Shown here one piece after another: positions 1-64,000 of a stretch of DNA of 64,000 bases. The translations under genes were made by a program, and so were the position numbers. Position 1 is the stretch's first letter; the number at the start of each line of letters is the position of its first letter. The notes beneath the pieces are model-generated. The model worked only from the letters and a program-made list of their open reading frames with translations. It ran no database searches and had not been told where the DNA came from. The DNA comes from an uncultured virus (IMG/VR IMGVR_UViG_3300005201_000009) (taxonomy: Duplodnaviria; Heunggongvirae; Uroviricota; Caudoviricetes): IMG/VR virus record IMGVR_UViG_3300005201_000009. The stretch is one strand, 5' to 3'.

Positions 1-16
1 CACGATTACGCTCCAG

Positions 17-979
17 GTGAAAAGGGACCCGTCATCCGCCAGTACCCAGGGCCGTTTGAGGGCATGGGGCAGCTACGGCGATGGCACAACATGGTCAGGC
101 GCAGGCAGTTTTGGGAATGGTACTGGTGCAGGCGAAAAACTGCTTAGCAATGCTGGTATGACTACCATCCCGGCCGAATGGGATGATGTGACGATCACTC
201 TTAATCAGGCTCCATATACGGAACAGGCTAACCTAAAAGGCGTTATTACGCTGGCGATTGGATATGCCCCCGATGGCGGCCAAAACGACAACCGCAGCTA
301 TTACGTCAGGAACATCGTACTTTCCGGTGCGACTAAGACAGCCAGCGCTTTCCACCCTGGAAATACCTCCCCCTTTGCAGCAGACCTTAGTGAGGCCTAC
401 AAGTCCGGGGACGGCGGAACCAGTTATACTACTACGCGCGAAATTGTGGATTCTGACGAACCACCACCTGAGGATACACGTGACGAAGCGCCTCCGGCTG
501 CCAGTGCACCGTTTGTGGTGGATCTGTCCAGCCAAACCGTGAAAAATGATACGGCGTGGAGTGGTACGTACAATGCTTCTCTTACCTTTGACTTGGTAGA
601 TAGTACAGGAGCAACCATTGATACTTCCGTTGCGACGTATAGCTCAATCACCGTTATCGCCAAGTACTACGAGGCAAACGGGACTACTGAATTGGCGGGC
701 GCTCCTCCTAACAGTAACTTTGATTACCGGTTTAGAAAAACTGGGACGGCTGTCGGAGGCGATAAGTATAACTTTGGCGCGGGCGGCAGTGCTAACTCAG
801 AACCTGAGGGCGGTATTGTATGGACAGAGGCAATAGCTAAAGACAACCCAGCATTCAAACCTGGCGCCAACTACGACTTCAATGAGCTTAACATCCGGAT
901 AAGCGGTAAAGACCAAGGCGGCGTAGGCGCGGTCTTCGCCGAATGGATTGAAGTGCTGTCTATCACCTTGAATCCTTAG
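17..979 (+). CDS. Host extracellular/lipoprotein-like protein, possibly with carbohydrate-binding beta-sandwich domains; probably 5'-incomplete at the window edge
   Basis: 320-aa G/T/S-rich ORF with an acidic Pro-rich linker (DSDEPPPEDTRDEAPP), ending 'IEVLSITLNP' and followed by hairpins and a terminator. Confidence 0.5.
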   Translation: MKRDPSSASTQGRLRAWGSYGDGTTWSGAGSFGNGTGAGEKLLSNAGMTTIPAEWDDVTITLNQAPYTEQANLKGVITLAIGYAPDGGQNDNRSYYVRNIVLSGATKTASAFHPGNTSPFAADLSEAYKSGDGGTSYTTTREIVDSDEPPPEDTRDEAPPAASAPFVVDLSSQTVKNDTAWSGTYNASLTFDLVDSTGATIDTSVATYSSITVIAKYYEANGTTELAGAPPNSNFDYRFRKTGTAVGGDKYNFGAGGSANSEPEGGIVWTEAIAKDNPAFKPGANYDFNELNIRISGKDQGGVGAVFAEWIEVLSITLNP

Positions 980-988
980 AGCAACAGC

Positions 989-1020
989 CATATATCTGCC
1001 GTTTTAACGGCAGATATATG
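989..1020. repeat. Perfect palindromic hairpin (REP-like)
   Basis: CATATATCTGCCGTT-TT-AACGGCAGATATATG, 15-bp arms. Confidence 0.7.
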
Positions 1021-1060
1021 TGCGTCGGGCGCGTAAGCGCCTGGCGTTACAGCAATTAGG

Positions 1061-1092
1061 AAGCGCCGCTCCTCCGGGGGCGGCGCTTTTTG
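1061..1092 (+). terminator. Rho-independent terminator
   Basis: AAGCGCCGCTCC-TCCG-GGGGCGGCGCTT followed by a T run. Confidence 0.75.
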
Positions 1093-1216
1093 TGCGTCCG
1101 GCAGGATAAAGACAAATTTTTCCTCTTGGGGCGTTTAACATAGACAAAGGCCGGGAAAACCTTGCTACCGACGGTCTTGAACATGCTGGACGGTGATCGC
1201 CGGCTCCGAATATTAC

Positions 1217-1546
1217 TTACATCGTCTCAATAGTTTCAAATGAAAGCCCGGTTACAGCGCAGATCTTCTCAATAGAGTCGCCCATCTCCTTCATCTTGCG
1301 GGCAATCTCAAGTGCCTTTTCGGATTGGCCCTCTGCCAAGCCCTTGGCACGGGCCTCGTCTTTGAGATCGTCTATCATCTGGTTGTAGTCCATTTCGTAT
1401 TTAATTCGGATCATCCGCTTTATTGCTCTTGCATGATCGCGGCTTATTCCATTCTTTACTGCGCGTTCCGCCCACATAATACCTTCCTCCTTCTGACAGA
1501 GCTGCTTGATCAGCACCGACACTTGTTCCTCATGCCGGTATTTCAT
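1217..1546 (-). pseudogene. C-terminal fragment of an Rpn/PD-(D/E)XK 'transposase_31'-type protein
   Basis: Typical C-terminus 'ARAKGLAEGQSEKALEIARKMKEMGDSIEKICAVTGLSFETI'; the nuclease domain is absent. Confidence 0.65.
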
Positions 1547-1621
1547 ATGTGTCGAAAACCTCCATCTAATTCCTTATCCCACAACGAATTAGCTCATTTT
1601 GGGCTAACGATTTGAGCCAAA

Positions 1622-1670
1622 AGCGGCGCTGGAGTAGGCGTTGGAGAGGGTCCGAATCCCTTAGCCGCTA
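1622..1670 (+). ncRNA. Mini tRNA-like element (acceptor stem plus T-arm, no anticodon arm)
   Basis: AGCGGC...GAGGG-TCCGAAT-CCCTT-A-GCCGCT-A. Confidence 0.35.
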
Positions 1671-1785
1671 GACCCGCGGGAGGTCGCCGTGAAAGGCAAG
1701 AACGTTGAAGGGATGCGCTAAGGGGGGACACAGCGCGGGCGCAAGCGCTCCCCCCTACCCTTTATTTTATTCAAGGAGGAATCAA

Positions 1786-1932
1786 ATGGCAAAATTGACG
1801 GACGCGATTCGTAAGCGTGTGGCGGTGATGGCAGTTAAAGATTTGTTTGAGGTAACGGCGCTTGTGCCTATAGAGCAAGTCTATAAGGTAAGAGCGTTAT
1901 TCGAAAAAAGAAAGGAGGAAACCAATGGCTAA
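1786..1932 (+). CDS. Small phage hypothetical protein
   Basis: AGGAGG RBS; MAKLTDAIRK...; overlaps the next start. Confidence 0.6.
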   Translation: MAKLTDAIRKRVAVMAVKDLFEVTALVPIEQVYKVRALFEKRKEETNG

Positions 1933-2902
1933 AGCAAAAGAAGTAGCGGCATATGAAGTGCCTGCGCTGGTCATTACGCCGGATCAGCCGGTAGAGGTGA
2001 CGGGAAACTACGCCGCAATCGAGAAGACGCTCCAACAGTGGAAATCCAGCGTCTCAAAAATGGATCTCACCGAAGATAATTTAGATCAGGTAACAGCGGT
2101 GAAAAAAGCCGCCGTGGCAGTGAGAAATAATCTTGACCGCGTGGTCGCTGCGACGAAGAAAGCGCTGTTTAACGATCCTAAAGCAATTTTCGAGGCACGC
2201 GTTAAAACGCTGTACAGTCTTGTGGCAGATGTAGAAGGCTCTGCGGACGCGGTTTTAGGCGAGCTGGAAAAGAACCGACTCAAAGAAGTCAACGAGGTTC
2301 TTGATCATTACAAAGCCGAGGCGCAGAAGCAGTACGCGCTTGAGGAATCGTATCTGGCACAGGTCGAGTATCCGAAAGATTTTTACAACAAGACTGTCCC
2401 GAAGGGCTATTCCAGCATGGACAAGTACTGGAAAGAAAGCCTTGACGCACGGTTCAAGGAGCTGAAAAAGGAACAGGACGCGCACGCTGCGGCGGTTCGG
2501 TTGGTTGAGGCATCGTGCGAAGGCGAGAAACGGTTGAATGTTCAGCATTGGGTTGGCCAGCTTAGATATGACGACGTGGCGACTGTCGTTGAAAGCATAA
2601 AGGCTGAAAAAGATCGGCTGCGCCGGCTTGACGAGGAACAAACGACAGCCGGGACAACTTCGACTAGCGAGGTGGTTGAGGCAGAGGTCGTCGATGCAGC
2701 CGAGCACGCGACGGAAGAAACGAGCAAGGTTATTCTCGGCATTCCGGTAACGCTCAATTTCAACACGGACTTCCCCGGCCGCACATCATCAAAAAAACTG
2801 GAGATTATCTATCCATGCGATCTCGGCGACACACTGACCGAGCTGTTTAAGCTGCTCAAGCCTTACGGCATAAAAGTAAAGACTTTGGAGGCGGTATTTT
2901 GA
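1925..2902 (+). CDS. DUF1351-like helical phage recombination-module protein
   Basis: 325-aa coiled-coil pattern 'LTEDNLDQV..KKAAVAVRN..D...KK....P...FE..VK.L'; strong RBS. Confidence 0.55.
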   Translation: MAKAKEVAAYEVPALVITPDQPVEVTGNYAAIEKTLQQWKSSVSKMDLTEDNLDQVTAVKKAAVAVRNNLDRVVAATKKALFNDPKAIFEARVKTLYSLVADVEGSADAVLGELEKNRLKEVNEVLDHYKAEAQKQYALEESYLAQVEYPKDFYNKTVPKGYSSMDKYWKESLDARFKELKKEQDAHAAAVRLVEASCEGEKRLNVQHWVGQLRYDDVATVVESIKAEKDRLRRLDEEQTTAGTTSTSEVVEAEVVDAAEHATEETSKVILGIPVTLNFNTDFPGRTSSKKLEIIYPCDLGDTLTELFKLLKPYGIKVKTLEAVF

Positions 2903-3068
2903 GGTATTACATCATTAAGAGTGGTGAACCGGTGTTTGCGTATGAAGTTTACGTTAACTTTTCAGACACAGATGAAAAGCATCAGGAGCCTGATCGAAAA
3001 CTTGCGGTCTTTGCCAGCCGCGAAGACGCGACGAAGTTCATGCTGATTAAAAACAGGGAGGTGCAAAA

Positions 3069-3407
3069 TTGTTAGTGCTATTAATTTTATCGGCAATCAT
3101 AGGATTGGTTGCGTTCGGTTTTTCAGGTATCGGCGTTCTTGGGATTGCCGTAGGTGCTGTCGTTTTTGTGCTCGGGTTGCCGGGCGCGTTAATCGGTGGG
3201 TTTATTCACGGCGAGGTGTCGTACGCGCAGGACGCTGCCGATTACCGGCAAATATGTGCCGACATAGCGGCGTACGAAAGAGCGGAAGAACATGAGTACG
3301 CCGAGGACTTTCGCAGCGAGCGCCTGACAGACGCGCTCACCGACAGTCCGAGGCAGGTTTATGTCGACAATCGCAAGCAGCAGGTATTTTTGCAAGGGGG
3401 CAAATGA
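3069..3407 (+). CDS. Hypothetical membrane protein
   Basis: Two hydrophobic N-terminal helices; in operon. Confidence 0.6.
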   Translation: MLVLLILSAIIGLVAFGFSGIGVLGIAVGAVVFVLGLPGALIGGFIHGEVSYAQDAADYRQICADIAAYERAEEHEYAEDFRSERLTDALTDSPRQVYVDNRKQQVFLQGGK

Positions 3408-3589
3408 TGGGCATTGAGAAACAAATTACCGAGGTGTATTTCGAGCGCGTGTTCAATCTTGGAAATTACGAAACGTTTCGGCTGGGATTGAAAGCGACCG
3501 TTGGGCCGAAAGATCCGGTGGAAGACACCATAGTGCGTCTCGACGAGCTTACCGTGAAGATGCGCAACCGTAAGGCTGCGGAAAAATAA
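3404..3589 (+). CDS. Small phage hypothetical protein
   Basis: 'RVFNLGNYETFRL' motif common in phage replication modules. Confidence 0.6.
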   Translation: MMGIEKQITEVYFERVFNLGNYETFRLGLKATVGPKDPVEDTIVRLDELTVKMRNRKAAEK

Positions 3590-3605
3590 GTGTAAGGAGA
3601 AACAA

Positions 3606-3881
3606 ATGGAAGAGACATTGAGAGCGAATTTGGGAAAGCTGGCGAAAGATAAAGTAACCGGCTACGAGGGCGTCATTACCGCGTACTGCGTCAGTTTGTA
3701 CGGGTGTAACCAGTACATGTTAACCGCAAAAGTCAGGAAAGAAAACAAACGCGAAGACAGCGGCAACGGCTGGTACGACGAAGGGCGCATTGAAATTGTC
3801 GGGCCGGGTGTGAAACCAAAGAGCGTGCGCGCGGCAAAGCCGGGCGGCGAGAATTTACCCGCGCCGGGAAGCAGGAACTAA
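3606..3881 (+). CDS. Phage hypothetical protein
   Basis: 'LG..AKDKVTGYEGVITA....LYGC......WYDEGR' pattern; RBS. Confidence 0.7.
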   Translation: MEETLRANLGKLAKDKVTGYEGVITAYCVSLYGCNQYMLTAKVRKENKREDSGNGWYDEGRIEIVGPGVKPKSVRAAKPGGENLPAPGSRN

Positions 3882-3918
3882 CCGCCAGAGCGGAAAATCA
3901 ATATTTAAGGAGAAGACT

Positions 3919-4842
3919 ATGGCTAAAACAGCTACGAAAACAGACACGGTTCCCGGCAAAGCGAAACCCGCCGGGAAGAAAACATTGACGACGACGGGCG
4001 GCCTTGACGACCTGTCGGCGTTGGTCGCAACGACCAAGGAGCTTGAGGACACCGAGCGTGCCAAGACTGGCAGCACCAACAGCTTCATCACGTTGGTAAA
4101 GCCTAACGGGCAGGTGTTGGATAAAAACAACCCTGCGTATATGAAAGACGTAAAGCCGTTCGATTATGTCATTGCATCAAAGAAACTGAAAATCAGCGAC
4201 AAAAAGCAGTGTGTCGATGCCACCATTCTCGGCATGTTTAAGGTTTACGCCGAGAAGGCGAAAAAAGAACGGGAAAACGAAATGGCGAAGACAGTACAAT
4301 TTTGGGCTCCCGATGACGCGGTACAGTACGAACTTTCTGAGGGCAGTCAATTCGAGCGGCAGCTCCCCAACGGCAACGTCCTTATCCCGGTTCACTGGGT
4401 CTTTTTGTACCTACACAATCACCCTAATGTCGAAGGCGCGCTACTGCCGTTTCAGAGCAAGGGCAACGCAATCTATCGTGATCTCGAAAAGTTGGTCAAG
4501 GCCGAGTCAAGCGTTTGCACGCAGCTCCGGGTTTCGGTATCCAATCAGGGTATATACAACGAAAAATTCAAAAAGACCGACTACTACCCTGCGTTCGAGA
4601 TTGTCGGCAAGAATTACGAGATTACCGATGACGGCAAGGTGCGCAAGGCGAAAGACAGCAATCTCGATGCCGAGACGTTGAAGGAAATCCTTGTACGTTC
4701 CAAAGAGCTGTACGAAAGTTACGCGCAGCACAAGATGGTCGCCAAGCACGCCGCGTTGCCTGCGCCGGAAGGCCGTCCCGCACTTACCGCCGGAAAAGCG
4801 GCATATGGTAACGGCGACGACGACGAGAGCGTTAGTTTTTAG
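3919..4842 (+). CDS. Putative single-stranded DNA-binding protein
   Basis: Upstream of the primase; acidic C-terminal tail ending in Phe (DDDESVSF), as in phage SSBs. Confidence 0.45.
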   Translation: MAKTATKTDTVPGKAKPAGKKTLTTTGGLDDLSALVATTKELEDTERAKTGSTNSFITLVKPNGQVLDKNNPAYMKDVKPFDYVIASKKLKISDKKQCVDATILGMFKVYAEKAKKERENEMAKTVQFWAPDDAVQYELSEGSQFERQLPNGNVLIPVHWVFLYLHNHPNVEGALLPFQSKGNAIYRDLEKLVKAESSVCTQLRVSVSNQGIYNEKFKKTDYYPAFEIVGKNYEITDDGKVRKAKDSNLDAETLKEILVRSKELYESYAQHKMVAKHAALPAPEGRPALTAGKAAYGNGDDDESVSF

Positions 4843-4850
4843 ATAGCACT

Positions 4851-4889
4851 GCTGGCGAGGTTTTGACTCCCGTTCCCCCGCCAGTTTTT
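4851..4889 (+). terminator. Terminator-like hairpin
   Basis: CTGGCGAGG...CCCCGCCAG followed by TTTTT. Confidence 0.45.
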
Positions 4890-5129
4890 ACCTGCCGGCA
4901 TACCAGGGTGCTTTGTATGCCAATTTTTAGGAGGTGTCTGTTGTGGGTAAGGTTAAGATTGTTCCCAATAGCAAACTTAAAGAGTTATTTCCGATGATGG
5001 AAGATGTTGCCAAAGTAATGCGTAAGTACGGGTATAAGCACAGGAAGTTCGGCGGCAATGTAGTCGGCGGTATCTATGCACCGGGCTGCAGTAGCTTGAC
5101 GATAACGGTAGACTTACCGCGCGAAGTGG

Positions 5130-5321
5130 TTACAGGGGTTTCTGCTGTGGCCGCTTTCGAGTATCGAAGATGACATCTATTTTTTCTTTTCTGATTTTAG
5201 CGATTTCATCGGCAAAACTACAGAAATTGGCGTGGTTGGGCATGTTTTCCGCTATAGCGCGGGCTAGGTTTCTGAGGCGCGTTTCGACATCGGATAGCGC
5301 AGGTTGTTTTTTAGTAGGCAT
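5130..5321 (-). CDS. Small antisense-oriented hypothetical protein
   Basis: 63-aa charged helical ORF, more protein-like than the overlapping + ORF. Confidence 0.35.
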   Translation of the reverse strand: MPTKKQPALSDVETRLRNLARAIAENMPNHANFCSFADEIAKIRKEKIDVIFDTRKRPQQKPL

Positions 5322-5364
5322 GTTTTTATTTCGGCACGTTTGTCGTGAAAATTGAGGGGTTGTT

Positions 5365-5871
5365 ATGGCGAATTATTTCTTAATCAAGTTCGAAAACACG
5401 GTTTACGCAAACAGAGGTTTGTACGTAGACGTTATCGCGAAAGGGAACAGGGCGCTTCAACGGGATATTGCCCGCAAGCTGGTCGTCATTAAGCCGTTGT
5501 TTGATCAACTGTTCTACTCCGTTACGCCGGAACAGCAGAAGATATGCGAAAAACACAGCCCGGTTTTTCAAGACTTAGATAGTGTGATACGGCACTTTAA
5601 CATTGTGTCGAAAGACACTTTGCGAACCATTAAAGAACGTATATCAGAGGCTTTCTATAATGCGTGCGTAGTAACTATAGACGGTAAAATCGCGACATGC
5701 TTTAAATACCGGCATCTAACCTTTTTCAAGGTTCGCAGCTACTGCGACACCGTCACGTACGGCATGCTGCGCAAGATGGCCTGCATAAAGGTGTGCGGGT
5801 TGCTATACGTGGCGCTTAACGCCGTAGATGTACGGGTAGAATCGCCTATTATCGCAACGCTTAAAGACTAG
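5365..5871 (+). CDS. Hypothetical protein
   Basis: 168-aa ORF with GAGGG RBS. Confidence 0.6.
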   Translation: MANYFLIKFENTVYANRGLYVDVIAKGNRALQRDIARKLVVIKPLFDQLFYSVTPEQQKICEKHSPVFQDLDSVIRHFNIVSKDTLRTIKERISEAFYNACVVTIDGKIATCFKYRHLTFFKVRSYCDTVTYGMLRKMACIKVCGLLYVALNAVDVRVESPIIATLKD

Positions 5872-5884
5872 CCGGAGGCCGTCG

Positions 5885-7651
5885 ATGACAGGGGAGGCAG
5901 CCTTAAAAGCGTTCTACGGTATATTTCGCGGCAATGAGCTTTTCTTTGTAAAGCATCAAAAGCCTTTTACTGAGAAGGAAGGCAAGCTCAAGGCTAGGTG
6001 GTGCGGCTTTGCGGTATATAACCGGCACACGCCGCCCCCGGAAGATAAGGCGCAGGGGGACTTGATCCCGGTAACGCTTGATCATTACCGCGAGCATTTG
6101 AACGGCAACGACGGTCTGGCGATTTCGCCGCTGACCAATGTCGAAGATTCCGGCGGCAATATTGTCAAGCGCAACGTGTGTTATTTTGCGGCCATCGATA
6201 TTGACGTGTACGGCGTCAATTTTACCACGCTGGTACAGCGGCTGTACAAGTACGGGTTTCAGTTTATGGCCGCACTGTCAAAGTCGGGCGGGCTGCATTT
6301 GTATTTCTTTTTTCGTGAAGCGGAACCGGCAGACAAGGTTATCGCGGCGCTGTCGAAAATTGTGGAGGTTTTCGGTTTGAACCGTTTGTATGTCAGTGAC
6401 AAGCAAAAGAGCAAGGTCGAAATATTTCCCAAGCAGGCGTCGTTTATACCCGGCGACCGCAACGCGAACTGTCTTTTTCTGCCCTTTTACAATTCTGCCG
6501 GGGCATCGCCGAATAAAATGCTCGCCCCTGACGGCAACTTGTTTGGCATTATTAAAGCGTTGCCGGTAATAGAGAGCAACTTTACCACGGTTAAAGATAT
6601 TAATGAAATTATAGCCAAGCTGCCGTACAGCGACGCGCCTTTTTGCGTGCAGATGCTGGCGCTGACGGGGGCGCTTACAGAAGGCGCGGGAAGAAGCAAT
6701 TACTTGTTTGCCGCCGGTGTCTACTTAAAAAAGAAGTGCGGCGACAATTTTTACGATTTGCTGGCCGAAATGAACGAGTGCTGCGAAAGCCCTTTGGAAC
6801 AGGAGGATGTTGAGTTTACCTATAAATCTGTTACCGACAAAGAGAAAAATTGGGACGGCTACGGTTGTAAAAAATCACCGTGCGCGGACTATTGCGACAA
6901 GAAGCTGTGCAAGCAGCGCGAGTACGGCGTCGGGCGCGGCAAAGGCGGCCGCGATACCGGCGCGGACTGCTGGGGGCAGCTGGTAAAGTACAACACCGGC
7001 GAAGGCAAGGAGCCATACTACACGTGGGAAGTCTGTGTTGAGGAAGGTGGCGAGTTTAAGACGGTACAGATAGACAGCCACAAGGATTTGCTCAACCAGA
7101 TGGTTGTGCAGCAGTGCTGTCTGAGGGACCTTGACTGGATTCCGACCACCGTTAAAAGAGACAGCTGGGAGGCTATTGTTCGCCGATGCCTTGAGAACGT
7201 AAAGAAAGTGCAAGTTCCGCTGGCAGCGGACACAACAGAAACGGCGATGATTCGGGATTCGTTTTACAAGTTTCTGACGCACGCGCAGGTGCGGCGAGGC
7301 GGCCAGCCGTACGCGGTTAAAACCGGGCAGGTCTACCACGCGAACGGCGCGTACTATTTCGACACTAAGGGATTGTTGGATTTCCTGAAAGCGAACAGGC
7401 ACGTTATCGGCAAGTTTAACATTGGCAAATGGCTGGCAGACGAGCAGGGATGCGCGCAGGAAGCCGAGCTGGTTTACACGACGCCGAGGGGGGAGCAAAA
7501 AAGCATCCGGTGCTGGAAGAAAGACGAAACGCCCGAGCTTCTGGAAATGGGGTCGTTTTATGATGACGTGTATGAAGGGGACGCAGACTACATTAATAAC
7601 AACCCTTTAAAAAAAGAGGAAACAGGAGGGGACGATGATACTAAGTTCTGA
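5885..7651 (+). CDS. Archaeo-eukaryotic primase (AEP) family primase with PriCT-like/Cys-rich domain
   Basis: Motifs 'AAIDIDVY' (DxD) and 'SKSGGLHLY' (sxH); 'EGAGRSNYLF'; Cys cluster CKKSPCADYCDKKLC. Confidence 0.8.
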   Translation: MTGEAALKAFYGIFRGNELFFVKHQKPFTEKEGKLKARWCGFAVYNRHTPPPEDKAQGDLIPVTLDHYREHLNGNDGLAISPLTNVEDSGGNIVKRNVCYFAAIDIDVYGVNFTTLVQRLYKYGFQFMAALSKSGGLHLYFFFREAEPADKVIAALSKIVEVFGLNRLYVSDKQKSKVEIFPKQASFIPGDRNANCLFLPFYNSAGASPNKMLAPDGNLFGIIKALPVIESNFTTVKDINEIIAKLPYSDAPFCVQMLALTGALTEGAGRSNYLFAAGVYLKKKCGDNFYDLLAEMNECCESPLEQEDVEFTYKSVTDKEKNWDGYGCKKSPCADYCDKKLCKQREYGVGRGKGGRDTGADCWGQLVKYNTGEGKEPYYTWEVCVEEGGEFKTVQIDSHKDLLNQMVVQQCCLRDLDWIPTTVKRDSWEAIVRRCLENVKKVQVPLAADTTETAMIRDSFYKFLTHAQVRRGGQPYAVKTGQVYHANGAYYFDTKGLLDFLKANRHVIGKFNIGKWLADEQGCAQEAELVYTTPRGEQKSIRCWKKDETPELLEMGSFYDDVYEGDADYINNNPLKKEETGGDDDTKF

Positions 7652-8054
7652 ATATTTTCTGATACCGCGCACCGGTGAGCTGCCTATTGATCGCATTAAT
7701 AGGTGGTACGCAAATATAAACCGAAAGGCCGGGGATTATCGTGTAACGGTGTCGCTTGAGTCATTGGAATCGGGAAGGCAAAAAAAGGTCAGCGCTAAAG
7801 CGGAGCTTGCGCGGCTGGCGGTTGATGAGGTGCTTGATGGTAAAGACGTGTGGGAAAAGGATACGTACAGGTTCTGCTTCGTCTCAAGAAAATACTGGTG
7901 GCGCAACGAGGAGATACACGTGACCGACGGCGAGGCTCTTTTTCTGTTTCGTCGACTTGTGCTGGATGACAGCATATCAAAATCGCAGATGTACTACCTG
8001 CAAAACTTGCGCAAGCGTCTTGGCTCTGATTTTTTGAAGGGGGTTTTAGCATGA
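7635..8054 (+). CDS. Hypothetical protein
   Basis: 139-aa ORF coupled to the primase; RBS GGAGG. Confidence 0.6.
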   Translation: MILSSEYFLIPRTGELPIDRINRWYANINRKAGDYRVTVSLESLESGRQKKVSAKAELARLAVDEVLDGKDVWEKDTYRFCFVSRKYWWRNEEIHVTDGEALFLFRRLVLDDSISKSQMYYLQNLRKRLGSDFLKGVLA

Positions 8055-8206
8055 GCTGTGCAGATATTTGCCGCATGAGGCTGGAGAACGGGAACTGCCC
8101 GGACAAGGGCAAGCCGTGCAGCGAGATTAAGGAATGTTTGGTTTGCCACGCTTGCGATGATTATGAAGCGTGCAAGAAACGGGGGGATAGTAGTGGCGAA
8201 ACCTGA
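8051..8206 (+). CDS. Small Cys-rich protein
   Basis: MSCADICRMRLENGNCPDKGKPCSEIKECLVCHACDDYEACK; ATGA overlap with the previous ORF. Confidence 0.45.
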   Translation: MSCADICRMRLENGNCPDKGKPCSEIKECLVCHACDDYEACKKRGDSSGET

Positions 8207-9695
8207 AAATGTTGTTTTTAACACAAAAGACATAACGGTATATCTTGCGGCGGCCGGCTGCGGCAAGACAACCGCGCTGATGAACGAGATGACCGAGCTG
8301 CTTAAAACGTACCGCCCTGACGAAATAGCTTTTGTTACCTATACCAAAAAGGGCGTAAGGCACGGCAAGGATCGGGCTTTACGGGCTAACCCGCAGATGT
8401 CCGTGGAAGATTTAGCGCACTTTAAAACGCTGCACGCGCTGTGCTATCGGGAGCTCGGGTTAAAGAAAGAGTCGGAAATTAACAATCATAAAGTAAAACC
8501 GCTTAATGAGGCGTTCGGGTTTAAAATTACGCTAAACGAAGCGTTTGAAAACAGAACGGAAGACGATATGCTTCTTGAGCGTCACCACATGGCCCGCGCG
8601 GGATGCCCCGAGAGCATGCTCGCGAGCAACGCATATAATGTCGAGCGGTACAATCGGCTCATACCGGCGTATGAAGCGTTTAAGAAAAGGAACAATCTGG
8701 TTGACTTTACCGACTGTTTGTTATGGTTTAGGGAGACAGGAAAGCCGCTCGGCGTGAAGGTTGCTTTTATTGACGAGGCGCAAGATCTGACGCCGTTGCA
8801 ATGGGAAGTTTGTCAGATCGCGTTCGCACAGTGCGAAAAAATACGTATAGCCGGCGACGATTACCAGAGTCTGTTTACCTACTCAGGCGCGAGCCCGGCG
8901 ACGCTTATTGACCTGGCGCAGCGGTACAAGTGTATAAAACTCGAAAAGTCGCACCGCCTTCCCGTGTCGGTACACCAGCTCGCCAAAGGCATTACCAATC
9001 TTATAACACAAAAAATTGACAAGGGCTTTGAGCCGGTAACGGGGTGCGACGGTTTTGTGGAAAGCATCGCCGACAACGAGCTCTTGGCACATAAAATATT
9101 GCGGGATTTGACGAGCAACGGTAACCAGTCGAACCGGTGGTACGTGCTGTTTCGCAATAACTGTTTAATAAAAGATGTTGCAAAAATACTTGAGCGGTTG
9201 GTAATTCCGTATCATTACGCAACCAGTTTTTGCCTAGATGAGCGCAAGCTGAACGAAATACAGCGTTATTACAACTACCGCAAGAAGGGCTATGGCAGCG
9301 AAGACGCGTTCAAGAAGTTTTGCGAGAAGTACAACATAAAAGACATTAACGACGACTTTACCGAAAGCGAAATTGTTCCGTCCGAGCGGCGTCACGTGTA
9401 TTTTGACTATGTTCAGAAGTACGGCATCGAAGCGCTGGTCGATATGGTAGAAAAAGACCCTATTGTCTTGCTGACGACAACGCACAAGGTAAAAGGAGGC
9501 GAAGCGGACAATGTGGCTGTGCTTCTTGGATGCACGCGGAAGACGTATGAGAACCGGCAGGTAAATATGGATGACGAGCTGCGCGTGGTGTATGTGGCGT
9601 GCACGAGGGCGAAGCAGGGGCTGTACTTGGTCGCCGGCAGGGGCAGTTACGGGCTCGACATGCTGGTAGATCTGGCGAAAGAACAGGCGGCGTAA
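8157..9695 (+). CDS. UvrD/Rep-like SF1 DNA helicase (true start probably GTG at ~8193)
   Basis: Walker A AAGCGKT, 'TLHALC', Walker B IDEAQD, 'GDDYQSLF', 'TTHKVKGGEAD', 'YVACTRAK'. Confidence 0.92.
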   Translation: MIMKRARNGGIVVAKPENVVFNTKDITVYLAAAGCGKTTALMNEMTELLKTYRPDEIAFVTYTKKGVRHGKDRALRANPQMSVEDLAHFKTLHALCYRELGLKKESEINNHKVKPLNEAFGFKITLNEAFENRTEDDMLLERHHMARAGCPESMLASNAYNVERYNRLIPAYEAFKKRNNLVDFTDCLLWFRETGKPLGVKVAFIDEAQDLTPLQWEVCQIAFAQCEKIRIAGDDYQSLFTYSGASPATLIDLAQRYKCIKLEKSHRLPVSVHQLAKGITNLITQKIDKGFEPVTGCDGFVESIADNELLAHKILRDLTSNGNQSNRWYVLFRNNCLIKDVAKILERLVIPYHYATSFCLDERKLNEIQRYYNYRKKGYGSEDAFKKFCEKYNIKDINDDFTESEIVPSERRHVYFDYVQKYGIEALVDMVEKDPIVLLTTTHKVKGGEADNVAVLLGCTRKTYENRQVNMDDELRVVYVACTRAKQGLYLVAGRGSYGLDMLVDLAKEQAA

Positions 9696-9945
9696 GGGGG
9701 GGCTATGAGTACCGGAACAGCAATTTTTGTAGTGGGAATAATCGCTATCTTAGCGTATCTATCGGCAAGGCCGGATTATCCGCACGACTCAAAGTAATTT
9801 TTTGGGATTAAGGAGGGACTATGGAACTTACATTTTTTCTTTTAGGGGCTGCGTTTGGTGCGAACGTAATGCTCGTGGTCTGGAACATAACGAACGCAAT
9901 TACTACCAAGACTACGCTTAATTGGAAGCGCGGTAGGAGGAAACA

Positions 9946-10137
9946 ATGAACTTAGGAACAGTTGAAGATCTTGGATTAATGCAGAAAAGTATCGCCAAGC
10001 TAAAGGAAGCGGTGGATGTCTTACATGAGCACGGAATCGTTGTTCACAAAGTGACCGAAGTCAACACGCTGGCTGAAAACTTTTGCACTGCGACACTGGT
10101 TATCAATCTTGATTTCAGGAAGGAGTGCCGCGAATGA
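9946..10137 (+). CDS. Small hypothetical protein
   Basis: AGGAGG RBS; 63 aa. Confidence 0.55.
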   Translation: MNLGTVEDLGLMQKSIAKLKEAVDVLHEHGIVVHKVTEVNTLAENFCTATLVINLDFRKECRE

Positions 10138-10291
10138 AATCCTCGACTGCTTTTGCTCTTTGCAGTAAGAGCCTGGGAATATCGGATTTTCCCTGCTCGC
10201 TGAGCCGTTCAAACATTCCGCTGATGTCTGTGCAGAACGACAGCATGGCTAGCTTAATTGATTCGGCGCGTATTTCTTGTTCTTCTGTCAT
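10115..10291 (-). CDS. Small antisense-oriented hypothetical protein (58 aa)
   Basis: MTEEQEIRAESIKLAMLSF...LLQRAKAVEDFIRGTPS; AGGT before ATG; below the ORF-track cutoff. Confidence 0.45.
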   Translation of the reverse strand: MTEEQEIRAESIKLAMLSFCTDISGMFERLSEQGKSDIPRLLLQRAKAVEDFIRGTPS

Positions 10292-10414
10292 ACCTATTTA
10301 TCGGACAGAAATGTTGACGGCTTTATAGGAGGACTAGATGGACACAGCGACGACGCTCACCATTGTGTTTTTTGCGATACTAATCGCAGTCATGTGGTCG
10401 GGAAGGTTTATGGA

Positions 10415-10924
10415 ATGAAGCAAGCGATGATCAATAGCATGAAGGGTGAAAAACACGATCACTTTGACACGCCGGCGTACGCGGTGGAGCCGCTGATGCC
10501 GTATATCCCGCCGAACTGCACGGTGTGGGAGCCGACCGACACAAATGGAAACAGCCAGATCGCGAAGGTGCTGCAAAAATACGGGCGCAAGGTAGTCTCC
10601 ACTTCAAAGAAAAAGTTTGACTTCCTTACCGACGCGCCGGACTTTGATTTTGATTGCATCGTAACCAACCCGCCATACTCGACTAAAGACGAGTTCCTGT
10701 ACCGGTGTTTTGAGATTGGAAAGCCGTGGGCGCTGCTGTTGCCGCTGACGGCTTTGGAAGGTGTGCGCCGGGGCGCGCTGTACCGGCGCATGGGCAAGTT
10801 CGGCGTGTTAGTGCTGGACAAGCGCGTCGAATACACCGGCGGCTCGTGCTGGTTTAACACGTCGTGGTTTTGCAACCGCCTGTTGCCGCATCCGCTGATG
10901 TTCGCGGAATTGAAGAAGGAGTAG
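10415..10924 (+). CDS. Small phage DNA N6-adenine methyltransferase
   Basis: 'FDTPAYAVEPL', 'VWEP', 'FDFL' and catalytic 'IVTNPPYS'. Confidence 0.8.
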   Translation: MKQAMINSMKGEKHDHFDTPAYAVEPLMPYIPPNCTVWEPTDTNGNSQIAKVLQKYGRKVVSTSKKKFDFLTDAPDFDFDCIVTNPPYSTKDEFLYRCFEIGKPWALLLPLTALEGVRRGALYRRMGKFGVLVLDKRVEYTGGSCWFNTSWFCNRLLPHPLMFAELKKE

Positions 10925-11082
10925 AAAGATGTCATTAGATCAGCTTCACACAAAGTTGTTGGACTCGTTTAACGCAGGCATCCCGTTGACAATCGAGCCC
11001 TATGAGATGGCGGAACTTTTTAACGACATAAAAGGGGTACTTAAGGACTATGACTATGTTAATGAAAAATTGGCGGAGTTAA

Positions 11083-13302
11083 ATGAATAAACTCTACGGC
11101 ATCGACATTGAAACGCATGATCCTCACCTAACCACCAAAGGCGTAAGCTGGGTTTACGGCGAGGGCGAAATCATTGTCACCGGAGTTTACAACGCAAAGA
11201 CAGGCACAAGGACAGCGTATAACGGCAATGGCGGACAGACGGTTAAGAAGTTGCTCGGTGATCCCGATGCAACCCTTGTTGGCGCGAATATCATCTACGA
11301 CATCGGCTGGCTATGCTATGAGCATAAACTTGCCGCGAAAGAAGTTAAGTGCTCCCTTGTCGACGTGTCGATAGCCGAGGCATCCATTGATGAGCACCAG
11401 CCGTTCAGCCTTGACGCACTGGCTTTGAAGTACCTCAAAGAGCGTAAGGGCGACAGCAAGCTCAAGGCGATAGCCGAGGCGCAGGGGCTGCGCGGCGACT
11501 TCCGCAAACATTTGAAAGCGCTGTGGGACGCTGGCTTCAAAGACGAGATAAAGGAGTATGTCATTTCCGATGCCGACCAGCCGGTGCGGATTTGGGAGAA
11601 ACAACAGAAGCGTATCCACGGCGTTATGCTGGGCGAGCGCGACGATCTTATAAAACTGCTCGACAGGAAAAGAGAAAAAGGAACGCTTACAGAATTTCAA
11701 ATTACAGAGGCGTTAGAGAATTTCGACGCGTACAACATCGAAACCGCGCTTGAAACCAACTTCAAGCTGATAAAAATTGTGCTTGGAATGAAGCAGCGCG
11801 GCGTCCGCGTTGACATGGCGAAGCGCAAGAAAAACTACGAACATTTGAAAAGCGTGCAAGACAGGCTGCAAGTCGCGTTTGAGGAGAAGTACGGCAAAGT
11901 TAACTTCAATTCGCCCAAGCAGCTCGCGGAACTGTTTGACCGCGAGCGCGTGCCGTACCGGTGCAGAATACGCGTCAAGGGTTGGCGATCAAAAGGGAAG
12001 TTTGCCAAAAGCGACTGCTTCGCCGGCTCGCAACTTTGGGAGCAGCGGAAAGAACTTAAAGCGACGTTCAACGGCATCCGCGTGGAGAAAAGCCAGCTTG
12101 TGTTATACGTGCCGAAGCAGTACGCCGGGCGCGCCAATGACGACCTTATCCGCATGGGTTATGAGACTACCTGCAATCCGAACATCGATAAGAAGGCGCT
12201 GGACATATTGAGAAAGAAGCACGCTGTCGCCGGCGCGGTCAGGGACCTGAAGCAATGCACGTCTATCATTGACAAGTTTCTCGGCCCGAAGTTCGAGAGG
12301 TTCATCGTAAAGCACGGCGAAGACAACTACCGCATCCACGCCGATTTCAACATCGTCGGAGCCCGGCGCACGGGGCGTTTTTCTTCTGCCAACCCGAACT
12401 TGCAGCAGGTTCCGTCAAAGACGGTTTTGTTCGCAAAGACGCCGGACGAGATAAAGCTGTACAAGCTGTGCCGCGAAACGATTATCCCCGACGAAGGGAT
12501 GCTGCTGGGCAAAGCCGATTATTCCGGGCAGGAGAACCGTCTTATGGCGCATTTCGCGGTTGGCGAAGGCGCGGGCGAAATTCGGCGCAAGTATAACGAC
12601 GATCCCGAGCTGGACTTTCATAAATACATCGGCGAAGTATCGGGGCTGTACGCGGAGTACGGGGCCGATGTCGGGCGCAAGTACGCGAAAAATTGCAGCT
12701 TCGGCTTGGGCTACGGCATGATGATCAACACCATGATGGAAACGTTCGGGTGGAGCAAAGAGGAAGCGGAGCGCATAACGGCGTTGTACCACGAGGGCGC
12801 GCCGTTTGTCAGGGCGACAATGGACAGGGTTTCCGAAGTAATTGTGGCGAGAGGGTTTATTAGGACGCTCGCCGGTCGCCACTGCCATCTGCGCAAGTAT
12901 AACGGCGTGCCTAACAAGCGCGATGCGTACAAGGGTTTCAATAAACTTATCCAAGGTTCCGCTGCGGACATGATGAAGCGCGCGCTCGTGCTGCTCGATG
13001 AAAAGGGGCTGCTTGATGTGTTCTCGCTATATCTGACCGTCCACGACGAAATCGATTTCGGCATACCCAAGACAGTTGCGGCGATACGGCAGCTGCCACA
13101 GATACAGGCGGTCATGGAAAACACGTTCCCGCTATCCGTGCCGATAAGGGTCGACCCGGAAGTCGGCGTCGATTGGGGGCACGTTAAGGGAAGGACGGTT
13201 AAGCGGAAGAAAATTATCGACGGCGAGGAAGTAATTGTGGAGAAGGTTTTGACTATGGAAGCGTTTTTGAAAAGGACGATTAAGGAGGTGAAGGCGGTAT
13301 GA
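11083..13302 (+). CDS. polA: Phage DNA polymerase family A with 3'-5' exonuclease
   Basis: ExoI 'IDIETH'; 'TGRFSSANPNLQQVP'; motif A 'DYSGQENR'; motif B 'RKYAKNCSFGLGYG'; motif C 'VHDE'. Confidence 0.95.
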   Translation: MNKLYGIDIETHDPHLTTKGVSWVYGEGEIIVTGVYNAKTGTRTAYNGNGGQTVKKLLGDPDATLVGANIIYDIGWLCYEHKLAAKEVKCSLVDVSIAEASIDEHQPFSLDALALKYLKERKGDSKLKAIAEAQGLRGDFRKHLKALWDAGFKDEIKEYVISDADQPVRIWEKQQKRIHGVMLGERDDLIKLLDRKREKGTLTEFQITEALENFDAYNIETALETNFKLIKIVLGMKQRGVRVDMAKRKKNYEHLKSVQDRLQVAFEEKYGKVNFNSPKQLAELFDRERVPYRCRIRVKGWRSKGKFAKSDCFAGSQLWEQRKELKATFNGIRVEKSQLVLYVPKQYAGRANDDLIRMGYETTCNPNIDKKALDILRKKHAVAGAVRDLKQCTSIIDKFLGPKFERFIVKHGEDNYRIHADFNIVGARRTGRFSSANPNLQQVPSKTVLFAKTPDEIKLYKLCRETIIPDEGMLLGKADYSGQENRLMAHFAVGEGAGEIRRKYNDDPELDFHKYIGEVSGLYAEYGADVGRKYAKNCSFGLGYGMMINTMMETFGWSKEEAERITALYHEGAPFVRATMDRVSEVIVARGFIRTLAGRHCHLRKYNGVPNKRDAYKGFNKLIQGSAADMMKRALVLLDEKGLLDVFSLYLTVHDEIDFGIPKTVAAIRQLPQIQAVMENTFPLSVPIRVDPEVGVDWGHVKGRTVKRKKIIDGEEVIVEKVLTMEAFLKRTIKEVKAV

Positions 13303-14198
13303 AGATAGTCTGCAGCGACGCGTTAGGAGCATTAAAAAAGCTGCCGGACGGCTCTGTCCACTGTTGCGTAACGTCGCCGCCTTACTACGCTTTGCGTGAT
13401 TACGGCGTTGAAGGACAAATCGGGCTTGAGAAAACGCCTTGCGATTATATACAAAAACTTGTTGCGATATTCCGCGAAGTCAAACGTGTGCTGCGCGATG
13501 ATGGCACGCTGTGGGTGAATATTGGGGACGGCTATGCCGGGAGCGGTAAGGGGGCGTGGCTAAATAAAAAGGTGCAAAAAGAGGTATATATACCTGACCC
13601 CGATTCGCCGCAGTGCAAAGTGCCGAAAACATGGCGTGGGATAAAAGCTAAAGACTTGATCGGTATTCCGTGGACGCTTGCGTTTGCGCTTCGCGACGAC
13701 GGTTGGTATTTAAGACAGGATTTAGTCTGGTATAAGCCTAATGCGATGCCCGAACCTGTAAAAGATCGTTGTACAAAAAGCCATGAGTATATTTTCTTGT
13801 TAAGCAAATCGCCGAAATATTATTTTGATAGTAATGCTACAAAAGAGATGGCAGTTCAAAAAGATCGCGTTAGAAACGACCGTATAGGCGTAAATAAAGA
13901 AGGTATTTATAACCCCGGCAACAGGATTTTTACAGGTTCTGAAACACGCAACAAGCGCGATGTCTGGATAGTAAACACCAAGCCACACAAAGGAGCGCAT
14001 TTTGCCGTCTTCCCTGAAAAGCTAATACTTCCCTGCATTTTAAGCGGCGTCCCTGAAAATGGCGTTGTGCTTGACCCATTTATGGGAAGCGGCACTGTTG
14101 GCGTTGTCGCGATAAAGAATAAGCGGGACTTTATAGGTGTTGATATAAATCCGGCTTACGTAAAGATGGCAAAGAAGCGCATTAAGGATGTGCTATGA
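13299..14198 (+). CDS. DNA N4-cytosine/N6-adenine methyltransferase (beta class)
   Basis: 'VTSPPY' near the N-terminus, 'HFAVFP', 'VLDPFMGSGT'. Confidence 0.92.
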   Translation: MKIVCSDALGALKKLPDGSVHCCVTSPPYYALRDYGVEGQIGLEKTPCDYIQKLVAIFREVKRVLRDDGTLWVNIGDGYAGSGKGAWLNKKVQKEVYIPDPDSPQCKVPKTWRGIKAKDLIGIPWTLAFALRDDGWYLRQDLVWYKPNAMPEPVKDRCTKSHEYIFLLSKSPKYYFDSNATKEMAVQKDRVRNDRIGVNKEGIYNPGNRIFTGSETRNKRDVWIVNTKPHKGAHFAVFPEKLILPCILSGVPENGVVLDPFMGSGTVGVVAIKNKRDFIGVDINPAYVKMAKKRIKDVL

Positions 14199-14367
14199 CG
14201 CGTTTTGGGGAAATGACAGAGCATACCGGAGAGCCGATTGAGCCCAGGACATGCGAGAGCTGCATTGACAAGGAAGGATGCAAGCGGCAGGTCAAGTGCG
14301 TAACCAGCGCGAGTGGGGATCGATATCGAAGCTGGAAACGCTATTGGCGTGGATCAAAGGAGGTTAA

Positions 14368-14757
14368 ATGAAGATCATCGAAGGTTTGGTAAACGGCCCG
14401 TTTAAAAGCGAGGACGCGTTCAAAGCAGCCGTACTCAAGGTATGGCGAAAAACGATGCCGCAGGCGACTTTCTTCGAGATAGAAAACGAGGAAAAGGAAC
14501 CGGGTATGCCCGATGTCTTGAAAATGTCGAGAAGCAGCCCCGCCGTCTTTATCGAGTTTAAAATTGCCGATTACTCGGGCCACGTTATGTTTCAAAAGAC
14601 GCAGCCGCTGTTCTATAAACTGCATAGGGATCTTTGGATCCACATTCTCGTGTGGGATCCAAATATGAATCGTGTCGTGAGCATGGACCCGTATGAGATT
14701 ATTGAAGCAAAAAAATTGCGTGTCAAGATTGACAACATCGATGTTTCGATTGGGTAG
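14368..14757 (+). CDS. VRR-NUC/PD-(D/E)XK nuclease (putative Holliday junction resolvase)
   Basis: 'SEDAF', 'PGMPDVL', 'FIEFK'. Confidence 0.75.
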   Translation: MKIIEGLVNGPFKSEDAFKAAVLKVWRKTMPQATFFEIENEEKEPGMPDVLKMSRSSPAVFIEFKIADYSGHVMFQKTQPLFYKLHRDLWIHILVWDPNMNRVVSMDPYEIIEAKKLRVKIDNIDVSIG

Positions 14758-14766
14758 GGGCACGTT

Positions 14767-15018
14767 ATGAGCAAGCGGTACAACGACATCTGGCCAGAGC
14801 AGGCAAAAGCAAAATGGCTGGTGCAGAAGCACGTGCAGCGGGGAAAGATAGTCAAGCCGAACAAATGCCAGATGTGCGGCCACGAGTTTCCCAAAAGCAA
14901 GCTGCAAGCGCACCACCACGATTACAACAAGCCGCTCGAAGTGTCGTGGTATTGCAGCGCGTGCCATAAAGCGGTGCACCGGCAGCTCGGTCCGGCGTGG
15001 AAAGAAAACGCCGGGTGA
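14767..15018 (+). CDS. Small HNH endonuclease-like protein
   Basis: 'KPNKCQMCG...LQAHHHDYNKPLEVSWYCSACHKAVH'. Confidence 0.8.
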   Translation: MSKRYNDIWPEQAKAKWLVQKHVQRGKIVKPNKCQMCGHEFPKSKLQAHHHDYNKPLEVSWYCSACHKAVHRQLGPAWKENAG

Positions 15019-15040
15019 CGGGCGGCAGGGAGGGGTTGGT

Positions 15041-15325
15041 ATGAAACCAGAGCGGTGCGCCGAAGTGTTGGCATCCGGGTTTAACGCGGCGCAGGAGCAG
15101 ATGAGGAAGCATCCGGCAAGGCCGGAGTATCCGCACGACTTTAGCCGCCTGTACGCGTGGCTTGAGGAGAAGCTGTACAACCTGTACGAAGCGATGGAGC
15201 TCAAGCGGTACGAACATATAAGGATTATCGCGGGCGAGATAATCGTCACCGCGTCCGAGATTGTGGAGTTTACCGAGCCGCGTTTGAGCGGCCCGAAGAT
15301 GCCGGCGAAGGAGGAGAAGTTATGA
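15041..15325 (+). CDS. Hypothetical protein (possibly degenerate MazG-like helical fold)
   Basis: 94 aa; 'LEEKLYNLYEA...IAGEI' only loosely resembles EExxE...ExxD. Confidence 0.4.
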   Translation: MKPERCAEVLASGFNAAQEQMRKHPARPEYPHDFSRLYAWLEEKLYNLYEAMELKRYEHIRIIAGEIIVTASEIVEFTEPRLSGPKMPAKEEKL

Positions 15326-16698
15326 AATGGCTCGTGATTAATATCGAAAGTTTCTCCCCCGCCGGAGTTGGACAGAAGAAAACCGTCTCCTACGACGATC
15401 TCCCGTGGGTCGTGCGGAAGTTTCTTTCTGTTTTCTCTGCACCGTTCATTGTGCTCGACGAATCGTCGAAATGTAAAGTTAACCAGCCGATGAAGGAGGA
15501 GAAAAAATCAACGCACACACGGCTGATAAAGCTGCTCAACAAGTTCGGCGACCGGATGATAATGACCGGTACGCTGATGTCAAAGTCGCCGATTAACGTA
15601 ATTGACCAGTACGAGTTTCTTAAAAGCGGCTACATACCGGAGAACGTGTGGGAGTTCGCCGAGCGTTACTGCGTGATGGAGACCATCCGCGTAGGCCGGG
15701 GGCGCAGGGTTATCATTAGCCAGAAAGACTACAAAGAGATACGTGACCGACTGAAAAGGGCGTACGCGAAGGGCGGCGATTTGCAGCTTGAGGCGGCTAA
15801 GGGGAGCGTATTTAAGCAGTACGCCATTGATTACGCGAAGCAGGAGCATATTATCAAGCATCGCAAGTATACGCCGTTTATCAATCAGGACGAGCTGATA
15901 CGGCGTATCGCGCCAGACACTATTTTCGTAAACCGCGAGGACGTGTTCGACATCAAGTTCGACAAGTTTGTCAAGGAGCCAATCATGCGCCCGGTTGACC
16001 TATCGCCGGAAGCGAAAGAGGTCGCCAATGAATTAGTAGCGCTTGGGTTTACCGATCGCATGACGCTGGGTAAAGCATCCGCGCTTGAGCTGTTGACGCG
16101 GCTGCAAGACATTTGCAATGGCTTCGAGCCTGTAAACGTTGACCCTGACTATGATAAAAAGGATTTTTTTGATGACGGTAACAAGCCGGAACGGAAAGTG
16201 GCGCACCGCCCGTTTAAAGAAAACGCGAAAGTAGACGCGATTATGGAACTGCTGGAGGAAATCGATGTTGAAAAAAATCAAGTCGTTATTTGGTGCTCTC
16301 GGAAATTGCTTATTCGAGCCTGCGCCGATGCCCTTACCGCCGCCGGAATATCCTATGTGGTCTACAACGGTAGTGCGAAAGAAAGTGATAAAGCGCAAGC
16401 GGAAGAAAAGTTTAAGAACCGCGAGGTACAGGTCTTTCTCGCAAATCAGGCGTCAGGCGCGTACGGCCTTAACTGTCTGGCTGACTGCGCCTACACCATA
16501 TGGGGTTGTATCGACGGATCGGTTGAAAAATACCATCAGGCTATGTCTCGCGTCTTGCGGGGACAGCTGTGCGCTCCAAAGTTTGCGTACGCAGTTTATG
16601 CGGAAGGTTCCGTCGAGGAAAGGCAGTGGGAAGCGCTGCGCGTCGGTCAGGAACTGTTGAGCAATGCAAACACGAAAGACGTGTTTAAGTTTGTATAG
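15322..16698 (+). CDS. SNF2/SF2 helicase, C-terminal part (lacks Walker A)
   Basis: 'VINIES', Walker B 'VLDESS', 'MTGT', 'RLQDICNG', 'GAYGLN', 'QAMSRVLR'; own RBS GGAGG. Confidence 0.85.
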   Translation: MKWLVINIESFSPAGVGQKKTVSYDDLPWVVRKFLSVFSAPFIVLDESSKCKVNQPMKEEKKSTHTRLIKLLNKFGDRMIMTGTLMSKSPINVIDQYEFLKSGYIPENVWEFAERYCVMETIRVGRGRRVIISQKDYKEIRDRLKRAYAKGGDLQLEAAKGSVFKQYAIDYAKQEHIIKHRKYTPFINQDELIRRIAPDTIFVNREDVFDIKFDKFVKEPIMRPVDLSPEAKEVANELVALGFTDRMTLGKASALELLTRLQDICNGFEPVNVDPDYDKKDFFDDGNKPERKVAHRPFKENAKVDAIMELLEEIDVEKNQVVIWCSRKLLIRACADALTAAGISYVVYNGSAKESDKAQAEEKFKNREVQVFLANQASGAYGLNCLADCAYTIWGCIDGSVEKYHQAMSRVLRGQLCAPKFAYAVYAEGSVEERQWEALRVGQELLSNANTKDVFKFV

Positions 16699-16706
16699 GA
16701 GGCGCT

Positions 16707-16905
16707 ATGGTCAGTACCGACAAAGAGAAGTGCCCGTTTTGCGGCAATGAGCATGAGGAAGAATTCATGTTGGGTAAGTGTGACGCACCGGTGCATATTC
16801 ATTAAGCACCGGTGGTACATTATATGTTCGTGCGGGGCACAGGGACCGTTTGCGCAAACAGCAGACGACGCCACAAAAAAGTGGAACAGGAGGAGCGATA
16901 AGTGA
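16707..16905 (+). pseudogene. Lar-family restriction-alleviation protein, frameshifted
   Basis: N-part 'KCPFCG' in one frame; C-part 'ICSCGAQGP...DDATKKWNRR' in the +1 frame; span 199 nt. Confidence 0.55.
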
Positions 16906-17068
16906 TAAGCAAACTGTTTAGGTGCGCTGTCTGCGGTAAAAAGACCGGCGTGCCGCTCGAAGACATTGAAAGAGGCGGGGAAGTTGCGTTGTTTGACCAA
17001 ATATTCTGCAAAGAGTGCGGGGACGCTCTTGTAGATTTAATTTACGAAAAGAAAAGCAGGAGGAACAA

Positions 17069-17344
17069 ATGACATTCGGGCAGGCAATAGCTGCGGCTAA
17101 AGAAGGCGCGCGCATCACGCGCGACGGTTGGAACGGTAAGGGGCAGTTTGTCTATTACCAACGCGGTTCTATAATCAACACGGATGATTGTAGAAATGAA
17201 ATCCTACGACAAATCGCAGAAGATCACGGGGGACAAGTAACCATCTGCCCGCATCTTGATTTCTTTTCTGCCCGCAAGGTTGTCCAGATCGGGTGGCTGG
17301 CATCGCAGACGGATATGCTCGCCGAGGACTGGAGGACGGTGTGA
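17069..17344 (+). CDS. DUF2829 / Tad2-like anti-defence protein
   Basis: 'MTFGQAI...EG.RI.R.GWNGKGQFV...GWLASQTDMLAEDW' signature. Confidence 0.8.
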   Translation: MTFGQAIAAAKEGARITRDGWNGKGQFVYYQRGSIINTDDCRNEILRQIAEDHGGQVTICPHLDFFSARKVVQIGWLASQTDMLAEDWRTV

Positions 17345-17637
17345 TCGAAGGCAACGACAGCGAAGGTTACGCGTTGTACTGCGACAATTGCGGCGATGCT
17401 TGTGACGAGATTTTTGACACGTTTAGCGAGGCGGTCGACTGGAAAACCGAACGCGGTAACGGGTGGCGCAGTATTAAGGGCAAATATGATGAGTGGCACG
17501 AAGTATGCCCGCAATGCAACCAGCCGGACATTATCGCGGAGATAAAGGGCCAAGGGCGTCGCGAGGAACCGGTGCATCCGGCAGCGGAATTGGCAAGAAT
17601 AGCTGCTCTGAACGAAGCGGAGTTTGAAGGATTTTAG
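17341..17637 (+). CDS. Zn-finger hypothetical protein
   Basis: CDNC...GW...CPQC; GTGA overlap. Confidence 0.65.
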   Translation: MIEGNDSEGYALYCDNCGDACDEIFDTFSEAVDWKTERGNGWRSIKGKYDEWHEVCPQCNQPDIIAEIKGQGRREEPVHPAAELARIAALNEAEFEGF

Positions 17638-17647
17638 GGAGGTAATT

Positions 17648-17809
17648 ATGTTTAACGTGAAAAGCTACGACGCTAAGGGAGAACTTTATCGAACGTATAC
17701 CACTATCGACGTAATCACACAGGAACATGGAAAGTTTGTGCTGCATAGTCGTAACAACGGATATACTACACTGTCGATACAAGAAGTTAAATTGGAGGTA
17801 GAAACATGA
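17648..17809 (+). CDS. Small hypothetical protein
   Basis: GGAGG RBS; ATGA overlap with thyX. Confidence 0.5.
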   Translation: MFNVKSYDAKGELYRTYTTIDVITQEHGKFVLHSRNNGYTTLSIQEVKLEVET

Positions 17810-18447
17810 AAATTGTAGGGCAGAGGCACGAAATTATTTATCCGGCTTTACCGGACGGCTGGGAAGCAGAGTGTATGGACATTGAGATAGCTGGACGCAC
17901 GGCATACAGGTCGGAAGAAAAAATTACCGACGATTCATGGAAGTCTTTTATCGAAATGATTATTAAACGTGGCCACGAAGCAGTGCTTGAGTTCGGCATA
18001 ATGAAGGTCAAGTTTATTACCGATCGCGGTATAAGCCACGAGCTGGTGCGTCATCGGCTGTGCTCATTTGTGCAAGAATCGACGCGGTACTGCAATTACA
18101 GCAAGGACAAGTTCGGTAACGAGCTTGCGTTTATACAACCTACCTCTTTTTGCAGGTGGACAGGTAGTCAACAAAAAATGTGGCATGATGCTTTAGTAGA
18201 TGCAGAGAGCAAGTATCTTACACTAATTAAGCTAGATAGTTCTCCGCAGCAGGCTCGTTCCGTCCTGCCTAACAGTTTAAAAACCGAGATATGCGTCAGC
18301 GCGAACTTCCGCGAGTGGCGGCACATATTCCGCCTGCGCGCGATAAGCAAAGCCGCGCATCCTGATATGCGCGCGCTGATGATACCTCTATACAACGAGT
18401 GCCGCAAAGCATGCCCGGAGGTGTTTGAGATGGGAGACCCGGAATAG
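17806..18447 (+). CDS. thyX: FAD-dependent thymidylate synthase
   Basis: 'GHEAVLE', 'HELVRHRLCSFVQESTRY' (RHRx7S), 'ARSVLP', 'NFREWRH'. Confidence 0.95.
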   Translation: MKIVGQRHEIIYPALPDGWEAECMDIEIAGRTAYRSEEKITDDSWKSFIEMIIKRGHEAVLEFGIMKVKFITDRGISHELVRHRLCSFVQESTRYCNYSKDKFGNELAFIQPTSFCRWTGSQQKMWHDALVDAESKYLTLIKLDSSPQQARSVLPNSLKTEICVSANFREWRHIFRLRAISKAAHPDMRALMIPLYNECRKACPEVFEMGDPE

Positions 18448-18604
18448 CTATGCGTCGCGTCAAAGTAAGCCATACCGCCAAGTGCCGTGGATGCTGTGCC
18501 GTGGAAGAGAAGCGTGTTGACAAGCCGCGTCGGCACTTCAGACTGTGGTGTCGTAGATACCGAAGCTGGTGCGTGTGGTGCGCCAAAAACTGTGGAGGGC
18601 TGTT

Positions 18605-18952
18605 ATGAGTAGTAAAGTTCCGCTGTCGTGGAAGATTGAAGGATTTATTTCTGACAAAGTGCCATGGGCGTGGCAGATTAACGCGCTCGCGTACGCGACG
18701 CGCAATATCCTTGCGACCGTTGCTGACTGTGGCGTCGGCAAAACGCTGTTCGCCATCATGGTCGCGCTGATAAAAAACAAGCCGGTTATCGTAATAGCGC
18801 CGACGCGCCGGCTGTGCGCCCAATGGAAGGACGACATCGAGAAGTCCGTCGCGAACGCTGACGTGTGGCTGTATTCGAAGCCGGAGGAAACAAAGCAAGG
18901 CGTGAAGTATCAAGAGAGGTTTGAGCAATGGTTAACGGAGGCAAAAGTATGA
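18605..18952 (+). CDS. SF2 helicase, N-terminal part (Q-motif, Walker A, motif Ia)
   Basis: 'PWAWQ', 'ADCGVGKT', 'VIVIAPT...QW'; GGAGG RBS. Confidence 0.8.
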   Translation: MSSKVPLSWKIEGFISDKVPWAWQINALAYATRNILATVADCGVGKTLFAIMVALIKNKPVIVIAPTRRLCAQWKDDIEKSVANADVWLYSKPEETKQGVKYQERFEQWLTEAKV

Positions 18953-19179
18953 TTATTAAAGTGGGTGATATTATTCGTATCACCAAAGGCAAAGGACATC
19001 TCTATGAGGTAACAGCTGTCTGCCTCGGCGGCACACGAAATGAGGACCTAGTGGAACTCATGTCGTTGACCGAAGAACCGGGCAGTGATAGCGGAGGCAC
19101 GGTGCGCGGTACAACGATTGTACCGCTACCGATTATCCAAAGATGCTTCGAGTATCTTTACAGGCGGGCGGCGCTATGA
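18949..19179 (+). CDS. Hypothetical protein (DUF1653-like)
   Basis: 'KGKGHLYEVTAV...EDLV'; ATGA coupling. Confidence 0.5.
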   Translation: MIIKVGDIIRITKGKGHLYEVTAVCLGGTRNEDLVELMSLTEEPGSDSGGTVRGTTIVPLPIIQRCFEYLYRRAAL

Positions 19180-20300
19180 GCGGCGGCATAGACAAAAAAC
19201 CGACCGTACACTTTCACGAAGACAGCAAACTGCACTATCTTGCGGGAAAAGACCGCGTGTTGTTCGAGAACGGGGTGACGATGCCGCGTTTTCAGTTTGA
19301 TCGAACACAAGATAAAAGCGACCCAACTAACATTGTGGGGTACTGCAAAGACGTCTTAGAAGAACAAAATCCCGACAACACCGGCTATGACTGGAAGTAC
19401 GCGTGTAGTACCGGCAAGCTACGCCACAGGAAGGTGCTACCTGATCTCGTGGTCAGCACTAAATCCCAGCGCAAGTTCCGCAAACAGGTGGCCGCCGCAT
19501 CCGCTGTCAAACAAGAAGAACAGAAGAAAAAAGCGCTGCATACATGGGTGTTTTCTTCTGTCTTTCTGGTCATGGCGGTCATGGCCATCGTCGGTGTCGG
19601 CAGCGCGATAATGTCGGCGTATCACACGTCGGCATTTCTCATCCAAGGCGGCAAGCCGACGTGGACGGCGGTTCTGACCGGGACGATGCTTATTTTGTTT
19701 TCCGGCACGGCGTTCACGGCAGCGCGGTATTTCTTACAGGAGAATGGCTGGCAGCGATCGTTCGGGTTTCTGTTTATAATCGCCGGGTTCGCCGTTATCG
19801 CGTACTCAATATTTTCTACGGTTACGGTTAACTTCAATCAGTTTAAATGGGTCGACGACGCGAAAGACGTTGTTGCGGTGGAAGACAGTGAGGCACTGGC
19901 GGCGCACGAGCGGCTGTTAGTCGAAAACAAGGAGGCGCTTAATGCCGTTGAAAGAAGGCTGGGACAGCTACAGGCTGAGGCATACTACTGGCGAGACAAG
20001 TCGTGGCGAAGGTACGACGAGTTTCAGTTACAGATTGTCGCCGCTGTACAGGAGCAAGGCGATTTGGGGCAAAGAAGAATTGCACTTGAATCCTCCCGGC
20101 CGGAGATCGTCGCCCAAGCTGCGGAGTCGCGGGAAACAGTGTACACGTTCTTGGCTCGACTATTAGGGCTGCCCGAAGACACCGCGCGGTTTTTTGTGTA
20201 TATCGTGCCGGCGTGCTTGTATGATGTACTTGCACCGTTCGCGCTGTCGGTGGTGCTTTTACTCGTCGATCGGAGACGAAAAATCATGGAGGATACATGA
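19176..20300 (+). CDS. Multi-pass membrane protein with coiled coil
   Basis: Three TM-like helices, a coiled-coil region and a C-terminal TM. Confidence 0.7.
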   Translation: MSGGIDKKPTVHFHEDSKLHYLAGKDRVLFENGVTMPRFQFDRTQDKSDPTNIVGYCKDVLEEQNPDNTGYDWKYACSTGKLRHRKVLPDLVVSTKSQRKFRKQVAAASAVKQEEQKKKALHTWVFSSVFLVMAVMAIVGVGSAIMSAYHTSAFLIQGGKPTWTAVLTGTMLILFSGTAFTAARYFLQENGWQRSFGFLFIIAGFAVIAYSIFSTVTVNFNQFKWVDDAKDVVAVEDSEALAAHERLLVENKEALNAVERRLGQLQAEAYYWRDKSWRRYDEFQLQIVAAVQEQGDLGQRRIALESSRPEIVAQAAESRETVYTFLARLLGLPEDTARFFVYIVPACLYDVLAPFALSVVLLLVDRRRKIMEDT

Positions 20301-21100
20301 AAATAGGCGACATTATAAAAGGTAAGCCGGAAAGTGATAAAGAATACTATGTTACTAATTCGGCGATGACTCGGGGCGCGATTGTCAGCTTCTCCGACCT
20401 ATATGCGCGTGTGAGGGTCCTTGCGCACACGGGTGGTGTAATAGGCACACATCAGGTTAGGAAGGATCTGCTTGAGTCGCTGTTTGAGGTTGTTGGGCAC
20501 ATAATGCCTTTTGACAGCCTCGAGGTTGCAGCACTACTCCGTGACGGTGATAAGAAAGCAATCTCAGACTACGATTTGAGCGCTGGTAGCCTACGTGATA
20601 GTAATTTGCGCGGCGCAGACTTAAGCGGTCTTAACCTAATCAATGTTGACTTGAGAGGGGCGTGCTTGCAAAATGCTTGCTTACGTAATACCCATTTGAG
20701 TCAGACCAAGTTGGAGTACAGCAATATGGAGTGCGCGGATTTAAGCGGTTCTTTTTTACGCGGTGTCAGCCTGCGCGGTGTCAATTTACGCAAAGCTAAC
20801 TTAAGCTACTGTGTTTTAGTAAACGCAGACTTGCGGGAAGCATTTTTACAGGGTGCTAACATTATTGGCGCTGATATAGACTTTTGCTGTTTGCCGTTAA
20901 GCTGCGGCGGGCTCGAGTGGCACATTGACAAGCACACAGCCCGGCAGCTCGCTTACCACTTCTGTTCTATGCGGTGTGATGAGGTCGAATATATTAAACT
21001 GCGGGATATTATGTTGCCATTTGCTAATCAATTTCATCGCGTGGATGAGTGCGGAGTGTTGGGATCAGTCGAAGAGGTGAATAATGAAAGCACTGGATGA
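20297..21100 (+). CDS. Pentapeptide-repeat protein
   Basis: A(D/N)Lxx repeats; C-terminal 'ADIDFCCLPLSCGGL'. Confidence 0.85.
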   Translation: MKIGDIIKGKPESDKEYYVTNSAMTRGAIVSFSDLYARVRVLAHTGGVIGTHQVRKDLLESLFEVVGHIMPFDSLEVAALLRDGDKKAISDYDLSAGSLRDSNLRGADLSGLNLINVDLRGACLQNACLRNTHLSQTKLEYSNMECADLSGSFLRGVSLRGVNLRKANLSYCVLVNADLREAFLQGANIIGADIDFCCLPLSCGGLEWHIDKHTARQLAYHFCSMRCDEVEYIKLRDIMLPFANQFHRVDECGVLGSVEEVNNESTG

Positions 21101-21231
21101 TCTACTTGAAAAACTAAGTAACCTCTACTTCCCTATTTACGTAAAGGGTAAGGAGTACCCAGACAATAATCCATAGTGAAGAAAACAACGGACATTTAGC
21201 GGGCGAATAATAAGAATAGATAAAGCTCCAC

Positions 21232-21699
21232 TCATTTATTCCACGGCTGCGTTATTAGTACTACCATCCCTGCGGTAGCCAGCAAACACGCGCTCAATGT
21301 TATCGATGTAGTCCGATAAAACATCAACTTCCTGTTCAAGGAGTTGTAGTAGGTCGCCTGATCGTCTATTAGATTTCCGAAGTTCTCTACGAGTAACAAT
21401 TGCCTCTGTTGTGAGTTCATAGATTCGGCTAAGCCGTTCATTATTTGCTCGTTGCTCTTTTTCAAATTCAGGATATACTCTGCCTGCCTCTGTTGTGAGT
21501 TCATGGATTCGATCAAGTCGTTCATTATTTGCTCGTTGTTCGTTTCCAAGCTCTGTATATACTCGGCTGATCTCTGTTGCTCTTCCTTCAACTCTGAGAT
21601 TATTTCGCGTATTGGCTGCACCGCATTGGTAGGCTCCAAAGCAAACACTGAGAATGAGAAGCACGATAATACCAGCAGCGATAAAAGTTTTCGTAACAT
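21232..21699 (-). CDS. Putative spanin-like protein B (signal peptide, coiled coil, C-terminal TM)
   Basis: MLRKLLSLLVLSCFSFSVFA signal; heptad repeats; hydrophobic C-terminus; overlaps 21236-21703 in another frame. Confidence 0.5.
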   Translation of the reverse strand: MLRKLLSLLVLSCFSFSVFALEPTNAVQPIREIISELKEEQQRSAEYIQSLETNNEQIMNDLIESMNSQQRQAEYILNLKKSNEQIMNGLAESMNSQQRQLLLVENFGNLIDDQATYYNSLNRKLMFYRTTSITLSACLLATAGMVVLITQPWNK

Positions 21700-21703
21700 T
21701 CAT
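21236..21703 (-). CDS. Putative i-spanin (Rz-like)
   Basis: N-terminal TM followed by coiled coil; ATGA overlap with the endolysin; AGGAGG RBS. Confidence 0.6.
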   Translation of the reverse strand: MNVTKTFIAAGIIVLLILSVCFGAYQCGAANTRNNLRVEGRATEISRVYTELGNEQRANNERLDRIHELTTEAGRVYPEFEKEQRANNERLSRIYELTTEAIVTRRELRKSNRRSGDLLQLLEQEVDVLSDYIDNIERVFAGYRRDGSTNNAAVE

Positions 21704-22152
21704 TTTTCCTCCTTCTTAACTAGCCAGCCTAAAAGCCGATCGTAGCTCCAATATCCTATATGCGCACCCTTCTGCAGGGCACCTTTTTTCAACGCTTTCT
21801 CATTAGCAATACCGTCTTGTTCAAACACGACAATTTTTTCGTTGCCTGTCTCAAGGCAGATCGCGATATGCCCAAACCTATTTGTGCCAGACGGCTTAAA
21901 GATTACCAGTGAACCGACAGGTGGTTGTACCGTGCCGGTATACGGGACACACCAGCAAAGCTTCTTCTGTACAGAACGCCCATTATGTAAAAAGATGAAA
22001 TCCACCGCACCTACAACCGGCTCCGGCTGCTGTGTAAATTTCCATACGTCCTTCATATACTGGCGTGCCAAATCGACACACTGTGCACCGTAAGCCTTAT
22101 CAAAGTCAACTGGAACATCTTTATATCTGTCGACGAATTCTTGAAGATTCAT
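21700..22152 (-). CDS. CHAP-domain endolysin
   Basis: 'DFDKAYGAQCVDLARQY', 'GHIAI', 'FEQD'. Confidence 0.85.
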   Translation of the reverse strand: MNLQEFVDRYKDVPVDFDKAYGAQCVDLARQYMKDVWKFTQQPEPVVGAVDFIFLHNGRSVQKKLCWCVPYTGTVQPPVGSLVIFKPSGTNRFGHIAICLETGNEKIVVFEQDGIANEKALKKGALQKGAHIGYWSYDRLLGWLVKKEEK

Positions 22153-22163
22153 ACATGTCTCCT

Positions 22164-22616
22164 CTACACAACACCGGCAAGGCTTATTTTGAAAGATAGG
22201 TTTTCTTTGCCTCCATTTTTTACTGTGAATGCCTCTACCTTGACGCCCGAGCCTTCCTCTGCCACAGCCTTCTGTACTTGCTGCATTATGAGCGGAACCG
22301 GCACTTCGCCTATAACAGCCTCCGCCCACTGAATACCGTCTTTAGGTTCGGTTGGGTCACCGCCACGCTGTTTCATCATAGCAAACATAGAACGGTCAAG
22401 CATTTCTGAACGGCTATCGTTGAGCACTCTGACATCAACGATATAGTTCTTTCTGTCTTGTATCGGAATTTTGCCGGCAGCGCTGTAAATTTCCTGGTGG
22501 GTAAACTGTTCATCATCTCCAAAAACAGGAAATAGATCGCAAATGTTGTCTAGTAACACTTCTGCCAGACCGCCTTTATACACCCGCTTTTCTTTTCTGC
22601 TTACTATAAAGTCCAT
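22164..22616 (-). CDS. Putative baseplate wedge / sheath-initiator-like protein
   Basis: End of the tail module; 'DGIQWAE' motif. Confidence 0.4.
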   Translation of the reverse strand: MDFIVSRKEKRVYKGGLAEVLLDNICDLFPVFGDDEQFTHQEIYSAAGKIPIQDRKNYIVDVRVLNDSRSEMLDRSMFAMMKQRGGDPTEPKDGIQWAEAVIGEVPVPLIMQQVQKAVAEEGSGVKVEAFTVKNGGKENLSFKISLAGVV

Positions 22617-22617
22617 G

Positions 22618-23199
22618 CTATTCCTCCGGCCACTTAACCTCAAGCGGCCACCCCGGCTGTTGCTTTACAGCCAGTAATGCGGCCATCTTTGCCCGGCGCT
22701 CGGCTGCGTAGGCATCGTCAATCTCTGCCTGCGCAACAGCCTCCGGCGTCTGCAACTCCGAAAGCCTTCGCTGCAATTCGGCGGTATTTACTGCAGCCGT
22801 GCGCTGGTCAAGCTCAGCCTGCGTTACCAGCCCGGCCGCTACCTGTTCTTCCAGCGTCATGGGGACTATTTCCCCGTTGGTAACTTTGTACCCCAGCGGC
22901 GGAGCGTCCACTCCCACAAGGATGCGTTCTGTCTGCGTCATTTTGCGCAGCTCATCCCCCTCCCGCACGTAGCCCTCCGGCATGGGAATTATCCCCTCGT
23001 CGATAAGTTGCACGTTGCTTTTTCGTACCCAATTTTCATCGTAAAAATCAACGTGATCAGAGATCGTTACTTTTGTGCCTTTTGGTACTTCCACCCGTTC
23101 ATGACCGTAAAATTCAGTCCCGTAAAAATCGCAGTTAATATCCCCTGCATGTGATCCCGTGATGACACCGTTTAGCGTTGTAATGAAATAGACTACCAT
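22618..23199 (-). CDS. Tail fibre assembly-like protein
   Basis: Follows the tail fibre; C-terminus 'QQPGWPLEVKWPE'. Confidence 0.65.
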   Translation of the reverse strand: MVVYFITTLNGVITGSHAGDINCDFYGTEFYGHERVEVPKGTKVTISDHVDFYDENWVRKSNVQLIDEGIIPMPEGYVREGDELRKMTQTERILVGVDAPPLGYKVTNGEIVPMTLEEQVAAGLVTQAELDQRTAAVNTAELQRRLSELQTPEAVAQAEIDDAYAAERRAKMAALLAVKQQPGWPLEVKWPEE

Positions 23200-23233
23200 T
23201 TTAATTCCTCCAAAATTAATTTTTTACCGCGCT

Positions 23234-25579
23234 TTATAGCGCGGTTTTTCTCCACATGTAGCATGTAATGTAAGGCGGCATGTTGTTATGTGCTTCCGCC
23301 GACCCTGTCGCGCCATTCGTCGGCCCTCCGGTTTCGCCTGTATTGCCGCCGCCTACCCCGACATAAAGCCCAACCGTGCCACCATACAGCTGGGCGGCGG
23401 CAAACGTCAAACTCCCGTGCGCATGTTTTGGCATCTGCTCCACCGTCAATGTATGCGTCTCACTGCCTCCTGGCGTGTTCACGACAGTAAATGTTCCAGA
23501 GGTATTCATGCCGACGGGAACCCTGCCCTGGCCCCATTCAGTCCATGTTCCCCCACGGAAATTTGTGGGGTTTTCGGAATCGATGGACATATAGATTGTG
23601 CCGACCTTGTCCCGTGCGGCCATGGCAGCCTTTACAAAGGCGGTCGTCGCGATCTGTGTATTATTGGTAGACGTGGCAGCTGTCGGCGCGGTGGGAGTGC
23701 CGGTGAGCGCGGGGCTGGCGAGGGGGGCTTTTTTATTTAACGCATCTTCTACTATGATATTGTTAGCACCAAAATCATTAATATTATGTCTGCTGCTATT
23801 GTCGCTAATATTTGCATATATATTTCCTGCTATATAATTTCTGCTACCTCCCATGAAAATGCCGTAGCTAGCGGCGTTAATACTCCTATTTCGCATAGTA
23901 TTACCTACTATAGTATTATCGCTGCCGTAACAGAATATTCCGCAACCATAGTTGTTGCTGCCGCTATTGCTGTTCAATAATAAATTTCCGATTATTATAT
24001 TATAGTAGCTACTTGAATGTACGCAAATACCACTACTTACGTTAGAACTTGTAGGACTGCACATGTTCGCTAATACATTATGCGTGATAATATTATTATT
24101 ACATCCGTCACCAATTAAAACACCAGGAATATTTTGCCCGTTGCAGATGCACTTACACGTGTTTTCTGATATGACATTATTACTGCTATCTTTAAGCCAA
24201 ATTCCTGCGCATAGAGTGTTATTTGCGTTTGCGCTATTCAATAACTGATTACTGTTTACAGTGCTATTATCGCAATCATGAATATAGATACCCACAAATA
24301 CGTTAACATTGGACGGATTTGATATTGTAAGCCCTTTTATCGTGCAGTGTGTACCTGTACACTCCACAGCACCCTGCGACAGAGTGTTAACTGATACATT
24401 CAATACCGTTGCATTCTTTATACCTTCAAGCGTTACGTTATCTTTATGCACGACAATACGATTACTTAAGTTATACGTTCCTTCCCGTATAACAATTTTT
24501 CCCCCGATTACAGGAAGTGCGGCGATAGCGGCGTTTATCTCCTCACCATCATTAACGCCATCACATAAATAATCGACTTCACCTTGTGTATGCCCCGCAG
24601 CGGACGTGCCGATTACCAATGTGACAGGTTTTACTCCGCTGCCACCAAGATTCTGCGCGTTTACCCCGCTATCCAACAGATTACCCTGAGAGTCAAGTGC
24701 GGCGAAGTTGCCATTGACTGCCCCCGGTACTTTGTCGGCTTTGGCGGTAATAGCGGTCCTTATTGTCGGATGCGCGATAATACTGCTGTCATGATTATCA
24801 ATGCTGTCCGCCAGCTCTGTTTCGTTAACATAATCATTATTATCGTTGTATATTGACCACGCAGGCTGTCCTGCGATGCGTTGGAAATCTGCCTGTTCTT
24901 CTCTTACGCGACATAAACATGTCTTTAGCAGATCTGTTGTTGCATACAATTCATTCAGCTCATTAAAGGTATCAACCGCAGGCAGCCATTTTTGTGATGC
25001 GGCCACAGTACTGACAATCTGTGTATCGGTATAATCTTTTGCATCTCTAAGCGCTTGGACAGCGGTACTTTCCGGTACCAGTTCCCATTCTGTCTGCCCA
25101 GGTGCTGCAGGTGAAATGTTGACTATTTTAACAGGGTTATTACCTACTCGTCTAAAGACTGTCTTTACACGCACCTCTTCCGCGTCGAGGTGCAATATGT
25201 AGCACCAATCTCCCTGTCGATATTCTGCGGTAGGATAATATTCAAAGCAGTTGTGTGCAAAAGAAGCGGCAAGGTACCCTATAAGTTTATGTACAATTTG
25301 TACCAGCTTATTAAGATTATACGAGGATCGGCCAATAAAATGATTCCACGCCCTGCGAGATATTGACGCGCCTTGAGTTAAAACACCTCTCTGCAGCACA
25401 GTGTTATTATAATCTGTACACGTTTCTTTAGGGATATTATTATCAGCATCTACATTAAAAACCTCTACACCGTTGGCATCGTCGTTGTTAAAAGCATCAT
25501 CTGTGTACGCAAAGCGCGCAAGCGGATTGTCTATCAAGCCGGTCACGGTATCCTTTAGATTCTTTAAGTAACTCTGCAT
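23234..25579 (-). CDS. Tail fibre/spike with right-handed beta-helix domain
   Basis: Asn-rich parallel beta-helix repeats; 'LASPALTGTPTAPT...TQIATTAFV'; C-terminal collar-like 'VGTIYMS...GRVPVG...HNNMPPY'. Confidence 0.85.
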   Translation of the reverse strand: MQSYLKNLKDTVTGLIDNPLARFAYTDDAFNNDDANGVEVFNVDADNNIPKETCTDYNNTVLQRGVLTQGASISRRAWNHFIGRSSYNLNKLVQIVHKLIGYLAASFAHNCFEYYPTAEYRQGDWCYILHLDAEEVRVKTVFRRVGNNPVKIVNISPAAPGQTEWELVPESTAVQALRDAKDYTDTQIVSTVAASQKWLPAVDTFNELNELYATTDLLKTCLCRVREEQADFQRIAGQPAWSIYNDNNDYVNETELADSIDNHDSSIIAHPTIRTAITAKADKVPGAVNGNFAALDSQGNLLDSGVNAQNLGGSGVKPVTLVIGTSAAGHTQGEVDYLCDGVNDGEEINAAIAALPVIGGKIVIREGTYNLSNRIVVHKDNVTLEGIKNATVLNVSVNTLSQGAVECTGTHCTIKGLTISNPSNVNVFVGIYIHDCDNSTVNSNQLLNSANANNTLCAGIWLKDSSNNVISENTCKCICNGQNIPGVLIGDGCNNNIITHNVLANMCSPTSSNVSSGICVHSSSYYNIIIGNLLLNSNSGSNNYGCGIFCYGSDNTIVGNTMRNRSINAASYGIFMGGSRNYIAGNIYANISDNSSRHNINDFGANNIIVEDALNKKAPLASPALTGTPTAPTAATSTNNTQIATTAFVKAAMAARDKVGTIYMSIDSENPTNFRGGTWTEWGQGRVPVGMNTSGTFTVVNTPGGSETHTLTVEQMPKHAHGSLTFAAAQLYGGTVGLYVGVGGGNTGETGGPTNGATGSAEAHNNMPPYITCYMWRKTAL

Positions 25580-25593
25580 AAATATAATACCTC

Positions 25594-26454
25594 CTAGTCT
25601 CCATACTCTATTGGAACGAATAATTTAAACTGCTGTGCGCATATATAAAACCACATGTTAAGACGACTAATGGCGTTTGAAATATTGATGTTATTATTGG
25701 TACGGTAGTAGACAAAGTAAAATCTTCCCTGCGGAACGATGTTTATGTCGTGTATATATCCTGCGCCCAAGCTACGCGTTATGTCCATAAAATTGGCAGC
25801 TGTCGGACCGTTATACCTAACACGTTGAATACATTCAAAAAGCGATTTAAATAGTTCGGCAGGAAGAAAAATATCGCCAAAGAACGTCTCTTCAAACGTT
25901 AAAAACCTTTTACCGTAGTATGTGGTATACGGTGTCCCGTCGGTAGGTGGATTGTCTAGTAAATTTTCATTAATGACATCACCGTCTTGTGTAAACAACT
26001 CTGTCCCGTAAGGCAGGTAGCCTACCGGCTCAGTATCTTTAGGCACAAGGCTCATGCGCCGTTCTTCTGAAGCGTCGTTGACAATGTCGTCTGGATAGTC
26101 GTCGTATTCTTCACGCACAAATCGAATATTCTCATTATACATATCTAACAGTCCGCGCTCACTGCGTTCTTCACCATTGACAACATGACTATGCGTAAAC
26201 AATATTGAACCGAGGGTTTTATATCCATAAGATAGCGGCCAAAACAAACCAGCTATTTTAGCGATGCTTATAAGGTCTTTTTCCCGAATCGGCATCTCTT
26301 TTGCATTTACTTCGTCGTCAGACTTCCACTGTGCTAATGTCTGATACACTAGCTCATCAAGAATGCCTTGTACCGCATGATTCGGGCATGTGACCAGGTT
26401 GTATAAATATTTGCCGTTGAACTCTGCTCGAAAATAACGAAAAGGCTGTTTCAT
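25594..26454 (-). CDS. Putative baseplate protein
   Basis: Between the baseplate-J-like gene and the tail fibre. Confidence 0.5.
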   Translation of the reverse strand: MKQPFRYFRAEFNGKYLYNLVTCPNHAVQGILDELVYQTLAQWKSDDEVNAKEMPIREKDLISIAKIAGLFWPLSYGYKTLGSILFTHSHVVNGEERSERGLLDMYNENIRFVREEYDDYPDDIVNDASEERRMSLVPKDTEPVGYLPYGTELFTQDGDVINENLLDNPPTDGTPYTTYYGKRFLTFEETFFGDIFLPAELFKSLFECIQRVRYNGPTAANFMDITRSLGAGYIHDINIVPQGRFYFVYYRTNNNINISNAISRLNMWFYICAQQFKLFVPIEYGD

Positions 26455-27647
26455 ACCACACCGCCTATGTCTGTTGAGCTAAATGTGATGTTGGTTAAAC
26501 GCGGCAATCGTGTCTTAGGGATACGCACATACGATACTTCACTATCACTGCTGTCAAGAATGTCTATATTAAGAATACTAACGTCCGGTAAATTTAACTT
26601 TTCAATGACTTTATACGCCTCTTTTTCGCCAAATATGTCTAAACGTGTAACCACATTTCTGTACGGTCTAAACAGCTCTTCAATACTATTTTCTATCTGT
26701 GCCGGTTTCAATTTGCCGGAGTTGTATTGATAATCTATTGTAAGTGAGAAATCGACATAGTCGTGGAATCGATAGTATACCGGACGACGCCCGTTTATGT
26801 ATAGGTCATTGTGGTACCAGACTACACAATCCGGCGTAACCTGATGCGTGTCATATATAACGCTTTCGCAAACAACTTTGGCCATCTCGTCTGTTGGAAT
26901 ACCGGTAATGGTTATCAATAGTTCTTTTGGAGCGAGTGCTATACCATCGTATGTTTGTGACACAGTATCCTCATTAAAAATTAAATCGCATTCAAAAATA
27001 TTTGGCAGGTTACGTATTTTTAATTCTAACCCTTTAACATGGTCTTGACGTGTAACATCATTTAATATGCGAGATCTGAAATCAGTTGCAGATTCATCGT
27101 CATAGCCAAGCTGTTTTAAATTATCTTCACATGAAAACTCGAATGCTTCATCAATAGGCGCTTTATCAGAACGAAAAAGTTCTATTTTCCTGTGGCCACT
27201 TACCGGAAAAGCACCTTTTACCTGAGAGACAGCATTAATAATACCCGACTCGCCTGAAGCAAACTCACGACCACATATCATTTCAAAAGAAAAAATTATA
27301 CCACTTGCGGATTGGTAGTTATATGTACCAGCGAGAAGTGTCCTCGCCTCAGTGCTTTTATTAAGAATATTTATGCTTAGCATGCTGCCAGTACCTTTTT
27401 TAAATTCGGTTCCTACAAGTTTTGCTACTGAATAAAGATCAAGGTCGTCACAAAGCAATGGATCAAATCGATTCCGTAACGCAAGGGCAGTATCGGTAAG
27501 TCCAACCATCCCTGCAGCAAAAGAACGAAGCACAAGGTATATTTTATTATTGTGGTTACGCCAGATTTTTTGTGGAGCTATAAGGCTATCGTATGTGTCC
27601 GCCAATTCAGATGTTACTTCATCAACACTCTTACTTTCTAACGCCAT
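26451..27647 (-). CDS. Baseplate J-like protein
   Basis: 'LG.DDESATDFRSRI' motif; size and position. Confidence 0.7.
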   Translation of the reverse strand: MALESKSVDEVTSELADTYDSLIAPQKIWRNHNNKIYLVLRSFAAGMVGLTDTALALRNRFDPLLCDDLDLYSVAKLVGTEFKKGTGSMLSINILNKSTEARTLLAGTYNYQSASGIIFSFEMICGREFASGESGIINAVSQVKGAFPVSGHRKIELFRSDKAPIDEAFEFSCEDNLKQLGYDDESATDFRSRILNDVTRQDHVKGLELKIRNLPNIFECDLIFNEDTVSQTYDGIALAPKELLITITGIPTDEMAKVVCESVIYDTHQVTPDCVVWYHNDLYINGRRPVYYRFHDYVDFSLTIDYQYNSGKLKPAQIENSIEELFRPYRNVVTRLDIFGEKEAYKVIEKLNLPDVSILNIDILDSSDSEVSYVRIPKTRLPRLTNITFSSTDIGGVV

Positions 27648-27672
27648 TCCAGCACTCCTACAAACAATGTCC

Positions 27673-27708
27673 CACCGTACCACGAAATTTCAAAAAGTCA
27701 AGGGTTTT
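27673..27708 (-). promoter_or_regulatory. Conserved late-module promoter, copy 1 of 5
   Basis: AAAACCCTTGACTTTTTGAAATTTCGTGGTACGGTG. Confidence 0.7.
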
Positions 27709-27734
27709 AAACACGATTTTTTACTTTTACCCGG

Positions 27735-28337
27735 TCATGCCCACACCCCAGCTCCTACCGAACCGGATAGTGCCGCCTCCCCCTGCGTCGTCGCGGCACC
27801 CACTCTTAAGTAAGCATCGACGGCTGTCGCCATTTGGGCAGCCATGTATTCATCACCACCTTCAGTCATAGTGACCATAGCCTGAAAAGCAGAAAAAAAA
27901 GCGGTCTGCAGTGGGAGAGAGACACAGGTTAGGGCCCCCGTCGCTGTGCCGGAGAGCGGTGATGGGACGCCTATGGGGCTTGTTACGGTACCGGACACGT
28001 CGCAAACTACCTCCCCTGTCGACACCATGCTGTGGATAGCCGCAGCGAGTTCCGCTGCAAGGTAGGCATCTCCACCAGCTGTCATGGCATTCATAGCGGT
28101 GCAGGCTTCCACAATGTCTCGGGTGCACGGCTCGTCATCACAAGGTATACTACCGGTACCCGCCCCGGTGAAAGCACCCGCAGGCACCGTCCCTACATCT
28201 GTTGTTGTTATGACACCGCTTTCCGCATAGGCTTTACACGCTGCTACGACCATATCTGCAAAAACCTGATTATCACCGTCGGCCATGGCCTGAAACGCCG
28301 CAAGAAGATCTCCCTGCAAAGTTGAAACCGCTGCCAT
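27735..28337 (-). CDS. Hypothetical virion protein with three internal helical repeats
   Basis: Repeated 'AFQAM..GGD.Y.A...A.A...Y'. Confidence 0.6.
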   Translation of the reverse strand: MAAVSTLQGDLLAAFQAMADGDNQVFADMVVAACKAYAESGVITTTDVGTVPAGAFTGAGTGSIPCDDEPCTRDIVEACTAMNAMTAGGDAYLAAELAAAIHSMVSTGEVVCDVSGTVTSPIGVPSPLSGTATGALTCVSLPLQTAFFSAFQAMVTMTEGGDEYMAAQMATAVDAYLRVGAATTQGEAALSGSVGAGVWA

Positions 28338-29569
28338 TATTTAAACACCTGCCCCCACTTAGACTTAAACGCGCTGAGCTTTCCGTTAAGGGTGGTTAAT
28401 TTTGGCTTAGCGATCGGCCCTGTGGCGTGAAGCGCCGGGCTCCCGACAGTATCAAGATTAGTTACTATCTCGTCAAACTCCATCACCAAATCTACGAATT
28501 CGCTTATTAAAGCCCCCAGACTGGCGACCGTATTGCGTATCTCTATTAACTCAGTGCTGTCGCTTTTAATTGTTACAGCTTTTTTTGAAACAACATCTAT
28601 TTTGTCTTTAAACAACACATCTAGTTTTTTATCGAACTCCGCTGTGAGATTTGATTTACTGCTAACAGTAATATTCGCGTTCCCGCCCAGCGTTATGGCA
28701 ACCGGTGCGTCCCTATTCTCTTCTGCATCCTCAGTTTCGTCATTGCCGATCCCGATGATTATGTCCTGCGGACTGCGTATATCTCGCGTAATCGGTGACT
28801 TCCCGTGGACAACTTCAGTAATAGGGGCATCGGTTTCGATAGGATTAGCATCTTTATCTACACCCAACCCAACGTCAGTTTTTTGCTCGCCCTGTATATC
28901 GCGGGTAATAAGCGCATATTTACTGTACCGTTCCGTAACCGCCGCGTCCAGCTCAACAGGGTTGCCGTCGCTATCTTCCCAAAACCCGTACTCCCGTGTT
29001 ACCTTGTCGAGAAACTTTTGCGATAGTGGACGGCCTTCGCCGAACAGCATGGTAATAGCCTGCTCGTCTTCCTCGTCAAAAACCGCCCGGCAAAATACCG
29101 CTGCCATGGCGCCGTTGAATGTCCCTCTCCACTCGGCAATGCTGTCAATTGCAGCAACGGACTTTTCGCCATCCTTATAAAGACGAACAACGGTATCGGC
29201 AATCGATTTCGCCGCCGACATAAGCACGCCGACGCCGGAGAACTGGTTATACCCTGTCGCGTTGGAGTTTTTAACCGACACACCCGGCATAAACATTCTA
29301 GCGTCGTGCTGACGCAGAAACAATAGCAGCACCGTGTCGCCTACCTGCGGGTATATGTTCACATCAAAAAGAGCAGAAGAAAGATTGAGCAGTGTTACCG
29401 TGTAATAGCTTTTTAGGCTTGTAGCGTTGACGACCTTTTCGACGACAACGGTCTGGATGTCGATGATGCGGATTATCCTGCCATAGTCGACGATGGGCGT
29501 CGCGTGCAGGCGGGCGTTCATGTTGGTGCGGTTGTTGTTTTTGAACAGTTGGAACGCGCTTATATCCAT
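28337..29569 (-). CDS. Putative baseplate spike (gpV/gp138-like)
   Basis: N-terminal OB-fold-like 'PQVGDTVLLLF'; beta-repeats; 'GSPALH' tip. Confidence 0.6.
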   Translation of the reverse strand: MDISAFQLFKNNNRTNMNARLHATPIVDYGRIIRIIDIQTVVVEKVVNATSLKSYYTVTLLNLSSALFDVNIYPQVGDTVLLLFLRQHDARMFMPGVSVKNSNATGYNQFSGVGVLMSAAKSIADTVVRLYKDGEKSVAAIDSIAEWRGTFNGAMAAVFCRAVFDEEDEQAITMLFGEGRPLSQKFLDKVTREYGFWEDSDGNPVELDAAVTERYSKYALITRDIQGEQKTDVGLGVDKDANPIETDAPITEVVHGKSPITRDIRSPQDIIIGIGNDETEDAEENRDAPVAITLGGNANITVSSKSNLTAEFDKKLDVLFKDKIDVVSKKAVTIKSDSTELIEIRNTVASLGALISEFVDLVMEFDEIVTNLDTVGSPALHATGPIAKPKLTTLNGKLSAFKSKWGQVFK

Positions 29570-31533
29570 TATATTTTATCTCCCGGGGGGTATTCCGGCT
29601 GAAACGGGTGGCGAATGATAACAATGTCGCCAGGTTTCAACCACGCTACCTTTATTCCTGTTCGGTCGTCGCTGCCGATGCCGCCGGGATCGTTCTCAAC
29701 TGAACTGCCGCGCTTCATGTATTCGCCCGATTCATCAAAATACTGAGGGTTCCACTTTGCCAAATCCTCGAGCGCTCGTTTTTCATCGGGCTGGCCGTCT
29801 TCCGGCCAGCGGTGCGGCATAACAACCATGTAGCGGGAAACAATGTTGGCCCATGAATCACCACGGACGACCTTATGCTCGTATTCAGACCACGCAGTAT
29901 CCGACAACTTCGGCGTCTGCGCCTCTACCGGCACTTCTTCCGGCGTTTCCTCATCCGCTGTTTTAACCTGCACTCCGCTTTCTTTAGGCTCCTCTTTTTT
30001 CTCGTCGCTAATATCTATCGTGCCGTCGTCGAGTATCTTTACCGTCTTCGCGGGAAGGTCGACACACATCATCTCCATTTGGTTCGCTTCCTGCACAGTC
30101 GCAAACTCAATCGTTGCAATAATGACTAAGAAAGCATTGGTTTGCACAGGATAAAAGAAGCTGGTCATGGTGCCGAGAGAGTGCCGACTGTGAAAAAGGA
30201 CCGTCATCATCGGGCTGATAAACCCAATGAACGGGCAGCGAATGGTGCGCGTGCCGGCGGGCGTCATATCATAGATCGCCGGCAGTATTGTCGGACGCTC
30301 TTTCTGCAGCGTTTTAACAAAGGGATCTGACCACAAATGTTTATCAGTGTCCTGATCATGGTAGAAATAATAGCTACCGTCCGCAAGCAAGTACCAGCGC
30401 AGAAAAGGATAATGTTGTTGCAATTTTACTAATTGACCGCCCAGCGTATCCGCCTGCGCCATAAAAGGGGTGTTCGGGATAGGACGCAATGCCGCCATAA
30501 GCGCCGCCTTCGCATCGCTGGGAGCGTAACCGTAGAGCTTGTTGGCGTCTTTATGCCTCTTTAGAGTCTCCGACACCGTGCAGACGACGCCGAACTTGTC
30601 CGCGTCCGCAACAGTCATAATGCCGTTTCCCAAAAGGTCGACATCTTCCCACTTATTTTCGGCTTTCATCGAGGACGTTTGCTCTATGGTAAGCTGCAAC
30701 CTTGCCGTTTTACCGATGTCAACGTACTTGTCCTTGCCGTATATCCTTATCTTTAACAGCGGATTGTCATTTTCATCGACAATAACGTTGCCTTTTTCGT
30801 CTTTGGCGACCTCGGTTATGTGCAGCACATCGGGCCGGACAAACCGACGAGTGACAAATTGGTATAGTACTTCTTCTATCTCTGTAAGCCCTTCCGGGAA
30901 ATCCCCTTCGCCGTAGCCATAGCCGCTCGCGAAGTCTTTTTCTTTATGCCCCCACTTTAGCCCTTTATCCATCGTGCCGATGATGCCCTTAAAATAGATC
31001 GTCTTATCTGGCGGGTACGACGTGGGATAACCGGTCAGTATTTGTACCAATATCTCCTTACCTTGAAATACCTCGTCTTTAGACGTTAAGTAATGGTTGT
31101 TCAAATCGTAAAATTGCTTAACGTCTTTCTCATCGGCCAGCTTTCGCCAGTCGGGAAACTGGTTACGGTAGCCCATCTGGACCACGCACCATGTTATCGG
31201 GTCGCCGCCTGCGGCGTACGTTTCCGGCTCGGTCTCTTTCTCGGCGTCGCCGATGGTAAAGTTAACGATCTCAATATCGACCTCAATGGCGACGCTTTCG
31301 GCGACTTGTTTGTAGGTGATTTTAATGTCCGGTTTTTCAACACACGGCTTGAAGCTTACACCATCTTTGTGGAATACCGGTTCGTAGTCGCTGCGTATCG
31401 AGAAACTGCGCCCGGTCTTGCGGATAAACTTGAGGTTAATAATTTTGTCGTGAAGGCTGTCGGCAAAAGTCTCAGGGCTGTCGATGCCTTCCTTGACGTA
31501 CGCGCCGCCGATGAGCCTACTCGTCTGCGCCAT
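29569..31533 (-). CDS. Putative baseplate hub protein with C-terminal LysM-like motif
   Basis: 654 aa; 'HKVVRGDSWANI...LKPGDIVII'. Confidence 0.5.
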   Translation of the reverse strand: MAQTSRLIGGAYVKEGIDSPETFADSLHDKIINLKFIRKTGRSFSIRSDYEPVFHKDGVSFKPCVEKPDIKITYKQVAESVAIEVDIEIVNFTIGDAEKETEPETYAAGGDPITWCVVQMGYRNQFPDWRKLADEKDVKQFYDLNNHYLTSKDEVFQGKEILVQILTGYPTSYPPDKTIYFKGIIGTMDKGLKWGHKEKDFASGYGYGEGDFPEGLTEIEEVLYQFVTRRFVRPDVLHITEVAKDEKGNVIVDENDNPLLKIRIYGKDKYVDIGKTARLQLTIEQTSSMKAENKWEDVDLLGNGIMTVADADKFGVVCTVSETLKRHKDANKLYGYAPSDAKAALMAALRPIPNTPFMAQADTLGGQLVKLQQHYPFLRWYLLADGSYYFYHDQDTDKHLWSDPFVKTLQKERPTILPAIYDMTPAGTRTIRCPFIGFISPMMTVLFHSRHSLGTMTSFFYPVQTNAFLVIIATIEFATVQEANQMEMMCVDLPAKTVKILDDGTIDISDEKKEEPKESGVQVKTADEETPEEVPVEAQTPKLSDTAWSEYEHKVVRGDSWANIVSRYMVVMPHRWPEDGQPDEKRALEDLAKWNPQYFDESGEYMKRGSSVENDPGGIGSDDRTGIKVAWLKPGDIVIIRHPFQPEYPPGDKI

Positions 31534-31855
31534 CCGTGTCCTCGTACAATATAACCGTGCATTGATCCATGTTGTCTTTACTGAGCAGCTTCCCGCGCAA
31601 ATCGGCGTTATCGCTCTTTACGCCGACCACGCCGTCGCCGATTCCGATCACGGTCGTGCAAAACTGTGCCGTACCTGTTTCCTGTCCGGTCGTGGCGTAC
31701 TTGCGTACCAAAACCGTGATACGATTTATACGCCCCAGCCGGTTGTTGCCAAGGAACTCCTCGTCAACAATGGTGAATAACGCCTCACGGTTGCCGTAAG
31801 CGAGCGCGTACTTGTTGTTGACAAAATCGTCCTGATTAAGTATTAACTGAACCAT
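31517..31855 (-). CDS. Putative baseplate protein
   Basis: Position in the tail module. Confidence 0.5.
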   Translation of the reverse strand: MVQLILNQDDFVNNKYALAYGNREALFTIVDEEFLGNNRLGRINRITVLVRKYATTGQETGTAQFCTTVIGIGDGVVGVKSDNADLRGKLLSKDNMDQCTVILYEDTDGADE

Positions 31856-31856
31856 A

Positions 31857-32774
31857 CTAAACCCCCAATGATTGCTTTACCATGCCGCCCGCTACGCCGC
31901 CGTCAGCTGCCTGCCTAACTCCGGTCAGGTCTACCAGCGGGGCCGCCAGCGCGCCCTGCGCCGCGCCGAGGACTGTTACCGCCCAATTCCGCGACACGCT
32001 ACGCAGTTTCATTTTCGGTTCTGTCACGACCAGTACGGGCTTCTCCTGCAGCGTCAGTGTGGCACGAAACACGTCGTCTTCAGTACCCTTTTTTTCATGC
32101 GTCATATTAGTAATCTGCACATACTTGTACTGCGTGCCGGTCCACATCTTCATGCACAACGTGCGGCAACTCTCGGCCATCGCTTCCAGAGAATTCATGT
32201 TGATATACGCCGCGCCATCCATGTCCCCTACTTTCGCCACCGTGTTAGCCGCTGCCCCGGTTATGCCGGAGACGGCAAATACGGTTGAAAATATGTTTTC
32301 CCATGCGTCAGACTGGCCGCCGGTAAGGTCATTGAGGCCGGTTATCATGTCCGAAACCATTTTGACCCCATCGGTGATATGCCTGCCGATAGGCTGAAAC
32401 GGGACGATAATTTCCATATTGTAGGTAGTCGGCTGTTTGACGGAGTTGTCGATAACGCTGCGCATGACGTTCTCGCGCAACCGGTCGGCCATTTCATCCG
32501 GCTCAAGGTTTCCGGCCCCCTGCGGCTCGTACAGGACTATGCGCTTTTTGGACGTTTCGACGCTGTATACGGGGGATATTTTCAGCACGTTAAACATGCA
32601 AATAGGCAGGGTCATCTTGTCCGGGTCGGGCTGCCAGTAGCGGTCGTAGATGCAGGTAAGATTAGAGAAGTATTCCACGGCGTCAGCGGACATCTGCAGG
32701 ACGGTGGGGATGATAATGGCGTCGTTTTTCTGGGAAACGCGGTTATAAGCGCCGTTGACCGGGCCGCCGGGCAT
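31857..32774 (-). CDS. Putative tail-tube initiator/baseplate protein
   Basis: Downstream of the tape measure; 'VIDNSVKQP..Y', 'ATLTLQE'. Confidence 0.5.
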   Translation of the reverse strand: MPGGPVNGAYNRVSQKNDAIIIPTVLQMSADAVEYFSNLTCIYDRYWQPDPDKMTLPICMFNVLKISPVYSVETSKKRIVLYEPQGAGNLEPDEMADRLRENVMRSVIDNSVKQPTTYNMEIIVPFQPIGRHITDGVKMVSDMITGLNDLTGGQSDAWENIFSTVFAVSGITGAAANTVAKVGDMDGAAYINMNSLEAMAESCRTLCMKMWTGTQYKYVQITNMTHEKKGTEDDVFRATLTLQEKPVLVVTEPKMKLRSVSRNWAVTVLGAAQGALAAPLVDLTGVRQAADGGVAGGMVKQSLGV

Positions 32775-32801
32775 AGCTCCTCCTTGAAAATAGGGCTCAG
32801 T

Positions 32802-32837
32802 CTTTGTACCACGGAATTACAGAAAGTCAAGGGTTTT
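32802..32837 (-). promoter_or_regulatory. Conserved late-module promoter, copy 2
   Basis: AAAACCCTTGACTTTCTGTAATTCCGTGGTACAAAG. Confidence 0.65.
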
Positions 32838-32863
32838 GGGAACGAAAGTTGGAAAAATTCGGG

Positions 32864-32892
32864 TTGATAAACACCGGCGCGCGCACTATAAT
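32864..32892 (+). promoter_or_regulatory. Sigma70-type promoter of the moron gene
   Basis: TTGATA-N17-TATAAT, 9 nt before GTG 32902. Confidence 0.7.
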
Positions 32893-32901
32893 TAAAGCAT
32901 T

Positions 32902-33387
32902 GTGAGAAAGCTGCCTTTTATCCCTTTCTGCCTTCTTTTCTGCTTTACGACGTGCACCGACGAGACAGAGAAAATATATAGATGGGAGAATCTGGAGAAA
33001 GAGCTGCACGAGGTCGCCAAGGAAGCGGTTAAAGAAATCACTACGATGAAACGCACGATAGCCTTGGAGACAAGAAACAGCCGTGTTCGTTGCCTAGTAT
33101 CGTTAGACGACGGCTTTTGGGAAAATAATACCTACAATATAAAAACTTACTGCATGTCGTTTGAACTGCAAGAAGCAAGGCAAAAAAGAGCCGTCGAAAG
33201 GTCGCTGACACAGTCACACGGAATGCCGAACCCTGAGTGGAAAAGGGCTAAAGAATACCGCCTCGAACAGCTGAGCTGGAACGAATGCCAATCTTGGTAT
33301 TACAGCATAACCGTTATCGAATCACATGTGATGAACTTTGGTTATGGATGCACCGTTACTCTCAACTTCAAAAAAAACAGTTTATAG
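32902..33387 (+). CDS. Moron lipoprotein, counter-oriented in the tail operon
   Basis: Signal 'MRKLPFIPFCLLFCFTT-C' (spirochaetal lipobox-like); own promoter. Confidence 0.6.
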   Translation: MRKLPFIPFCLLFCFTTCTDETEKIYRWENLEKELHEVAKEAVKEITTMKRTIALETRNSRVRCLVSLDDGFWENNTYNIKTYCMSFELQEARQKRAVERSLTQSHGMPNPEWKRAKEYRLEQLSWNECQSWYYSITVIESHVMNFGYGCTVTLNFKKNSL

Positions 33388-33394
33388 ATCATGG

Positions 33395-36319
33395 CTAATC
33401 TGTGTGTTCCCAAAAATCGCTGTACGGTATGCTGGTCGAATGTACTGTCCGCGTTGCTTGATCCGCCATAAAATATGTGCTACCTAACTCTTTTCCTGCG
33501 TCGTTTTTAATAACGACAGTGTGCATGCTTCCGTTAGATGATAATTTCACTTCGACTTTAATCGCCCCTTCGCCCAACATTTGTGCCATGTAGTCTCTTG
33601 TAAAACTATTGGATATTGCGCTTGCCGTAGCCCCTTTTACAGCCCTCATCCCGGCTATGGTAGACGCGTCGTCAGCATGCTCGCGTTGATATTTTGAAGC
33701 CGCGACATAAGATGATACACTTGGATCGTGCGGCACGCTACTATTAAGATCTATCACCATGTCCGGCACGTTGGCTAGATCGCGCAAATGCTCCCACGGA
33801 TCCCGGTATGTTCTGTTCAACCTTTTGTCTCGTACGCCCGTAGGGCTACCGTACGATAACGGGAACGCCGCTATTATAGCTTGCTGCCGTTGCTCGCCTT
33901 CAAACGCGTCGATGTGGTTTATATCTGCCAACATTCCGGCCAGTCCCGTCCATGAATTCTTAGCCGCATTATCTGCTGATAGGGTGGTTGTCCTGTTGCT
34001 GTTTGTCGCCGGCCCAAACATTATTCTCGCAGCCCCTGCGCTCAACGCAGCCGGATCGCTGCCGTACGTCTCAAGTAAGCCTTTGAACATATCTATCCGC
34101 TTTTGATTTGCCCGTGCCATCTTGCTTAAAGCTTCGTCCGCAAAGTCTTCTGGGTTTGTGCTCCTTGCGTCAATCTCCCCTGTGTAGTACTTGTCATTAG
34201 CAAATTCTTCTGCGTTTTTTGTAGCTCTTTCCAGCACCACTTCCGCGCCAAACCAGTTCAGCGCCTCGTCCCATGAGCCGAAATTACCGTGCCTAGGCAT
34301 TTTTCCTTCGGCGACATCCTCAAAAGCCCTCTCTCTAAGCGTCTCATCGGTCAAACCATGTTCTTCGCGCAGCCTTTTTGTTTCGGCCTCGGCGAATTCT
34401 TTTTGTATATCATTCTCTCTTATTCTATATATATTGTTTGCCGCCGCGTTGTTGTTAAAAGCTGCTATAGCTGTGCTAAACTGCCCATAGGTCACAATAT
34501 TGGCAAACTCCAACACAGCTCTTAGTATCTGCCGTAAAAAGTTGATTACAGGATCTAGGTTAGCAAGTATTTTTACTAAGATGCCGTCTTTAATAGCAGA
34601 GGCGTCTGCCCCTAGCTGCCGCCCTCTATTGCCCGCATTTTCCGCCCTCACAGCCGCAATCGGCCCTGACACCTGATACGGCGTGAACTCGGCCCCTAAC
34701 TCCAAAGACATAAGCTTAATGAAGTCACCGTTTTTTTCCACAACCTCGTTGAGAACATATTTATTCCTCTCGTCAGGTAACTCTTTCCATCTGTTATATA
34801 ATTCATTGAAGGTTTGCGATCCGCCGTCGCCAAATGATTTTCCAAGGCTTATTATATTGCGGGCAGCGGCATCCCCAATCTCCAACCCGTCCGCTGCAGC
34901 CGTAATCCCCTGAAAAGTGGCCTTTGCAACGTCATTTATCGCAGCATGCACCGGCGCGGTAACATCGCCCAAACCATCCGGCCTTAGGTAATCAACAGCG
35001 GCATTAATAAACCCGCCGCCCACTTTCCCCGACAGTGCGGCCATCGGGCCGACAGCACCTGCAATATCTTGATTGACAACGTCCGCGAGTTTTTCATGGA
35101 CGACGCCGATAAAGTTGCCGATCATTTCCTTGCCGCGCTCGTCGCCGGTCAGCTTTAATCCAAGCTGCTCGTAAACCGCCAACACCTCTTGCGGCACGTT
35201 ATAACGGGCTTCCTTCGCAGCCAGCCTATGTACATTCGCCGCAATAGCCGGCAACTGCGACAAAAACTTAACCATCGCGCTAACCGCAGCCCCGATTATA
35301 CTTAATGCGGCCCCGACAGCTTGCGCCCGCGCGCCGGCCATCGCTTTGTTTAACAACCGACCGCCAGCCGTGCGGTTGCGCCTGCGCGCCTTGATCGATC
35401 TCCTTAGCGCCTGCGCTATCGGCAGGTTTCGATTCTCTTTCTTATTCGCCCACGCGAGCTGCGCGTTTTCCTGCGCGACGGAGTTGTCAAGGCCGCGCCC
35501 GACCCTCGCGTTGTACTCCGGCGTCCCCGGCGTCCGTTCCGCCTTGGCGATGCGTTCCTTGTCGGCGCGGTTGTTGATTTTCTGGATGCGCTGCATTTCT
35601 TCCATGGCGAGCAGGCTGTGCGGGTTTTCCTCGATGTATTTCTGCTTCGCGCTTTTGTCCGCTGTTTTAAGCCTGTCACGGAACGCGACTCTCTTTTGCG
35701 CCAACTGCTCAATACTCGCCGGGCTCGCGCCGTCGGCAAGGGCAGAAGAAAGCGATGTGCCGGCAGTAAATAAAGAATTGCTGCTGGTTATGTCACTGTC
35801 GAGAATGCCCGCCGGATTTTTTGCGCTCATTGTGCCGGGCATGAGTATCTTTGCAACACCGGTCATCTTGTTGGTATCCAGTGAGCCACCGGCCTCCAAC
35901 ACACGTCGTTTTACCTCGGACAGCATGCGCGGGCTAAGTATAATCCGCTCGAACTCAGACCACGTCTTGCGCTGCTGGTTGGCTATTCTAAAAGGAGGCG
36001 GCTTATTCGTGCCGGCAACGTTGCCGTTATCATCTAACTTACCATAGCCCAGATCATCGGGTAGTTGGGCAAGAATCTTGTTAACCGCGTTTTGTATTTT
36101 CTCCGGCCCGTGATAAGCATAGCTTATCGTACTCCTCGCCGCCTTTTCATCCTTATGCACGCGCCGCAGCACTTCGCCCTTTGCGGAAAGCGTTTTAAGC
36201 GCTTTCTCAATGCGCCTCTCTACCTCGGCCTGCCTCGCCAAACCGTCAGGACTGCTTGTGTCAGTTATAAGATCAAATTGGTTATAAGTACGCCTTGGTG
36301 ATTTAGGATTATTTGCCAT
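33395..36319 (-). CDS. Tape measure protein
   Basis: 974-aa Ala-rich helical ORF directly after the tail assembly chaperones. Confidence 0.7.
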   Translation of the reverse strand: MANNPKSPRRTYNQFDLITDTSSPDGLARQAEVERRIEKALKTLSAKGEVLRRVHKDEKAARSTISYAYHGPEKIQNAVNKILAQLPDDLGYGKLDDNGNVAGTNKPPPFRIANQQRKTWSEFERIILSPRMLSEVKRRVLEAGGSLDTNKMTGVAKILMPGTMSAKNPAGILDSDITSSNSLFTAGTSLSSALADGASPASIEQLAQKRVAFRDRLKTADKSAKQKYIEENPHSLLAMEEMQRIQKINNRADKERIAKAERTPGTPEYNARVGRGLDNSVAQENAQLAWANKKENRNLPIAQALRRSIKARRRNRTAGGRLLNKAMAGARAQAVGAALSIIGAAVSAMVKFLSQLPAIAANVHRLAAKEARYNVPQEVLAVYEQLGLKLTGDERGKEMIGNFIGVVHEKLADVVNQDIAGAVGPMAALSGKVGGGFINAAVDYLRPDGLGDVTAPVHAAINDVAKATFQGITAAADGLEIGDAAARNIISLGKSFGDGGSQTFNELYNRWKELPDERNKYVLNEVVEKNGDFIKLMSLELGAEFTPYQVSGPIAAVRAENAGNRGRQLGADASAIKDGILVKILANLDPVINFLRQILRAVLEFANIVTYGQFSTAIAAFNNNAAANNIYRIRENDIQKEFAEAETKRLREEHGLTDETLRERAFEDVAEGKMPRHGNFGSWDEALNWFGAEVVLERATKNAEEFANDKYYTGEIDARSTNPEDFADEALSKMARANQKRIDMFKGLLETYGSDPAALSAGAARIMFGPATNSNRTTTLSADNAAKNSWTGLAGMLADINHIDAFEGEQRQQAIIAAFPLSYGSPTGVRDKRLNRTYRDPWEHLRDLANVPDMVIDLNSSVPHDPSVSSYVAASKYQREHADDASTIAGMRAVKGATASAISNSFTRDYMAQMLGEGAIKVEVKLSSNGSMHTVVIKNDAGKELGSTYFMADQATRTVHSTSIPYSDFWEHTD

Positions 36320-36644
36320 TATCCGCTCCCGCTTTTGCCGCAGCCATCGCCATCTCCCTCAGCACGCCTTTGGCTTTGCTGTAATTCACGAACTCGAACA
36401 GCTCCTCATAGCACACCGGCTTGCCGTGCATCTCGTGTATAAACTCATAACAGAGATACAAAAGAGGCTCGCCGAAATACTCCTTGATTATGTAGCCGGA
36501 GCTGTCTTCGCCTTTTTCTCCCTCTTCGTTTTTTTGCCGCCCGCGCTTGCTGCTGCCTGTGCCTGCGGCGCACTTTTGCCAGGCAGCGGCGATTTTTTTG
36601 AGATGTGCGCCGCCATAAACTCCGTGAGCCACGTCACTAAACAC
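36309..36644 (-). CDS. Tail assembly chaperone, frameshift extension (gpT-like)
   Basis: -1 frame relative to 36488-37021; reachable through A AAA AAA at 36593-36599. Confidence 0.6.
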   Translation of the reverse strand: MFSDVAHGVYGGAHLKKIAAAWQKCAAGTGSSKRGRQKNEEGEKGEDSSGYIIKEYFGEPLLYLCYEFIHEMHGKPVCYEELFEFVNYSKAKGVLREMAMAAAKAGADNGK

Positions 36645-37021
36645 GGGAATTGATCTATCGCTTCAATGCCGCGCAGGTTCATGTACCGGTCGACGACATA
36701 GAAGTTGCACAGCTCCGTTTTAGAGCCGTCATAATTGATGAGGTTGATATGTATCGGCTTTTTTTCCAGCATCTGCATAGTCAGATCGTACATGGTATCG
36801 AAGTCGGTAAGCTGCGTGAGTGCTCGACATTCTTCCAGCAAATCAGGTTGTGTCAGTCCGTCGGGAAAAACATACTCGATGTGGTTTTGTTTAATGTCCT
36901 CACGTAGAATGTCCCACGCTTCCTGATCTTCCAGTATGGAAGCGTCAAAAACAAGCGGCCCCTGCGCCTGCGCTACCGTCGGTTCCGGGGGCGGCTGCCC
37001 GATAAAACTTACATTTTCCAT
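36488..37021 (-). CDS. Tail assembly chaperone (gpG-like)
   Basis: Between tube and tape measure; AGGAGG RBS; slippery site. Confidence 0.65.
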   Translation of the reverse strand: MENVSFIGQPPPEPTVAQAQGPLVFDASILEDQEAWDILREDIKQNHIEYVFPDGLTQPDLLEECRALTQLTDFDTMYDLTMQMLEKKPIHINLINYDGSKTELCNFYVVDRYMNLRGIEAIDQFPCLVTWLTEFMAAHISKKSPLPGKSAPQAQAAASAGGKKTKREKKAKTAPAT

Positions 37022-37035
37022 GTATTCCTCCTTGC

Positions 37036-37212
37036 TTAAACCTCCACGTCTAGAAGCAGCTCCGCGTTGAGCTTATCTTCAAGCACGCGCTTCTTGATAT
37101 CGTGAGGCAGCTTATCGACAGGGCATATTTTCACCCACTTCCGTTTTGATTCATCCCAACAGTAGGTACAGCCATCGCTTTCAGCAGTGTAATGAATTTT
37201 ATAATCACCCAT
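37036..37212 (-). CDS. Small protein, paralog 1 of an interspersed family
   Basis: MGDYKIHYTAESDGCTYCWDESKRKWVKICPVDKLPHDIKKRVL; AGGAGG RBS. Confidence 0.6.
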   Translation of the reverse strand: MGDYKIHYTAESDGCTYCWDESKRKWVKICPVDKLPHDIKKRVLEDKLNAELLLDVEV

Positions 37213-37252
37213 AAACCCCTCCTTGCAAAATATCCTCCTTGCGAAAACAGAA

Positions 37253-37310
37253 AAGAAAAACAGGCGACGAACGGCCAAGGAGGAAACCGAGGAAATCCGC
37301 CCGCCGCCTG
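37253..37310 (-). terminator. Rho-independent terminator after the tail tube gene
   Basis: CAGGCGGCGGGCGG...CCGTTCGTCGCCTG then TTTTTCTTTT. Confidence 0.65.
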
Positions 37311-37323
37311 AAATACACATTAA

Positions 37324-38175
37324 CTACGGACTGCCGGCCTGACCTTGAGCGCCTGTGGACAAGGGAGCGTCCCATTCCTTAGTTCCACCTCTGCTTTGCT
37401 CGCCATCTACCACAATGTTTTGCAAGTCAGGAATAAATCCTGTCCCGGTGGGATCCTGCGCCAAAGCACTGTCAAAATCGCCTAAACCGCTGTCAGCATC
37501 TCTAGAATCCATACCCTCGATGTCACCTACCGCCAACGGCTTACCGCCGAAGAAGTTAGCTTGATTCTCCGCCTTAGTGATGCTGTACGCGTTGTAGTGC
37601 GCCTTGATACCCTGACTGTTGCCGACCGCCCAAATGACCTTCTTGAGGCTAGCCGCTGCCGAAACACCTTGTACCCATCCGGCGTACGCGAGCACGACCG
37701 GGTACGGCACCAGCGCGTTGCCCGCGTCTTTGGCGTGCGGCACGCGCTTTGCAGAGACACCATAAAACGTCATTACGATACGCTTGCCGTTAACTTCTTT
37801 AATGCGGGTCATTATGCCGCCCAAGGTGTCCTTTGACGCGATGATCAAGTGCAGCGCCGATACAAAGTCGCCGTCGCCGACCAGTTCGGACGTGCGCAAC
37901 ACTTGCAGCGTCATTTCGCCCGCCATCAGATGGTTGGTGATGGTAACAGTCGAACCGTCGACCATCACTTCCTGTACCGAGCTGTCGTGCGTCGGGTTGG
38001 CATCAAAGAACGTGTCGTTGAGACGCAGGCACTTCGACACATCAATCTCGTCAACCGGGCTTGCCGCATTTATTTGCCCCGCTAGAAACGGATGGCGCCA
38101 TAAATACTGTGTGCCGCCGGCAGCCTGAAAGTTAGCGCGCGGATGCGCCGCCGCTCTGTTATTTGCAAATGGCAT
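37324..38175 (-). CDS. Putative tail tube protein
   Basis: Follows the sheath-like gene; 'DG...N...G..TL.VL.TS' pattern. Confidence 0.6.
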   Translation of the reverse strand: MPFANNRAAAHPRANFQAAGGTQYLWRHPFLAGQINAASPVDEIDVSKCLRLNDTFFDANPTHDSSVQEVMVDGSTVTITNHLMAGEMTLQVLRTSELVGDGDFVSALHLIIASKDTLGGIMTRIKEVNGKRIVMTFYGVSAKRVPHAKDAGNALVPYPVVLAYAGWVQGVSAAASLKKVIWAVGNSQGIKAHYNAYSITKAENQANFFGGKPLAVGDIEGMDSRDADSGLGDFDSALAQDPTGTGFIPDLQNIVVDGEQSRGGTKEWDAPLSTGAQGQAGSP

Positions 38176-38179
38176 GTGT

Positions 38180-38353
38180 TTACTCCTCTCCAACGATCTG
38201 GCCGTCAGATATTTTTAACAATTCTTGATAAACCTCGCGCGGAACATCCCTAACGCTCAGAGGTTGTGCAACAATGGTTAGCTGCTCAACCTGATTCTTA
38301 ACAGGATTCCAGTGATACCATTTATCGCCATACTTTACCGATTTTACAGGCAT
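38180..38353 (-). CDS. Small protein, paralog 2 (57 aa)
   Basis: MPVKSVKYGDKWYHWNPVKNQVEQLTIVAQPLSVRDVPREVYQELL; AGGAGG RBS; not in the ORF track. Confidence 0.6.
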   Translation of the reverse strand: MPVKSVKYGDKWYHWNPVKNQVEQLTIVAQPLSVRDVPREVYQELLKISDGQIVGEE

Positions 38354-38364
38354 AACTACCTCCT

Positions 38365-40002
38365 CTAGGCTTCCATACCGCCGGTGACGGTAATTTTGTC
38401 AAGATCGTCAACATACGTCGCCGACCATGCCCGCCCCGCGCGCAGCTCGCGCGGCCCCACTTTCGCGACCGAAAACGCCGGGAACTTCATTGCAATGTTG
38501 CTAATGCGTTTCATTGGCGTAAACAGCCCCAAATTGCCTGACACAATAGCCTGCACTTTCTTGTAGGCGTCCTCATTGGTCAGCTCCGGATCCGTCAACG
38601 TGCCGGAGTCGGTGATAAACTTAGCGCACTGCTGCGCGCTGGTATAGTCGACCAGCTTAGAAATCATCTGTGCGCCGACCGGCGTGCCGTTGATGCTACG
38701 AGCGCTGTCCACGGCGCTCTCTTGCGGCGTGTTATCCGAGATTGTCCGCAGGAAACCGATGTTCTTGGCTCCCAGCGGTTCAATGCCGTCGCGGTCGTTC
38801 TCGTTTACTTCGCTGTTCAGCCACGACGGGAACCCGCACGGTTTAATACGAATACCACGCAAGCGCAGCAAAGAAAGTTTGTTGCCAACATAATGACCGG
38901 AAGCATTACGCTCACGGAACCACTCCGCAAAAATAAGTGCGACAATGTTCACCGGCTCGGAGTGGATAAGCGTCCACGTGTTTTGAACGCAATTCATTAA
39001 AACCAGCGCTCCCCAGTAATACCTCGAGCGATCATTGTCCGCGACAGACAGCATCGCTTCTTTTTCTTCCGCAGATGTTTTATACCGAATCCAACACACG
39101 TCGTTGGGATTGGGCTTTTGATCTACATAGGAAATCTTAACCATGTTGACATAGTAGGACAGCTTGAGATCCTGCTTGCACATGTAGGCCAGCGCCAGCG
39201 AGTAGTCAAAAAACTTTGACGGTATCTCGTAGGCAGTTGTAGGATCAACGCCTTGCTGCACGGAGAGCACGTTAACTTCGATGTCAACACCAAAACTCGC
39301 GCCAAAGCCTGCCAACGGCCCCACTTCCAACTCCGCATCAGCGCCGACAGTATCAGCGGCAATCCCTAGCGGCAAAGTACCGCCGGGCGCCAGCGTTAAC
39401 GGATCCACGATAACAATCGGCCAGTCTTTCACACCGTCGTTATGAATATAGACATCCGCAGCTATTGTCACCGGATCAATGCCGGTATTAACAATCTCAA
39501 TCTGCGCCGTCGCCGCTTCGCCGGCAGTTCCCGGCACCTGTTCCGGCTTACCGTCGTAGGTACCGTCAAACAGCGTTTTAATGTACGATATGAAGTACAG
39601 CTTGTTGAAGGCCTCGGTAATCGGCGCAAACTTGATGCTTACCTCATCGATGTCCCACATGCCGGCGGTGCTCGCGTCGTCAAGGAACACGATGAGATAT
39701 AGGACAACGTCGAAGTTCGTGTCCTGCCGAAATACATCCTGCCACTGATCCAACAGCTTACCCTTCATGTACTTCTTATAATTCTGCAAAGTACAGGTAA
39801 TGACCGCCGGTTTTTCAGCGGACACCCATGCCGGATCGAAATCCAGTATGTTCGCGTCTGCCAGCGACATCGGAATGTAAATTGAAATCGCGTTAAAGAG
39901 CTCGTTCGGCTCGTCGACGATCACGTCTACCGTCGAAGCGAAATTCATGTTATATTCCGCGATCGACCCAGGGTAATTATAATTGATGACTGCACCCTCC
40001 AC
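38365..40002 (-). CDS. Putative tail sheath protein
   Basis: 545 aa before the tube; C-terminus 'WSATYVDDLDKITVTG' resembles sheath ends. Confidence 0.65.
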   Translation of the reverse strand: MEGAVINYNYPGSIAEYNMNFASTVDVIVDEPNELFNAISIYIPMSLADANILDFDPAWVSAEKPAVITCTLQNYKKYMKGKLLDQWQDVFRQDTNFDVVLYLIVFLDDASTAGMWDIDEVSIKFAPITEAFNKLYFISYIKTLFDGTYDGKPEQVPGTAGEAATAQIEIVNTGIDPVTIAADVYIHNDGVKDWPIVIVDPLTLAPGGTLPLGIAADTVGADAELEVGPLAGFGASFGVDIEVNVLSVQQGVDPTTAYEIPSKFFDYSLALAYMCKQDLKLSYYVNMVKISYVDQKPNPNDVCWIRYKTSAEEKEAMLSVADNDRSRYYWGALVLMNCVQNTWTLIHSEPVNIVALIFAEWFRERNASGHYVGNKLSLLRLRGIRIKPCGFPSWLNSEVNENDRDGIEPLGAKNIGFLRTISDNTPQESAVDSARSINGTPVGAQMISKLVDYTSAQQCAKFITDSGTLTDPELTNEDAYKKVQAIVSGNLGLFTPMKRISNIAMKFPAFSVAKVGPRELRAGRAWSATYVDDLDKITVTGGMEA

Positions 40003-40065
40003 CGCACGCCAACTTTTACTCTATCGGCACCCGCTTCGTGCGCGGCGCGTGCCGAAACCAACCAA

Positions 40066-40278
40066 TTATTCTTTCGTATCTCTCAGTAAAGCTGAAATTT
40101 CATTACTACACTGCCGCTCCATTGCTTTAGCGTGCTCATTTTTAATTAACGCCTCTAAAACAGCTCTAGGGCACGATCCGAGTTTCACCGTCGCTACCTT
40201 GTATACGTTCACCAAGCCTGTAGAATCATCGTAGCAGTAAATTTTGCCTTCATGTCTTATGCAGTCTACTATAGGCAT
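40066..40278 (-). CDS. Small protein, paralog 3
   Basis: MPIVDCIRHEGKIYCYDDSTGLVNVYKVATVKLGSCPRAVLEAL; GGAGG RBS. Confidence 0.6.
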   Translation of the reverse strand: MPIVDCIRHEGKIYCYDDSTGLVNVYKVATVKLGSCPRAVLEALIKNEHAKAMERQCSNEISALLRDTKE

Positions 40279-40290
40279 ACTTCACCCTCC

Positions 40291-40824
40291 CTAAGCGGCT
40301 TGTCCCGGCTCCATTGAAATATACTCAAGGGGCTCCCAATCAAGCCGCATGACTTCCTCATACACAATGCTAAAACTCAAATCAAAAGCTATAGTCGTAT
40401 TGCCGACGCCAAAATAGTCAACAGGCATTGGCACAATCGGGCTGATATATTCAAGACTGCGTCCGTTGCACCGCTCCATGAAAAACGTCGCCACACTCTT
40501 GCGCTTCGTCAGATGATGAAACGCTTTAGCCCACATCTCGGCCTCGACGCCCAGAAAGCGCACCGCCACCCGCGCTGTTTTTAACGTCAAGTTCTCATCG
40601 ACCTCGTTATAGTCCTGGGTAAGGCGATCGTCCTCATCAATCCAGAACTGAATCCACGTATCCTGCGTGCCGGGCTTGATGGGGTTTTCAAAGTTGTGCT
40701 GCATCGGCACTACAAAATTAAGACAATTCCGCCACTCTTCCTCGGTAACACCGTCGCGCATGAAGTACATATCGCACAGGAGTCCGCGTACGTTGTCGAA
40801 ATTTACACCGGTGTATTCAATCAT
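40291..40824 (-). CDS. Putative tail terminator/neck protein
   Basis: Size and position before the sheath. Confidence 0.5.
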   Translation of the reverse strand: MIEYTGVNFDNVRGLLCDMYFMRDGVTEEEWRNCLNFVVPMQHNFENPIKPGTQDTWIQFWIDEDDRLTQDYNEVDENLTLKTARVAVRFLGVEAEMWAKAFHHLTKRKSVATFFMERCNGRSLEYISPIVPMPVDYFGVGNTTIAFDLSFSIVYEEVMRLDWEPLEYISMEPGQAA

Positions 40825-41648
40825 GCCGCTTTCCCTCCCAGCTGGACATAGATGCTCAAATCTTTAATGAGCTGTCCTGACGCATAAAACAATTGGTTGG
40901 CGTGCAGTCCGCCCAACTTAGAACGCAGTTGCCTTGTCTGTCTCGACACTTTTGCACCTTCATGCCCGCGCAGCCGCAGTTTCCCCGTGCGTAAGCACAC
41001 CTCAATATCATGGCGAATCTTCGCCGCCAAATGCTTGCAACGATTCCGAACAATTGGTTTCTGCCACACCTTAAAGTCCGAGTATTTTTTATACGCGGCA
41101 AAGCGCTCGTCAGGCGTCCCGTCCGCTTTCTTCGGTAGTTGCATATACATATTATACTGCTCGTTGTTAATATCATCCTGAATAGTTTCCCGGATTTCCT
41201 GAAACTCCCGCGATACCGGGCGCGTTTTAAAAACACACTCAAAATAAGTGTCGACAAAAGGAACGCCGCCGTTATAGGCCTCGCAGAGAAACTCGTAGAG
41301 CATCCTGAATGACCAGCCGGGAGCGCCGTATTCCCCTTGAGCGCCGGGAGCAAGCGGCAGCGCGCTTTTTATCGGGAACTTATTGTTACGGATACCATCA
41401 GAAAACTTATAGGTAATCTGAAACTTCCCTATGTCAAAAAATTGCGGATCAAAAGTATCGCGATTAGTCATACCGATACGGCGCGACATTATCGGACGCG
41501 TAGAAGACGACGCAAAGAAATCAAAATCGGGAGCATCAAGACCGATTCCGTGACGATACTTCTGGTGCAGGCTTTCGCGAGAAAACATTGTTTCCGCTGT
41601 GGTCGGCTTTACAGGCACCGGTTTGTAAAATTGCGTCCATCCCAGCAT
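40821..41648 (-). CDS. Putative neck/tail completion protein
   Basis: Basic C-terminus '...T...R...L...SGQLIKDL' like neck proteins. Confidence 0.5.
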   Translation of the reverse strand: MLGWTQFYKPVPVKPTTAETMFSRESLHQKYRHGIGLDAPDFDFFASSSTRPIMSRRIGMTNRDTFDPQFFDIGKFQITYKFSDGIRNNKFPIKSALPLAPGAQGEYGAPGWSFRMLYEFLCEAYNGGVPFVDTYFECVFKTRPVSREFQEIRETIQDDINNEQYNMYMQLPKKADGTPDERFAAYKKYSDFKVWQKPIVRNRCKHLAAKIRHDIEVCLRTGKLRLRGHEGAKVSRQTRQLRSKLGGLHANQLFYASGQLIKDLSIYVQLGGKAA

Positions 41649-42061
41649 TAGTAATCGCTCCTTATCGTCGTTTCTGCAGCAGGGTTTCGCACCTGCTGGT
41701 CCGTCGGGCCTGCCAGCCTCTGCATTAAAAGCCGGTAAAACCCGCCCTCACAGGAAAAATCCTGATCGTCAACGACGACGAATATTTTCCCTTTTACCTC
41801 AACATAATCGTTCTGCTCGACAACAACATCGTTACTGAGATAATGATCCCGAACCCAAAACGTCGCCTGATGGTTCGGCGTGCGTAAGCCGCCTTGCTCG
41901 TCCATCTTGCTTTGCTTGCGCCATGACCAGTATCCTTCGACCTTCCGCTTGTCGTACCGTTCGTCATAACCGGCGCCCGTACGAGGCTTCATTTTGAAAA
42001 CCTCATAATCCTTTAAATATTCAGGAAATGCTAAAAGCATATCTCCCGACATTATGTCCAT
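41648..42061 (-). CDS. Putative head closure protein
   Basis: 137 aa, beta-rich; position. Confidence 0.5.
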   Translation of the reverse strand: MDIMSGDMLLAFPEYLKDYEVFKMKPRTGAGYDERYDKRKVEGYWSWRKQSKMDEQGGLRTPNHQATFWVRDHYLSNDVVVEQNDYVEVKGKIFVVVDDQDFSCEGGFYRLLMQRLAGPTDQQVRNPAAETTIRSDY

Positions 42062-42366
42062 TACTCAAACTCCCTGCTTTTCTTACCCTTTTTCTTCTTC
42101 CCCGACGCCACGTCTATCACCGGAAGTTTGGGAGCAGAAGAAGTGGGCTTTCGCTCGGGCTTCTTAATCGCCACCGGCTCGCCGGAGATGAAACGCACCT
42201 CTTCGTCATATATACGCGCAAGGCCGTCCCGAGCCATCTTCTCAACGGTAGCGCGAATATCGGCACCCAATACGTAGCACACTTGCGGTATACACCGTAT
42301 CTGCCCGATTACCGCCGAGTATGTCACCGAGAAATACGCTATGGTCGTTTTGTCCCCAAACCTCAT
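42061..42366 (-). CDS. Hypothetical virion-module protein
   Basis: GGAGG RBS; coupled ORF. Confidence 0.55.
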   Translation of the reverse strand: MRFGDKTTIAYFSVTYSAVIGQIRCIPQVCYVLGADIRATVEKMARDGLARIYDEEVRFISGEPVAIKKPERKPTSSAPKLPVIDVASGKKKKGKKSREFE

Positions 42367-42374
42367 ATATCCTC

Positions 42375-42845
42375 CTAAAGCACGCGACAGTTGTGTAGCA
42401 GCGCGCGTTTCGCCGACATCTGAATCATCATCAGCGCCTTACGCCCAAAATCGTTGCTCTGCAAGCGCAGTAGCGGGTTGGCGGTCTCAGCATTGCCGTC
42501 ACCGCGCCGGAACTTCAGCATAACGCCGTCCACTTTCTTTTGCTCAAGCGGCACCCCGTTTAACGAAGTCCAACTCTTTGAAAGCTCCGGGTACTGATCC
42601 GTGATATACCAGCCGATTATCAGCCGGTAGCACCGAGTAGCCTTGTCGTACCAAAGCTGCCTCGGGTGCCAGTCCCACAACGTCGCCACACCCGGAAACA
42701 TTTCATACGCCGCGTTTATCGCGTCCTCGATCACGCTGTCATATTCGGCATTGCGCAATTTCGGAAACGAGTGCAGGCAGTGCCGGCGAAAATCGTGAAC
42801 CGTGATCTTCGCCGGCACGCCGTCAACAAACACGGCGTCAGCCAT
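42375..42845 (-). CDS. Head-tail adaptor (DUF4054-like)
   Basis: 'ITVHDFRR...FP.L', 'L.SNDFGR' pattern. Confidence 0.6.
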   Translation of the reverse strand: MADAVFVDGVPAKITVHDFRRHCLHSFPKLRNAEYDSVIEDAINAAYEMFPGVATLWDWHPRQLWYDKATRCYRLIIGWYITDQYPELSKSWTSLNGVPLEQKKVDGVMLKFRRGDGNAETANPLLRLQSNDFGRKALMMIQMSAKRALLHNCRVL

Positions 42846-43510
42846 TACTTCTTCTCTTTAGGATCCTTTTTCTTTCCGGGATCCTCCTCGGACAGCTTCG
42901 CATACTCCGCATCAAGCGCGTCGCTAAGCGCCTTAACGCCGGCAGCGTCCACTTTTTCATCTGCGGCAAGCGTTTTCAGCTTCGCCAGAGCATCTTCGAC
43001 AAACAGAGTAAGCACCTCATTCGCGTCGGTCAGTTTGGCAATCTGATTCTTCAGATTTTGAAGCGCCTCAGCGTCTGTCGACGCCGATTCCAGCTTACGG
43101 TACTTCTCCTGTGCGTCAAGCAGATCTGCCTTATACTTGGTAATCTCCGCTTTCAGTGCCTTGATTTCCTCGCCGGCCTTGCGGCTTTCCTTGCGTGCCT
43201 CAGCAAGCGCCTCGTGCGGCGTTCTGGCCTCCGGCGGCAAATCCTCATGCAGAATAAGCAACGGCCCAGCCATCGTCTTCTTCGGGTTGTCTTTGTAGTG
43301 CACAAACGTCCTGCTGCGCTCGCAGAGAAGTTTGTACTCCTCCTGAGTCAGCCGCTCGAAACCGGTGGTGATCTGCCGCCCCGACCACTTGTCAGTTGTG
43401 GCGTTGTTGAATTTCTTCTCCAACACCACCCTGCCGGCTTCGTCCTTGGCGGTACACGTTATCGGAGCGTTATGTACGTTCTCGACATAGACATACTTTT
43501 TATCAGCCAT
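42845..43510 (-). CDS. Hypothetical coiled-coil protein following the capsid gene
   Basis: GGAGG RBS; long coiled coil. Confidence 0.6.
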   Translation of the reverse strand: MADKKYVYVENVHNAPITCTAKDEAGRVVLEKKFNNATTDKWSGRQITTGFERLTQEEYKLLCERSRTFVHYKDNPKKTMAGPLLILHEDLPPEARTPHEALAEARKESRKAGEEIKALKAEITKYKADLLDAQEKYRKLESASTDAEALQNLKNQIAKLTDANEVLTLFVEDALAKLKTLAADEKVDAAGVKALSDALDAEYAKLSEEDPGKKKDPKEKK

Positions 43511-45146
43511 TGCCGCCACCTCCGTTTCCATCGTTGCTGCCACCGCCGTTACCACCGTTTCCATCGTTGCTGCCACCGCCCGATCCAACTGTCGTTGTGC
43601 TCGCCGGAGCGTACCGGCTGTTTCTTCCCATGCCGGTCACAACATGCACGGTCTTCCTGATCGGGCAGAGCAGGCTTCCAATCCTCGAAAGAGCCGTCCG
43701 CACAATGCCGTCCCGGTAGCCGGGAGCGGAAGGCAGGATCATGTTCTTAATGGGAACAGGGGCCATAACCAGATCAGAAAGCACGTTGTTTACTTCGAAC
43801 GCCGATTGCAGCGAGGGGAACGTCATAAACATGATGTCCTCGTCGGTCGCGTTGAACGGTGTGTTGGCGTTAAGCATAACGTCCGGGCAAATCTCAAAGG
43901 TCTTCTGCAAGCCTTCCGCAGACTGCGTCGCCAGCGTGCCGACGATTTTATTACCGGCTTCAAACGCCGTGCCGATAATCGACAGCGGGTTGTTCTGGTT
44001 GTACTGCTTGGACAGCATGCTGAACTTGAGCGCCTTGAACAGGTCAGTGCCGCAGTTAATCTTGACCGAAGTCGGCAGGAAATGGAGCTCTTCCATTTTG
44101 TCCGCGATCATGTGGTTAAGCATGAGCAGCAAATCCGCGCCGACGGTATCGTTTGCCGGAGTGCCCGGACCCGCGCCGTCATGTTCCCACAGATATTGCG
44201 CTGTGGGACGGTCGTCGGGGTACTGCGTATAACAGTCGTCACGAATGGCGATCTGCTGCAAGCCGTCAAACCCGGACTCTTCGTGGCCGAAGTAAATCAG
44301 GGTGTTTTTCAGGATTTTCAGCATCAGGTCCGCAAATACGTCCTGATCGCCCAATGTCGTGCCGACCAACCACGCGCCCTGTCCCTGAATCATCTGCTCG
44401 TTCGGCCCTTGGGTCTCGTAATCGACAACCAGATTGATGACTTCGGAGAGCATGGTTCCGACTTTCCGCTTCCCGGCGATCGAGGTGTTAAACTCAAGCC
44501 CGGCGTGCGCGACGTTGGAAACCCGCGCGGCCCCTTCATAAGAAGCGGTGAAAATCTGGATAATGTCGGCCCACATGTTGGGCACGCCCATCTCGGACAC
44601 CAAGCGGTCCGCGTAGCCGGTCAAATACGGCTGCTTGAACACCTTGGGTATCATGCTGATGTTCCAGTACGGCGTCGCCATACCGGACAGCATCGAGTCG
44701 CTGACGCCTTTTACAACCGCTTCCACGATGAACTTCGATTCCTTCGAATCAAAGTACGCAATCTTGGAAATGCTGTCACGCACGGCGGCCTGCGCTTCTT
44801 CAAGGCCCTTGCCCTGCTCGACGAGCTGCGCGACCTTGTTGTTGGCGTACGCCATCACACTGTCGGCGGCGCGGGTGGCCATCGACTGCCGTTTCAGCGT
44901 AGGATCGGCGAGTATTTTGTCCAGAAGCATTCTCTCGGGAACGTCCAGAAAGATCGCGCCGGCCTGCTGGTTGGCCCGTACTTTAAAACCACCGGTCGTG
45001 CCGACTGCGGCGTCTTCATTGCGTCCAATGTGAATAGCGCCGATGCGCCCTTCCTCGAAGTGCTGGGGGAACTGGTTGTATAGCAACTGCTCCCATTTCG
45101 GCTTGAGGGACTCTAAACTTTTCGCAACATTTAATGTCGTACCCAT
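43503..45146 (-). CDS. Major capsid protein (DUF2184-like), Gly-rich C-terminal tail
   Basis: After protease and decoration genes; 'N.LIYFG....GFDGL', 'IGSLLCP...V....GM'. Confidence 0.75.
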   Translation of the reverse strand: MGTTLNVAKSLESLKPKWEQLLYNQFPQHFEEGRIGAIHIGRNEDAAVGTTGGFKVRANQQAGAIFLDVPERMLLDKILADPTLKRQSMATRAADSVMAYANNKVAQLVEQGKGLEEAQAAVRDSISKIAYFDSKESKFIVEAVVKGVSDSMLSGMATPYWNISMIPKVFKQPYLTGYADRLVSEMGVPNMWADIIQIFTASYEGAARVSNVAHAGLEFNTSIAGKRKVGTMLSEVINLVVDYETQGPNEQMIQGQGAWLVGTTLGDQDVFADLMLKILKNTLIYFGHEESGFDGLQQIAIRDDCYTQYPDDRPTAQYLWEHDGAGPGTPANDTVGADLLLMLNHMIADKMEELHFLPTSVKINCGTDLFKALKFSMLSKQYNQNNPLSIIGTAFEAGNKIVGTLATQSAEGLQKTFEICPDVMLNANTPFNATDEDIMFMTFPSLQSAFEVNNVLSDLVMAPVPIKNMILPSAPGYRDGIVRTALSRIGSLLCPIRKTVHVVTGMGRNSRYAPASTTTVGSGGGSNDGNGGNGGGSNDGNGGGGNG

Positions 45147-45155
45147 TTCGCCCTC

Positions 45156-45860
45156 CTATAAATCAAGATTAAAGAAAATCGCTTCGTGCTCTTTTTCAAA
45201 GACAGAAGCAAATCCCGCGAATGTCGCGTCCGTTAAAGTCGGGGCGGCAACGTCCGCTGCCTCGACCACAGCAACAATGGGGAACCCGGAATCGTTGGCT
45301 ATAAACAGCCCCAACCGATCCCCGTCAGCGCCCGCTTTGTACGCAGTAACCCACTCCCTCCATGTTGTGCGCACGGCGGCGGTGTCTCTCGACGCGACGC
45401 CTTGGATGTACTCAAGGTACTCCGCTTCGCCGCCGACCGCTGTCATCGCGTGTTTGTAACCGACCGGCCCCTTGGAGACCATATCACCCCGCGAGTAGTC
45501 GGGAACGCCCCACGGTTTCACAGGATTGCCCGCCTGCCAGCCTTGGTTGAACATCAATACACCGGCCAGAATCGCCTTCGCGGGTTTTTCCGTATGGCAG
45601 AAGCCGGGATGCGTGTCAATACGCGCGATGTTGCGCCAGAGGCCGTTGCCCCACGGCACGGTCTCGTCGTCTTTTAACACGCTTGCCGCACCGATGACCA
45701 TGCGTCCAATCGGCTGCTTCAACGCAGGAACGCGCCCGTCAACATTGCGCATAAGGAAGCCGTTGGTTTTATTAACGCCCTTCCACAATGCTTCCAGATT
45801 GGAAATGTCTAAGGGCATCCCAGGCCCTATTTTCCCCGGATCTAAATCAGGATAAGCCAT
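45156..45860 (-). CDS. Putative capsid decoration/cement protein
   Basis: Between the DUF2213-like gene and the capsid gene. Confidence 0.55.
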   Translation of the reverse strand: MAYPDLDPGKIGPGMPLDISNLEALWKGVNKTNGFLMRNVDGRVPALKQPIGRMVIGAASVLKDDETVPWGNGLWRNIARIDTHPGFCHTEKPAKAILAGVLMFNQGWQAGNPVKPWGVPDYSRGDMVSKGPVGYKHAMTAVGGEAEYLEYIQGVASRDTAAVRTTWREWVTAYKAGADGDRLGLFIANDSGFPIVAVVEAADVAAPTLTDATFAGFASVFEKEHEAIFFNLDL

Positions 45861-45869
45861 ATTTGTTAC

Positions 45870-47072
45870 CTACCTTTGTCCAAAGATTCCTTTGAAAAGA
45901 TACGACGTATCTTCTGTGCTGTCGGCGAGCACGGCGTCTGCTTGCCGCGTGTCAGCGCCTTTTTTGTCATCATCTTTGCCGCCCTCAAGACCAAGAGCTT
46001 TTTTCACCGAAGCGTCGACCATCGCGCTGATGCTGTCGGTGAGTTTCGAAAGAGCGCCGGCGACAGCGGCATCCACAAGCGCCGGAACATCGGCAGCGTC
46101 TTTGGTCTTACCATCGCCGTCTTTCTTGTCACCACCTTTCTTGTCGTCGTCCTTCTTGTCACCACCTTTCTTGTCGTCGTCTTTCTTGCCTTCGTCAAGA
46201 ATACGAGCAACTGCCTCGGCCTGTGCGTCGCAGCATTTGGCATAAAGCTCGTCGAGCTTCGTAGAAATGGCGTCTTTTTTCGCAAGAACTTCAACCGGGT
46301 GCTTAAAGCAGTCCGTTACAGCCCCGATCAAAAGACCGCGCTCATCGCTATCAGCAAAAGGGGTCACATGGCTCATAACGCCTTCAACCTCTTTACTGAT
46401 ACCTGCGGCGTCCAATGTCCCCATTTTAGCAACGCTATCCATAAGGACTTTTGAGAACTTAAAGTTCTCGTCTTTGGCTTTGCCGATCCCGAACACGGAT
46501 AAAAAACCGCTCAGAATTTTCATGTCGTTACCTCCAACCCCTCTCTCGAGTATTTTCAAACTATCTAACACACGGGCGTTACGCCCGGCTCTCGCTATAT
46601 CACACAAGGCCACGTGATTCACCTTGGGTATGTCCAACAGAACCGCGTCATAACCGGCAGCGTTGGCGTCTTGTACCACCCCAATCTTGGTATCATACCC
46701 TGCCGAAATCTCAACCTTGCCGTTCTGGTATTCCTCGTAAGCCTTGCGATCGTAGAAAACAACATCGCCTACTACCCACACCTCGTCATCCACCACGTCA
46801 ATGTCAATGTTGCCTGAGACGAAACCGATAGCGTGGTCTTTCCAGTTATCCGGGGTCACGTCCGCGTTCGGATGATCGTTAACAAACGGCGCGTTGGCGA
46901 ACTTGTCCTTATTCTTAATCAGGACCTCGGGAGGTCGGTACACGACCCCAAACGCCTTGCCGTCTTGCAGCGTTATGCCGTGAGCGGCCAGCTCATGCGC
47001 TGAATATACCTGTTTCCCCGCACGGGCGATTCGGGCTTTTTTGACGGTAATATACGCTTGTTCGTCTTTCAT
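45870..47072 (-). CDS. DUF2213-like prohead protease/scaffold
   Basis: 'RIARAG.Q.Y', 'VYRPPE', 'NDHP', 'EISAGY', 'NHVALC..ARAG'. Confidence 0.85.
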   Translation of the reverse strand: MKDEQAYITVKKARIARAGKQVYSAHELAAHGITLQDGKAFGVVYRPPEVLIKNKDKFANAPFVNDHPNADVTPDNWKDHAIGFVSGNIDIDVVDDEVWVVGDVVFYDRKAYEEYQNGKVEISAGYDTKIGVVQDANAAGYDAVLLDIPKVNHVALCDIARAGRNARVLDSLKILERGVGGNDMKILSGFLSVFGIGKAKDENFKFSKVLMDSVAKMGTLDAAGISKEVEGVMSHVTPFADSDERGLLIGAVTDCFKHPVEVLAKKDAISTKLDELYAKCCDAQAEAVARILDEGKKDDDKKGGDKKDDDKKGGDKKDGDGKTKDAADVPALVDAAVAGALSKLTDSISAMVDASVKKALGLEGGKDDDKKGADTRQADAVLADSTEDTSYLFKGIFGQR

Positions 47073-47080
47073 ATCTGCGC

Positions 47081-47116
47081 CACCGTACCACGGAATTTCC
47101 AAATGTCAAGGGTTTT
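47081..47116 (-). promoter_or_regulatory. Conserved late-module promoter, copy 3
   Basis: AAAACCCTTGACATTTGGAAATTCCGTGGTACGGTG. Confidence 0.7.
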
Positions 47117-47139
47117 GCGATCTTTTTTTGAAAATATTT

Positions 47140-48969
47140 TCATCCGCGTATTTTCCCCTCGGCCTTCGCCAAACCCTCGCGGCGCGCCCGAGTGCCCCGC
47201 GTTTTCTCGTGCTTGTGCTGTTCCAAACGCGAATACCCGCTCGAACCGCCCTTTTTACCCGGCACCGACCCGAAACCGCCAACGTCCCCAGCGTGCTTCG
47301 CCTGCTCCTCGAGCAATTTAATCTGCGCGTCCAGTTCCTGCATTTCCTTGTCGTGCCGCTGTTTATCACGCTCGTCCATCTCTTTTTGGCGTTTTTTCAA
47401 GTCGTCATAAATATCCGAGCGCACGTTGAACTCGTCGTCGCCATAGGACTGCATGAACTCCATGCACACGTCTTTCGGAATTTCCGCAGCCACGAGGTCA
47501 AACACCATTTTCCCCAGCTTCGAGCCGATATCGGCGCGCTTGTCTGCTCCGGCTACAATCGGGTTATCAAACTCAATGGTGGTGTAAGGAAGCGCTGCAA
47601 TAACGTCCCGGTCCTTCCCCAGCGCGTTAATAACTTCCAGCATGGCAATATTCTTCAGCTGTGCCGCGACATCGCGGTGAATGTACTTTATGCTCTCCCA
47701 TTGCTTCTCCTGAGCGCCCTCGGTGGGGTCGCCGGACGAAAAAGCGCCCCGCTCACTGGACCACAGGAGTTCTTCGGGGATGTTCGCCTTGCCGCCGACA
47801 TCCTGCCGGATGAGCCGCACGAGGTTGGGGACTTCTTTAAAATCACGCTGGAGCGCTTTAATATCGCCAATAACGTCCATGCTGACCGGGTTATTCACCG
47901 ACGTTTCGCGTATCTTCAACGTGTTCTGCCAGTCAACGTTATTGAGAACGTCCATGCCTTCCGCGACCATATAGCTGTCGAGATTGAGCGTCCGCACTAA
48001 AATCGACATCTGCGCGATCATCGTCGGTATCGCCGACATGACGTTTTGATAGTTGTACACCGCTTCTATCCAGCCGGGTATGTCCGATATGCCCCATCCC
48101 ATGGTCATCAGCGTCGCCCAATACCCCGGCTGCGGCGCGGTCACAATGCGCGCGCACCGCTGCCCGGACACATGCGTGCCTAAAAACGGGATGTAGTATT
48201 GTTTCGGCGTAAGAAAATCTTCGGCGGTCGGGTTCCAATTAGGAATGTGCACCGTGTTCCACCGATCCAAAACCACCCAGCGATCGATGCAGCCCTTGCC
48301 GACAATACCCCATTTTGCCAGCGTCTCAACCGGCAGATTAAGCGACAGCGGACTGTCCTTCTTAAACATAGGGAACATCAGGCTGCCGCCGTATAAAAGG
48401 CTTTGTACCAGCCCTTCGGCGTTCCTGCCGGCCAACCCGTTCTGCAACATATCGTCACGTATAATATCAAGCTGTTTCGGCTCCAGCCGGGGATTGCGTA
48501 TGCGCATCCCGTTCAGCAGAGGAGATTTGCCTTTTTTATTGATAATGGTTTCAGAAAGCCCTTTTTGGCTGTAAATGGCCGCCGCTTCCCACGGGCTGAT
48601 GTACAGGTTGGGCGTTACCACGTTCATTGTTGACGGATCTTGCCCCGTCACACCGCTCATGGTCGGCAGGTTAGCCATTGCGTCGCGCACGGTTGCGGTA
48701 ACCGGTTGCGATGTTTTCCAGTTATTAATTACGAGCGGGACGAGCTCGGCGCTTCGTTCTTGCGCGTCTTTAAGGCTGCACAGCTTTATCCCGTGCCGCT
48801 GCCGCGCCGCTTTTTCCTCTGCTTCGATCAAGATATTGATTTCTTCGTGTTTGGTGTACGGCAGCGCCTTAAAATGCACGCTGTCCCTAACAGATATCTC
48901 CGTGCCTTGATAGCGCGTGGACGTGTTCGCCCGATTGATAATCCGCCAAATATTCTGCCAGAGAGACAT
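47140..48969 (-). CDS. Portal protein (DUF1073-like)
   Basis: 'LYGGS', 'VVLDRW', 'WG.SD', 'ANIPEELL'; position between terminase and protease. Confidence 0.8.
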   Translation of the reverse strand: MSLWQNIWRIINRANTSTRYQGTEISVRDSVHFKALPYTKHEEINILIEAEEKAARQRHGIKLCSLKDAQERSAELVPLVINNWKTSQPVTATVRDAMANLPTMSGVTGQDPSTMNVVTPNLYISPWEAAAIYSQKGLSETIINKKGKSPLLNGMRIRNPRLEPKQLDIIRDDMLQNGLAGRNAEGLVQSLLYGGSLMFPMFKKDSPLSLNLPVETLAKWGIVGKGCIDRWVVLDRWNTVHIPNWNPTAEDFLTPKQYYIPFLGTHVSGQRCARIVTAPQPGYWATLMTMGWGISDIPGWIEAVYNYQNVMSAIPTMIAQMSILVRTLNLDSYMVAEGMDVLNNVDWQNTLKIRETSVNNPVSMDVIGDIKALQRDFKEVPNLVRLIRQDVGGKANIPEELLWSSERGAFSSGDPTEGAQEKQWESIKYIHRDVAAQLKNIAMLEVINALGKDRDVIAALPYTTIEFDNPIVAGADKRADIGSKLGKMVFDLVAAEIPKDVCMEFMQSYGDDEFNVRSDIYDDLKKRQKEMDERDKQRHDKEMQELDAQIKLLEEQAKHAGDVGGFGSVPGKKGGSSGYSRLEQHKHEKTRGTRARREGLAKAEGKIRG

Positions 48970-49682
48970 TACCGTTCCTCCCGCAGCCGCGTTGCCAATA
49001 CCACAATGTAACGCTCATTTTTTGCAATGCACTGTTTAACCACACCGATGCGCCACTCGTCCTTGGCTTCTGTGAATATCCCTAAATACTTCTCATAGAC
49101 CGATTTTTTCCGTTCGCACGTCATTTTTACTTCACGCCCAACACGATTCAACCACGCGTCAATACAAGCTATTATTTTCCCGTTAATGTCATCCCACGCA
49201 GGCAGCGTACCTTCCTTGCAGTTGGTATCGTCAGAAGCATATGAAAGCGATATATATTCGTCTTTCATTGCACAAATAATACGGCTACGATAAGCATCGT
49301 AATTCTCCGGCATAAGCTCAGTCGTAAAGTGATTATTAGATACACTCTCGAAAAGCGGAAACTGTATCACCGACGAAAGCGCTACACGCGCCATCGTACA
49401 TATCCTGTACTCACGAAAAATGCCGTTCATGCTTTTTCTAATGCTACCGGTAATATTACGCATATTTTTCCGGCATAAATCATCCAAATCGCGTATTTTC
49501 TCATTCATATCGTGCATAGTGCCTTGATTATGCTGCTCTAACTTGATAGGCCCGATAGACACAATGCCCAGCCTCTTCACCAGCAGGGTGACAATTAGCG
49601 ACACCGTCACCAGAATAATCACCGCCGCGCCCGACAGCGCTGCAATATTCGGCACTGTCGTCAAATCTATCTCTACCTGCAC
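48969..49682 (-). CDS. Hypothetical membrane-anchored protein
   Basis: N-terminal TM; 237 aa. Confidence 0.6.
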   Translation of the reverse strand: MQVEIDLTTVPNIAALSGAAVIILVTVSLIVTLLVKRLGIVSIGPIKLEQHNQGTMHDMNEKIRDLDDLCRKNMRNITGSIRKSMNGIFREYRICTMARVALSSVIQFPLFESVSNNHFTTELMPENYDAYRSRIICAMKDEYISLSYASDDTNCKEGTLPAWDDINGKIIACIDAWLNRVGREVKMTCERKKSVYEKYLGIFTEAKDEWRIGVVKQCIAKNERYIVVLATRLREER

Positions 49683-49967
49683 CTACGGTTCCTCCTGAAA
49701 CGTTCGCCGCCTACGCCCCACCATCGGCACGTCTTTACGAACGCGCGATATCTGCACCCGCTCAACGTCGGGCCGGTCTATGCCTGCAATATAGATAGCC
49801 TGCGCGTCATTGGGCGCAGCATACTCCTTCGATATACCATCCTCAAAATCAATGCGGTATATATTGCGCATAAGTACTACGCGCTCCATATGCCCAGAAT
49901 CGCCCGGCTCGTCGTCAGGGCCGGAGATAATAATATCGTCGCCAGTATTGGTGTCGTTATCAGCCAT
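49683..49967 (-). CDS. Hypothetical protein (apparently leaderless)
   Basis: ATG 5 nt after the -10 hexamer of promoter copy 4. Confidence 0.55.
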   Translation of the reverse strand: MADNDTNTGDDIIISGPDDEPGDSGHMERVVLMRNIYRIDFEDGISKEYAAPNDAQAIYIAGIDRPDVERVQISRVRKDVPMVGRRRRTFQEEP

Positions 49968-49971
49968 GCCG

Positions 49972-50007
49972 CACCGTACCACGGATTTTCAGAATGTCAA
50001 GTGTTTT
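49972..50007 (-). promoter_or_regulatory. Conserved late-module promoter, copy 4
   Basis: AAAACACTTGACATTCTGAAAATCCGTGGTACGGTG. Confidence 0.7.
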
Positions 50008-50040
50008 GGGAACGAATTATTTATTTTTAGACAGAAGAAG

Positions 50041-52635
50041 TCAGGGTGCCCTCTTAATGAAGGCGCCGGGGTCGATTTCAACATAGCCGCCGTCAAGGCG
50101 TTTAACCGATGGCGTTTTAGCCGCGTCGTCACGCAAAGACGCCCTTTTATCCGCGATGAGCTTACGTATATCGGCAAAGTCGGGGTGCGTGGCCACAATA
50201 TGTACTGCGGCGTAGCGCGCACCGTCCAAGGTGTGAATAGGACTGCTTTTACCTACTCCTTTTGGGATTTTGTTGTCCTTGTCCCGCATAGCAAGATTAA
50301 GTGCCTCGGCAACGTCTTTGGCAATTTTACAAACTATGAACCGACTCAGATAGCATAACTTGCTGACCAAGAAACACGAATCCTCTACCAGCGGGCTTTT
50401 TTTCTTGTAAATAATCTTAATATTGTACCGACGCAACTCTTGCGCCATAGACGGGAATGTGTCCTTTATAGTCACATCCGGCAGCCATTTGATTTCCTGC
50501 TCGGGAAAGTCGTGCCGCACAACACTCGCCGCGTCGTCGAGACTGGGGAAGTCATAGTGTTTTATGCAGTATATCACACCGCCGCGCACGACGTACGCAG
50601 AGCCGCGATTATAGCCGGTATTCACATCCTGCGCCCAATAAACTACCTCATCAGGCCTTAATTTAATATCCAAATCATAACCGACGTAATTGCGCGCCCA
50701 ATCAAACCCCGGGATAACCCGCCCCTTGGCAATCGATAGAAACTCGCCGTGCATGAACACCTCGCGCTCCTCGGGGGTGTACATTTTGTACATGTCTTCG
50801 ATGAGACTTTTTGGTAAAAACGGGTTGTGCTCAGTCCACCCTCTAATAAGAACGAACGCGATACCCGTCTTCTTAAAATGACAGTATACCGCGTATAGCC
50901 CCTTCTGGCCTTGTGATGTGCTCGCAAAACAATTATGGACTAGAAACTTGTTTGTAAAAAACTCGTGCTCGTCTTCAACAGTTATATCATACACGGACTC
51001 TAATTTTCGCAGCGCGTGTAGGGGAACAAGTTTTTGCATGCCTTCTTTTACGTGTCCTAAAAGCTTTTCCACAAATGATGCACGCTCTATCCTCAAAAAA
51101 CTTTCTTCCAAACCCAGGTTTATCAATTGTTCTAATCTTATCACGGCATCTCTGAGAGCAGAAGTGAGACGGCAATTTTGATATATATTTTGTTTTACAA
51201 ACAAAGCACTCACATTCGTAGTGTCCCGCACCTCTTTCTCTGCTTTTTTCACGAGCGGCTTCTTTAGCCTGCCTGTTCCTACGAAGCCTTCTACAAGTTT
51301 CACACCTAACACGCTGCTCCGCGCCTGTCGTAAAAACAGCCCTACAATCGACACAAACCTTCCTAATCGAGACTTTGTTCCAAACACCTGTATAGGTTCC
51401 TTGACTTCGCTTTTTGTCGCGTTCTTTACACTGGTTTTTACGTCTGACTGTCTGGCATCTATCACACCTAATCTTGTTTTTTCCGTCTGTGATAACCATT
51501 TCTCCACAATCAACACAAGGTCTATAGTAAAAGCTCTGTTTATTTCCTCCGTGATATACGTTGTGTTGGTGCTCTGTAACGCAGTCCAAGTTTTCAATAG
51601 TGTTATTAGCTGTGTTAAAATCTTTATGGTGTATAACCATTCCTGCTGAAACCGCCCCGTGAACGCTTTCCCATACAGCCACATGCAGTGCCTTAGATCT
51701 TTCACCCTTAGACGCAATAGACCTGTAATATCCTTGAGGCTTTTTAGGGTTGTGTTGCCAATAGTATCTAACCCCATTAAAAGCAACAGAGCTTCGTTTG
51801 TCTTTTTCAAACAATTTTGTATCTTTTGCCACTGCTTTACTCTCCGTAATGAAATTGATAATAAATGCTCATTGTTCTTTATCGTTCCAACTTCTTGCCA
51901 ATCTTTTATGCTCTCATTCCACACTGTGTGATCTGGTGTTAAGGGAACGCCGTGAACACGAACTATCTCTCGATACCCTGTGTTGTACTTACCGATAATC
52001 CTTCGCCATCCGCGTCGAGTAAGCACAAAATCCCCAACACTAATGTCTACTATGCGGCATAAAAAAGGATCGGTCAACCCGTATATACGTTTTACATCTA
52101 CTTTTCTACATATAATCTTTGCATTCCCTCCCAGGCAAGTGCACGGCCCCCGCTCACCAGGTATCACCTGCCGGCAGCGCTCGTTTAGCGCTTTGGTCGC
52201 TTCCAGCATTTTATCCGTCGTAAGCTCGTCCGCTTCCTCGACGTAAATCTTATGCACATCCAGCCCGAATATCTCGCCGGGGTTCTCCAACGGCTGCAAC
52301 AGCACCGTCACCGTGCCGATAGTGAAGTAGTTGAATTTCTTATTCTCGATATACGGAGTCTTGCTGTCGTCCAAATACTGCCGGAAATATATTAAAAACG
52401 TCTTTTCCAAGTGGCTGAGCGTGATGCCGCAAACCATGAGACGCACGTAGTCACCGGCACGGTCTTTCTTTCCTTGAAGCCTTTTTACATCGTACAGCAC
52501 ATGTAAGACGTTGGCGCGCGTTTTACCTGCCCCATAACCGCAACAAAGGAAGAACCACTTTACTTTATGAAATAAAGACGGCGCTTGCATATAATAACTT
52601 TGGTGTGGTAAAACGATCGCTCTTTTCACGATCAA
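50041..52635 (-). CDS. terL: Terminase large subunit containing an intein
   Basis: 'LPHQ', Walker A 'GYGAGKT', Walker B 'IYVEEADE', 'NPFLP', nuclease 'QDVN...HTLDGARY'. Confidence 0.92.
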   Translation of the reverse strand: MIVKRAIVLPHQSYYMQAPSLFHKVKWFFLCCGYGAGKTRANVLHVLYDVKRLQGKKDRAGDYVRLMVCGITLSHLEKTFLIYFRQYLDDSKTPYIENKKFNYFTIGTVTVLLQPLENPGEIFGLDVHKIYVEEADELTTDKMLEATKALNERCRQVIPGERGPCTCLGGNAKIICRKVDVKRIYGLTDPFLCRIVDISVGDFVLTRRGWRRIIGKYNTGYREIVRVHGVPLTPDHTVWNESIKDWQEVGTIKNNEHLLSISLRRVKQWQKIQNCLKKTNEALLLLMGLDTIGNTTLKSLKDITGLLRLRVKDLRHCMWLYGKAFTGRFQQEWLYTIKILTQLITLLKTWTALQSTNTTYITEEINRAFTIDLVLIVEKWLSQTEKTRLGVIDARQSDVKTSVKNATKSEVKEPIQVFGTKSRLGRFVSIVGLFLRQARSSVLGVKLVEGFVGTGRLKKPLVKKAEKEVRDTTNVSALFVKQNIYQNCRLTSALRDAVIRLEQLINLGLEESFLRIERASFVEKLLGHVKEGMQKLVPLHALRKLESVYDITVEDEHEFFTNKFLVHNCFASTSQGQKGLYAVYCHFKKTGIAFVLIRGWTEHNPFLPKSLIEDMYKMYTPEEREVFMHGEFLSIAKGRVIPGFDWARNYVGYDLDIKLRPDEVVYWAQDVNTGYNRGSAYVVRGGVIYCIKHYDFPSLDDAASVVRHDFPEQEIKWLPDVTIKDTFPSMAQELRRYNIKIIYKKKSPLVEDSCFLVSKLCYLSRFIVCKIAKDVAEALNLAMRDKDNKIPKGVGKSSPIHTLDGARYAAVHIVATHPDFADIRKLIADKRASLRDDAAKTPSVKRLDGGYVEIDPGAFIKRAP
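50932..52137 (-). mobile_element. Intein (402 aa) in TerL
   Basis: Block A C-LGGNAKI, block B 'LTPDH', block F 'VYDITVEDEHEFF', block G 'LVHN/C'. Confidence 0.9.
50987..51832 (-). CDS. HNH homing endonuclease with multiple CxxC Zn fingers, out of frame inside the intein
   Basis: 'LHVAVWESVHG...IHHKDFNTANNTIENL...H...H'; GGAG RBS before GTG. Confidence 0.85.
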   Translation of the reverse strand: MAKDTKLFEKDKRSSVAFNGVRYYWQHNPKKPQGYYRSIASKGERSKALHVAVWESVHGAVSAGMVIHHKDFNTANNTIENLDCVTEHQHNVYHGGNKQSFYYRPCVDCGEMVITDGKNKIRCDRCQTVRRKNQCKERDKKRSQGTYTGVWNKVSIRKVCVDCRAVFTTGAEQRVRCETCRRLRRNRQAKEAAREKSRERGAGHYECECFVCKTKYISKLPSHFCSQRCRDKIRTIDKPGFGRKFFEDRACIICGKAFRTRKRRHAKTCSPTRAAKIRVRV

Positions 52636-52660
52636 CCTCCTTTGCGCTTAGGCACTGGAA

Positions 52661-53350
52661 TCACCTCTCCACTATCTCGCCATTCTCAAGCACGTCAAAA
52701 GCCGGCTCATCGTCATTGTCTCTATCGCGGCCCTTAGTGCGCAACTTCCCGCTCAAACCTTCCGGCAAGTCTTCTTTAGTCCCGATAAGAGCGTCGAAAC
52801 CCTCGTCGCTCGTGTCGCCACCGCTTATCTCTATCAAAGGCAATTTCTCAAACTCCTCCCGCGTCACCGGCACAAACGTCAAGTACACAGAGTCCTTCTC
52901 GACATCCCCTACCACCTCAGCCATTTCCTTGCGCAAATCGCGCCGCGCCTGTGCAGCCTTGAAGCGCATGGTGAGCATGTCTTTATCAATCGGACTTTTG
53001 CCATCGCGCTCGCTGGGGTGTCTGTAATCGCTGCCTGAGATGCCTTTGCCTGCCGCAATGCCTGCCAGAGTCTCCAACTCTTCCATCTCCGCAAGGCATT
53101 GCTCGGCATAAATGCTTTTCGTCTCTCTCTGGTACTCATCGTCAGCAAGCACCATAGCGCGCAAGCGCTTATCCGCTACTTTGTTGTAGTCGAGCGCAAG
53201 AGAGTCGTTATTTATTTTGCGGTAGGATTCGATGCAGCGGCGCACCAATGCCCGGAACGGATCGTCAGGCTCTTCCGGCGGGGCAGAAAAATCGACAAAT
53301 TCTTCTTCGGGGGGCTTTAGTATCTCGAGTTTCTTTTCTCTCCTTGCCAC
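52661..53350 (-). CDS. Putative terminase small subunit
   Basis: Immediately upstream of terL; helical, acidic tail. Confidence 0.5.
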   Translation of the reverse strand: MARREKKLEILKPPEEEFVDFSAPPEEPDDPFRALVRRCIESYRKINNDSLALDYNKVADKRLRAMVLADDEYQRETKSIYAEQCLAEMEELETLAGIAAGKGISGSDYRHPSERDGKSPIDKDMLTMRFKAAQARRDLRKEMAEVVGDVEKDSVYLTFVPVTREEFEKLPLIEISGGDTSDEGFDALIGTKEDLPEGLSGKLRTKGRDRDNDDEPAFDVLENGEIVER

Positions 53351-53358
53351 AGTGCGGA

Positions 53359-53394
53359 CACCGTAGCACGGATTTTCAAAAAGTCAAGAGTTTT
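53359..53394 (-). promoter_or_regulatory. Conserved late-module promoter, copy 5
   Basis: AAAACTCTTGACTTTTTGAAAATCCGTGCTACGGTG. Confidence 0.7.
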
Positions 53395-53472
53395 GAGATC
53401 AAATTATTATTCCGCACAACACGCGCTATTTAGCACAGAATGTTAACAACGCGCCGCAAAAAATACACAAAA

Positions 53473-53539
53473 GGCCGCCGGAACTCCGCAGATACTACCA
53501 AGAACAGAGGCTGCCATAAAGGCAGCTTTTCCGGCGGCC
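53473..53539 (-). ncRNA. Structured three-way-junction RNA 2 (C4/CI-like candidate; also terminator-like)
   Basis: 11-bp outer stem GGCCGCCGGAA/TTCCGGCGGCC, two inner hairpins, TTTTGT tail. Confidence 0.5.
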
Positions 53540-53546
53540 AGCACAA

Positions 53547-55064
53547 TCACGAAGCCTTCTCCTCCGGCTTAACGTACGGCCCGAAGTCCCAGCGCTCGCA
53601 CCCAATAAATAGGTCCTCGTCGTTTTTGAGTGCTGTAATCGTACGCATTATACCGTAAATCCTTATCTGCTCATAGACTCGGTGTATCGCGGGACTGCTA
53701 AACGGCCAGTGCGCCGGCTCCGGCGGAAACGGATCTTCGTATTCGGGATCGTCGAACAGGCTACCGTTATACGGATTTCCATCGTACGGCAAAGTGGGCA
53801 GCAAGCGCCACTCGTCGCGCCCCCTGGTCGGGCACGTGGTGGTAGGCGCGTTTGCCGGACCGAAAGGCGGCCTGCCTTCATACATCTCCAAAATTTCCTC
53901 TTGTATCCTGTCGAGATCTTTTTCACTCAAACTGCCGTCCTCGTTTTCACGCGCCTTATACAGCACGTCAAGGTTCTCCGACCATTGCATGTACTCCTCC
54001 CGCACAAATTTAAGCGCGTCAAGCGAGTCTTTTACCGGGCGTCCAAGCTCTGCGGCAAACTCCTTTACGTAGTCGATAAACTCCCATATCTCCTTCTTCT
54101 CCTCGTACTTCGCGCGATCCGCCAAAGCCTTCTCGCGCTTCGCCTGCTGCGCCCGCTCCTTCGCCTCGGCGCGCACCTTTGCTTTCTCCGCGTTTCTCCG
54201 CAGCAACACTGCCGCCGTGTCCGTCTCGTCGTCGTCCGACGGCACTTGCGGCTTAGCGGGGCTCCTGTCCTCAATCATGCCGGTCTTAGGGCCTTCCAAG
54301 AATTTCTGGTTGGCGTTCGCCATTATCATCGACGATTTCCACTTGCGGTAGTCGTCGAACCTTATTTTTTCGCGGCGTCCGAATCTGCCTAACAGCGGCA
54401 TAAACTCCTTTTCCAGCGAATCCGTTATGTACGGCGACAGCACGTTATATTTATCCAAACTCGCCGGCGCGATGCGCAGGAACTCGCCGTTGGCGTCGTA
54501 AATGACCAGAAACCGTTTGCGCCCGTTTACGCGATCCCACAGCGCGTACACCCTCCCACCGTCCTCCTTTTCAGTGTAAATCCTCTCCGTAATTTTCGGT
54601 ATGCCAATAATACCCGACTCAGGGAACGCCTCGTGCATGCCGCTGATGCCCAGGTTTTCGATATTCTGCACGTCTTCCTTGCTCATTATCACATAGCCTT
54701 CCTGCTGCAAGCGCTCGGCGAACATCTGGCGGTAACGGGCGTCGATGAGCTCAGGGGTGTTCCACGCCTTTTCGATTTTTAGCAGGTACTGTGTTATTTG
54801 CCTGCCTTTCTCATTCCGTTCACTTGCAGCCAGTAACTTAGCCCTGTCCACTGCGAGCAAGTAGTCTTTTTCTGGCCTTCCTACCTCACCGGTACTTTCC
54901 GTAGACGCTTCAAAGAAATCGTCTCCCTCAACAAATTCGTACTCCTCTACGCGAATACTAAACCACTTCCTAAACTCCGTCTTAACCCCAAGCGCTTCAT
55001 GCAGTCCACGGGCGCTCACTAGCTGTTTATTGTCCTGTGCAACAACCTTAATCAATGCATCCAT
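53547..55064 (-). CDS. Antirepressor (AntA/AntB N-terminal domain) with a long C-terminal extension
   Basis: 'LVSARGLHEALGVKTEFRKWF..R..EY.FVEG.DF...GRP.KDY.L..D.AK...EKAWNTPE'. Confidence 0.85.
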   Translation of the reverse strand: MDALIKVVAQDNKQLVSARGLHEALGVKTEFRKWFSIRVEEYEFVEGDDFFEASTESTGEVGRPEKDYLLAVDRAKLLAASERNEKGRQITQYLLKIEKAWNTPELIDARYRQMFAERLQQEGYVIMSKEDVQNIENLGISGMHEAFPESGIIGIPKITERIYTEKEDGGRVYALWDRVNGRKRFLVIYDANGEFLRIAPASLDKYNVLSPYITDSLEKEFMPLLGRFGRREKIRFDDYRKWKSSMIMANANQKFLEGPKTGMIEDRSPAKPQVPSDDDETDTAAVLLRRNAEKAKVRAEAKERAQQAKREKALADRAKYEEKKEIWEFIDYVKEFAAELGRPVKDSLDALKFVREEYMQWSENLDVLYKARENEDGSLSEKDLDRIQEEILEMYEGRPPFGPANAPTTTCPTRGRDEWRLLPTLPYDGNPYNGSLFDDPEYEDPFPPEPAHWPFSSPAIHRVYEQIRIYGIMRTITALKNDEDLFIGCERWDFGPYVKPEEKAS

Positions 55065-55135
55065 AATTCTTCTCCCTAATTGTTTGTAATTTTGCGGCAC
55101 AACGTACCGCAGTGAAATCGTGCGGGCATAGAAAA

Positions 55136-55206
55136 GCCCTGGTGAACCTGTAAGCCTAGCAGTTTAACAGGAGGCTACCTTGAAAAGGTGGGCCGATCAC
55201 CAGGGC
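55136..55206 (-). ncRNA. Structured three-way-junction RNA 1, candidate antisense regulator of ORF 55464-56255
   Basis: 10-bp outer stem GCCCTGGTGA/TCACCAGGGC, two inner hairpins; two boxes complementary to the mRNA leader at 56283-56298 and 56260-56268. Confidence 0.6.
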
Positions 55207-55463
55207 AACTTACCCCAATTATATTGTTCCCGGCAAACTGCCGGGGCCGGTTGTTCTATTGCGGCGCATGACGCACTGCAATACCGAGGAGCAGGGTTAT
55301 ATTTATTACTATTATAGTAATATATCCCAAATCGCCCAAATCGCGCGCGGTTAACGGTTTGAGCGAGCGCTCCCACAATTCCGGGTAACTTTTTGAGCAG
55401 GAGAATCGCCGGGGGCTTATGGCGTCCCTAAACCCCTAGCGACTCTCCTTTCTTAAAAACTTC

Positions 55464-56255
55464 CTAGCCTACATACTCCCTCAACAACTCTACAAACTCC
55501 TTACAAGTCAACGATTCGGCATGGGGGAATTCGCGGAATAGGTTAGCCGCGAACCATGCGATTTTCTTTGTCGCCGGGTCTTCACGCCCGGCGCGGCTGG
55601 TTATGTAACCCACCGATACATTGGCGGCGCATAGTTCTTTGATCCTCCTTTGTACCGTGGGGGATAACCGCGCGGTATAATCCGCGAAAAACAAGCGCAA
55701 GTTTTGCCTTACCTGGTCGCGGGCGTTCTGTAGCTCTTTATCCATCATCAACTGCGCCGGGTCTTCTTCTGTCTCCCGTGACTCCCATGCTGTATACAAT
55801 GTCCCTAGCACCTTCCCCATTGACCGTGTCGATCGGGTTGCCTTGTCTACCATTTGCGGATAGTGCAGCGTCAACATATCATTGTTGACATTGCCGATCA
55901 TATAATCCGGCGTTGATTCATTGCCTGCGTTGATCCGGTTGATCCGCGCTACCTCACGCGCTGTATTATCCGCGCTTATCGATCGGGTGATGCGACAACC
56001 GCGATCGCCCACTTGCTCAGCCTCTAGCGCGTCCAGTGCCTGGGCGTAACTGTAGGCCGTGCCCCTGCGCTTTGCGGCCTTGAGCGCGCCGATAGTATAC
56101 ATAATTGCGGCGTCCTGGGGATCGATACCCCTTGATTCCGCGATCGCCTCAATCTTCCCCCGCCGGGAAGAATCCAAAAACAACAATGCACACGCTGTCA
56201 CACGTGCCATGATCCGGGGCGGCAATTGCCGCATTTGGTTGGTACTGCTACTCAT
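55464..56255 (-). CDS. Hypothetical regulator, possibly a divergent sigma-factor-like protein
   Basis: GGAGG RBS; 'DPQDAA' and 'EDPAQLMMDKEL...RLSP..QRRI' resemble sigma region 2 and region 3/4 boundaries. Confidence 0.4.
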   Translation of the reverse strand: MSSSTNQMRQLPPRIMARVTACALLFLDSSRRGKIEAIAESRGIDPQDAAIMYTIGALKAAKRRGTAYSYAQALDALEAEQVGDRGCRITRSISADNTAREVARINRINAGNESTPDYMIGNVNNDMLTLHYPQMVDKATRSTRSMGKVLGTLYTAWESRETEEDPAQLMMDKELQNARDQVRQNLRLFFADYTARLSPTVQRRIKELCAANVSVGYITSRAGREDPATKKIAWFAANLFREFPHAESLTCKEFVELLREYVG

Positions 56256-56472
56256 AATAGTAACCTCCGATTTAGAATTCGATAAACTGCTAGGCTTATC
56301 TATCTATCATTATTGCAAATTTTTAATTATTTGTCAAGCGCAAAAACACAAAAAAGTGAAAATTTTTAAATTATTTTTAAATGGGTAAATTGGAGAAATT
56401 GGGGGCCGCCGGGGACATGGGCCGCCTATGTCTCTTGTGTTACAAACTCTATCATAAACAGCCTTGAGCCTA

Positions 56473-56570
56473 GGGGGTTTCGGTTTTTTCCCGAAACCCC
56501 CCTCATTCTGCCAAACCCTACCGGGGGTTTCGGTTTTTTTCCCGAAACCCCCCTCATTCTGCCAAACCCT
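56473..56570. repeat. Tandem duplication (period 50 bp), each unit a hairpin
   Basis: GGGGGTTTCGG-T6/7-C-CCGAAACCCCC-CTCATTCTGCCAAACCCT, two copies. Confidence 0.85.
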
Positions 56571-56633
56571 GCTACACCTTAAATAATTTCGTCTTTTTTT
56601 TTTCCCGTAATTACCCATTTTCATCAAACCCTG

Positions 56634-56774
56634 TTACCCCTTGAATCCGTTGATCACACCGTGCTTTTTAACGTATTCAACCCTCCGTAAATAGGCCGCC
56701 GCTATCTTTGGGTTACGGGCTTTGTGGCTTTTATGGAGCCATAAATACTTGAAAATCACTTGATCCGCGCTCAT
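56634..56774 (-). CDS. Small basic hypothetical protein
   Basis: AGGAGG RBS; preceded by a minus-strand copy of the 31-bp motif. Confidence 0.5.
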   Translation of the reverse strand: MSADQVIFKYLWLHKSHKARNPKIAAAYLRRVEYVKKHGVINGFKG

Positions 56775-56912
56775 TTTGTACCTCCTATGCTTAATACGCG
56801 CCGAAACAGCGCGGTGTGTAAAAATAATTGCAAAAAAAGACCGTGGCAAAAAAAGCGCGGAATCCGGCAAAAAAACAAAAAAGATGCGGTTTTTCGGGGT
56901 TTTTGAGTTGAT

Positions 56913-57495
56913 TTTAACTCTATTAAATTATGTTATGGGTAACAATCACGATTATGCTTTTTTTAAATAACTAGTTTTTCATTTTTTGGGTGTGGTGGGT
57001 GACTTTTCCACAAGTTTTTAAAAATTTCTGTAAATTTCCCTCCGTGCTACACACTACACTATAGATACTACTACTACACACTACACTATAGATACTACTA
57101 CTACACACTGCTACTACGGAAATAAAGCCAATATTTTGTTATGCGACACGCACAAAAAAATAGTTAATTTTGGTAGCTTGTATAGTATTCCTGACATTTT
57201 GTTAAGTAGTTTTTTGTCAAGAAAATGATAATCTTTAAAAACGGTGACTTTTCCACAAGTTTTTATATTTTTAGGTGATTTTACACACCTTGAGTATTTT
57301 ACGCGTAAAGGGTGTGACAATAAAAAATAAAATATTTTCGCTAAAGGGGTTGACACAATAAAATATTTATGATACCATAATAGCGGAAAGTTACATTTTC
57401 CAGTTTTTGAACCCCCAAAATAGAGCAAAAAAAGAGACATTTTTAAAAAAACATAACCGTGATTGTTACCCATAACATAATTTAATAGAGTTAAA
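56913..57495. repeat. ~55-bp inverted repeats (56913-56967 / 57441-57495) flanking an AT-rich segment
   Basis: TTTAACTCTATTAAATTATGTTATGGGTAACAATCACG (38 bp exact) plus a 17-bp extension with 3 mismatches. Confidence 0.85.
57047..57109 (+). repeat. 27-bp tandem repeat, 2.3 copies
   Basis: CTACACACTACACTATAGATACTACTA. Confidence 0.85.
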
Positions 57496-57643
57496 TTATG
57501 TCACGAATATATAAAACCAATGATAATTTTTACACACGGCGCGTATTTAAAGCGTTAAAGGCATAAGCAACAAAAACAGTAATAATTTTTTACACACCGC
57601 GCTATTTTGGCGCGTTAGGTATATCAAGATTAAGGAGTAGATT

Positions 57644-57883
57644 ATGGCAAAAGAAACAAAAAAAGGCGGCTTTAGGGATAATAAAGCCCCTACCAGCTTA
57701 TCGGTTATTATCACCGATAGTAACGGCAATGAATGGGGTCGGCTTTATGCGTCGCCTAAAGACTTCTCTACCGGGTCGGTAGGGTTTTATGCGACGGGCA
57801 AGGCGGTCAATCCGGCCAATCCTGAGGCGAAATATCAGGCGGGGCTTACGTTTACCTTGTGTGGTAGCAAGCCGGCGGCGTAG
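57644..57883 (+). CDS. Small basic hypothetical protein (first early gene)
   Basis: AAGGAG RBS; 'PKDFSTGSVGFYATGK...YQ.GL..TL.GSK'. Confidence 0.7.
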   Translation: MAKETKKGGFRDNKAPTSLSVIITDSNGNEWGRLYASPKDFSTGSVGFYATGKAVNPANPEAKYQAGLTFTLCGSKPAA

Positions 57884-58058
57884 CAGTATAGGGGCGCGTC
57901 TATGCGTGACAGTGTAGCGACGTGATTGTGTAGCGGCGTAATAGGTTAAGTAACGAAAAATCAAGGCAGAATAACTACTCAACGATTTTACATGGCAGGG
58001 GTCGGACTCTGCGCTGCCTATGCCGGAGGGGAAACACGGTTTTAATGCCTTCCCCCAG

Positions 58059-58108
58059 GCCGCCCCCGGGGTGTGATTAAAGAGACACCGCCGGGGGCGG
58101 CTTTTTCT
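58059..58108 (+). terminator. Rho-independent terminator
   Basis: GCCGCCCCCGG...CCGGGGGCGGC-TTTTTC. Confidence 0.75.
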
Positions 58109-58201
58109 TCTGTTTTTAATTTTTAAGAAATATTTTTACACACGGCGCGTTTTTCCAGCGGTATGTATGTATCGCGGATCAAAATAGGCAGGAGGTATGG
58201 T

Positions 58202-58474
58202 ATGCGGAAGGTTCACAAAGAGGCGGTTGAACGGTTTATGGCCGGGGAGCCCGGCGTGGTCGGGCCGCGCGACAGAATTGTTGCGACGCGGAATAAGGAC
58301 ATAGCGGCGTGGGAGTATCACGGTAGCGCTATCGTTAAGAGGGATACCGGCGGAGTCTACGTAAGCTATTGCGGCTGGTTTACGCCGAGTACACGGGATC
58401 GCCTATACGCGATTTGCGATTATCTGGGTGTTCCACGGCCCGTTAAGACAGACGGCTATATAAAGGTGGCGTGA
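58202..58474 (+). CDS. Phage early hypothetical protein
   Basis: 'YHG..I......GW.TPSTRDRL.A' pattern; RBS. Confidence 0.65.
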   Translation: MRKVHKEAVERFMAGEPGVVGPRDRIVATRNKDIAAWEYHGSAIVKRDTGGVYVSYCGWFTPSTRDRLYAICDYLGVPRPVKTDGYIKVA

Positions 58475-58497
58475 AGTAATTACTACGGAGGGAGTCT

Positions 58498-58713
58498 ATG
58501 AGCAGAAAATATCCATCCAGCGAAATGCTGGGCATAGCGACGGAAATTGCCAGAAGGGAAATTCACTGCCGGCTACGGTGCAATATGCCCGGTTGCGGCA
58601 GGGCGTGCTACTGGTCGGGCAAGGCGTATTTAGAGCGCCTGCCCTTGATCCAGCAGGTGGAATATAACGCGTACATGAGAGCAAAGCCCATGATCGACGC
58701 GGCGACGGCGTAG
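58498..58713 (+). CDS. Phage early hypothetical protein
   Basis: GGAGG RBS; 71 aa. Confidence 0.55.
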   Translation: MSRKYPSSEMLGIATEIARREIHCRLRCNMPGCGRACYWSGKAYLERLPLIQQVEYNAYMRAKPMIDAATA

Positions 58714-59292
58714 CGTAGCTATGCGCGGAATAATGCAAGGCGTAGGAGAAAATTTTACACACCGCGTGATTTTCGCGCGTTAAAGGTATAGGAGGTTTGC
58801 GATGTACAAAATAAGCATTAAAGCGGAGAAAGGCAGGAAGAAATACCGCAAAGCGTTGCGGTTTATGAGCTGGGCAAGCGCATGCGACTTTTGCGCCCGC
58901 GTGGGGATTAGGCCAAAGGCGATTAAGGTAGGAGGTACGGCATGAGGTGCGCAAAGTATGACGGCAAATACTACGATTTATGTACTCATATGTACTGCAT
59001 TGTAGCGTATGACAAGGCAAAGGGCAGGTATCGCTTTACATGGAGCAACAAACAAGATCGATTTGTACGTGTTCGGGAGGCGGGCAAATTCTTGAGGTGC
59101 TATTTTAAGGAGGCAGTATGAAGTACGAAGTATCGGTTATTTACACGGGGAGCGTGAGTTGCGGCGTCGAGGCGGATTCGCGGTCTGAGGCGCTGGTCAA
59201 GGCGGTCCAGGAAGCGGTGAAAAATATCCCGCAGGAGATACGCGACCAGGTGGATTTGCGGCCTTATTTTGTTTCGGGTTGAGGGGGATGAT

Positions 59293-59466
59293 ATGACAGA
59301 CAAGCAAAAAAGAATATATGACGCTTTGGTCGCTATGGATTCCGACAACGTGCTCAATTTTATACTGGATTATCATGGCCGGCAGATATTTAGCAATGAC
59401 TTTTATGAGCACCTTGTCGATGAGGGTGTCATTGAGATGGAGGGCGATGAAGATGACGGCGAGTGA
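59293..59466 (+). CDS. Small acidic early protein
   Basis: RBS; D/E-rich C-terminus. Confidence 0.55.
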   Translation: MTDKQKRIYDALVAMDSDNVLNFILDYHGRQIFSNDFYEHLVDEGVIEMEGDEDDGE

Positions 59467-59725
59467 ACTAAAAGCGCTCTACTGCCGGCACTGCCCCGGC
59501 GGGCATTTTTTCGACCGTAAAACCATGAAGTTTTTCGGCGACACGATGGCGAATTTCGCCGTTCGCGATGTGGGCAGGGTAAAGAGCGGCTATGGCAAGG
59601 GCGCAAAGAAGGTAGAGGCGGTCGTACTGTATCGCAAAAGGCCGAATAGAGGCGGGCTGCACGGGGATGTGGCGCATTTTCGCAAAGACACCGGGCAGGT
59701 GATATACCATGCCGGGGAGATATAG
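59453..59725 (+). CDS. Phage early hypothetical protein
   Basis: 'HFFDRKTMKFFG' motif seen in phage early genes. Confidence 0.65.
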   Translation: MTASELKALYCRHCPGGHFFDRKTMKFFGDTMANFAVRDVGRVKSGYGKGAKKVEAVVLYRKRPNRGGLHGDVAHFRKDTGQVIYHAGEI

Positions 59726-59807
59726 GGGGCGGCTATGAAAAACGGGTTGTTGGAATAATTTTTACGCACGGCGTGCATTTTGCGCGTTGTAAGCATAGGA
59801 GGCGCGT

Positions 59808-60035
59808 ATGGAGGACGATGTACTTGAGCCGCAAGAAGAGGACTATATAATCTATGACACCGGGCCGCTGGGCAGTATGTGTGGCGTCGGCGTGTACGGA
59901 GGCAAGCAGTTAGGCACTTTTCTTTCTGCTGAATCCGCCGAGGCGTTTATTAAAGAGACGATGGAGACAGACGACTATTATCCGAATACGTGGCGTATGG
60001 ACGATCACGGCGGATACATGCTCGTCACAGCTTAA
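59808..60035 (+). CDS. Small acidic early protein
   Basis: AGGAGG RBS after the motif; 'YYPNTW..DDHG'. Confidence 0.65.
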   Translation: MEDDVLEPQEEDYIIYDTGPLGSMCGVGVYGGKQLGTFLSAESAEAFIKETMETDDYYPNTWRMDDHGGYMLVTA

Positions 60036-60083
60036 TTTTTACACACCGCGCTTATTTAGCGCGTAAGAAGTAAGGAGTAAAAC

Positions 60084-60629
60084 ATGGCACATTTTGAGAA
60101 GAGGGTAAACACGCGGAGCCGCAAGGCGATGGTTGAGTTTTTAACTGGGCATTTTCGGTATGACACGATGAATTCGTGTAATGACAGCACGTCATATGCG
60201 CATAACATGAAGATACACAACCTGCCTTTGAGTAAAGAGGAAAAGGACAGGCTGTACGATCTCTTTGATTGCGAGGGCGTGTATGACGATATCAACGAGC
60301 TTATGCGCGACTTTGACAGGGAGCATAGGTACGGGTGGCAGGTCGGCTTTAACGGGCGCAACGGCGGATATTTGGTTCTGTATCAGGGCGGTTTGAGAGA
60401 TGGGCAACCTTACTGTACGCCCGGCAAGAGCACGGATCAAGGCGAGGATTTTGTGGAATGGACGATGTACGACCTGCGCGAGCGGGTGCGGCTGGTGTGT
60501 GAATTCGACCGTTTGGCAGACTGCGTTGTAGAGCAGGCGCGGTATCTGGCGAATACCTACGAGGCAGTGGACGCGGAGGTCATGGTTCCCAAGAAGGTAC
60601 GGGTGCTTGTCGGCAGGGAGGTAGCATGA
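60084..60629 (+). CDS. Phage early hypothetical protein
   Basis: 'FL..HFRYDTMNS.N..SYA.N.K', 'GFNGR.GGYLVL'. Confidence 0.7.
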   Translation: MAHFEKRVNTRSRKAMVEFLTGHFRYDTMNSCNDSTSYAHNMKIHNLPLSKEEKDRLYDLFDCEGVYDDINELMRDFDREHRYGWQVGFNGRNGGYLVLYQGGLRDGQPYCTPGKSTDQGEDFVEWTMYDLRERVRLVCEFDRLADCVVEQARYLANTYEAVDAEVMVPKKVRVLVGREVA

Positions 60630-60886
60630 TGGGTAATGCGTTAAGCGCGATGCTGGCGATAGGAAGTTATGCCAAGCGCAGTATGGGCGGCGGGATTATA
60701 GCGGACACATTCGAGTGGTGCAAGACGTGCGCCAATGTCAGCCTGCGCGGCGGCGCGAAGTTATCAAATTATGGCGGGGAATGTTGCGGGTTAAAGAAAA
60801 AGCGCGCCGCCGGCAAAGAGTGCGAGTCCTGGGTGCGTATGGGGGACGAATTGGAAAAACTTTACAAAGAGTACGGGTTCATATAA
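60626..60886 (+). CDS. Cys-containing hypothetical protein
   Basis: ATGA overlap; CxxC. Confidence 0.55.
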   Translation: MMGNALSAMLAIGSYAKRSMGGGIIADTFEWCKTCANVSLRGGAKLSNYGGECCGLKKKRAAGKECESWVRMGDELEKLYKEYGFI

Positions 60887-60965
60887 ATCAGATATTTTTA
60901 CACACCGCGCGGTTTTTGCGCGTTATAAATGACAACAAAAATCAAGAAAATTAAGGAGACTCATT

Positions 60966-61787
60966 ATGGACTTTAACATGAATAGCGGATTGCTAAACGT
61001 GCCACAGCCGTGCTGTTATTGGGAGTTTGACGACTACCTATACGGCCTTGAGCAGCGGGAAGATGAGTGGCGCAAAGAATGTGCAGAGGAAGTAGTCGAC
61101 GCGATGGTAGATGGCAAGCCGGTGTTGCAAACGCGTCGTATGGACTTGCCGTCGTGGCATGAGGAGTACGACTGCCCGCAGGAGTGCATTCTTGATTGGG
61201 ACGGGGCGCAGAAGGTGATAGCAAAATGCTGGCTGGATACGCTGGAAGACTGGATAGCCGAGCGGTTCAGTGACGAGGGCTTTGAGGGGGATATAAAGCT
61301 GGCGTTCAAGGGCGTCGACTCGCCGAGGGAGTATAATTTCAGAGGCGACGAGTGCGACTTTACCATGTCCATATCGCTGGGGACGCTGGCGCATATCGTA
61401 GGCCAGTGCCTGGTGACGTACCGGGCGGGCTTTAGCGATTATCTGGCGAGGGCGCATTCGAGCCGCGACGGGTATATGTCGTATATATCCAATAGCGTGT
61501 ACGACTACGACGACATGTGGGCGCTGCTGGCGCAGGACGGCGGCGAGTGCGACGCGGATGACATTAAACATCTGGTATGGGTATGCCTTGACTACTGGCT
61601 GTTCGGCATTGAAGACATGGAGAACGGCGATAAAAACGAACTGGACGGCGACGGCATGGAGAAGCGGTTCGGGAAGAATCAGGACAAGTTTAGAAGCTGG
61701 CTATGGGACAAGGTGATGGACGCCGAAGGCAACGGGGCATTTAACATGCTGATGGAATACCGGCCAAAGGAGGTAGTGGGGGCATGA
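60966..61787 (+). CDS. Very acidic early protein
   Basis: 'SPREYNF..D', 'SRDG..S'; D/E-rich. Confidence 0.7.
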   Translation: MDFNMNSGLLNVPQPCCYWEFDDYLYGLEQREDEWRKECAEEVVDAMVDGKPVLQTRRMDLPSWHEEYDCPQECILDWDGAQKVIAKCWLDTLEDWIAERFSDEGFEGDIKLAFKGVDSPREYNFRGDECDFTMSISLGTLAHIVGQCLVTYRAGFSDYLARAHSSRDGYMSYISNSVYDYDDMWALLAQDGGECDADDIKHLVWVCLDYWLFGIEDMENGDKNELDGDGMEKRFGKNQDKFRSWLWDKVMDAEGNGAFNMLMEYRPKEVVGA

Positions 61788-62104
61788 CGGTAGAAATAAG
61801 CGTTAATAGGGTTATTGATGAGCTGGTGCCAAGGTTCGACGATATTGAGGCGTATCACCGCATACCGCGCAGGCAGTACAGGGATGAAAATCCGGCGCAC
61901 TACCGGCTGTACCAGGCGTGCGAGCGGGCGCACGGCGAATTGAGGCTTGCAGCATGGATGTTAAATGTGCCCTGCAACGTGATATACAGCGTAGTGCTGA
62001 CGGCGCGGCGGTGGTATAACCGGACGAAGTGGGAGCGCTATCTTCCCGAGGCAGACGCGGAGCGGTTGTGGAAGCTGGCAGTTGTGAATAATAAAACGGC
62101 GTAG
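61784..62104 (+). CDS. Phage early hypothetical protein
   Basis: ATGA overlap; 106 aa. Confidence 0.6.
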   Translation: MTVEISVNRVIDELVPRFDDIEAYHRIPRRQYRDENPAHYRLYQACERAHGELRLAAWMLNVPCNVIYSVVLTARRWYNRTKWERYLPEADAERLWKLAVVNNKTA

Positions 62105-62191
62105 ATTCTTTTCTTCTGTTTATTGAAAATCTTTAATTTATTTTTACACACCGCGCTATTTTGGCGCGTTAAGTATGTAAGGAGGGTAACA

Positions 62192-62737
62192 ATGCGTGAA
62201 CTAAACTGTCCGAACTGCAAACGCGATTTGGAAGCGTGGAACAACCGTCCCGATTTGTGGATTAACTACTGTCCGGCGTGCGGCGAAAAACTGCCGCAAA
62301 TGGAAGTAGACGCACTGCGTCGGTTAAGCACGGGCCAAGAGATAGTCGACAAGATACGCGGGAATGTGCTGGACATGCTGGACAACTACAGCGACGGCAT
62401 AAATGCCGACGAGCTGGCGCAAAGGGCGTGGGAGTCCGAAAATTGCGACGGGGTTGTATTTTACTCGAACTATGGAGCAGACAACTTTGTATGCCGGCAT
62501 ATGCAGTGGGTCGACGGCGCGATGGAGTATTGCTGTGACAATTTCGGGTCGGATCATTACGTAAAGATGAGGGCGGAATGTAACGACCGGTTCTTGGTTG
62601 CTGCGTTTATCACGGCGACAGAGATTTATCTGTATAACCAGCTAGGCATTGATCAGAACGAGGGCGTGCTGTCCGAGGAGCGTATTCAGGAGATCAGGCG
62701 AATGGTTGAAGAAAAAGATTATAAGGAGGAATGGTGA
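62192..62737 (+). CDS. Zn-ribbon plus acidic domain protein
   Basis: CPNC...YCPACG; AGGAGG RBS after the motif. Confidence 0.65.
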   Translation: MRELNCPNCKRDLEAWNNRPDLWINYCPACGEKLPQMEVDALRRLSTGQEIVDKIRGNVLDMLDNYSDGINADELAQRAWESENCDGVVFYSNYGADNFVCRHMQWVDGAMEYCCDNFGSDHYVKMRAECNDRFLVAAFITATEIYLYNQLGIDQNEGVLSEERIQEIRRMVEEKDYKEEW

Positions 62738-62961
62738 TGGGGAACAGTATGGCATTGTCTTTTGAGAAGATAAAAATGCTGGAAAAGCACGCGGCGGTAA
62801 TGGGACCGCTCACAAAATTGTTTAACGATCGGTACACGTCTCTAATGCCGGATGTTGAGCGCAATGATCATCCGCAACACTACATGATGGTAAGTACAAT
62901 TAACAAAATGACTGAAATAGCAGATACGCTGTTGCGGATGTTGCAGGAGGGGTATTTATGA
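62731..62961 (+). CDS. Hypothetical protein
   Basis: AAGGAG RBS. Confidence 0.5.
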   Translation: MVMGNSMALSFEKIKMLEKHAAVMGPLTKLFNDRYTSLMPDVERNDHPQHYMMVSTINKMTEIADTLLRMLQEGYL

Positions 62962-63167
62962 AAGAATCGCAGGTTATTATTGCCGTCGAGGGCGGCGTGG
63001 TTGTCGAGGTGTTATCCAATGTGCACGATCTTGACGCGATCATTGTCGACTATGACGCAATGGAAGACTGGGGCAAGGCAGAAAAAGAAGCGGACGGGAT
63101 CAGAGGTTTTGTTCACACACAAAGGGAAGAAGGCAATACGGCGACAGAGTTCGTCGAGATTTGTTAA
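62958..63167 (+). CDS. Small phage protein
   Basis: 'VIIAVEGGVV..V......IIVDYD' motif. Confidence 0.6.
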   Translation: MKESQVIIAVEGGVVVEVLSNVHDLDAIIVDYDAMEDWGKAEKEADGIRGFVHTQREEGNTATEFVEIC

Positions 63168-63177
63168 GGAGGCACGT

Positions 63178-63351
63178 ATGGAAGCCGTATTGGACGAACG
63201 GAACAAGGTTTACGGTGAGGTCGCGGCATTGCTAACGGATATGTGCGTGGTGACACGTCCTTGTAGTGACTGTCAATGGAATGAAGGTAATGGCCAGTGC
63301 AGGGCGGTAAGGGTACGGGACATGTTACACAGGCTATTGTTTGGCCGTTAA
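63178..63351 (+). CDS. Small Cys-containing protein
   Basis: AAGGAGG RBS. Confidence 0.5.
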   Translation: MEAVLDERNKVYGEVAALLTDMCVVTRPCSDCQWNEGNGQCRAVRVRDMLHRLLFGR

Positions 63352-63360
63352 GGAGGCATT

Positions 63361-63591
63361 ATGGCAAATATAATCAAGTGCGCCGATTGCGGCGCGGAAT
63401 TGGACGAAGAAGAAGTGAAAGAGAATTGTGGCTACTGCGCCGCGCCGCTTTGCCAAAAGCCGCTATGCCCTGTGTGCATAGACCGGTATCTTTTGGTATC
63501 AGCAGGGCAGCATATATGCAAGGAATGCGCGGAAGAGTACGCGGCAGAAGGGTTTGTTGTCGAGACGAGTACGGAGGCGGTATGTGCATAG
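63361..63591 (+). CDS. Zn-finger protein
   Basis: Four CxxC pairs; AAGGAGG RBS. Confidence 0.6.
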   Translation: MANIIKCADCGAELDEEEVKENCGYCAAPLCQKPLCPVCIDRYLLVSAGQHICKECAEEYAAEGFVVETSTEAVCA

Positions 63592-63965
63592 ATGAGCTTG
63601 TTGATTGTGTAGACTGCGAAAGCTACAGAGTATGCCCCGGGCATATCAGAGGCGATCCTGACGACTGCTACCCTACGGAGGCAACGTGTACCGAAGGTGC
63701 GCCGGAGAACGGTCCGTGCGCGCGAATGCTGGACGCGATACGCGACAAGATTGACGGCGACCATGTTTGGCAAACAGCAGTAGGTCGGTTCTCTACAAGG
63801 GAGCAGTTGCAATACGAGCAGGGCGATAAAGACGATATTATCCCGGACAGTTTTCGGCGTTTTGATTTTTCTTCTGCCCCTTATTGGTGGCTGTCGGGAT
63901 TTGACGTGAGTACCGTAAAGCCGTACCAAAGCGAGTTGGAGGTTTTTAATGCGGTATTTATCTGA
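63582..63965 (+). CDS. Cys-rich acidic hypothetical protein
   Basis: GGAGG RBS; ends just before the last motif copy. Confidence 0.55.
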   Translation: MCIDELVDCVDCESYRVCPGHIRGDPDDCYPTEATCTEGAPENGPCARMLDAIRDKIDGDHVWQTAVGRFSTREQLQYEQGDKDDIIPDSFRRFDFSSAPYWWLSGFDVSTVKPYQSELEVFNAVFI

Positions 63966-64000
63966 AATATTTTTACACACAGAGGTTATTTTGGGCGTTA

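What the first reader, a model, noticed from the sequence alone, without database searches (positions are those of the whole stretch)
21232..21703. Two equal-length (155 aa) membrane coiled-coil genes overlapping almost completely in different frames, next to the endolysin
Seen: same-strand ORFs offset by 4 nt at both ends (ATG 21703 and 21699) and sharing one AGGAGG. One has an N-terminal TM and coiled coil; the other has a signal peptide, coiled coil and C-terminal TM. An internal duplication with 84-bp period (21401/21485) adds four heptads to both frames at once. Known: Rz/Rz1 spanins are nested, but Rz1 is a short Pro-rich lipoprotein. Inference: a non-canonical two-component spanin in which dual coding keeps both rods length-matched, perhaps adapted to the spirochaete envelope.
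Basis: partly seen in the sequence, partly recalled or inferred. Interest (0 to 1): 0.7.

Follow-up and report, generated by a model that had tools for sequence, protein, structure and literature searches.

The report
Two-frame overlapping phage lysis gene pair
One stretch of phage DNA beside the cell-wall-cutting enzyme is read in two frames to give two different membrane-anchored helical rod proteins, and both readings are preserved in distant relatives: an unusually complete case of dual coding, in what is probably a new kind of envelope-breaking (spanin-like) module.

Summary
Two 155-codon minus-strand ORFs (A 21236-21703, B 21232-21699) overlap almost fully. Their ATGs lie 4 nt apart behind one AAGGAGG, directly after a CHAP endolysin, and both carry an 84-bp tandem duplication. 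This is not chance. Both frames are open in 12 of 12 loci with DNA (window plus 11 relatives, B identity down to 26-46%). The other four frames carry 1-22 stops each. Random synonymous recoding of either protein predicts 3-10 stops in the other frame. B shows wobble-like variation. A is conserved beyond what B imposes. Overlap-aware omega is about 0.59 for A and 0.33 for B. The pair is the last gene unit of lysis cassettes that use four different hydrolase types, which is the spanin position. A (N-terminal TM plus one long helix) gives repeated weak hits to Rz-like i-spanin families. B (Sec-type signal, long helix, C-terminal TM) lacks a lipobox in 32 of 35 family members, so it is neither a canonical o-spanin nor a canonical u-spanin. 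Best reading: a genuine dual-coding, spanin-like module of a new architecture. Dual coding is about 0.9 likely and the spanin role about 0.55. The spirochaete host is only a lead. Exact equal length is not general; length matching follows automatically from the overlap.

The parts
21236..21703 (-). Gene A: 155 aa. N-terminal TM segment, then a long charged helix. Rz-like i-spanin architecture.
   Evidence: ORF; hydropathy; AF2: one helix 3-148, pLDDT 84. Weak Rz-like spanin PHROG hits. The frame is open in 12 of 12 loci.
21232..21699 (-). Gene B, in the +1 frame of A: 155 aa. Sec-type signal peptide, long helix, C-terminal TM anchor.
   Evidence: ORF; hydropathy; AF2: helix 27-150, pLDDT 92. 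Family of 30 proteins. Wobble-like variation at B codon position 3.
21708..21714 (-). Shared Shine-Dalgarno AAGGAGG, 4 nt before A's ATG and 8 nt before B's ATG.
   Evidence: All 12 loci have a purine-rich Shine-Dalgarno-like stretch (mostly GGAGG or GAGGG) just upstream of the paired starts.
21697..21703 (-). Tandem starts ATGAATG. Its internal TGA is the stop codon of the endolysin, so the arrangement looks like translational coupling.
   Evidence: A 4-nt start offset occurs in 10 of 12 loci. L006 has GTGGGTG and L009 has GTGAATG.
21232..21238 (-). Overlapping stops TAAATGA: A stops at TAA, and B stops at TGA 4 nt later.
   Evidence: The same +4 arrangement occurs in L008, L010 and L011. B stops 8-14 nt before A in L001-L007.
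21629..21688 (-). DNA encoding A's TM segment (about residues 6-25). Read in the +1 frame it also encodes the hydrophobic core of B's signal peptide.
   Evidence: The T-rich second and third codon positions of A give B an h-region rich in Ser, Cys and Phe.
21640..21699 (-). B signal peptide (residues 1-20), with the predicted signal-peptidase-I site VFA|LEPT.
   Evidence: an AxA-like site in 35 of 35 family members; a separate helix 3-19 followed by a break.
21250..21309 (-). B C-terminal TM anchor (about residues 131-150).
   Evidence: hydropathy, 12 of 12 loci. (conserved across the wide family).
21401..21579 (-). 84-bp tandem duplication (2.1 copies). It adds 28 residues, or four heptads, to both proteins.
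   Evidence: It is absent from 12 of the 13 A-family proteins and from 5 of the 7 close loci.
21347..21373 (-). Most conserved block. It reads SNRRSGDLL in A and overlaps GNLIDDQA in B.
   Evidence: The block is retained in remote loci L008-L011.
21700..22152 (-). CHAP-domain endolysin, immediately upstream, with no signal sequence.
   Evidence: PF05257 E 1.2e-7, above the cut-off. PHROG endolysin/amidase families down to E 4.5e-15.

Best explanation
This is a genuine dual-coding gene pair that forms the last unit of a phage lysis cassette.

Translation. One mRNA segment, co-transcribed with and probably translationally coupled to the endolysin, is read from two start codons 4 nt apart behind a single Shine-Dalgarno site. 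The two reads give two unrelated proteins of about equal length.

The two proteins:
- A is a type-II inner-membrane protein: an N-terminal TM segment, then a charged periplasmic helix of about 95-120 residues (14-18 nm if straight). That is the architecture of an Rz-type i-spanin.
- B is exported by a cleavable Sec signal and stays tail-anchored in the inner membrane by a C-terminal TM segment. Its periplasmic helix is about 75-100 residues long.

Proposed role. The pair occupies the spanin role. The two rods accumulate in the envelope and, once the endolysin has removed the peptidoglycan, they act on the outer membrane. They do so without the lipoprotein anchor that defines known o- and u-spanins.

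Shown here:
- Both frames are conserved and under purifying selection.
- The topogenic signals are present.
- The pair sits in the lysis cassette.

Inferred, not shown:
- Both frames are translated.
- A and B interact.
- The target is the outer membrane.
- The host is a diderm (possibly a spirochaete).
For: Dual coding:
- B is open in 7 of 7 loci that were found through A. A is open in 4 of 4 loci that were found through B.
- Only these two of the six frames are stop-free.
- Expected stops in the partner frame under synonymous recoding are 6-9 in the close loci, with P(open) <= 0.0013. In the remote loci they are 3-10, with P = 0, 0, 0 and 0.035.
- At least 112 B-synonymous codon changes have occurred. 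About 7% of such mutations would create a stop in A, which gives P of about 3e-4.
- Variability by A codon position is 0.314 / 0.177 / 0.180, so the wobble-like position belongs to B.
- B's synonymous divergence (pS 0.40-0.51) is lower than that of neighbouring genes in the same locus pairs (0.47-0.86).
- Overlap-aware rates give omega A = 0.59 (NN 84 changes over 568 sites against SN 63 over 252.8) and omega B = 0.33.
- Between remote loci, A-frame identity exceeds the B-only null in 9 of 10 pairs at p < 0.03. B exceeds the A-only null in 10 of 10 pairs.
- Gene callers picked the A frame for 22 database proteins. The B-profile search found 30 proteins, one of them the window's own.

Lysis role:
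- The pair directly follows, or lies one gene from, CHAP (window, L002), Peptidase_M15_4 (L006, L011), Peptidase_C39_2 (L005, L010) or DUF261 (L003, L009) genes.
- Small TM holin-like ORFs lie beside it in 8 loci.

Spanin likeness of A:
- 7 of the 18 PHROG families hit by A-family members are 'Rz-like spanin' (best E 4e-4).

Structure:
- AlphaFold2 models both proteins as long helices, and both show heptad-like periodicity.
Against: - There is no lipobox in B (32 of 35 lack one) or in A (24 of 26 lack one). No known route therefore ties either protein to the outer membrane, which is the defining property of spanins.
- All Rz-like hits are weak (E 4e-4 to 0.05). They could reflect only the generic TM-plus-charged-helix pattern.
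- Translation of both frames is not demonstrated.
- The host and its envelope type are unknown.
- The window and L001 show no holin next to the endolysin, so a holin-type role for A/B cannot be excluded.
- omega A of 0.59 is only moderate constraint.
- The loci are phylogenetically related, and the pairs are not independent.
- Nothing was found in 50,697 GenBank phage records or in representative genomes, so no characterised relative exists to borrow a function from.
Confidence: 0.55

Rival explanations
1. Both frames are real, but the pair is not an outer-membrane disruptor. It acts at the inner membrane as a holin/antiholin-type or lysis-timing module, in the way of T4 T and RI. T4 T is a single-TM holin with a large periplasmic domain, and RI is a secreted or signal-anchored periplasmic partner. 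Alternatively the pair releases or activates the endolysin.
For: - Both proteins are predicted to be anchored in the inner membrane, and neither has a lipobox.
- The window's CHAP endolysin has no signal sequence, and no holin-like ORF lies beside it. B is the only ORF of 50-200 aa with two hydrophobic segments in the cassette.
- L001 also lacks an adjacent small TM ORF.
Against: - In 8 of 12 loci a separate small holin-like ORF with 2-3 hydrophobic segments already sits next to the hydrolase. The holin role is therefore probably taken.
- The pair is always distal to the hydrolase, as spanins are.
- A's weak profile hits go to Rz-like spanin families, not to holin families.
- The window has another holin-like candidate at 3069-3407.
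Confidence: 0.2
2. Both frames are real, but the module has no lysis function. It would be, for example, a membrane-located superinfection-exclusion or envelope-modifying moron that merely travels with the lysis cassette.
For: - No characterised homologue exists.
- Small membrane proteins at the ends of late operons are often morons.
- In L010 the pair lies next to an integrase, at a prophage end.
Against: The linkage to four unrelated hydrolase types across 12 loci points to a function tied to lysis, not a hitch-hiker. The window itself looks like a phage with its own replication genes and no integrase was noticed.
Confidence: 0.1
3. Only B is a gene. Frame A would be a conserved shadow ORF, kept open by B's amino-acid and codon composition or by some other constraint on B's synonymous sites such as mRNA structure.
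For: - B is the better conserved frame, with omega 0.33 against 0.59.
- B shows wobble-like third-position variation.
- B's GC3 (0.59) matches the phage's (0.56), while A's GC3 is 0.32.
- Shuffling codons within the gene leaves A open in 0.3-6.7% of trials.
- The record's own gene call was B.
Against: - A is open in 12 of 12 loci although 3-10 stops are expected. About 7% of B-silent mutations would close it, and at least 112 such changes have occurred.
- A keeps a start codon beside the SD in all loci, including a joint ATG-to-GTG change in L006.
- A keeps an N-terminal TM segment in 12 of 12 loci.
- A's sequence is conserved beyond the B-only null in 9 of 10 remote pairs.
- NN changes are rarer than SN changes: 0.148 against 0.249 per site.
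Confidence: 0.07
4. Only A (an i-spanin) is a gene, and B is a shadow ORF.
For: Gene callers chose frame A in 13 close and 9 remote database entries. A has the weak Rz-like hits.
Against: - A's third codon position is not the most variable (0.180 against 0.314 at position 1). That is incompatible with A being the only coding frame.
- B exceeds the A-only null in 10 of 10 remote pairs, z 3.6-6.7.
- B keeps its signal peptide and C-terminal TM in 12 of 12 loci.
- B defines a family of 30 proteins.
Confidence: 0.01

Closest known systems
Lambda Rz/Rz1, the embedded two-component spanin (Kongari et al. 2018, PMC6139136; passages read)
   Same: - The second gene lies in the +1 frame inside or over the first, and both products serve one lysis step.
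- It is the last unit of the lysis cassette.
- A, like Rz, has an N-terminal TM segment and a helical coiled-coil periplasmic domain.
- In L001-L007, B is literally embedded in A.
   Different: - Rz1 is a short, Pro-rich OM lipoprotein that covers only part of Rz. That description is recalled and agrees with the passages.
- Here the embedded protein is as long as its host gene (overlap about 97-100%) and is all-helical.
- It has a signal-peptidase-I type signal and a C-terminal TM segment, and no lipobox.
- The starts are 4 nt apart on one SD.
T1 gp11, the unimolecular spanin (PMC6139136)
   Same: B has the same linear layout: an N-terminal export signal, a periplasmic domain and a C-terminal TM segment. 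It is the last gene of the lysis cassette.
   Different: - u-spanins are defined by an OM-lipoprotein signal. B lacks it in 32 of 35 family members.
- The gp11 periplasmic domain is predicted to be mainly beta, while B is one long helix.
- u-spanins work alone, while B is always co-encoded with A.
T4 holin T and antiholin RI (recalled, not read here)
   Same: A single-TM protein with a large periplasmic domain, plus a partner exported by an N-terminal signal. Both act from the inner membrane.
   Different: - Those are separate, non-overlapping genes that lie outside a cassette, and their periplasmic domains are globular.
- Here there are separate holin-like ORFs in 8 of 12 loci.
Long same-strand overlapping genes of small viruses, such as phiX174, and overprinted genes (listings of PMC8227390 and PMC4316641, abstracts only)
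   Same: One DNA segment encodes two proteins in different frames, with asymmetric purifying selection on the two frames.
   Different: In those cases the overlaps are usually partial and the younger protein is often disordered. Here the overlap is essentially total, both products are ordered membrane helices with matching heptad-type periodicity, and both belong to one functional cassette of a large tailed phage.
Tail-anchored coiled-coil fusogens (SNAREs). This is a resemblance in how it might work, not a membership claim.
   Same: B is a long helix ending in a C-terminal TM anchor. The ESM Atlas structure neighbours include a SNARE/Sec20 cluster.
   Different: The TM-score is 0.49, below 0.5, and there is no sequence relation. 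This is only an analogy.

Membership tests
i-spanin (Rz-like), tested for protein A | N-terminal transmembrane domain giving N-in / C-out topology | tested here: met
   One N-terminal hydrophobic segment in 12 of 12 loci, preceded by Lys/Glu-rich residues. The topology itself is inferred.
i-spanin (Rz-like), tested for protein A | Alpha-helical, coiled-coil periplasmic domain | tested here: met
   AF2 gives one helix, residues 3-148, pLDDT 84. The 3.5-residue hydrophobic periodicity has p = 0.000 in 4 of 4 loci.
i-spanin (Rz-like), tested for protein A | Sequence membership in a described i-spanin family | tested here: inconclusive
   The window's A hits phrog_1152 at E 0.017. Family members hit 7 different Rz-like spanin PHROGs, best E 4e-4, with at most 4 of 18 members per family. 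There is no Pfam hit above cut-off.
i-spanin (Rz-like), tested for protein A | Gene located in the lysis cassette with the endolysin and holin | tested here: met
   A hydrolase gene is adjacent or one gene away in 9 of 12 loci (window, L002, L003, L005, L006, L009, L010, L011, plus an unrecognised 161-aa ORF in L001). L004 and L007 are cut upstream, and nothing was recognised in L008.
i-spanin (Rz-like), tested for protein A | A cognate OM-lipoprotein o-spanin gene, embedded, overlapping or adjacent | tested here: not met
   The embedded partner B lacks a lipobox. No other lipoprotein-type ORF was seen downstream.
o-spanin (Rz1-like), tested for protein B | Lipoprotein signal with lipobox [LVI][ASTVI][GAS]C | tested here: not met
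   Found in 3 of 35 distinct B sequences. In two of them the Cys is at residue 7, which is too early. The window's LVLSC does not fit the pattern, and 35 of 35 have an AxA-type site. Cys13 is invariant only in the close clade and is lost in the wide family.
o-spanin (Rz1-like), tested for protein B | Small periplasmic domain with no TM segment | tested here: not met
   B has a C-terminal TM segment in 12 of 12 loci. It is a helix of more than 100 residues with only 1-4 Pro.
o-spanin (Rz1-like), tested for protein B | Embedded or overlapped in the +1 frame of the i-spanin gene | tested here: met
   B is in the +1 frame in all 12 loci and is fully embedded in L001-L007.
u-spanin (T1 gp11-like), tested for protein B | OM-lipoprotein signal at the N-terminus | tested here: not met
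   as above.
u-spanin (T1 gp11-like), tested for protein B | C-terminal TM domain | tested here: met
Functional spanin of any class | Required for outer-membrane disruption, or complements an Rz/Rz1 defect | not testable with these tools
   This needs a bench test.
Dual-coding (overlapping) gene pair | Both frames open in diverged homologues beyond chance | tested here: met
   12 of 12 loci, with nulls.
Dual-coding (overlapping) gene pair | Purifying selection on both protein sequences | tested here: met
   omega A 0.59 and omega B 0.33. Conservation in each frame exceeds what the other frame imposes.
Dual-coding (overlapping) gene pair | Both products are made | not testable with these tools
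   No ribosome profiling or proteomic data were available here. Only start codons and a shared SD were seen.

The most novel reading that the evidence does not exclude
This is a lipid-anchor-free spanin system. Two helical rods are read from the same DNA in two frames and made in a ratio fixed by competition between two start codons at one ribosome-binding site. They pair in the periplasm, running antiparallel in sequence but side by side in space. Once the wall is gone they bring the inner and outer membranes together in the manner of SNAREs or class-I fusion proteins. The outer membrane would be reached by a free rod tip or by B's released N-terminal hydrophobic segment, not by a lipoprotein. 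Total overlap would then force co-inheritance, co-expression and heptad-for-heptad co-variation in length of the two partners (the 7- and 28-codon indels). The envelope in question is possibly that of spirochaetes.
Probability: 0.3. Interest if true: 0.85.

Novelty: new variant of a known kind. Interest (0 to 1): 0.78.

Why it matters
Scale of the overlap. Nested Rz/Rz1 is the textbook case of two lysis proteins read from one DNA segment. This pair takes the idea to its limit. About 125-155 codons are read in two frames over essentially their whole length. Both products are ordered membrane proteins, and the arrangement has persisted while the proteins diverged to about 25-45% identity.

Value for studying overlapping genes. 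This gives a compact natural system for asking how two structured proteins can co-evolve on one sequence. Here a TM helix and a signal peptide share codons, and two heptad patterns share a 21-nt period.

Value for lysis biology. If the pair is the outer-membrane step of lysis, it defines a spanin class without a lipoprotein. Current spanin finders demand a lipobox and so cannot see it (passage). About 15% of phages of diderm hosts are currently counted as spaninless (abstract of 10.1101/515445 in the listing; 91 of 677 genomes in Kongari et al.). A lipobox-free class could account for some of them.

Value for annotation. Gene callers reported only one of the two frames per contig, sometimes A and sometimes B.

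Tried and rejected
- Complex prediction. Complex prediction on the periplasmic parts of A (27-155) and B (21-130), each with its alignment, scored 0.10 and 0.19 against a mark of 0.32. That is no verdict, so I do not use it either way.
- Fold searches. I did not run them, because single long helices give meaningless matches.
- PDB profile searches. They returned only generic coiled coils, with E >= 0.005.
- Whole-genome tools. No genome is held for this window.
- Earlier findings of the scan. Nothing came back.
- Close-relative scans of viral contigs with A, B or alignment A1. None found.
None found.
- Further viral scans for the most divergent B members. None found. Two alignments were too loose for the tool to use. 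So I could not learn whether the most distant B proteins also carry frame A, and the origin of the overlap by overprinting stays open.
- GenBank phage records. No match for A or for three B-family proteins. A polA search gave only relatives at about 30% identity on many different hosts, so it gave no host call.
- Codon-usage test for the older frame. It was uninformative because this phage has weak codon bias.
- History of the duplication. Whether the window and L001 share one duplication event is ambiguous. The second units are 0.80 identical between the two loci, and the first and second units within a locus are 0.70-0.71 identical.
- Holin search in the window by similarity to the holin-like ORFs of other loci. 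Only chance-level hits.
- Promoter and terminator scan of 20900-22400. No promoter-like site within or between the endolysin gene and A/B (the single hit lies downstream of the pair, at 21037-21008), and no terminator.
- Lipoprotein reading of B's invariant Cys13. I rejected it. The Cys is lost in the wider family. It is also explained by A's codons there (Val GTG followed by a C/T-initial Leu or Phe codon), which read TG[C/T] in frame B.
- Literature searches. Nothing was found on spanins of Treponema phages (2 papers, both about Porphyromonas phages) or on DUF261 (0 papers). I did not find this architecture in the Kongari et al. passages I read. I read neither the whole paper nor its supplementary tables, which list every spanin and could hold a similar case.
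Full report
**What is there.** On the minus strand, ORF A (21236..21703) and ORF B (21232..21699) each encode 155 residues, and B is in the +1 frame of A. The starts read ATGAATG, 4 and 8 nt behind AAGGAGG (21714-21708). The stops read TAAATGA. The TGA inside ATGAATG is the stop codon of the upstream gene. That gene is a 150-aa CHAP endolysin without a signal sequence (PF05257 E 1.2e-7, above cut-off; PHROG endolysin/amidase families to E 4.5e-15). An 84-bp tandem duplication (21401-21579, 2.1 copies, 83% matches) lengthens both proteins by 28 residues.

A has one N-terminal hydrophobic segment. B has an N-terminal and a C-terminal one. AlphaFold2 with family alignments models A as a single helix 3-148 (pLDDT 84). 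It models B as helix 3-19, a break, then one helix 27-150 that includes the C-terminal anchor (pLDDT 92). Both show 3.5-residue hydrophobic periodicity above shuffles in 8 of 8 tests. The window itself is phage DNA: polA-like polymerase, helicases, ThyX and a methyltransferase, a portal and tail-fibre and baseplate genes. No whole genome is held for it.

**Is the double ORF chance?** No.
- Recoding A's protein with the phage's codon usage gives a mean of 6.7-8.5 stops in frame B across 8 close loci. Recoding B's protein gives 6.0-9.4 stops in frame A. The partner frame was open in at most 0.13% of 3000 trials per locus.
- Even shuffling codons within the gene among identical residues leaves the partner frame open in only 0.07-6.7% of trials.
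- In every locus the third sense frame carries 11-22 stops and the three antisense frames carry 1-14 each. The region is therefore not generally depleted of stops.

**Relatives.**
- Word-indexed protein searches found 13 A-frame proteins (48-60% identity) and 5 B-frame proteins plus the window's own (54-60%). Gene callers had chosen one frame or the other on different contigs.
- A metagenome scan with the A alignment returned 7 loci, L001-L007. In all 7, frame B is open from an ATG or GTG 4 nt after A's start to a stop 8-14 nt before A's stop.
- An exhaustive profile search with B found 30 proteins at E <= 1e-3 (14 at <= 1e-10). Nearly all are 116-140 aa with a signal peptide, a helical middle, a GNLIDDQAxY...RKLxFWR block and a C-terminal hydrophobic tail.
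- Scans of viral contigs with subsets of these remote B proteins gave four more loci, L008-L011. In all 4, the overlapping A-like frame is open. It has an N-terminal TM segment and the conserved block (R/N)R(S/G)(S/G)DLL...E(V/I)xILE(D/N/S)(Y/F).
- Each frame was therefore tested in loci that were found through the other frame: B in 7 of 7, and A in 4 of 4.
- For the remote loci, recoding B predicts 3.1-9.8 stops in A, with P(open) of 0, 0, 0 and 0.035.
- A profile search with A then found 22 proteins. Nine are remote ones, and most begin MNEKN. On the DNA that prefix is ATGAATGAAAAA, which gives MKK in frame B.
- The start offset is 4 nt in 10 of 12 loci, and L006 has GTGGGTG, so both starts changed together. 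In L008 and L010, B's ATG comes first. A must then start at a GTG 2 nt later or at an ATG further upstream.

**Selection.**
- Across the 8 close loci, mean pairwise differences at A's codon positions 1, 2 and 3 are 0.314, 0.177 and 0.180 over 126 columns. The wobble-like position is B's third position. This rules out 'A only'.
- B's synonymous divergence is damped relative to neighbouring genes in the same locus pairs:

| Locus pair | B pS | Neighbouring gene | Neighbour pS |
|---|---|---|---|
| Window-L002 | 0.47 | CHAP endolysin | 0.82 |
| Window-L001 | 0.51 | upstream ORF | 0.86 |
| L002-L003 | 0.44 | holin-like ORF | 0.78 |
| L004-L007 | 0.40 | downstream gene | 0.47 |

  Phage mosaicism makes this control imperfect.
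- About 6-8% of B-silent point mutations would create a stop in A. At least 112 B-silent codon changes separate the 8 sequences and none did so, which gives roughly P = 3e-4. The converse for A-silent changes gives about 1e-3.
- I used a Wei-Zhang-type classification on three phylogenetically independent pairs. Changes non-synonymous in both frames occur at 0.148 per site (84 over 568). Changes synonymous in A only occur at 0.249 (63 over 252.8). Changes synonymous in B only occur at 0.443 (105 over 237.2). This gives omega A of about 0.59 and omega B of about 0.33. By my own hand calculation, the A contrast has z of about 3.5.
- Between remote loci (B identity 26-45%, where silent sites must be saturated), A-frame identity exceeds the expectation from B's proteins with random silent codons in 9 of 10 pairs at p < 0.03 (z 0.6-4.1). 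B exceeds the A-only expectation in 10 of 10 pairs (z 3.6-6.7). Stop columns were excluded (the earlier version is). The pairs share sequences and are not independent.
- I conclude that both frames are maintained as proteins, with B under the stronger constraint. Translation itself is not shown.

**Context.** The pair always closes a lysis cassette, but the cassette around it varies.

| Hydrolase type next to the pair | Loci |
|---|---|
| CHAP | window, L002 |
| Peptidase_M15_4 | L006, L011 |
| Peptidase_C39_2 | L005, L010 |
| DUF261 | L003, L009 |
| Unrecognised 161-aa ORF | L001 |
| Nothing recognised | L008 |
| Contig cut upstream | L004, L007 |

Small ORFs with 2-3 hydrophobic segments (holin-like, no family hits) lie beside it in L002, L003, L005, L006, L007, L009, L010 and L011. 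This modular shuffling around a constant distal unit is the pattern of spanin genes described in PMC6139136 (passages). No promoter-like or terminator-like site separates the window's endolysin from A/B in a simple scan.

**What the proteins are.** A fits the i-spanin definition in topology, helicity and position. Its family members repeatedly graze seven different 'Rz-like spanin' PHROGs (best E 4e-4; the window's own is 0.017), and none of these hits is significant on its own.

B has the linear layout of a u-spanin and sits in the +1 frame as Rz1 does, but it fails the defining lipoprotein test:
- A canonical lipobox occurs in 3 of 35 distinct B sequences, two of them implausibly early in the sequence. 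All 35 have an AxA-type cleavage site about 20 residues in.
- The Cys13 that is invariant in the close clade is absent from much of the wider family.
- That Cys is what A's Val(GTG)-Leu/Phe codons read as in frame B. More generally, A's TM codons (T at positions 2 and 3) force the Ser, Cys and Phe-rich core of B's signal peptide.

B is therefore most simply a Sec-exported, signal-peptidase-I-processed, tail-anchored inner-membrane helix. Neither protein has Pfam, PHROG or PDB relatives that say more. A, the window's B and two remote B-family proteins have no match in 50,697 GenBank phage records. Two pattern-based scans of representative genomes also found none.

**Mechanism.**
- Committed reading (0.55): a spanin-equivalent made of two inner-membrane-anchored rods.
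- Shown: the signals, the helices, the conservation and the cassette position.
- Inferred: one mRNA and one SD with two competing starts, with possible re-initiation after the endolysin's TGA, would set the A:B ratio. Both rods would project about 11-18 nm into the periplasm. They would act after wall degradation.
- Open: how the outer membrane is engaged without a lipid anchor. This is the main evidence against the reading, and it keeps an inner-membrane role (holin/antiholin-like, 0.2) alive. That rival gains weight because the window and L001 have no holin beside a signal-less endolysin. A holin-like 112-aa ORF does exist elsewhere in the window.
- Indels in the family are 28 codons (window, L001) and 7 codons (L003, L004). 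These are whole heptads, and they necessarily hit both proteins. This agrees with register-sensitive rods but would also happen if only one frame mattered.

**Host.** Not established. There are two leads.
- One of the three nearest ESM Atlas clusters (123 aa, score 0.85, below the tool's 0.9 bar) is labelled Spirochaetota on the strength of 2 members.
- The DUF261 gene in the endolysin slot of L009 matches 33 plasmid records out of 72,556, all of them Borreliella. On lp54 it lies about 2.9 kb from a phage terminase gene.
The small single-domain hydrolases fit diderm hosts; that is general knowledge, not tested here.

**Novelty.** Nested spanin genes are textbook. A near-total, same-strand overlap of two ordered membrane proteins, conserved to about 25-45% identity, with a non-lipoprotein partner, is not in the material I could read. 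That material was the Kongari et al. passages, a methods passage of PMC12596118, and the search listings. I did not read the supplementary spanin tables. I file this as a new variant of a known kind.

Noticed in passing
window 50041-52635 (-), beside the portal gene 47140-48969 (-): This 864-aa ORF in the terminase position has a weak intein-splicing-domain hit (PF14890, E 2.6e-5, 24.5 bits, below the cut-off of 35.8) spanning residues 232-568. It may be an intein-interrupted large terminase. The portal is PF06381, E 2.7e-16.
   Followed up: partly
window 3069-3407 (+): A 112-aa ORF whose first 48 residues are two back-to-back hydrophobic segments, followed by an acidic tail. It looks holin-like but lies in the replication-gene arm, far from the endolysin. 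It has no Pfam hit.
   Followed up: partly
L003 918-1322, L009 3490-3927, and L012 (Borreliella lp54) 2953-3384: A DUF261 protein (PF03196, E 1e-10 and 7e-14) sits in the endolysin slot, between a holin-like ORF and the A/B pair. Its only plasmid relatives are Borreliella lp54 genes annotated DUF261, which lie near a PBSX-family terminase gene. DUF261 may therefore be a spirochaete-phage cell-wall hydrolase.
   Followed up: partly
window 20297-21100 (+) and 19143-20300 (+): A pentapeptide-repeat protein (PF00805, E 2.1e-28) and a 385-aa multi-TM protein with a coiled-coil tail converge on the end of the lysis cassette. Their function is unknown.
   Followed up: no
window 21137-21235 (-): A 32-codon ORF (P0059) starts at the ATG inside TAAATGA, immediately after A's stop and in A's frame. 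It is partly hydrophobic. It was not seen downstream in the other loci, which carry different genes there.
   Followed up: no
window 22164-22643 (-) and L001 2040-2531: A conserved 159/163-aa ORF (58% identity) lies directly upstream of the hydrolase in the two loci that lack an adjacent holin-like ORF. It has no family hit and no hydrophobic segment.
   Followed up: no
L010 3851-5341 (-): In L010 the A/B pair lies next to a 496-aa ORF whose sequence looks like a tyrosine integrase (judged by eye, no family search was run). At least this relative would then be a temperate phage or prophage end.
   Followed up: no

Follow-up and report, generated by a model that had tools for sequence, protein, structure and literature searches.

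A terminase intein of an uncultured virus with an HNH_3 endonuclease gene in an overlapping reading frame

Endonuclease genes that lie out of frame within inteins have been described before. In brucellaphages, an intein in the gene of the terminase large subunit (terL) with an out-of-frame HNH gene was already noted in 2015 (PMC4422536), and in the genome of Brucella phage Tb (NC_019446) gp07 is labelled 'intein present' and gp08 is the nested HNH gene. For actinophages, 'non-canonical' inteins have been reported in which an endonuclease VII-like gene occupies reading frame 3 (Gosselin, Arsenault, Gogarten; 10.1101/2025.01.02.630785). According to this preprint, the hosts of the non-canonical inteins as a whole are four types of proteins, one of them the terminase large subunit, and the nested gene is proposed to stem from a free-standing nuclease gene that invaded an intein. 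A 2026 preprint presents a cyanobacterial dnaX intein with a LAGLIDADG endonuclease in an out-of-frame +2 ORF and credits the idea to Gorbalenya 1998 (Phillips, DeSimone, Gogarten; 10.64898/2026.09.14.751524). Finally, the ShiLan domain is a hidden out-of-frame HNH in the DNA methylase genes of actinophages (Arsenault, Gosselin, Gogarten, Genes 2025, PMC11855218). Here, we analysed a stretch of 64,000 nucleotides from an uncultured virus (IMG/VR IMGVR_UViG_3300005201_000009; the window), for which a sequence-only reading had claimed a terminase intein with a homing endonuclease in an overlapping frame. Our work confirms that this is a real dual-coded intein with a layout of the already described kind; the novelty that the reading implied was overstated in view of the prior reports of out-of-frame endonucleases in inteins (PMC4422536, 10.1101/2025.01.02.630785, 10.64898/2026.09.14.751524). 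Since overlapping-frame intein endonucleases, terL inteins included, are already in print, the case adds little in principle.

In the window, terL, the intein, the nested ORF and its ribosome-binding site are all encoded on the minus strand. The terL precursor ORF (50041..52635) encodes 864 aa without any internal stop and matches the PHROG family phrog_2 'terminase large subunit' (E 4.2e-16) over precursor residues 597-817. A class-1 intein of 402 aa (terL residues 167-568; 50932..52137) separates an N-extein of 166 aa (52138..52635) from a C-extein that starts with CFASTSQGQKG (50041..50931), as delimited by alignment with intein-less alleles. The three nearest TerL homologues (L003-L005; 78, 64, and 67% identical) all lack exactly this intein, and their empty alleles read ...GERxPC[LI]|CF[AG]STSQGQKG at the junction. 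Moreover, the base composition of the intein is foreign to the gene, with a GC content of 41.3% as compared to 49-50% in the exteins. In the N-extein, GYGAGKT and IYVEEADE are presumably the Walker A-like and Walker B-like motifs of the TerL ATPase, and CFASTSQGQKG is a putative ATPase coupling motif that would be followed by the nuclease domain. When the PDB was searched by sequence with the TerL of L003, which has no intein, no terminase structure was found, and naming the insertion site by ATPase motifs is therefore a tentative assignment from sequence patterns.

The intein has retained the residues expected for splicing: C1, TPDH (T67, H70) and ...LVHN (H401-N402), followed by Cys+1, and C1, T67, H70 and N402 are invariant in an alignment of 22 related inteins. 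The match to the Pfam family Intein_splicing (E 3.4e-6, 27.4 bits) stays under the cut-off of 35.8; among 33 scanned host frames of related elements, 27 have a Hint-type match at E<=1e-3 and 15 have a terminase match. AlphaFold2 predicts beta-strands at both ends. The N-terminal splicing domain (intein residues ~1-101; 51835..52137) is modelled with a block pLDDT of 74-95 over residues 1-90 and has kept the GD.VLTR.G motif of the related inteins, and the C-terminal splicing region (residues ~379-402, VYDITVEDEHEFFTNKFLVHN; 50932..51003) has strands at 379-401 with a pLDDT of 91-97 and corresponds to the conserved block VY.L.VE..HE[FY]FANG.LVHN. These motifs and the exact absence of the insert from L003-L005 bear out the 402-aa TerL intein of the earlier reading. 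Since the catalytic residues are intact and terL is essential, the precursor is probably spliced, and the mature TerL would then comprise 462 aa.

Inside the intein, 2 nt out of the terL frame, lies an ORF of 281 aa with a GTG start (50987..51832, minus strand). It spans intein residues 102-384 and terminates 18 codons ahead of the intein end; its stop overlaps intein residues ~383-384 in the first beta-strand of the C-terminal splicing region, as had been proposed for the end of the nuclease gene. The encoded protein matches Pfam HNH_3 (E 1.2e-12, 47.6 bits, cut-off 24.8) and the PHROG family phrog_15471 'HNH endonuclease' (E 3.6e-20), and at E<=0.1 nothing else in Pfam than HNH_3 and, weakly, zf-LYAR. 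Its HNH catalytic motif at residues 68-94 (HHKDFNTANNTIENL...H..H; 51551..51631, minus strand) is the only one within the window, and across 56 homologues H68, H69, D71, N76, N77, N81, L82, H90 and H94 are all invariant or show at least 90% conservation. The HNH domain is followed by four zinc-ribbon modules of the CxxC...CxxC type (residues ~106-272; 51017..51517, minus strand), as judged from alignments. Thus, the HNH nuclease with CxxC fingers that had been read in another frame of the same strand is indeed present, and HMM scans of both frames, as suggested earlier, found HNH_3 in the nested frame and no family in the in-frame middle of the intein. The final zinc-ribbon module lacks the fourth cysteine that is found in all four aligned relatives, and this could be a sign of early decay. 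The AlphaFold2 model of the nuclease has a mean pLDDT of 76, with 84-98 in the HNH core and 94-97 in the last zinc-ribbon module. The best solved relative is I-HmuI (PDB 1u3e; profile E 1.2e-5), which also ranks first, if weakly, in a Foldseek comparison of the whole, elongated multi-domain model with the PDB (probability 0.87, E 0.03; no match at E<=1e-3). I-HmuI itself comes from a group I intron and binds DNA through helical modules, whereas the nuclease of the window has repeated zinc ribbons and is located inside an intein.

The described systems share the layout with the window but differ in the nuclease or in the host. The brucellaphages Tb and Pr (Perisivirus) likewise have an out-of-frame HNH gene with zinc ribbons on the same strand within the central part of a terL intein, with the terL frame open. 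The Tb nuclease belongs to the Pfam HNH family PF01844, has the ribbons first and the HNH domain last, and is encoded at offset +1, whereas the nuclease of the window belongs to HNH_3 (PF13392), starts with the HNH domain, ends with the ribbons, and is encoded at offset +2. BLASTP between the two proteins yields no better than E 0.03, and together with the different Pfam family, domain order and offset this sets the nuclease of the window apart from the nested HNH of the brucellaphage type (PF01844). The actinophage inteins resemble the window in their architecture, in the relative frame and in an in-frame middle that is predicted to be unstructured; their nuclease is described as endonuclease VII-like (InterPro IPR004211, with a match to PDB 1E7D) (10.1101/2025.01.02.630785). 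Given its Pfam matches, the ORF of the window is not assigned to the endonuclease VII family. The nested ORFs of phages TJE1 and phiCDHM19 and of the related IMG/VR locus L006 match only HNH_3 among the nuclease families at E<=0.01, and they are separated from the actinophage class by family description. In a tblastn search with the TJE1 nuclease, no actinophage besides TJE1 was among the best 60 of 455 records. The dnaX intein shares with the window the +2 ORF between the splicing domains, the disordered in-frame region and the Shine-Dalgarno sequence before the ORF, and shows a low omega in the endonuclease frame and a high omega in the host frame, but its nuclease is of the LAGLIDADG family and its host is a cellular gene and not a phage terL (10.64898/2026.09.14.751524). 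Similarly, ShiLan is a third-frame HNH with zinc fingers, a GTG start, a stop-free host frame and a sporadic distribution; in contrast to the window, however, intein splicing domains are described there as not detectable and the in-frame peptide is thought to be retained in the methylase as a loop (PMC11855218).

The in-frame middle of the intein has the properties of stop-free filler, just as the sequence-only reading had assumed. Over the 281 overlapped codons, the terL frame contains 0 stops and the third frame contains 40. A stop-free shadow frame was obtained in only 0.2% of 20,000 synonymous-codon shuffles and 0.005% of 20,000 codon-order shuffles (mean 4.0-6.1 stops); the corresponding values are 0.015% and 0.005% for phiCDHM19, and 10% and 0.8% for TJE1. 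These tests are conservative because they retain the codon set of the ORF itself. The in-frame middle has no Pfam match at E<=0.1, and the AlphaFold2 model of the in-frame intein is confident at its two ends only, with all 161 residues of pLDDT <50 located within 117-376. Moreover, the HNH-frame proteins of the window, TJE1, phiCDHM19 and L006 are similar in all six pairs (E 8e-13 to 6e-33), whereas the shadow peptides of the same four elements are not similar in five of the six pairs (E 0.16-80); in the sixth pair, a stretch of 28 aa matches (E 1.8e-6), and this stretch is the HNH motif as read in the shadow frame. The idea that two compensating indels from assembly or sequencing have shifted an ordinary in-frame HNH intein is effectively refuted by the stop-free terL frame, which two such indels would fill with stops, and by the recurrence of the layout in isolate phages (TJE1, phiCDHM19 and Brucella phage Tb). 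In addition, stops delimit the HNH frame just upstream of its own start (terL offsets 719 and 764), and the frame is closed before the end of the intein is reached. In an IMG/VR search for related loci with a five-sequence alignment as the query, the HNH is nested out of frame in a longer ORF of the same strand in 74 of the 80 best loci.

How might the nuclease be translated? A Shine-Dalgarno-like GGAGAG (51840..51845, minus strand) is located 7 nt upstream of the GTG, in agreement with the ribosome-binding site and start that had been read earlier, and in phiCDHM19 the GTG of the nested HNH gene is likewise preceded, at a distance of 8 nt, by AAAGGAG. Relative to terL, the HNH lies in the -1 frame, an offset shared by 29 of 31 clusters of related elements, so that a programmed -1 ribosomal frameshift from the terL/intein frame might be considered, which would give a fusion of N-extein, N-terminal intein part and HNH. 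We regard this as highly unlikely: the HNH frame is open for just 12 codons 5' of a start codon with a good Shine-Dalgarno sequence, phiCDHM19 has its own such sequence, and two of the clusters as well as Brucella phage Tb use the other offset. Scans of positions 50000-53500 for an internal promoter and for terminators found about as many sites as expected by chance, with 5 promoter-like sites (shuffle mean 4.0) and 3 terminator-like sites (shuffle mean 3.3).

If two genes overlap in this way, selection should act on the amino acids in the HNH frame and only against stops in the terL frame. We therefore determined omega for 18 unique pairs, each with 10 or more differences, taken from six groups of related elements; the element of the window, a singleton, lies outside this set. 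Omega is 0.06-0.40 in the HNH frame and 0.18-1.84 in the host frame, and the HNH-frame value is the lower one in 17 of the 18 pairs with one tie, with the caveat that overlapping frames do not give independent NG86 estimates and that pairs in one group have a common history. Thus, the frame-specific constraint that had been predicted is present in the six groups of relatives, with the HNH frame constrained and the host frame not, and the prediction stands for these relatives rather than for the singleton copy of the window. This bears on the idea that the HNH ORF of the window is an unexpressed or decaying relic, i.e. that the element is a mini-intein with a long linker whose open frame was inherited and not maintained. 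The singleton status of this copy and the incomplete last zinc knuckle would fit such a relic. However, the 281 codons are intact in a stretch with 40 stops in the third frame, every residue that is invariant or at least 90% conserved in the 56 homologues is present, the Shine-Dalgarno sequence and the start are intact, and the HNH frame is under purifying selection in the related elements. A relic is thus quite improbable.

The element of the window is a singleton among the sequences searched. The HNH ORF has homologues in 2628 cluster representatives at E<=1e-3, but none above ~31-44% HNH identity was found in viral, metagenome, and genome contigs, 5.8 billion protein clusters, and 1.84 billion representatives. 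Scans with the single HNH protein gave two distant loci in viral contigs, three distant loci in metagenome contigs and no locus in genome contigs. Word-indexed protein searches returned one match (31% identity) for the HNH ORF and, for the TerL intein region, nothing but the own protein of the window and a 39% match covering 11% of the query; the HNH protein of the window is itself absent from the 5.8-billion-cluster collection. The terL insertion site was not found among 21 relatives either. In the relatives, the elements are far younger than the host gene and have been transferred recently: the HNH regions of L039 and L040 are identical except for a single nucleotide, with a dS of 0.47 in the upstream host sequence, and L055 and L063 differ by 6 nt, with a dS of 0.52. 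This age difference points to mobility. Across 22 elements, the identities of the splicing domains and of the HNH proteins are positively, if modestly, correlated (Spearman 0.38, reached by 1 of 2000 permutations), which is compatible with co-inheritance of the two parts but no proof of it.

HNH genes frequently adjoin terminase genes, and the nested HNH might thus be a terminase-associated packaging helper as in cos phages that is merely stored in the intein. This idea has been raised for the nested HNH of the brucellaphages (PMC4422536), and one related locus, L075, indeed has a free-standing HNH directly downstream of an intein-less terL that is 63% identical to the nested HNH of phiCDHM19. 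Against a packaging role, the ~4.4-kb loci of L003-L005, which have no intein, contain no HNH-like motif, and the much younger age of the element in the relatives speaks for mobility. Moreover, PF01844 is the family of packaging HNH proteins such as HK97 gp74, whereas the nested domain is HNH_3 with the homing enzyme I-HmuI as its nearest relative. We therefore consider a packaging function unlikely.

The best explanation, to which we assign a probability of roughly 85%, is that the insert is selfish and combines two genes that overlap, a splicing mini-intein as the scaffold and an out-of-frame homing HNH nuclease. The dual-coded element postulated from the sequence, with a mini-intein, an independent HNH gene and a shadow frame that is merely kept open, is supported by the anatomy of the locus and by the frame-specific selection in its relatives. 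According to this model, terL would be translated straight through the 402-aa intein, and the two splicing halves would assemble and remove the complete insert, with its ~280 residues of meaningless shadow peptide, to give the 462-aa terminase. The DNA of the shadow stretch would encode, on the same strand, the 281-aa I-HmuI-like HNH_3 nuclease with its four zinc-ribbon modules for DNA binding, most likely started internally by ribosomes at its own GGAGAG/GTG. During co-infection, the nuclease most likely nicks or cuts an intein-less terL at ...GERxPC[LI]|CF[AG]STSQG, and repair would then copy intein and nuclease into the cut allele (homing).

It is tempting to speculate, although we would put this at somewhat less than even odds, that the HNH_3/zinc-ribbon clade is essentially an intein-resident, overprinted lineage that travels with the intein as a unit and repeatedly acquires new target sites. 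If so, the clade would have colonised at least four different terL sites in several TerL families, i.e. the C-terminal nuclease Asp motif, the DFG nuclease motif, a site ahead of Walker B, and the site immediately preceding the CFASTSQG coupling motif, the last of these being unique to the window. The singleton of the window would then record a recent jump to a new site, and L075, in which the sister gene stands free next to a terL that has no intein, would represent the passage between the free-standing and the nested state.

Our work provides a clean example of a dual-coded intein beyond those of actinophages and brucellaphages; its nuclease is of another family (HNH_3 with zinc ribbons), and its terL site is its own with respect to the 21 relatives. 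The family survey backs the suspicion, voiced in the 2025 preprint, that such elements are much more common than annotation implies (10.1101/2025.01.02.630785). The nested ORF is skipped by gene callers, and before the long 'linker' region of a phage intein is called decayed, it should be inspected in every frame. The pairs of intein and HNH are natural test beds for the evolution of overlapping genes and for new site-specific nickases.

The terL intein of the window is a real dual-coded selfish element, as the sequence-only reading had proposed. As part of a phage genome, the window carries genes for a primase, helicases, a family-A DNA polymerase, a DNA methylase, a portal, a head protease and a Gp10-like baseplate protein. 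Its terL gene is a single 864-aa frame on the minus strand (50041-52635), and the ends of this frame match the terminase large subunit (PHROG phrog_2, E 4.2e-16) and are 64-78% identical to three IMG/VR TerL proteins. Residues 167-568 form a 402-aa intein (50932-52137, minus strand) with Cys as its first residue, an internal TPDH and a terminal LVHN that is followed by Cys. Nested within it, 2 nt off the terL frame, lies a 281-aa ORF with a GTG start (50987-51832, minus strand), and the Shine-Dalgarno sequence GGAGAG is located 7 nt 5' of this GTG. Those positions and details that the sequence-only reading supplied are accurate. The HNH frame is open from just 12 codons 5' of the GTG, and its stop lies 18 codons short of the intein end. 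In the best-supported scheme, terL would be translated straight across the intein, the insert with its shadow peptide (the terL-frame translation of the overlap) would be excised by the splicing domains, and the HNH gene would be translated independently from its own Shine-Dalgarno sequence and GTG; we infer both splicing and internal initiation from these features. Production of the HNH protein by programmed frameshifting is less likely than such separate initiation.

The 281 overlapped codons contain no stop in the terL frame and 40 in the third frame. When synonymous codons were shuffled within the HNH ORF, keeping the protein and the codon set, the terL frame had on average 4.0 stops and was free of them in 0.2% of 20,000 shuffles; when the codon order was shuffled instead, the mean was 6.1 stops and 0.005% of the sequences were stop-free. 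The TerL protein of the window is recorded from one contig (68,382 bp). That compensating indels created the layout as an artefact is less likely, and this reading undoes itself: with two indels, the terL frame would be filled with stops. In HMM scans of both frames, the HNH ORF matches Pfam HNH_3 (E 1.2e-12, over the curated cut-off), followed by four CxxC-type modules, and the in-frame middle of the intein has no Pfam match at E<=0.1. In an AlphaFold2 model of the in-frame intein based on an alignment of 21 related inteins, both splicing ends are confident (block pLDDT 74-95 over residues 1-90, 91-97 over residues 381-402), and 161 residues, all within 117-376, have a pLDDT <50 with merely isolated long helices predicted there. 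The model of the HNH-frame protein has a mean pLDDT of 76, with 84-98 in the HNH core. Among solved structures, the homing endonuclease I-HmuI is its closest relative (profile E 1.2e-5); I-HmuI also came first in Foldseek, weakly (E 0.03).

After block A, the window intein has 12 inserted residues, CRKVDVKRIYGL (52075-52110, residues ~10-21), that none of the 21 aligned related inteins shares, and the AlphaFold2 confidence falls there (pLDDT 74, block of residues 11-20). The last zinc knuckle of the HNH ORF (50990-51010, its final codons) reads TCSPTRAAK and lacks the second Cys present in 4/4 aligned relatives, e.g. TCSPSCARK. Since this stretch overlaps the beginning of the C-terminal splicing region of the intein, the missing Cys may be a price paid for dual coding or a sign of early decay. 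That the whole ORF is a decaying relic is less likely.

No close relative of the window element was found in the viral, metagenome and genome contigs or the protein-cluster collections searched, and frame-specific dN/dS could thus not be computed on the window copy. A tblastn search of isolate phages with the HNH ORF gave matches within terL of Tetrasphaera phage TJE1 and Clostridium phage phiCDHM19; both carry an HNH_3/zinc-ribbon ORF 2 nt off frame within an intein, and the host frame is open in both. A further locus, L006, is the fourth case of a nested out-of-frame HNH. The HNH-frame proteins of these four elements are significantly similar in 6/6 pairs (E 8e-13 to 6e-33); their shadow peptides have no significant similarity in five of the six pairs (E 0.16-80), and the sixth has a short match, which is the conserved HNH motif's own shadow.

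From IMG/VR, the 80 best loci of an alignment-based scan were examined. In 64 of them, forming 31 clusters at 60% HNH identity, the HNH segment lies within a longer same-strand open frame (offset +2 in 55, +1 in nine). Re-checking the other 16 by match coordinates added ten nested loci under a looser criterion, the other frame having to span the match only, and left six free-standing, so that 74/80 are nested. Hint or intein matches were found in 27 of 33 host frames scanned and terminase-domain matches in 15, the latter spanning several TerL families (Terminase_3, Terminase_6N/6C, GpA_ATPase and T7 type); all 20 inteins with placeable ends have canonical C...[HS]N|[CS] termini. The clade of the window HNH is overwhelmingly intein-nested. 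The nine +1 loci (L057, L059, L061, L064, L065, L072-L074 and L043) fall into two clusters, and the 40 stops of the window in the corresponding relative frame imply that +1 elements must be far more heavily recoded. At L014 (2-3844), a 1281-aa host frame harbours two inteins: a LAGLIDADG_3 endonuclease lies in frame in one of them, an HNH out of frame in the second. At L075 (1782-3612), a free-standing 207-aa HNH gene (2989-3612), 63% identical (E 2e-99) to the nested HNH of phiCDHM19-type phages, lies immediately 3' of a related intein-less terL (...KHDDS|ADALTG...). This gene may connect the free-standing with the nested forms. In Salmonella phage Shemara (MN070121.2, ~1064-2354) and relatives, a terL match (1064-1774, plus strand) is adjoined by an HNH homologue (1890-2354, minus strand).

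Selection was assessed in six groups with close, non-identical members by Nei-Gojobori dN/dS over the overlap in both frames. Eighteen unique pairs had 10 or more differences; in these, omega was 0.06-0.40 in the HNH frame and 0.18-1.84 in the host frame, being lower in the HNH frame in 17 pairs and tied in one, with within-group pairs sharing a common history and the two frames not being independent. Upstream host sequence had an omega of 0.03-0.38. In these relatives, the nested region is much younger than its own host gene: the HNH regions of L039 and L040 are 1 nt apart at an upstream dS of 0.47, those of L055 and L063 6 nt apart at 0.52, and L013 and L069 have a dS of 0.25 in the HNH frame and 1.01 upstream. 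Similarly, the intein/HNH region is near-identical in five phiCDHM19-type terL loci (L039, L040, L042, L089 and L037) with an upstream dS of 0.26-0.55. A nested region so much younger than its host gene is the mark of recent horizontal movement, and the phiCDHM19-type loci indicate that the element was transferred recently. Across 22 elements, splicing-domain and HNH identity are modestly correlated (Spearman 0.38, reached by 1/2000 permutations).

The three closest TerL homologues (L003-L005) precisely lack the 402 residues (junction ...GERxPC[LI]|CF[AG]STSQGQKG), and the HNH protein would act as a homing nuclease on such empty terL alleles. A role of the nested HNH as a packaging helper is less likely. 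The insertion point lies ~30 residues past the Walker B-like IYVEEADE and immediately before an AST tripeptide, which we take to be the ATPase coupling motif; a PDB sequence search found no terminase to anchor this assignment. This site was not found among 21 relatives, most of which have their intein at the C-terminal nuclease motif HDDx|CDA. The GC content of the intein is 41.3%, a value shared by the splicing parts and the HNH ORF, as compared to 49-50% in the exteins and 50.2% in the window, and this fits acquisition of the insert as a single unit. Low GC (0.41-0.43 vs ~0.51) also occurs at 24001-28000, with tail or baseplate genes (Gp10_C, beta-helix), and at 56001-58000, where no ORF of at least 150 aa and no tRNA was found. 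Elsewhere, a 479-aa ORF (43644-45083, plus strand) antisense to, and almost coextensive with, a 547-aa gene without assigned function (43503-45146, minus strand) is probably a compositional artefact.

Prior reports of the layout were sought in the literature, and four earlier works cover it. In the brucellaphage terL intein (PMC4422536; GenBank NC_019446), gp08 ('putative HNH endonuclease') is annotated within gp07 ('intein present'); that nuclease belongs to PF01844, has its ribbons first and is offset by +1, whereas the window nuclease is of another family (HNH_3), with the HNH domain first and an offset of +2. For actinophages, 10.1101/2025.01.02.630785 describes inteins that hold an endonuclease VII-like gene in 'frame 3', and predicts that inteins of this type are under-annotated. 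The same layout and omega pattern are presented for a LAGLIDADG gene in a dnaX intein by 10.64898/2026.09.14.751524, which credits the idea to Gorbalenya 1998, and PMC11855218 reports an HNH with zinc fingers concealed in the third frame of an intein-less methylase. In our limited search, which leaves absence unproven, the HNH_3/zinc-ribbon class in terL inteins was not found described as such. The layout itself is thus already in print and the window adds one further case, the own interest of which is modest: its nuclease family is unlike those of the published cases, its insertion site is new compared to 21 relatives, and its nuclease belongs to an overwhelmingly intein-nested clade.

Follow-up and report, generated by a model that had tools for sequence, protein, structure and literature searches.

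What does a small structured RNA do when its loop and its junction are complementary to the leader of a gene that ends upstream of it on the same strand? The window, the whole 64,000-nucleotide stretch of uncultured-phage DNA analysed here, raises this question on its minus strand, where the leader of ORF263 and a putative RNA, sRNA-1, lie about 1.1 kb apart (1.1–2.4 kb in relatives). We examined the fold of the RNA, its match to the leader, the recurrence of both in related phages and the genes around them (Table 1), and conclude that sRNA-1 very probably represents a new RNA family, a repressor resembling the C4 RNA of phage P1.

A predicted RNA complementary to a distant leader

The existence, ends and strand of sRNA-1 are predictions from sequence. 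Its 10-bp closing stem encloses two hairpins, H1 and then the large-loop H2, and a U-run lies 3′ of the stem. The H2 loop holds the first of two boxes (A′); the second is an anti-Shine–Dalgarno (anti-SD) element made of a CCUCC junction and its flank, and in the RNAalifold structure part of it is buried in the basal pairs of H1 and H2. On the plus strand, positions 55151–55166 read TAAGCCTAGCAGTTTA and, 3 nt past 55166, positions 55170–55178 read GGAGGCTAC. Minimum-free-energy folding of the minus strand gives the three-way junction (−34.8 kcal/mol, z −2.5). Because the fold of the plus strand is no less stable (−37.3 kcal/mol, z −3.5), the strand was not called from folding energy; the minus-strand assignment rests instead on the U-run, the predicted promoters and the target complementarity.

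The H2 loop is complementary at 16 of 16 positions to box A in the ORF263 leader, no other same-strand site of the 64 kb being as good a complement. Box A folds as a small 5′-terminal hairpin, and transcription is predicted to start a few nucleotides before it, from the sole promoter-like site on the minus strand of 53300–56700. Box B (56268–56260), 14 nt past box A, reads GGAGGTTAC and is followed by the ATG of ORF263; it pairs with the anti-SD element at nine of nine positions, with one U–G wobble. Both boxes of sRNA-1 meet those of the leader in antiparallel order. A search of the 64 kb for the 16-mer at up to three mismatches gives two copies and no more, both of them exact; shuffles gave a mean of 0.55 matches at that threshold, and about 3e-5 exact second copies are expected (128,000 positions/4^16).

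Table 1. Features of the window around the predicted RNA and its target (all on the minus strand)
Feature	Positions	Strand	Remarks
Promoter of the ORF263 unit (predicted)	56309..56337	-	TTGACA-17-AATAAT, TG before the -10; 11 of 12 consensus positions
Target box A	56283..56298	-	16 nt; predicted 5′ end of the ORF263 mRNA
Target box B	56260..56268	-	Shine–Dalgarno GGAGG and UUAC flank; ends 4 nt before the ATG
ORF263	55464..56255	-	Gene with the putatively targeted translation start; conserved, all-helical, two-domain (AF2 pLDDT 79.9)
-10 hexamer of sRNA-1 (predicted)	55218..55223	-	TATAAT; 11 nt before the closing stem
sRNA-1 (predicted)	55130..55211	-	~80 nt; 90 bits with model R1
Closing stem of sRNA-1	55206-55197/55145-55136	-	10 bp
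Anti-SD element of sRNA-1	55178-55170	-	CCUCC junction and flank
H2 loop box A′ of sRNA-1	55166-55151	-	
U-run of sRNA-1	55135-55132	-	
ant, AntA-domain antirepressor-like gene	53547..55100	-	Positions give the longest ORF; PF08346, 6.7e-20; PHROG anti-repressor Ant families
sRNA-2 (predicted)	53463..53545	-	Diverged sRNA-1 paralogue; model R1 30.1 bits, E 3e-6

Covariation in related phage loci

Homologues of sRNA-1 were found in six further metagenomic phage loci, so that the family sample comprises seven mutually related loci including the window. RNAalifold on five sequences gave 27 base pairs, 11 of them with compensatory changes. In an alignment of nine model matches, which had been fitted to the covariance model, 93.6% of cells were paired and 15 of 22 pairs showed a compensatory change; none of 500 shuffles reached this covariation, and slid controls were 25–50% paired. 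All ten pairs of the closing stem co-vary.

The match between loop and leader co-varies as well. Both the RNA and the leader are present in six loci (the window, L001, L003, L004, L007 and L142), and when the whole locus is searched on the same strand, the longest complementary match to H2 falls, in each of them, 41–100 nt ahead of the ORF263 homologue's ATG. These matches are 16, 12, 13, 15, 12 and 14 nt long, respectively, and differ in sequence in every locus; the 30 non-cognate combinations of loop and leader match over only 4–8 nt. RNAduplex gave −43.7 to −46.2 for five cognate pairs against −22.3 to −39.7 for non-cognate ones. Cofolding of the complete molecules yielded a net gain of only 0 to −10.9 kcal/mol, and in L004 the very stable closing stem of the sRNA keeps the bipartite duplex from being the state of lowest energy. 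L142 served as a blind test: the locus was reached through a TerS-like protein and its RNA through the model, the loop–leader match was then found, and its ORF263 homologue is only 22% identical.

The second box is conserved as CCUCC with 8–10 nt of complementarity centred on the Shine–Dalgarno sequence in all six loci. All of its non-Watson–Crick positions are G–U on this strand and a C–A mismatch on the other, and L007 carries a compensatory A–U to G–C change. On the leader side, the equivalent of box A is a 5′-terminal hairpin in six of six cases and begins 5–10 nt past the -10 of a near-consensus promoter, with TTGAC[AT]-17-[-10] at the matching place in the five relatives that have the leader; when the leaders are folded alone, the Shine–Dalgarno sequence is mostly unpaired. 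Since the leader match is kept with different sequences in related phages, the RNA is very probably a new repressor. The first-pass annotation of this DNA had described the three-way junction at 55206–55136 and its two-box complementarity across 1.1 kb, and had pointed to related phages as the place to look for compensatory changes; the fold and the antiparallel pairing are borne out, and the pairing co-varies in all six testable loci.

Scans beyond these loci gave no further member. The surroundings of the more distant ORF263 homologues in L006 and L009 yielded no RNA, and neither did the short contig L002. A pattern scan of viral contigs returned 11 loci, two of them true (on contigs already known) and nine due to chance, and one of genome contigs returned 119 stretches, about the chance number; model R1 recognized no true member among 80 of these, the best scoring 24.2 bits and having no H1. 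A blastn search of 55100–56400 against 50,697 phage records gave no match.

Position, promoter and terminator

The RNA follows ORF263 in all seven loci and closes the ORF263(-antirepressor) unit on its 3′ side. A full predicted promoter of the sigma-70 type, TTGAYW-17-TATNNT, precedes the RNA in five of the loci (L001, L003, L004, L005 and L007), ending 6–11 nt before the closing stem, and in four of these five the -35 falls within the preceding coding region. L142 has an extended -10 in its place, and in the window the -10 is present and no -35 was found. In all seven copies the closing stem is followed by a U-run and looks like a terminator; the run is 4–6 long in six RNAs and reads CUUCUUUU in L142. 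The RNA starts 31–67 nt past the last stop codon of the unit in L001, L003, L005, L007 and L142, and its closing stem is the only visible terminator of the unit there.

An AntA or Bro-N antirepressor-like gene adjoins the RNA in six of the seven loci. In the window this gene, ant, lies directly downstream of sRNA-1 and so behind its predicted terminator, unlike in four of the six other loci. Its likely start is ATG 55064, behind AGGGAGAA. ORF263 and ant are assumed to be co-transcribed; this is only an assumption because 170–324 nt separate the two in L001, L007 and L142.

The target gene and the phage context

ORF263 diverges among the loci and has at least 86 metagenomic relatives, none with a Pfam domain; a profile search of 5.8 billion proteins gave 78 matches, likewise with a Pfam domain in none. 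The protein itself has no Pfam, PHROG, PDB-sequence or fold match. A Pfam scan of 41 family members at E ≤ 1 revealed no family common to more than three, a PDB profile search gave nothing below E 0.38, and Foldseek against the PDB, run with the full model and with the C-terminal domain, gave nothing at E ≤ 0.001. The non-significant rows name sigma-28, FixJ and MarR at E 1.3–7, with sigma-28 and sigma-S at E 4–7 for the full model and FixJ (E 1.3) as the best row for the C-terminal domain. BFVD gave nothing and the ESM Atlas no usable match; a wide VIA-align match (best Z 6.1) was set aside as coiled-coil-type noise. ORF263 as a single query found no relatives in viral contigs, and alignment A1 found none in 185,579 species genomes. 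For a conserved element after the ORF263 stop codon, no consensus structure was obtained. In gene order, ORF263 leads the packaging and late arm; five conserved late-promoter-like sites were also noted.

These searches bear on the reading first given to the locus, which was that of a lysis/lysogeny switch silencing a sigma-like activator. The gene that it called the upstream regulator has no family or fold match that would indicate its function, and the sigma-like label finds no support in these searches. It had also seen no CI-like repressor; no repressor was found among the window ORFs, nor an integrase or a partition gene, and a relative that is 87% complete yielded no integrase or resolvase, which leaves the lysogeny switch unsupported. 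The AntA-domain gene just downstream of sRNA-1 had been overlooked. A cyanobacterial host, considered from two GCGATCGC sites, was rejected (2 observed against 2.1 expected).

Relation to known small RNAs

C4 of P1 and P7 (RF01695, clan CL00128; immI operon c4-icd-ant) is cut out of its transcript by processing. It is a close counterpart in form: the P1 RNA is 77 nt long, compared with ~80 nt here, and in both the Rfam consensus and the P1 fold a long closing stem encloses a short-loop hairpin and a large-loop hairpin. In both systems two boxes are complementary to two sites in the leader of the opening gene of an antirepressor operon, with the ribosome-binding site as one of the two; for P1 the corresponding boxes are a2 and b2. 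The likeness to C4 in two-box pairing that had been noted at the outset is supported, and the topology is shared as well. The boxes vary between related phages in both, and they set specificity in C4, as the account of P1/P7 heteroimmunity that we drew on states (PMC12197685); here they would do the same. The strongest link to C4-type systems is the AntA-domain neighbour, the antirepressor-like gene next to the RNA being the kind of gene that P1 C4 controls, according to the same account and the annotation of the P1 record (PMC12197685).

The family is nonetheless distinct from both C4 and isrK, the two Rfam families proposed for comparison. The Rfam C4 model found no match in the whole window at its gathering threshold (45 bits), nor did searches confined to 1.7 kb and to 121 nt around the RNA return one at E ≤ 10; the isrK model (RF01394) had no match in the window or in these two intervals, and neither model matched in five related loci (C4: none at E ≤ 1). 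As a positive control, P1 c4 scored 68.8 bits (E 2.7e-13) with the C4 model, and the isrK model gave a weak match of 35.1 bits beside P1 c4. Conversely, model R1 gave P1 c4 only 3.4 bits. C4 is encoded ahead of its target, on one transcript with it, and has no terminator, whereas the RNA here lies downstream with its own predicted promoter and terminator. The boxes are mirrored: the loop box of C4 (b′) binds next to the Shine–Dalgarno sequence and its junction box (a′) a distal site, whereas here the loop would bind the distal 5′-terminal hairpin and the junction the Shine–Dalgarno sequence. They also differ in length (7–8 nt in P1, 12–16 plus about 9 nt here), and P1 has icd (73 aa) as its first gene where an unrelated 263-aa protein is encoded here.

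Other phage RNAs share parts of this logic. The P4 CI and N15 CA RNAs are small processed immunity RNAs with two-box leader complementarity that regulate lytic or anti-immunity operons with no protein repressor involved; they derive by processing from the leader of the regulated operon and work by terminating transcription early. In contrast, the anti-SD element here suggests control of translation, and the RNA has a gene of its own at the 3′ end. The sar RNA of P22 is a cis-antisense RNA overlapping its target ant, unlike the RNA here, which is on the same strand as its target and 1.1 kb away from it. In the overview consulted, sar and IsrK of Gifsy-1 both appear as phage small RNAs that pair with the mRNA of an antirepressor or antirepressor-like protein and thereby control its production (PMC12197685); IsrK differs in that it activates rather than represses.

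In position the family resembles OppZ and CarZ of Vibrio cholerae, which, in the sections of the report describing them, lie at the 3′ end of the operon that they regulate, share its terminator and are complementary to its mRNA (PMC7398697). The same sections have both made by RNase E processing with no promoter of their own (PMC7398697). Here, by contrast, a promoter is predicted in five of seven loci, although sRNA-1 and sRNA-2 of the window have no -35. OppZ and CarZ serve host metabolic operons rather than a phage module, and bipartite pairing through a kissing loop and an anti-SD element does not figure in those sections (PMC7398697).

Proposed mechanism and alternatives

We consider it probable that sRNA-1 is an antisense RNA with its own promoter that represses the translation of ORF263 in two steps and thereby also silences ant. 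The sRNA gene would be transcribed from a sigma-70-type promoter and end at an intrinsic terminator whose stem is the closing helix of the RNA itself. The H2 loop, with its phage-specific 12–16-nt sequence, would then contact the 5′-terminal hairpin of the ORF263 mRNA, loop to loop; pairing would spread until the CCUCC junction and its flank cover the Shine–Dalgarno sequence, and translation of ORF263 would be blocked. By analogy with P1 C4 and OppZ, ant may be silenced too, once translation no longer shields the transcript from Rho termination or decay. As the variable loop/box pair would set specificity, each phage's RNA should act only on its own kind of leader. Its biological role may be that of a timer of, or an immunity-like hold on, ORF263 and ant.

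The layout also suits an element acting in cis, the structure being no more than the end of the ORF263(-ant) mRNA with its terminator; it would pair with the 5′ end of that same molecule and shut off or stabilize the complete transcript, or be processed out as OppZ and CarZ are. The short distance to the last stop codon in five loci, where no other terminator is visible, fits such an element, as do the promoterless sRNA-2 and the autoregulatory 3′UTR sRNAs that pair with their own operons, documented in the material on OppZ and CarZ (PMC7398697). A mere 3′ end is hard to reconcile with a full predicted -35/-10 promoter that ends 6–11 nt ahead of the closing stem in five of seven loci, with the -35 inside the preceding coding region in four, and we regard this explanation as unlikely. 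Pairing could instead activate or protect the mRNA, opening or capping the 5′-terminal hairpin so that the message is stabilized or translated, as for IsrK (orf45-anrP, Gifsy-1). The variable box does lie at the extreme 5′ end, the usual entry site for decay enzymes; the largely unpaired Shine–Dalgarno sequence of the lone leaders may leave structure little to repress; and an activating phage sRNA in an antirepressor-like operon has a precedent in the overview cited above (PMC12197685). However, the conserved anti-SD complementarity in six of six loci is a signature of translational repression, and occupancy of the Shine–Dalgarno sequence cannot aid ribosome binding, which makes activation very improbable.

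Equally little probability attaches to the idea that the boxes are DNA operators, inverted 12–16-bp sites at the promoter and 1–2 kb downstream that are bound by one protein, for example ORF263, and co-vary with its specificity. The overlap of the leader box with the predicted transcription start is typical of an operator, the boxes are partly palindromic (5–6-bp arms around 6–8 nt) and ORF263 does diverge among the loci. Yet the downstream copy always sits in a hairpin loop of an RNA structure with strong covariation, always antisense and always beside the anti-SD element; the box hairpin of the window needs a G–U pair, the imperfect positions of the Shine–Dalgarno box are G–U on this strand only, and no DNA-binding fold was found in ORF263. 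Chance complementarity beside an ordinary terminator might be invoked on the grounds that about 0.5 16-nt inverted repeats are expected for any pair in 64 kb and that the window holds many longer imperfect ones. But the match joins two specified functional places, a further box follows it in the right order, and each of the six loci repeats it in a sequence of its own, against 4–8 nt in non-cognate combinations, by which chance is effectively refuted.

The two-step repressor could also be given a larger part. In these phages, whose available DNA shows no integrase or protein repressor, the RNA alone might be the primary determinant of immunity or commitment, a loop-coded switch silencing ORF263 as master regulator together with the antirepressor; we hold this to be doubtful. 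Were it true, the hypervariable kissing loop would define mutually exclusive 'immunity types' among related phages, and the orphan sRNA-2 would be a captured specificity against the leader of a competitor phage.

Implications

To our knowledge, very few trans-acting two-box phage RNAs are understood, essentially C4 (P1/P7), CI (P4) and CA (N15), and all those we know of come from phages of enterobacteria. The family described here would add a structurally C4-analogous RNA, missed by sequence models, from uncultured phages, and with it a new gene layout in which an RNA with its own predicted promoter and terminator closes, on the 3′ side, the unit that it would control. Its six differing loop/leader pairs amount to a natural experiment on which nucleotides carry specificity. 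It also offers a handle on the function of the ORF263 protein family, with its at least 86 unannotated members, and a covariance model ready for the annotation of phage metagenomes; naturally orthogonal RNA/leader pairs could serve as translational repressors in synthetic circuits.

A second copy of the RNA

A diverged paralogue, sRNA-2, escaped the first-pass annotation. No promoter was seen for it, and no complement of at least 12 nt was found in the window or in ten loci; the target search turned up only a same-sense 9-mer within a tandem repeat. sRNA-2 follows right after the ant stop codon and shares the three-way junction and U-run of sRNA-1, its fold reaching −41.0 kcal/mol (z −4.96), and its anti-SD element is weakened to CCUCU.

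Complementarity between sRNA-1 and the ORF263 leader

The best-supported reading of our comparisons is that sRNA-1, a window RNA of about 80 nt comprising a closing stem, hairpin H1, a CCUCC junction (anti-SD), the large-looped hairpin H2 and a U-run, is a predicted trans-acting antisense RNA that would block translation of ORF263 (263 aa). Direct reading of the window bore out every letter of the first-pass annotation, which had described complementarity of the H2 loop and anti-SD stretches to two boxes in the ORF263 leader. The leader box (box A) is followed by 14 nt, the Shine-Dalgarno (SD) site (box B) and the ATG; the 16-mer occurs twice in the window when up to three mismatches are permitted, both times exactly. 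The three-way junction claimed for the - strand was likewise recovered (-34.8 kcal/mol, z -2.5). Folding energy does not settle the strand, because the + strand folds at least equally well (-37.3 kcal/mol, z -3.5). The ORF263 promoter is near-consensus (TTGACA-17-AATAAT, with TG upstream) and ends 10 nt before box A, placing that box at the mRNA 5' end or at most a few nucleotides from it.

Coordinates of the features discussed (window positions unless a related locus is named)
Feature	Coordinates	Strand	Details
sRNA-1, anti-SD stretch	55178-55170	-	GTAGCCTCC
sRNA-1, H2 loop stretch	55166-55151	-	TAAACTGCTAGGCTTA
ORF263 leader, box A	56298-56283	-	TAAGCCTAGCAGTTTA
ORF263 leader, box B	56268-56260	-	GGAGGTTAC
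ant	53547-55100	-	directly downstream of sRNA-1
sRNA-2	53545-53463	-	2 nt past ant stop codon
Large terminase ORF	50041-52635	-	864 aa
Post-ORF263 element	55335-55452	-	window
Post-ORF263 element	4776-4880		L001
Post-ORF263 element	1911-2025		L007
Post-ORF263 element	1930-2040		L142
Post-ORF263 element	4840-4945		L004
Post-ORF263 element	2630-2720		L003
AAAACCCTTGACTTTTTGAAATTCCGTGGTACGGTG copies	27667-27730, 32796-32859, 47075-47138, 49966-50029, 53353-53416	-	five copies
TTTTTACACACCGCGC-N6-GCGCGTTA	57513-64000	+	nine copies
TTTTTACACACCGCGC-N6-GCGCGTTA	56796-56830	-	one copy, ahead of 46-aa ORF
55-nt inverted repeats	56913-56967 / 57441-57495		95% complementary
119-aa ORF	57114-57473	-	no family match
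27-nt tandem duplication	57047-57100		perfect
Terminator-like hairpins	56473-56570		two tandem copies
Pentapeptide-repeat protein	20297-21100	+	end of replication arm; Pfam 2.1e-28
109-aa fragment	1217-1546	-	PHROG transposase family, 5.5e-8

Conservation of the RNA family

ORF263 has 86 relatives, which are all metagenomic and lack Pfam domains. Loci were taken from metagenome and viral contigs through an ORF263 alignment (A1, 41 of the relatives), and a script compared each leader with downstream DNA for complementarity. Each locus with enough sequence contained a long leader/downstream match whose sequence differed per locus, and the downstream partners could be aligned with the window sRNA (alignment A2). 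RNAalifold on five sequences again predicted this three-way junction (27 pairs); compensatory changes in related phages, proposed earlier as a check, are present at 11 of these. A covariance model built from the RNA alignment (R1; a shortened calibration makes its E-values approximate) gave, on nine model-aligned matches, 93.6% of cells paired, both-sided changes in 15 of 22 pairs and covariation at all ten pairs of the closing stem, values that fitting to R1 favours and with which the independent MAFFT/RNAalifold result agrees. None of 500 shuffles reached the observed pairing and covariation values, and slid registers were 25-50% paired. These data indicate that the sRNA family is a real structured RNA.

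Seven loci, each from an uncultured phage, carry the RNA, and six of these allow the pairing to be tested; the copy in L005, one of the related metagenomic phage loci, is weaker by R1 (24.7 bits). L006 and L009, which have distant ORF263 homologues, showed no copy next to that gene, and the short contig L002 showed none either. The pattern scan of genome contigs was strict, with 80 of 119 stretches fetched and scanned.

Leader matches, sRNA promoters and gene order at RNA-bearing loci
Locus	Match by complementarity script	sRNA promoter	Gene order
Window			ORF263 - sRNA-1 - Ant - sRNA-2 - TerS-like gene - TerL
L001	12 nt	TTGACA-17-TATGTT	ORF263 - AntA gene - RNA - TerS-like gene - TerL
L007	12 nt	TTGATT-17-TATGGT	as L001
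L142		TGnTATAGT	as L001
L003	13 nt + SD 9-mer	TTGATT-17-TATGTT	ORF263 - Bro-N antirepressor-like gene - RNA
L005		TTGACT-17-TATAAT	as L003
L004 (same contig as L008)	15 nt	TTGATT-17-TATATT	ORF263 - RNA - TerS-like gene - TerL, without ant

Cognate pairing of loop and leader

At all six testable loci, no other same-strand site in the locus complements H2 as well as the leader site does. The cognate lengths are 16, 12, 13, 15, 12 and 14 nt, compared with 4-8 nt in 30 non-cognate combinations, and duplex energy is best for the cognate partner in each of the five pairs tested. L142 served as a blind test, the locus having been reached through its TerS-like protein (alignment A4) and its RNA found by R1 (41 bits). 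Its H2 has a single complement of at least 12 nt in the 7.8-kb locus, a 14-mer located behind TTGACA-17-TATTAT and 41 nt before the ATG of a 322-aa ORF, which is a distant ORF263 homologue (hhalign: 99% probability, 22% identity).

At box B, GGAGGUUAC pairs with GUAGCCUCC in the window and L001 (one U-G) and perfectly with GUAACCUCC in L003; in L007, GGAGGUUGC with GCAGCCUCC represents an A-U to G-C compensation. The G-rich SDs of L004 and L142 form G-U pairs with CCUCC, and L004 has extra ACA/UGU pairing on the other side. Wherever the pairing is imperfect, the pair is G-U as read on this strand, and C-A would stand there on the opposite strand. As judged from these sequences, box B behaves like a site of RNA pairing. 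Box A forms a 5'-terminal hairpin in all six leaders (5-6 bp stem, 6-8 nt loop; with an insertion in L003), of which the top of H2 is the complement. In the predicted structures, such an arrangement would suit initiation by loop-loop 'kissing'.

Predicted promoter and terminator of the RNA

A U-run follows the closing stem, on the strand of the RNA, in all six RNAs with a testable leader (4-6 U in five of them; CUUCUUUU in L142). Five loci carry a -35/-10 pair ending 6-11 nt before the closing stem, the -35 lying within the preceding coding region in four; sRNA-1 itself has a perfect TATAAT and no -35. We read the sRNA as an independent small gene, the predicted terminator of which would also close the upstream unit.

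Relation to C4

The Rfam C4 model, run on P1 as a positive control, recovered c4 (68.8 bits), c4-a1b1 and a weak isrK match; the scan for C4 and isrK suggested by the first-pass annotation gave no match to any Rfam family in the window and five related loci. R1 scored P1 c4 at only 3.4 bits. P1 C4 shares with the sRNA a closing stem, a short-loop hairpin and a large-loop hairpin. However, the C4 loop box b' binds beside the SD and its junction box a' binds a distal site, whereas the sRNA is mirrored, its loop directed at the distal 5' hairpin and its junction at the SD. C4 is also upstream of its target inside the operon transcript, whereas the sRNA is at the 3' end with its own predicted promoter and terminator. 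C4 is processed by RNase P. The sRNA would thus be C4-like in its working yet outside the C4 family, because the topology is the same but there is no model match and the RNA is mirrored and differently placed. No published description of it was found in listings and abstracts.

Proposed mechanism and genomic context

In the proposed mechanism, the H2 loop would recognise the leader of its own phage and the CCUCC junction would then mask the SD, blocking ORF263 translation. Polarity on ant might follow through Rho termination or decay, by analogy with P1 C4 and OppZ (PMC12197685 and PMC7398697, respectively); the P1 record annotates C4 as "repression of icd ant translation". Weak points for the mechanism are an ORF263-ant gap of 170-324 nt in three loci and the position of the window ant after the predicted terminator of sRNA-1. 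Whole-molecule cofolding of sRNA and leader yields a net gain of just 0 to -10.9 kcal/mol, because the closing stem is very stable, and the L004 duplex is not predicted.

The window ant encodes an AntA antirepressor domain (Pfam 6.7e-20) and has matches in several PHROG "anti-repressor Ant" families. Beyond it lie genes for a 229-aa protein, a large terminase with an intein-like insert, portal, protease, tail proteins and endolysin; on the opposite side, a divergent + strand arm carries primase, helicases, DNA polymerase, methyltransferases and thymidylate synthase. By this layout, ORF263 stands first in the leftward arm for packaging and structure; the phage contig measures about 68 kb. The terminase insert matches Pfam Intein_splicing (E 2.6e-5, residues 232-568) and falls short of the curated cut-off; TerL of relatives has about 476 aa.

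ORF263 is all-helical with two domains and had no significant family or fold match in any search. On synteny alone it could be a late regulator, as it opens the late arm downstream of a host-type promoter and that arm holds the five copies of the conserved late-promoter-like motif AAAACCCTTGACTTTTTGAAATTCCGTGGTACGGTG. A lysis/lysogeny switch had been proposed, with the remark that no CI-like repressor was visible. The remark holds: 68 window ORFs compared with PHROGs or Pfam include no integrase, repressor or partition gene (about 4.4 kb of contig lies outside the window), and a 50-kb relative, 87% complete, has no tyrosine integrase or resolvase. The switch itself was not upheld; because no lysogeny module was found, the RNA may instead time ORF263 and ant, or set a threshold for them, during a lytic cycle, or it may keep them in check in an immunity-like manner.

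The second RNA copy

The window layout looks like that of L004 with an added ant-plus-RNA cassette. The diverged copy, sRNA-2, occupies the place of the single RNA in L001, L007 and L142, matches R1 (30.1 bits, E 3e-6) and folds into the same three-way junction (-41 kcal/mol, z -4.96) with a U-run, its anti-SD being weakened to CCUCU. It has no promoter, and its loop has no complement of at least 12 nt in the window or ten related loci. This copy may carry an orphan specificity, act simply as a terminator, or target a leader beyond the window. The 27-nt tandem duplication holds a 9-mer identical, in the same sense, to the sRNA-2 loop.

Directly 3' of the ORF263 stop, a conserved non-coding element is present in six of six loci: a long locus-specific hairpin, then CCTGY, then TTTACCTGAAAA-like, AAC.GTT and CGCGC motifs. 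The copies yielded no consensus structure; the element may be a processing site or the ant promoter.

Promoter-like motifs and repeats

Ahead of late operons, AAAACCCTTGACTTTTTGAAATTCCGTGGTACGGTG is a TTGAC-16-TAnnnT promoter whose spacer is strongly conserved, and L001 and L004 have similar sequences in front of the TerS-like gene. It is possibly a late-activator site, for which ORF263 is a candidate activator. The motif of about 35 nt, TTTTTACACACCGCGC-N6-GCGCGTTA (a -35-like TTTACA, then a small GC palindrome), stands before + strand ORFs of the early arm; its copies are probably phage-specific early promoters or operators. The 55-nt inverted repeats, in the AT-rich control region, flank the 119-aa ORF, and the segment between them could be invertible or inserted. 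Between the early and late arms is the GC-rich bidirectional terminator-like hairpin (GGGGGTTTCGG...CCGAAACCCCC).
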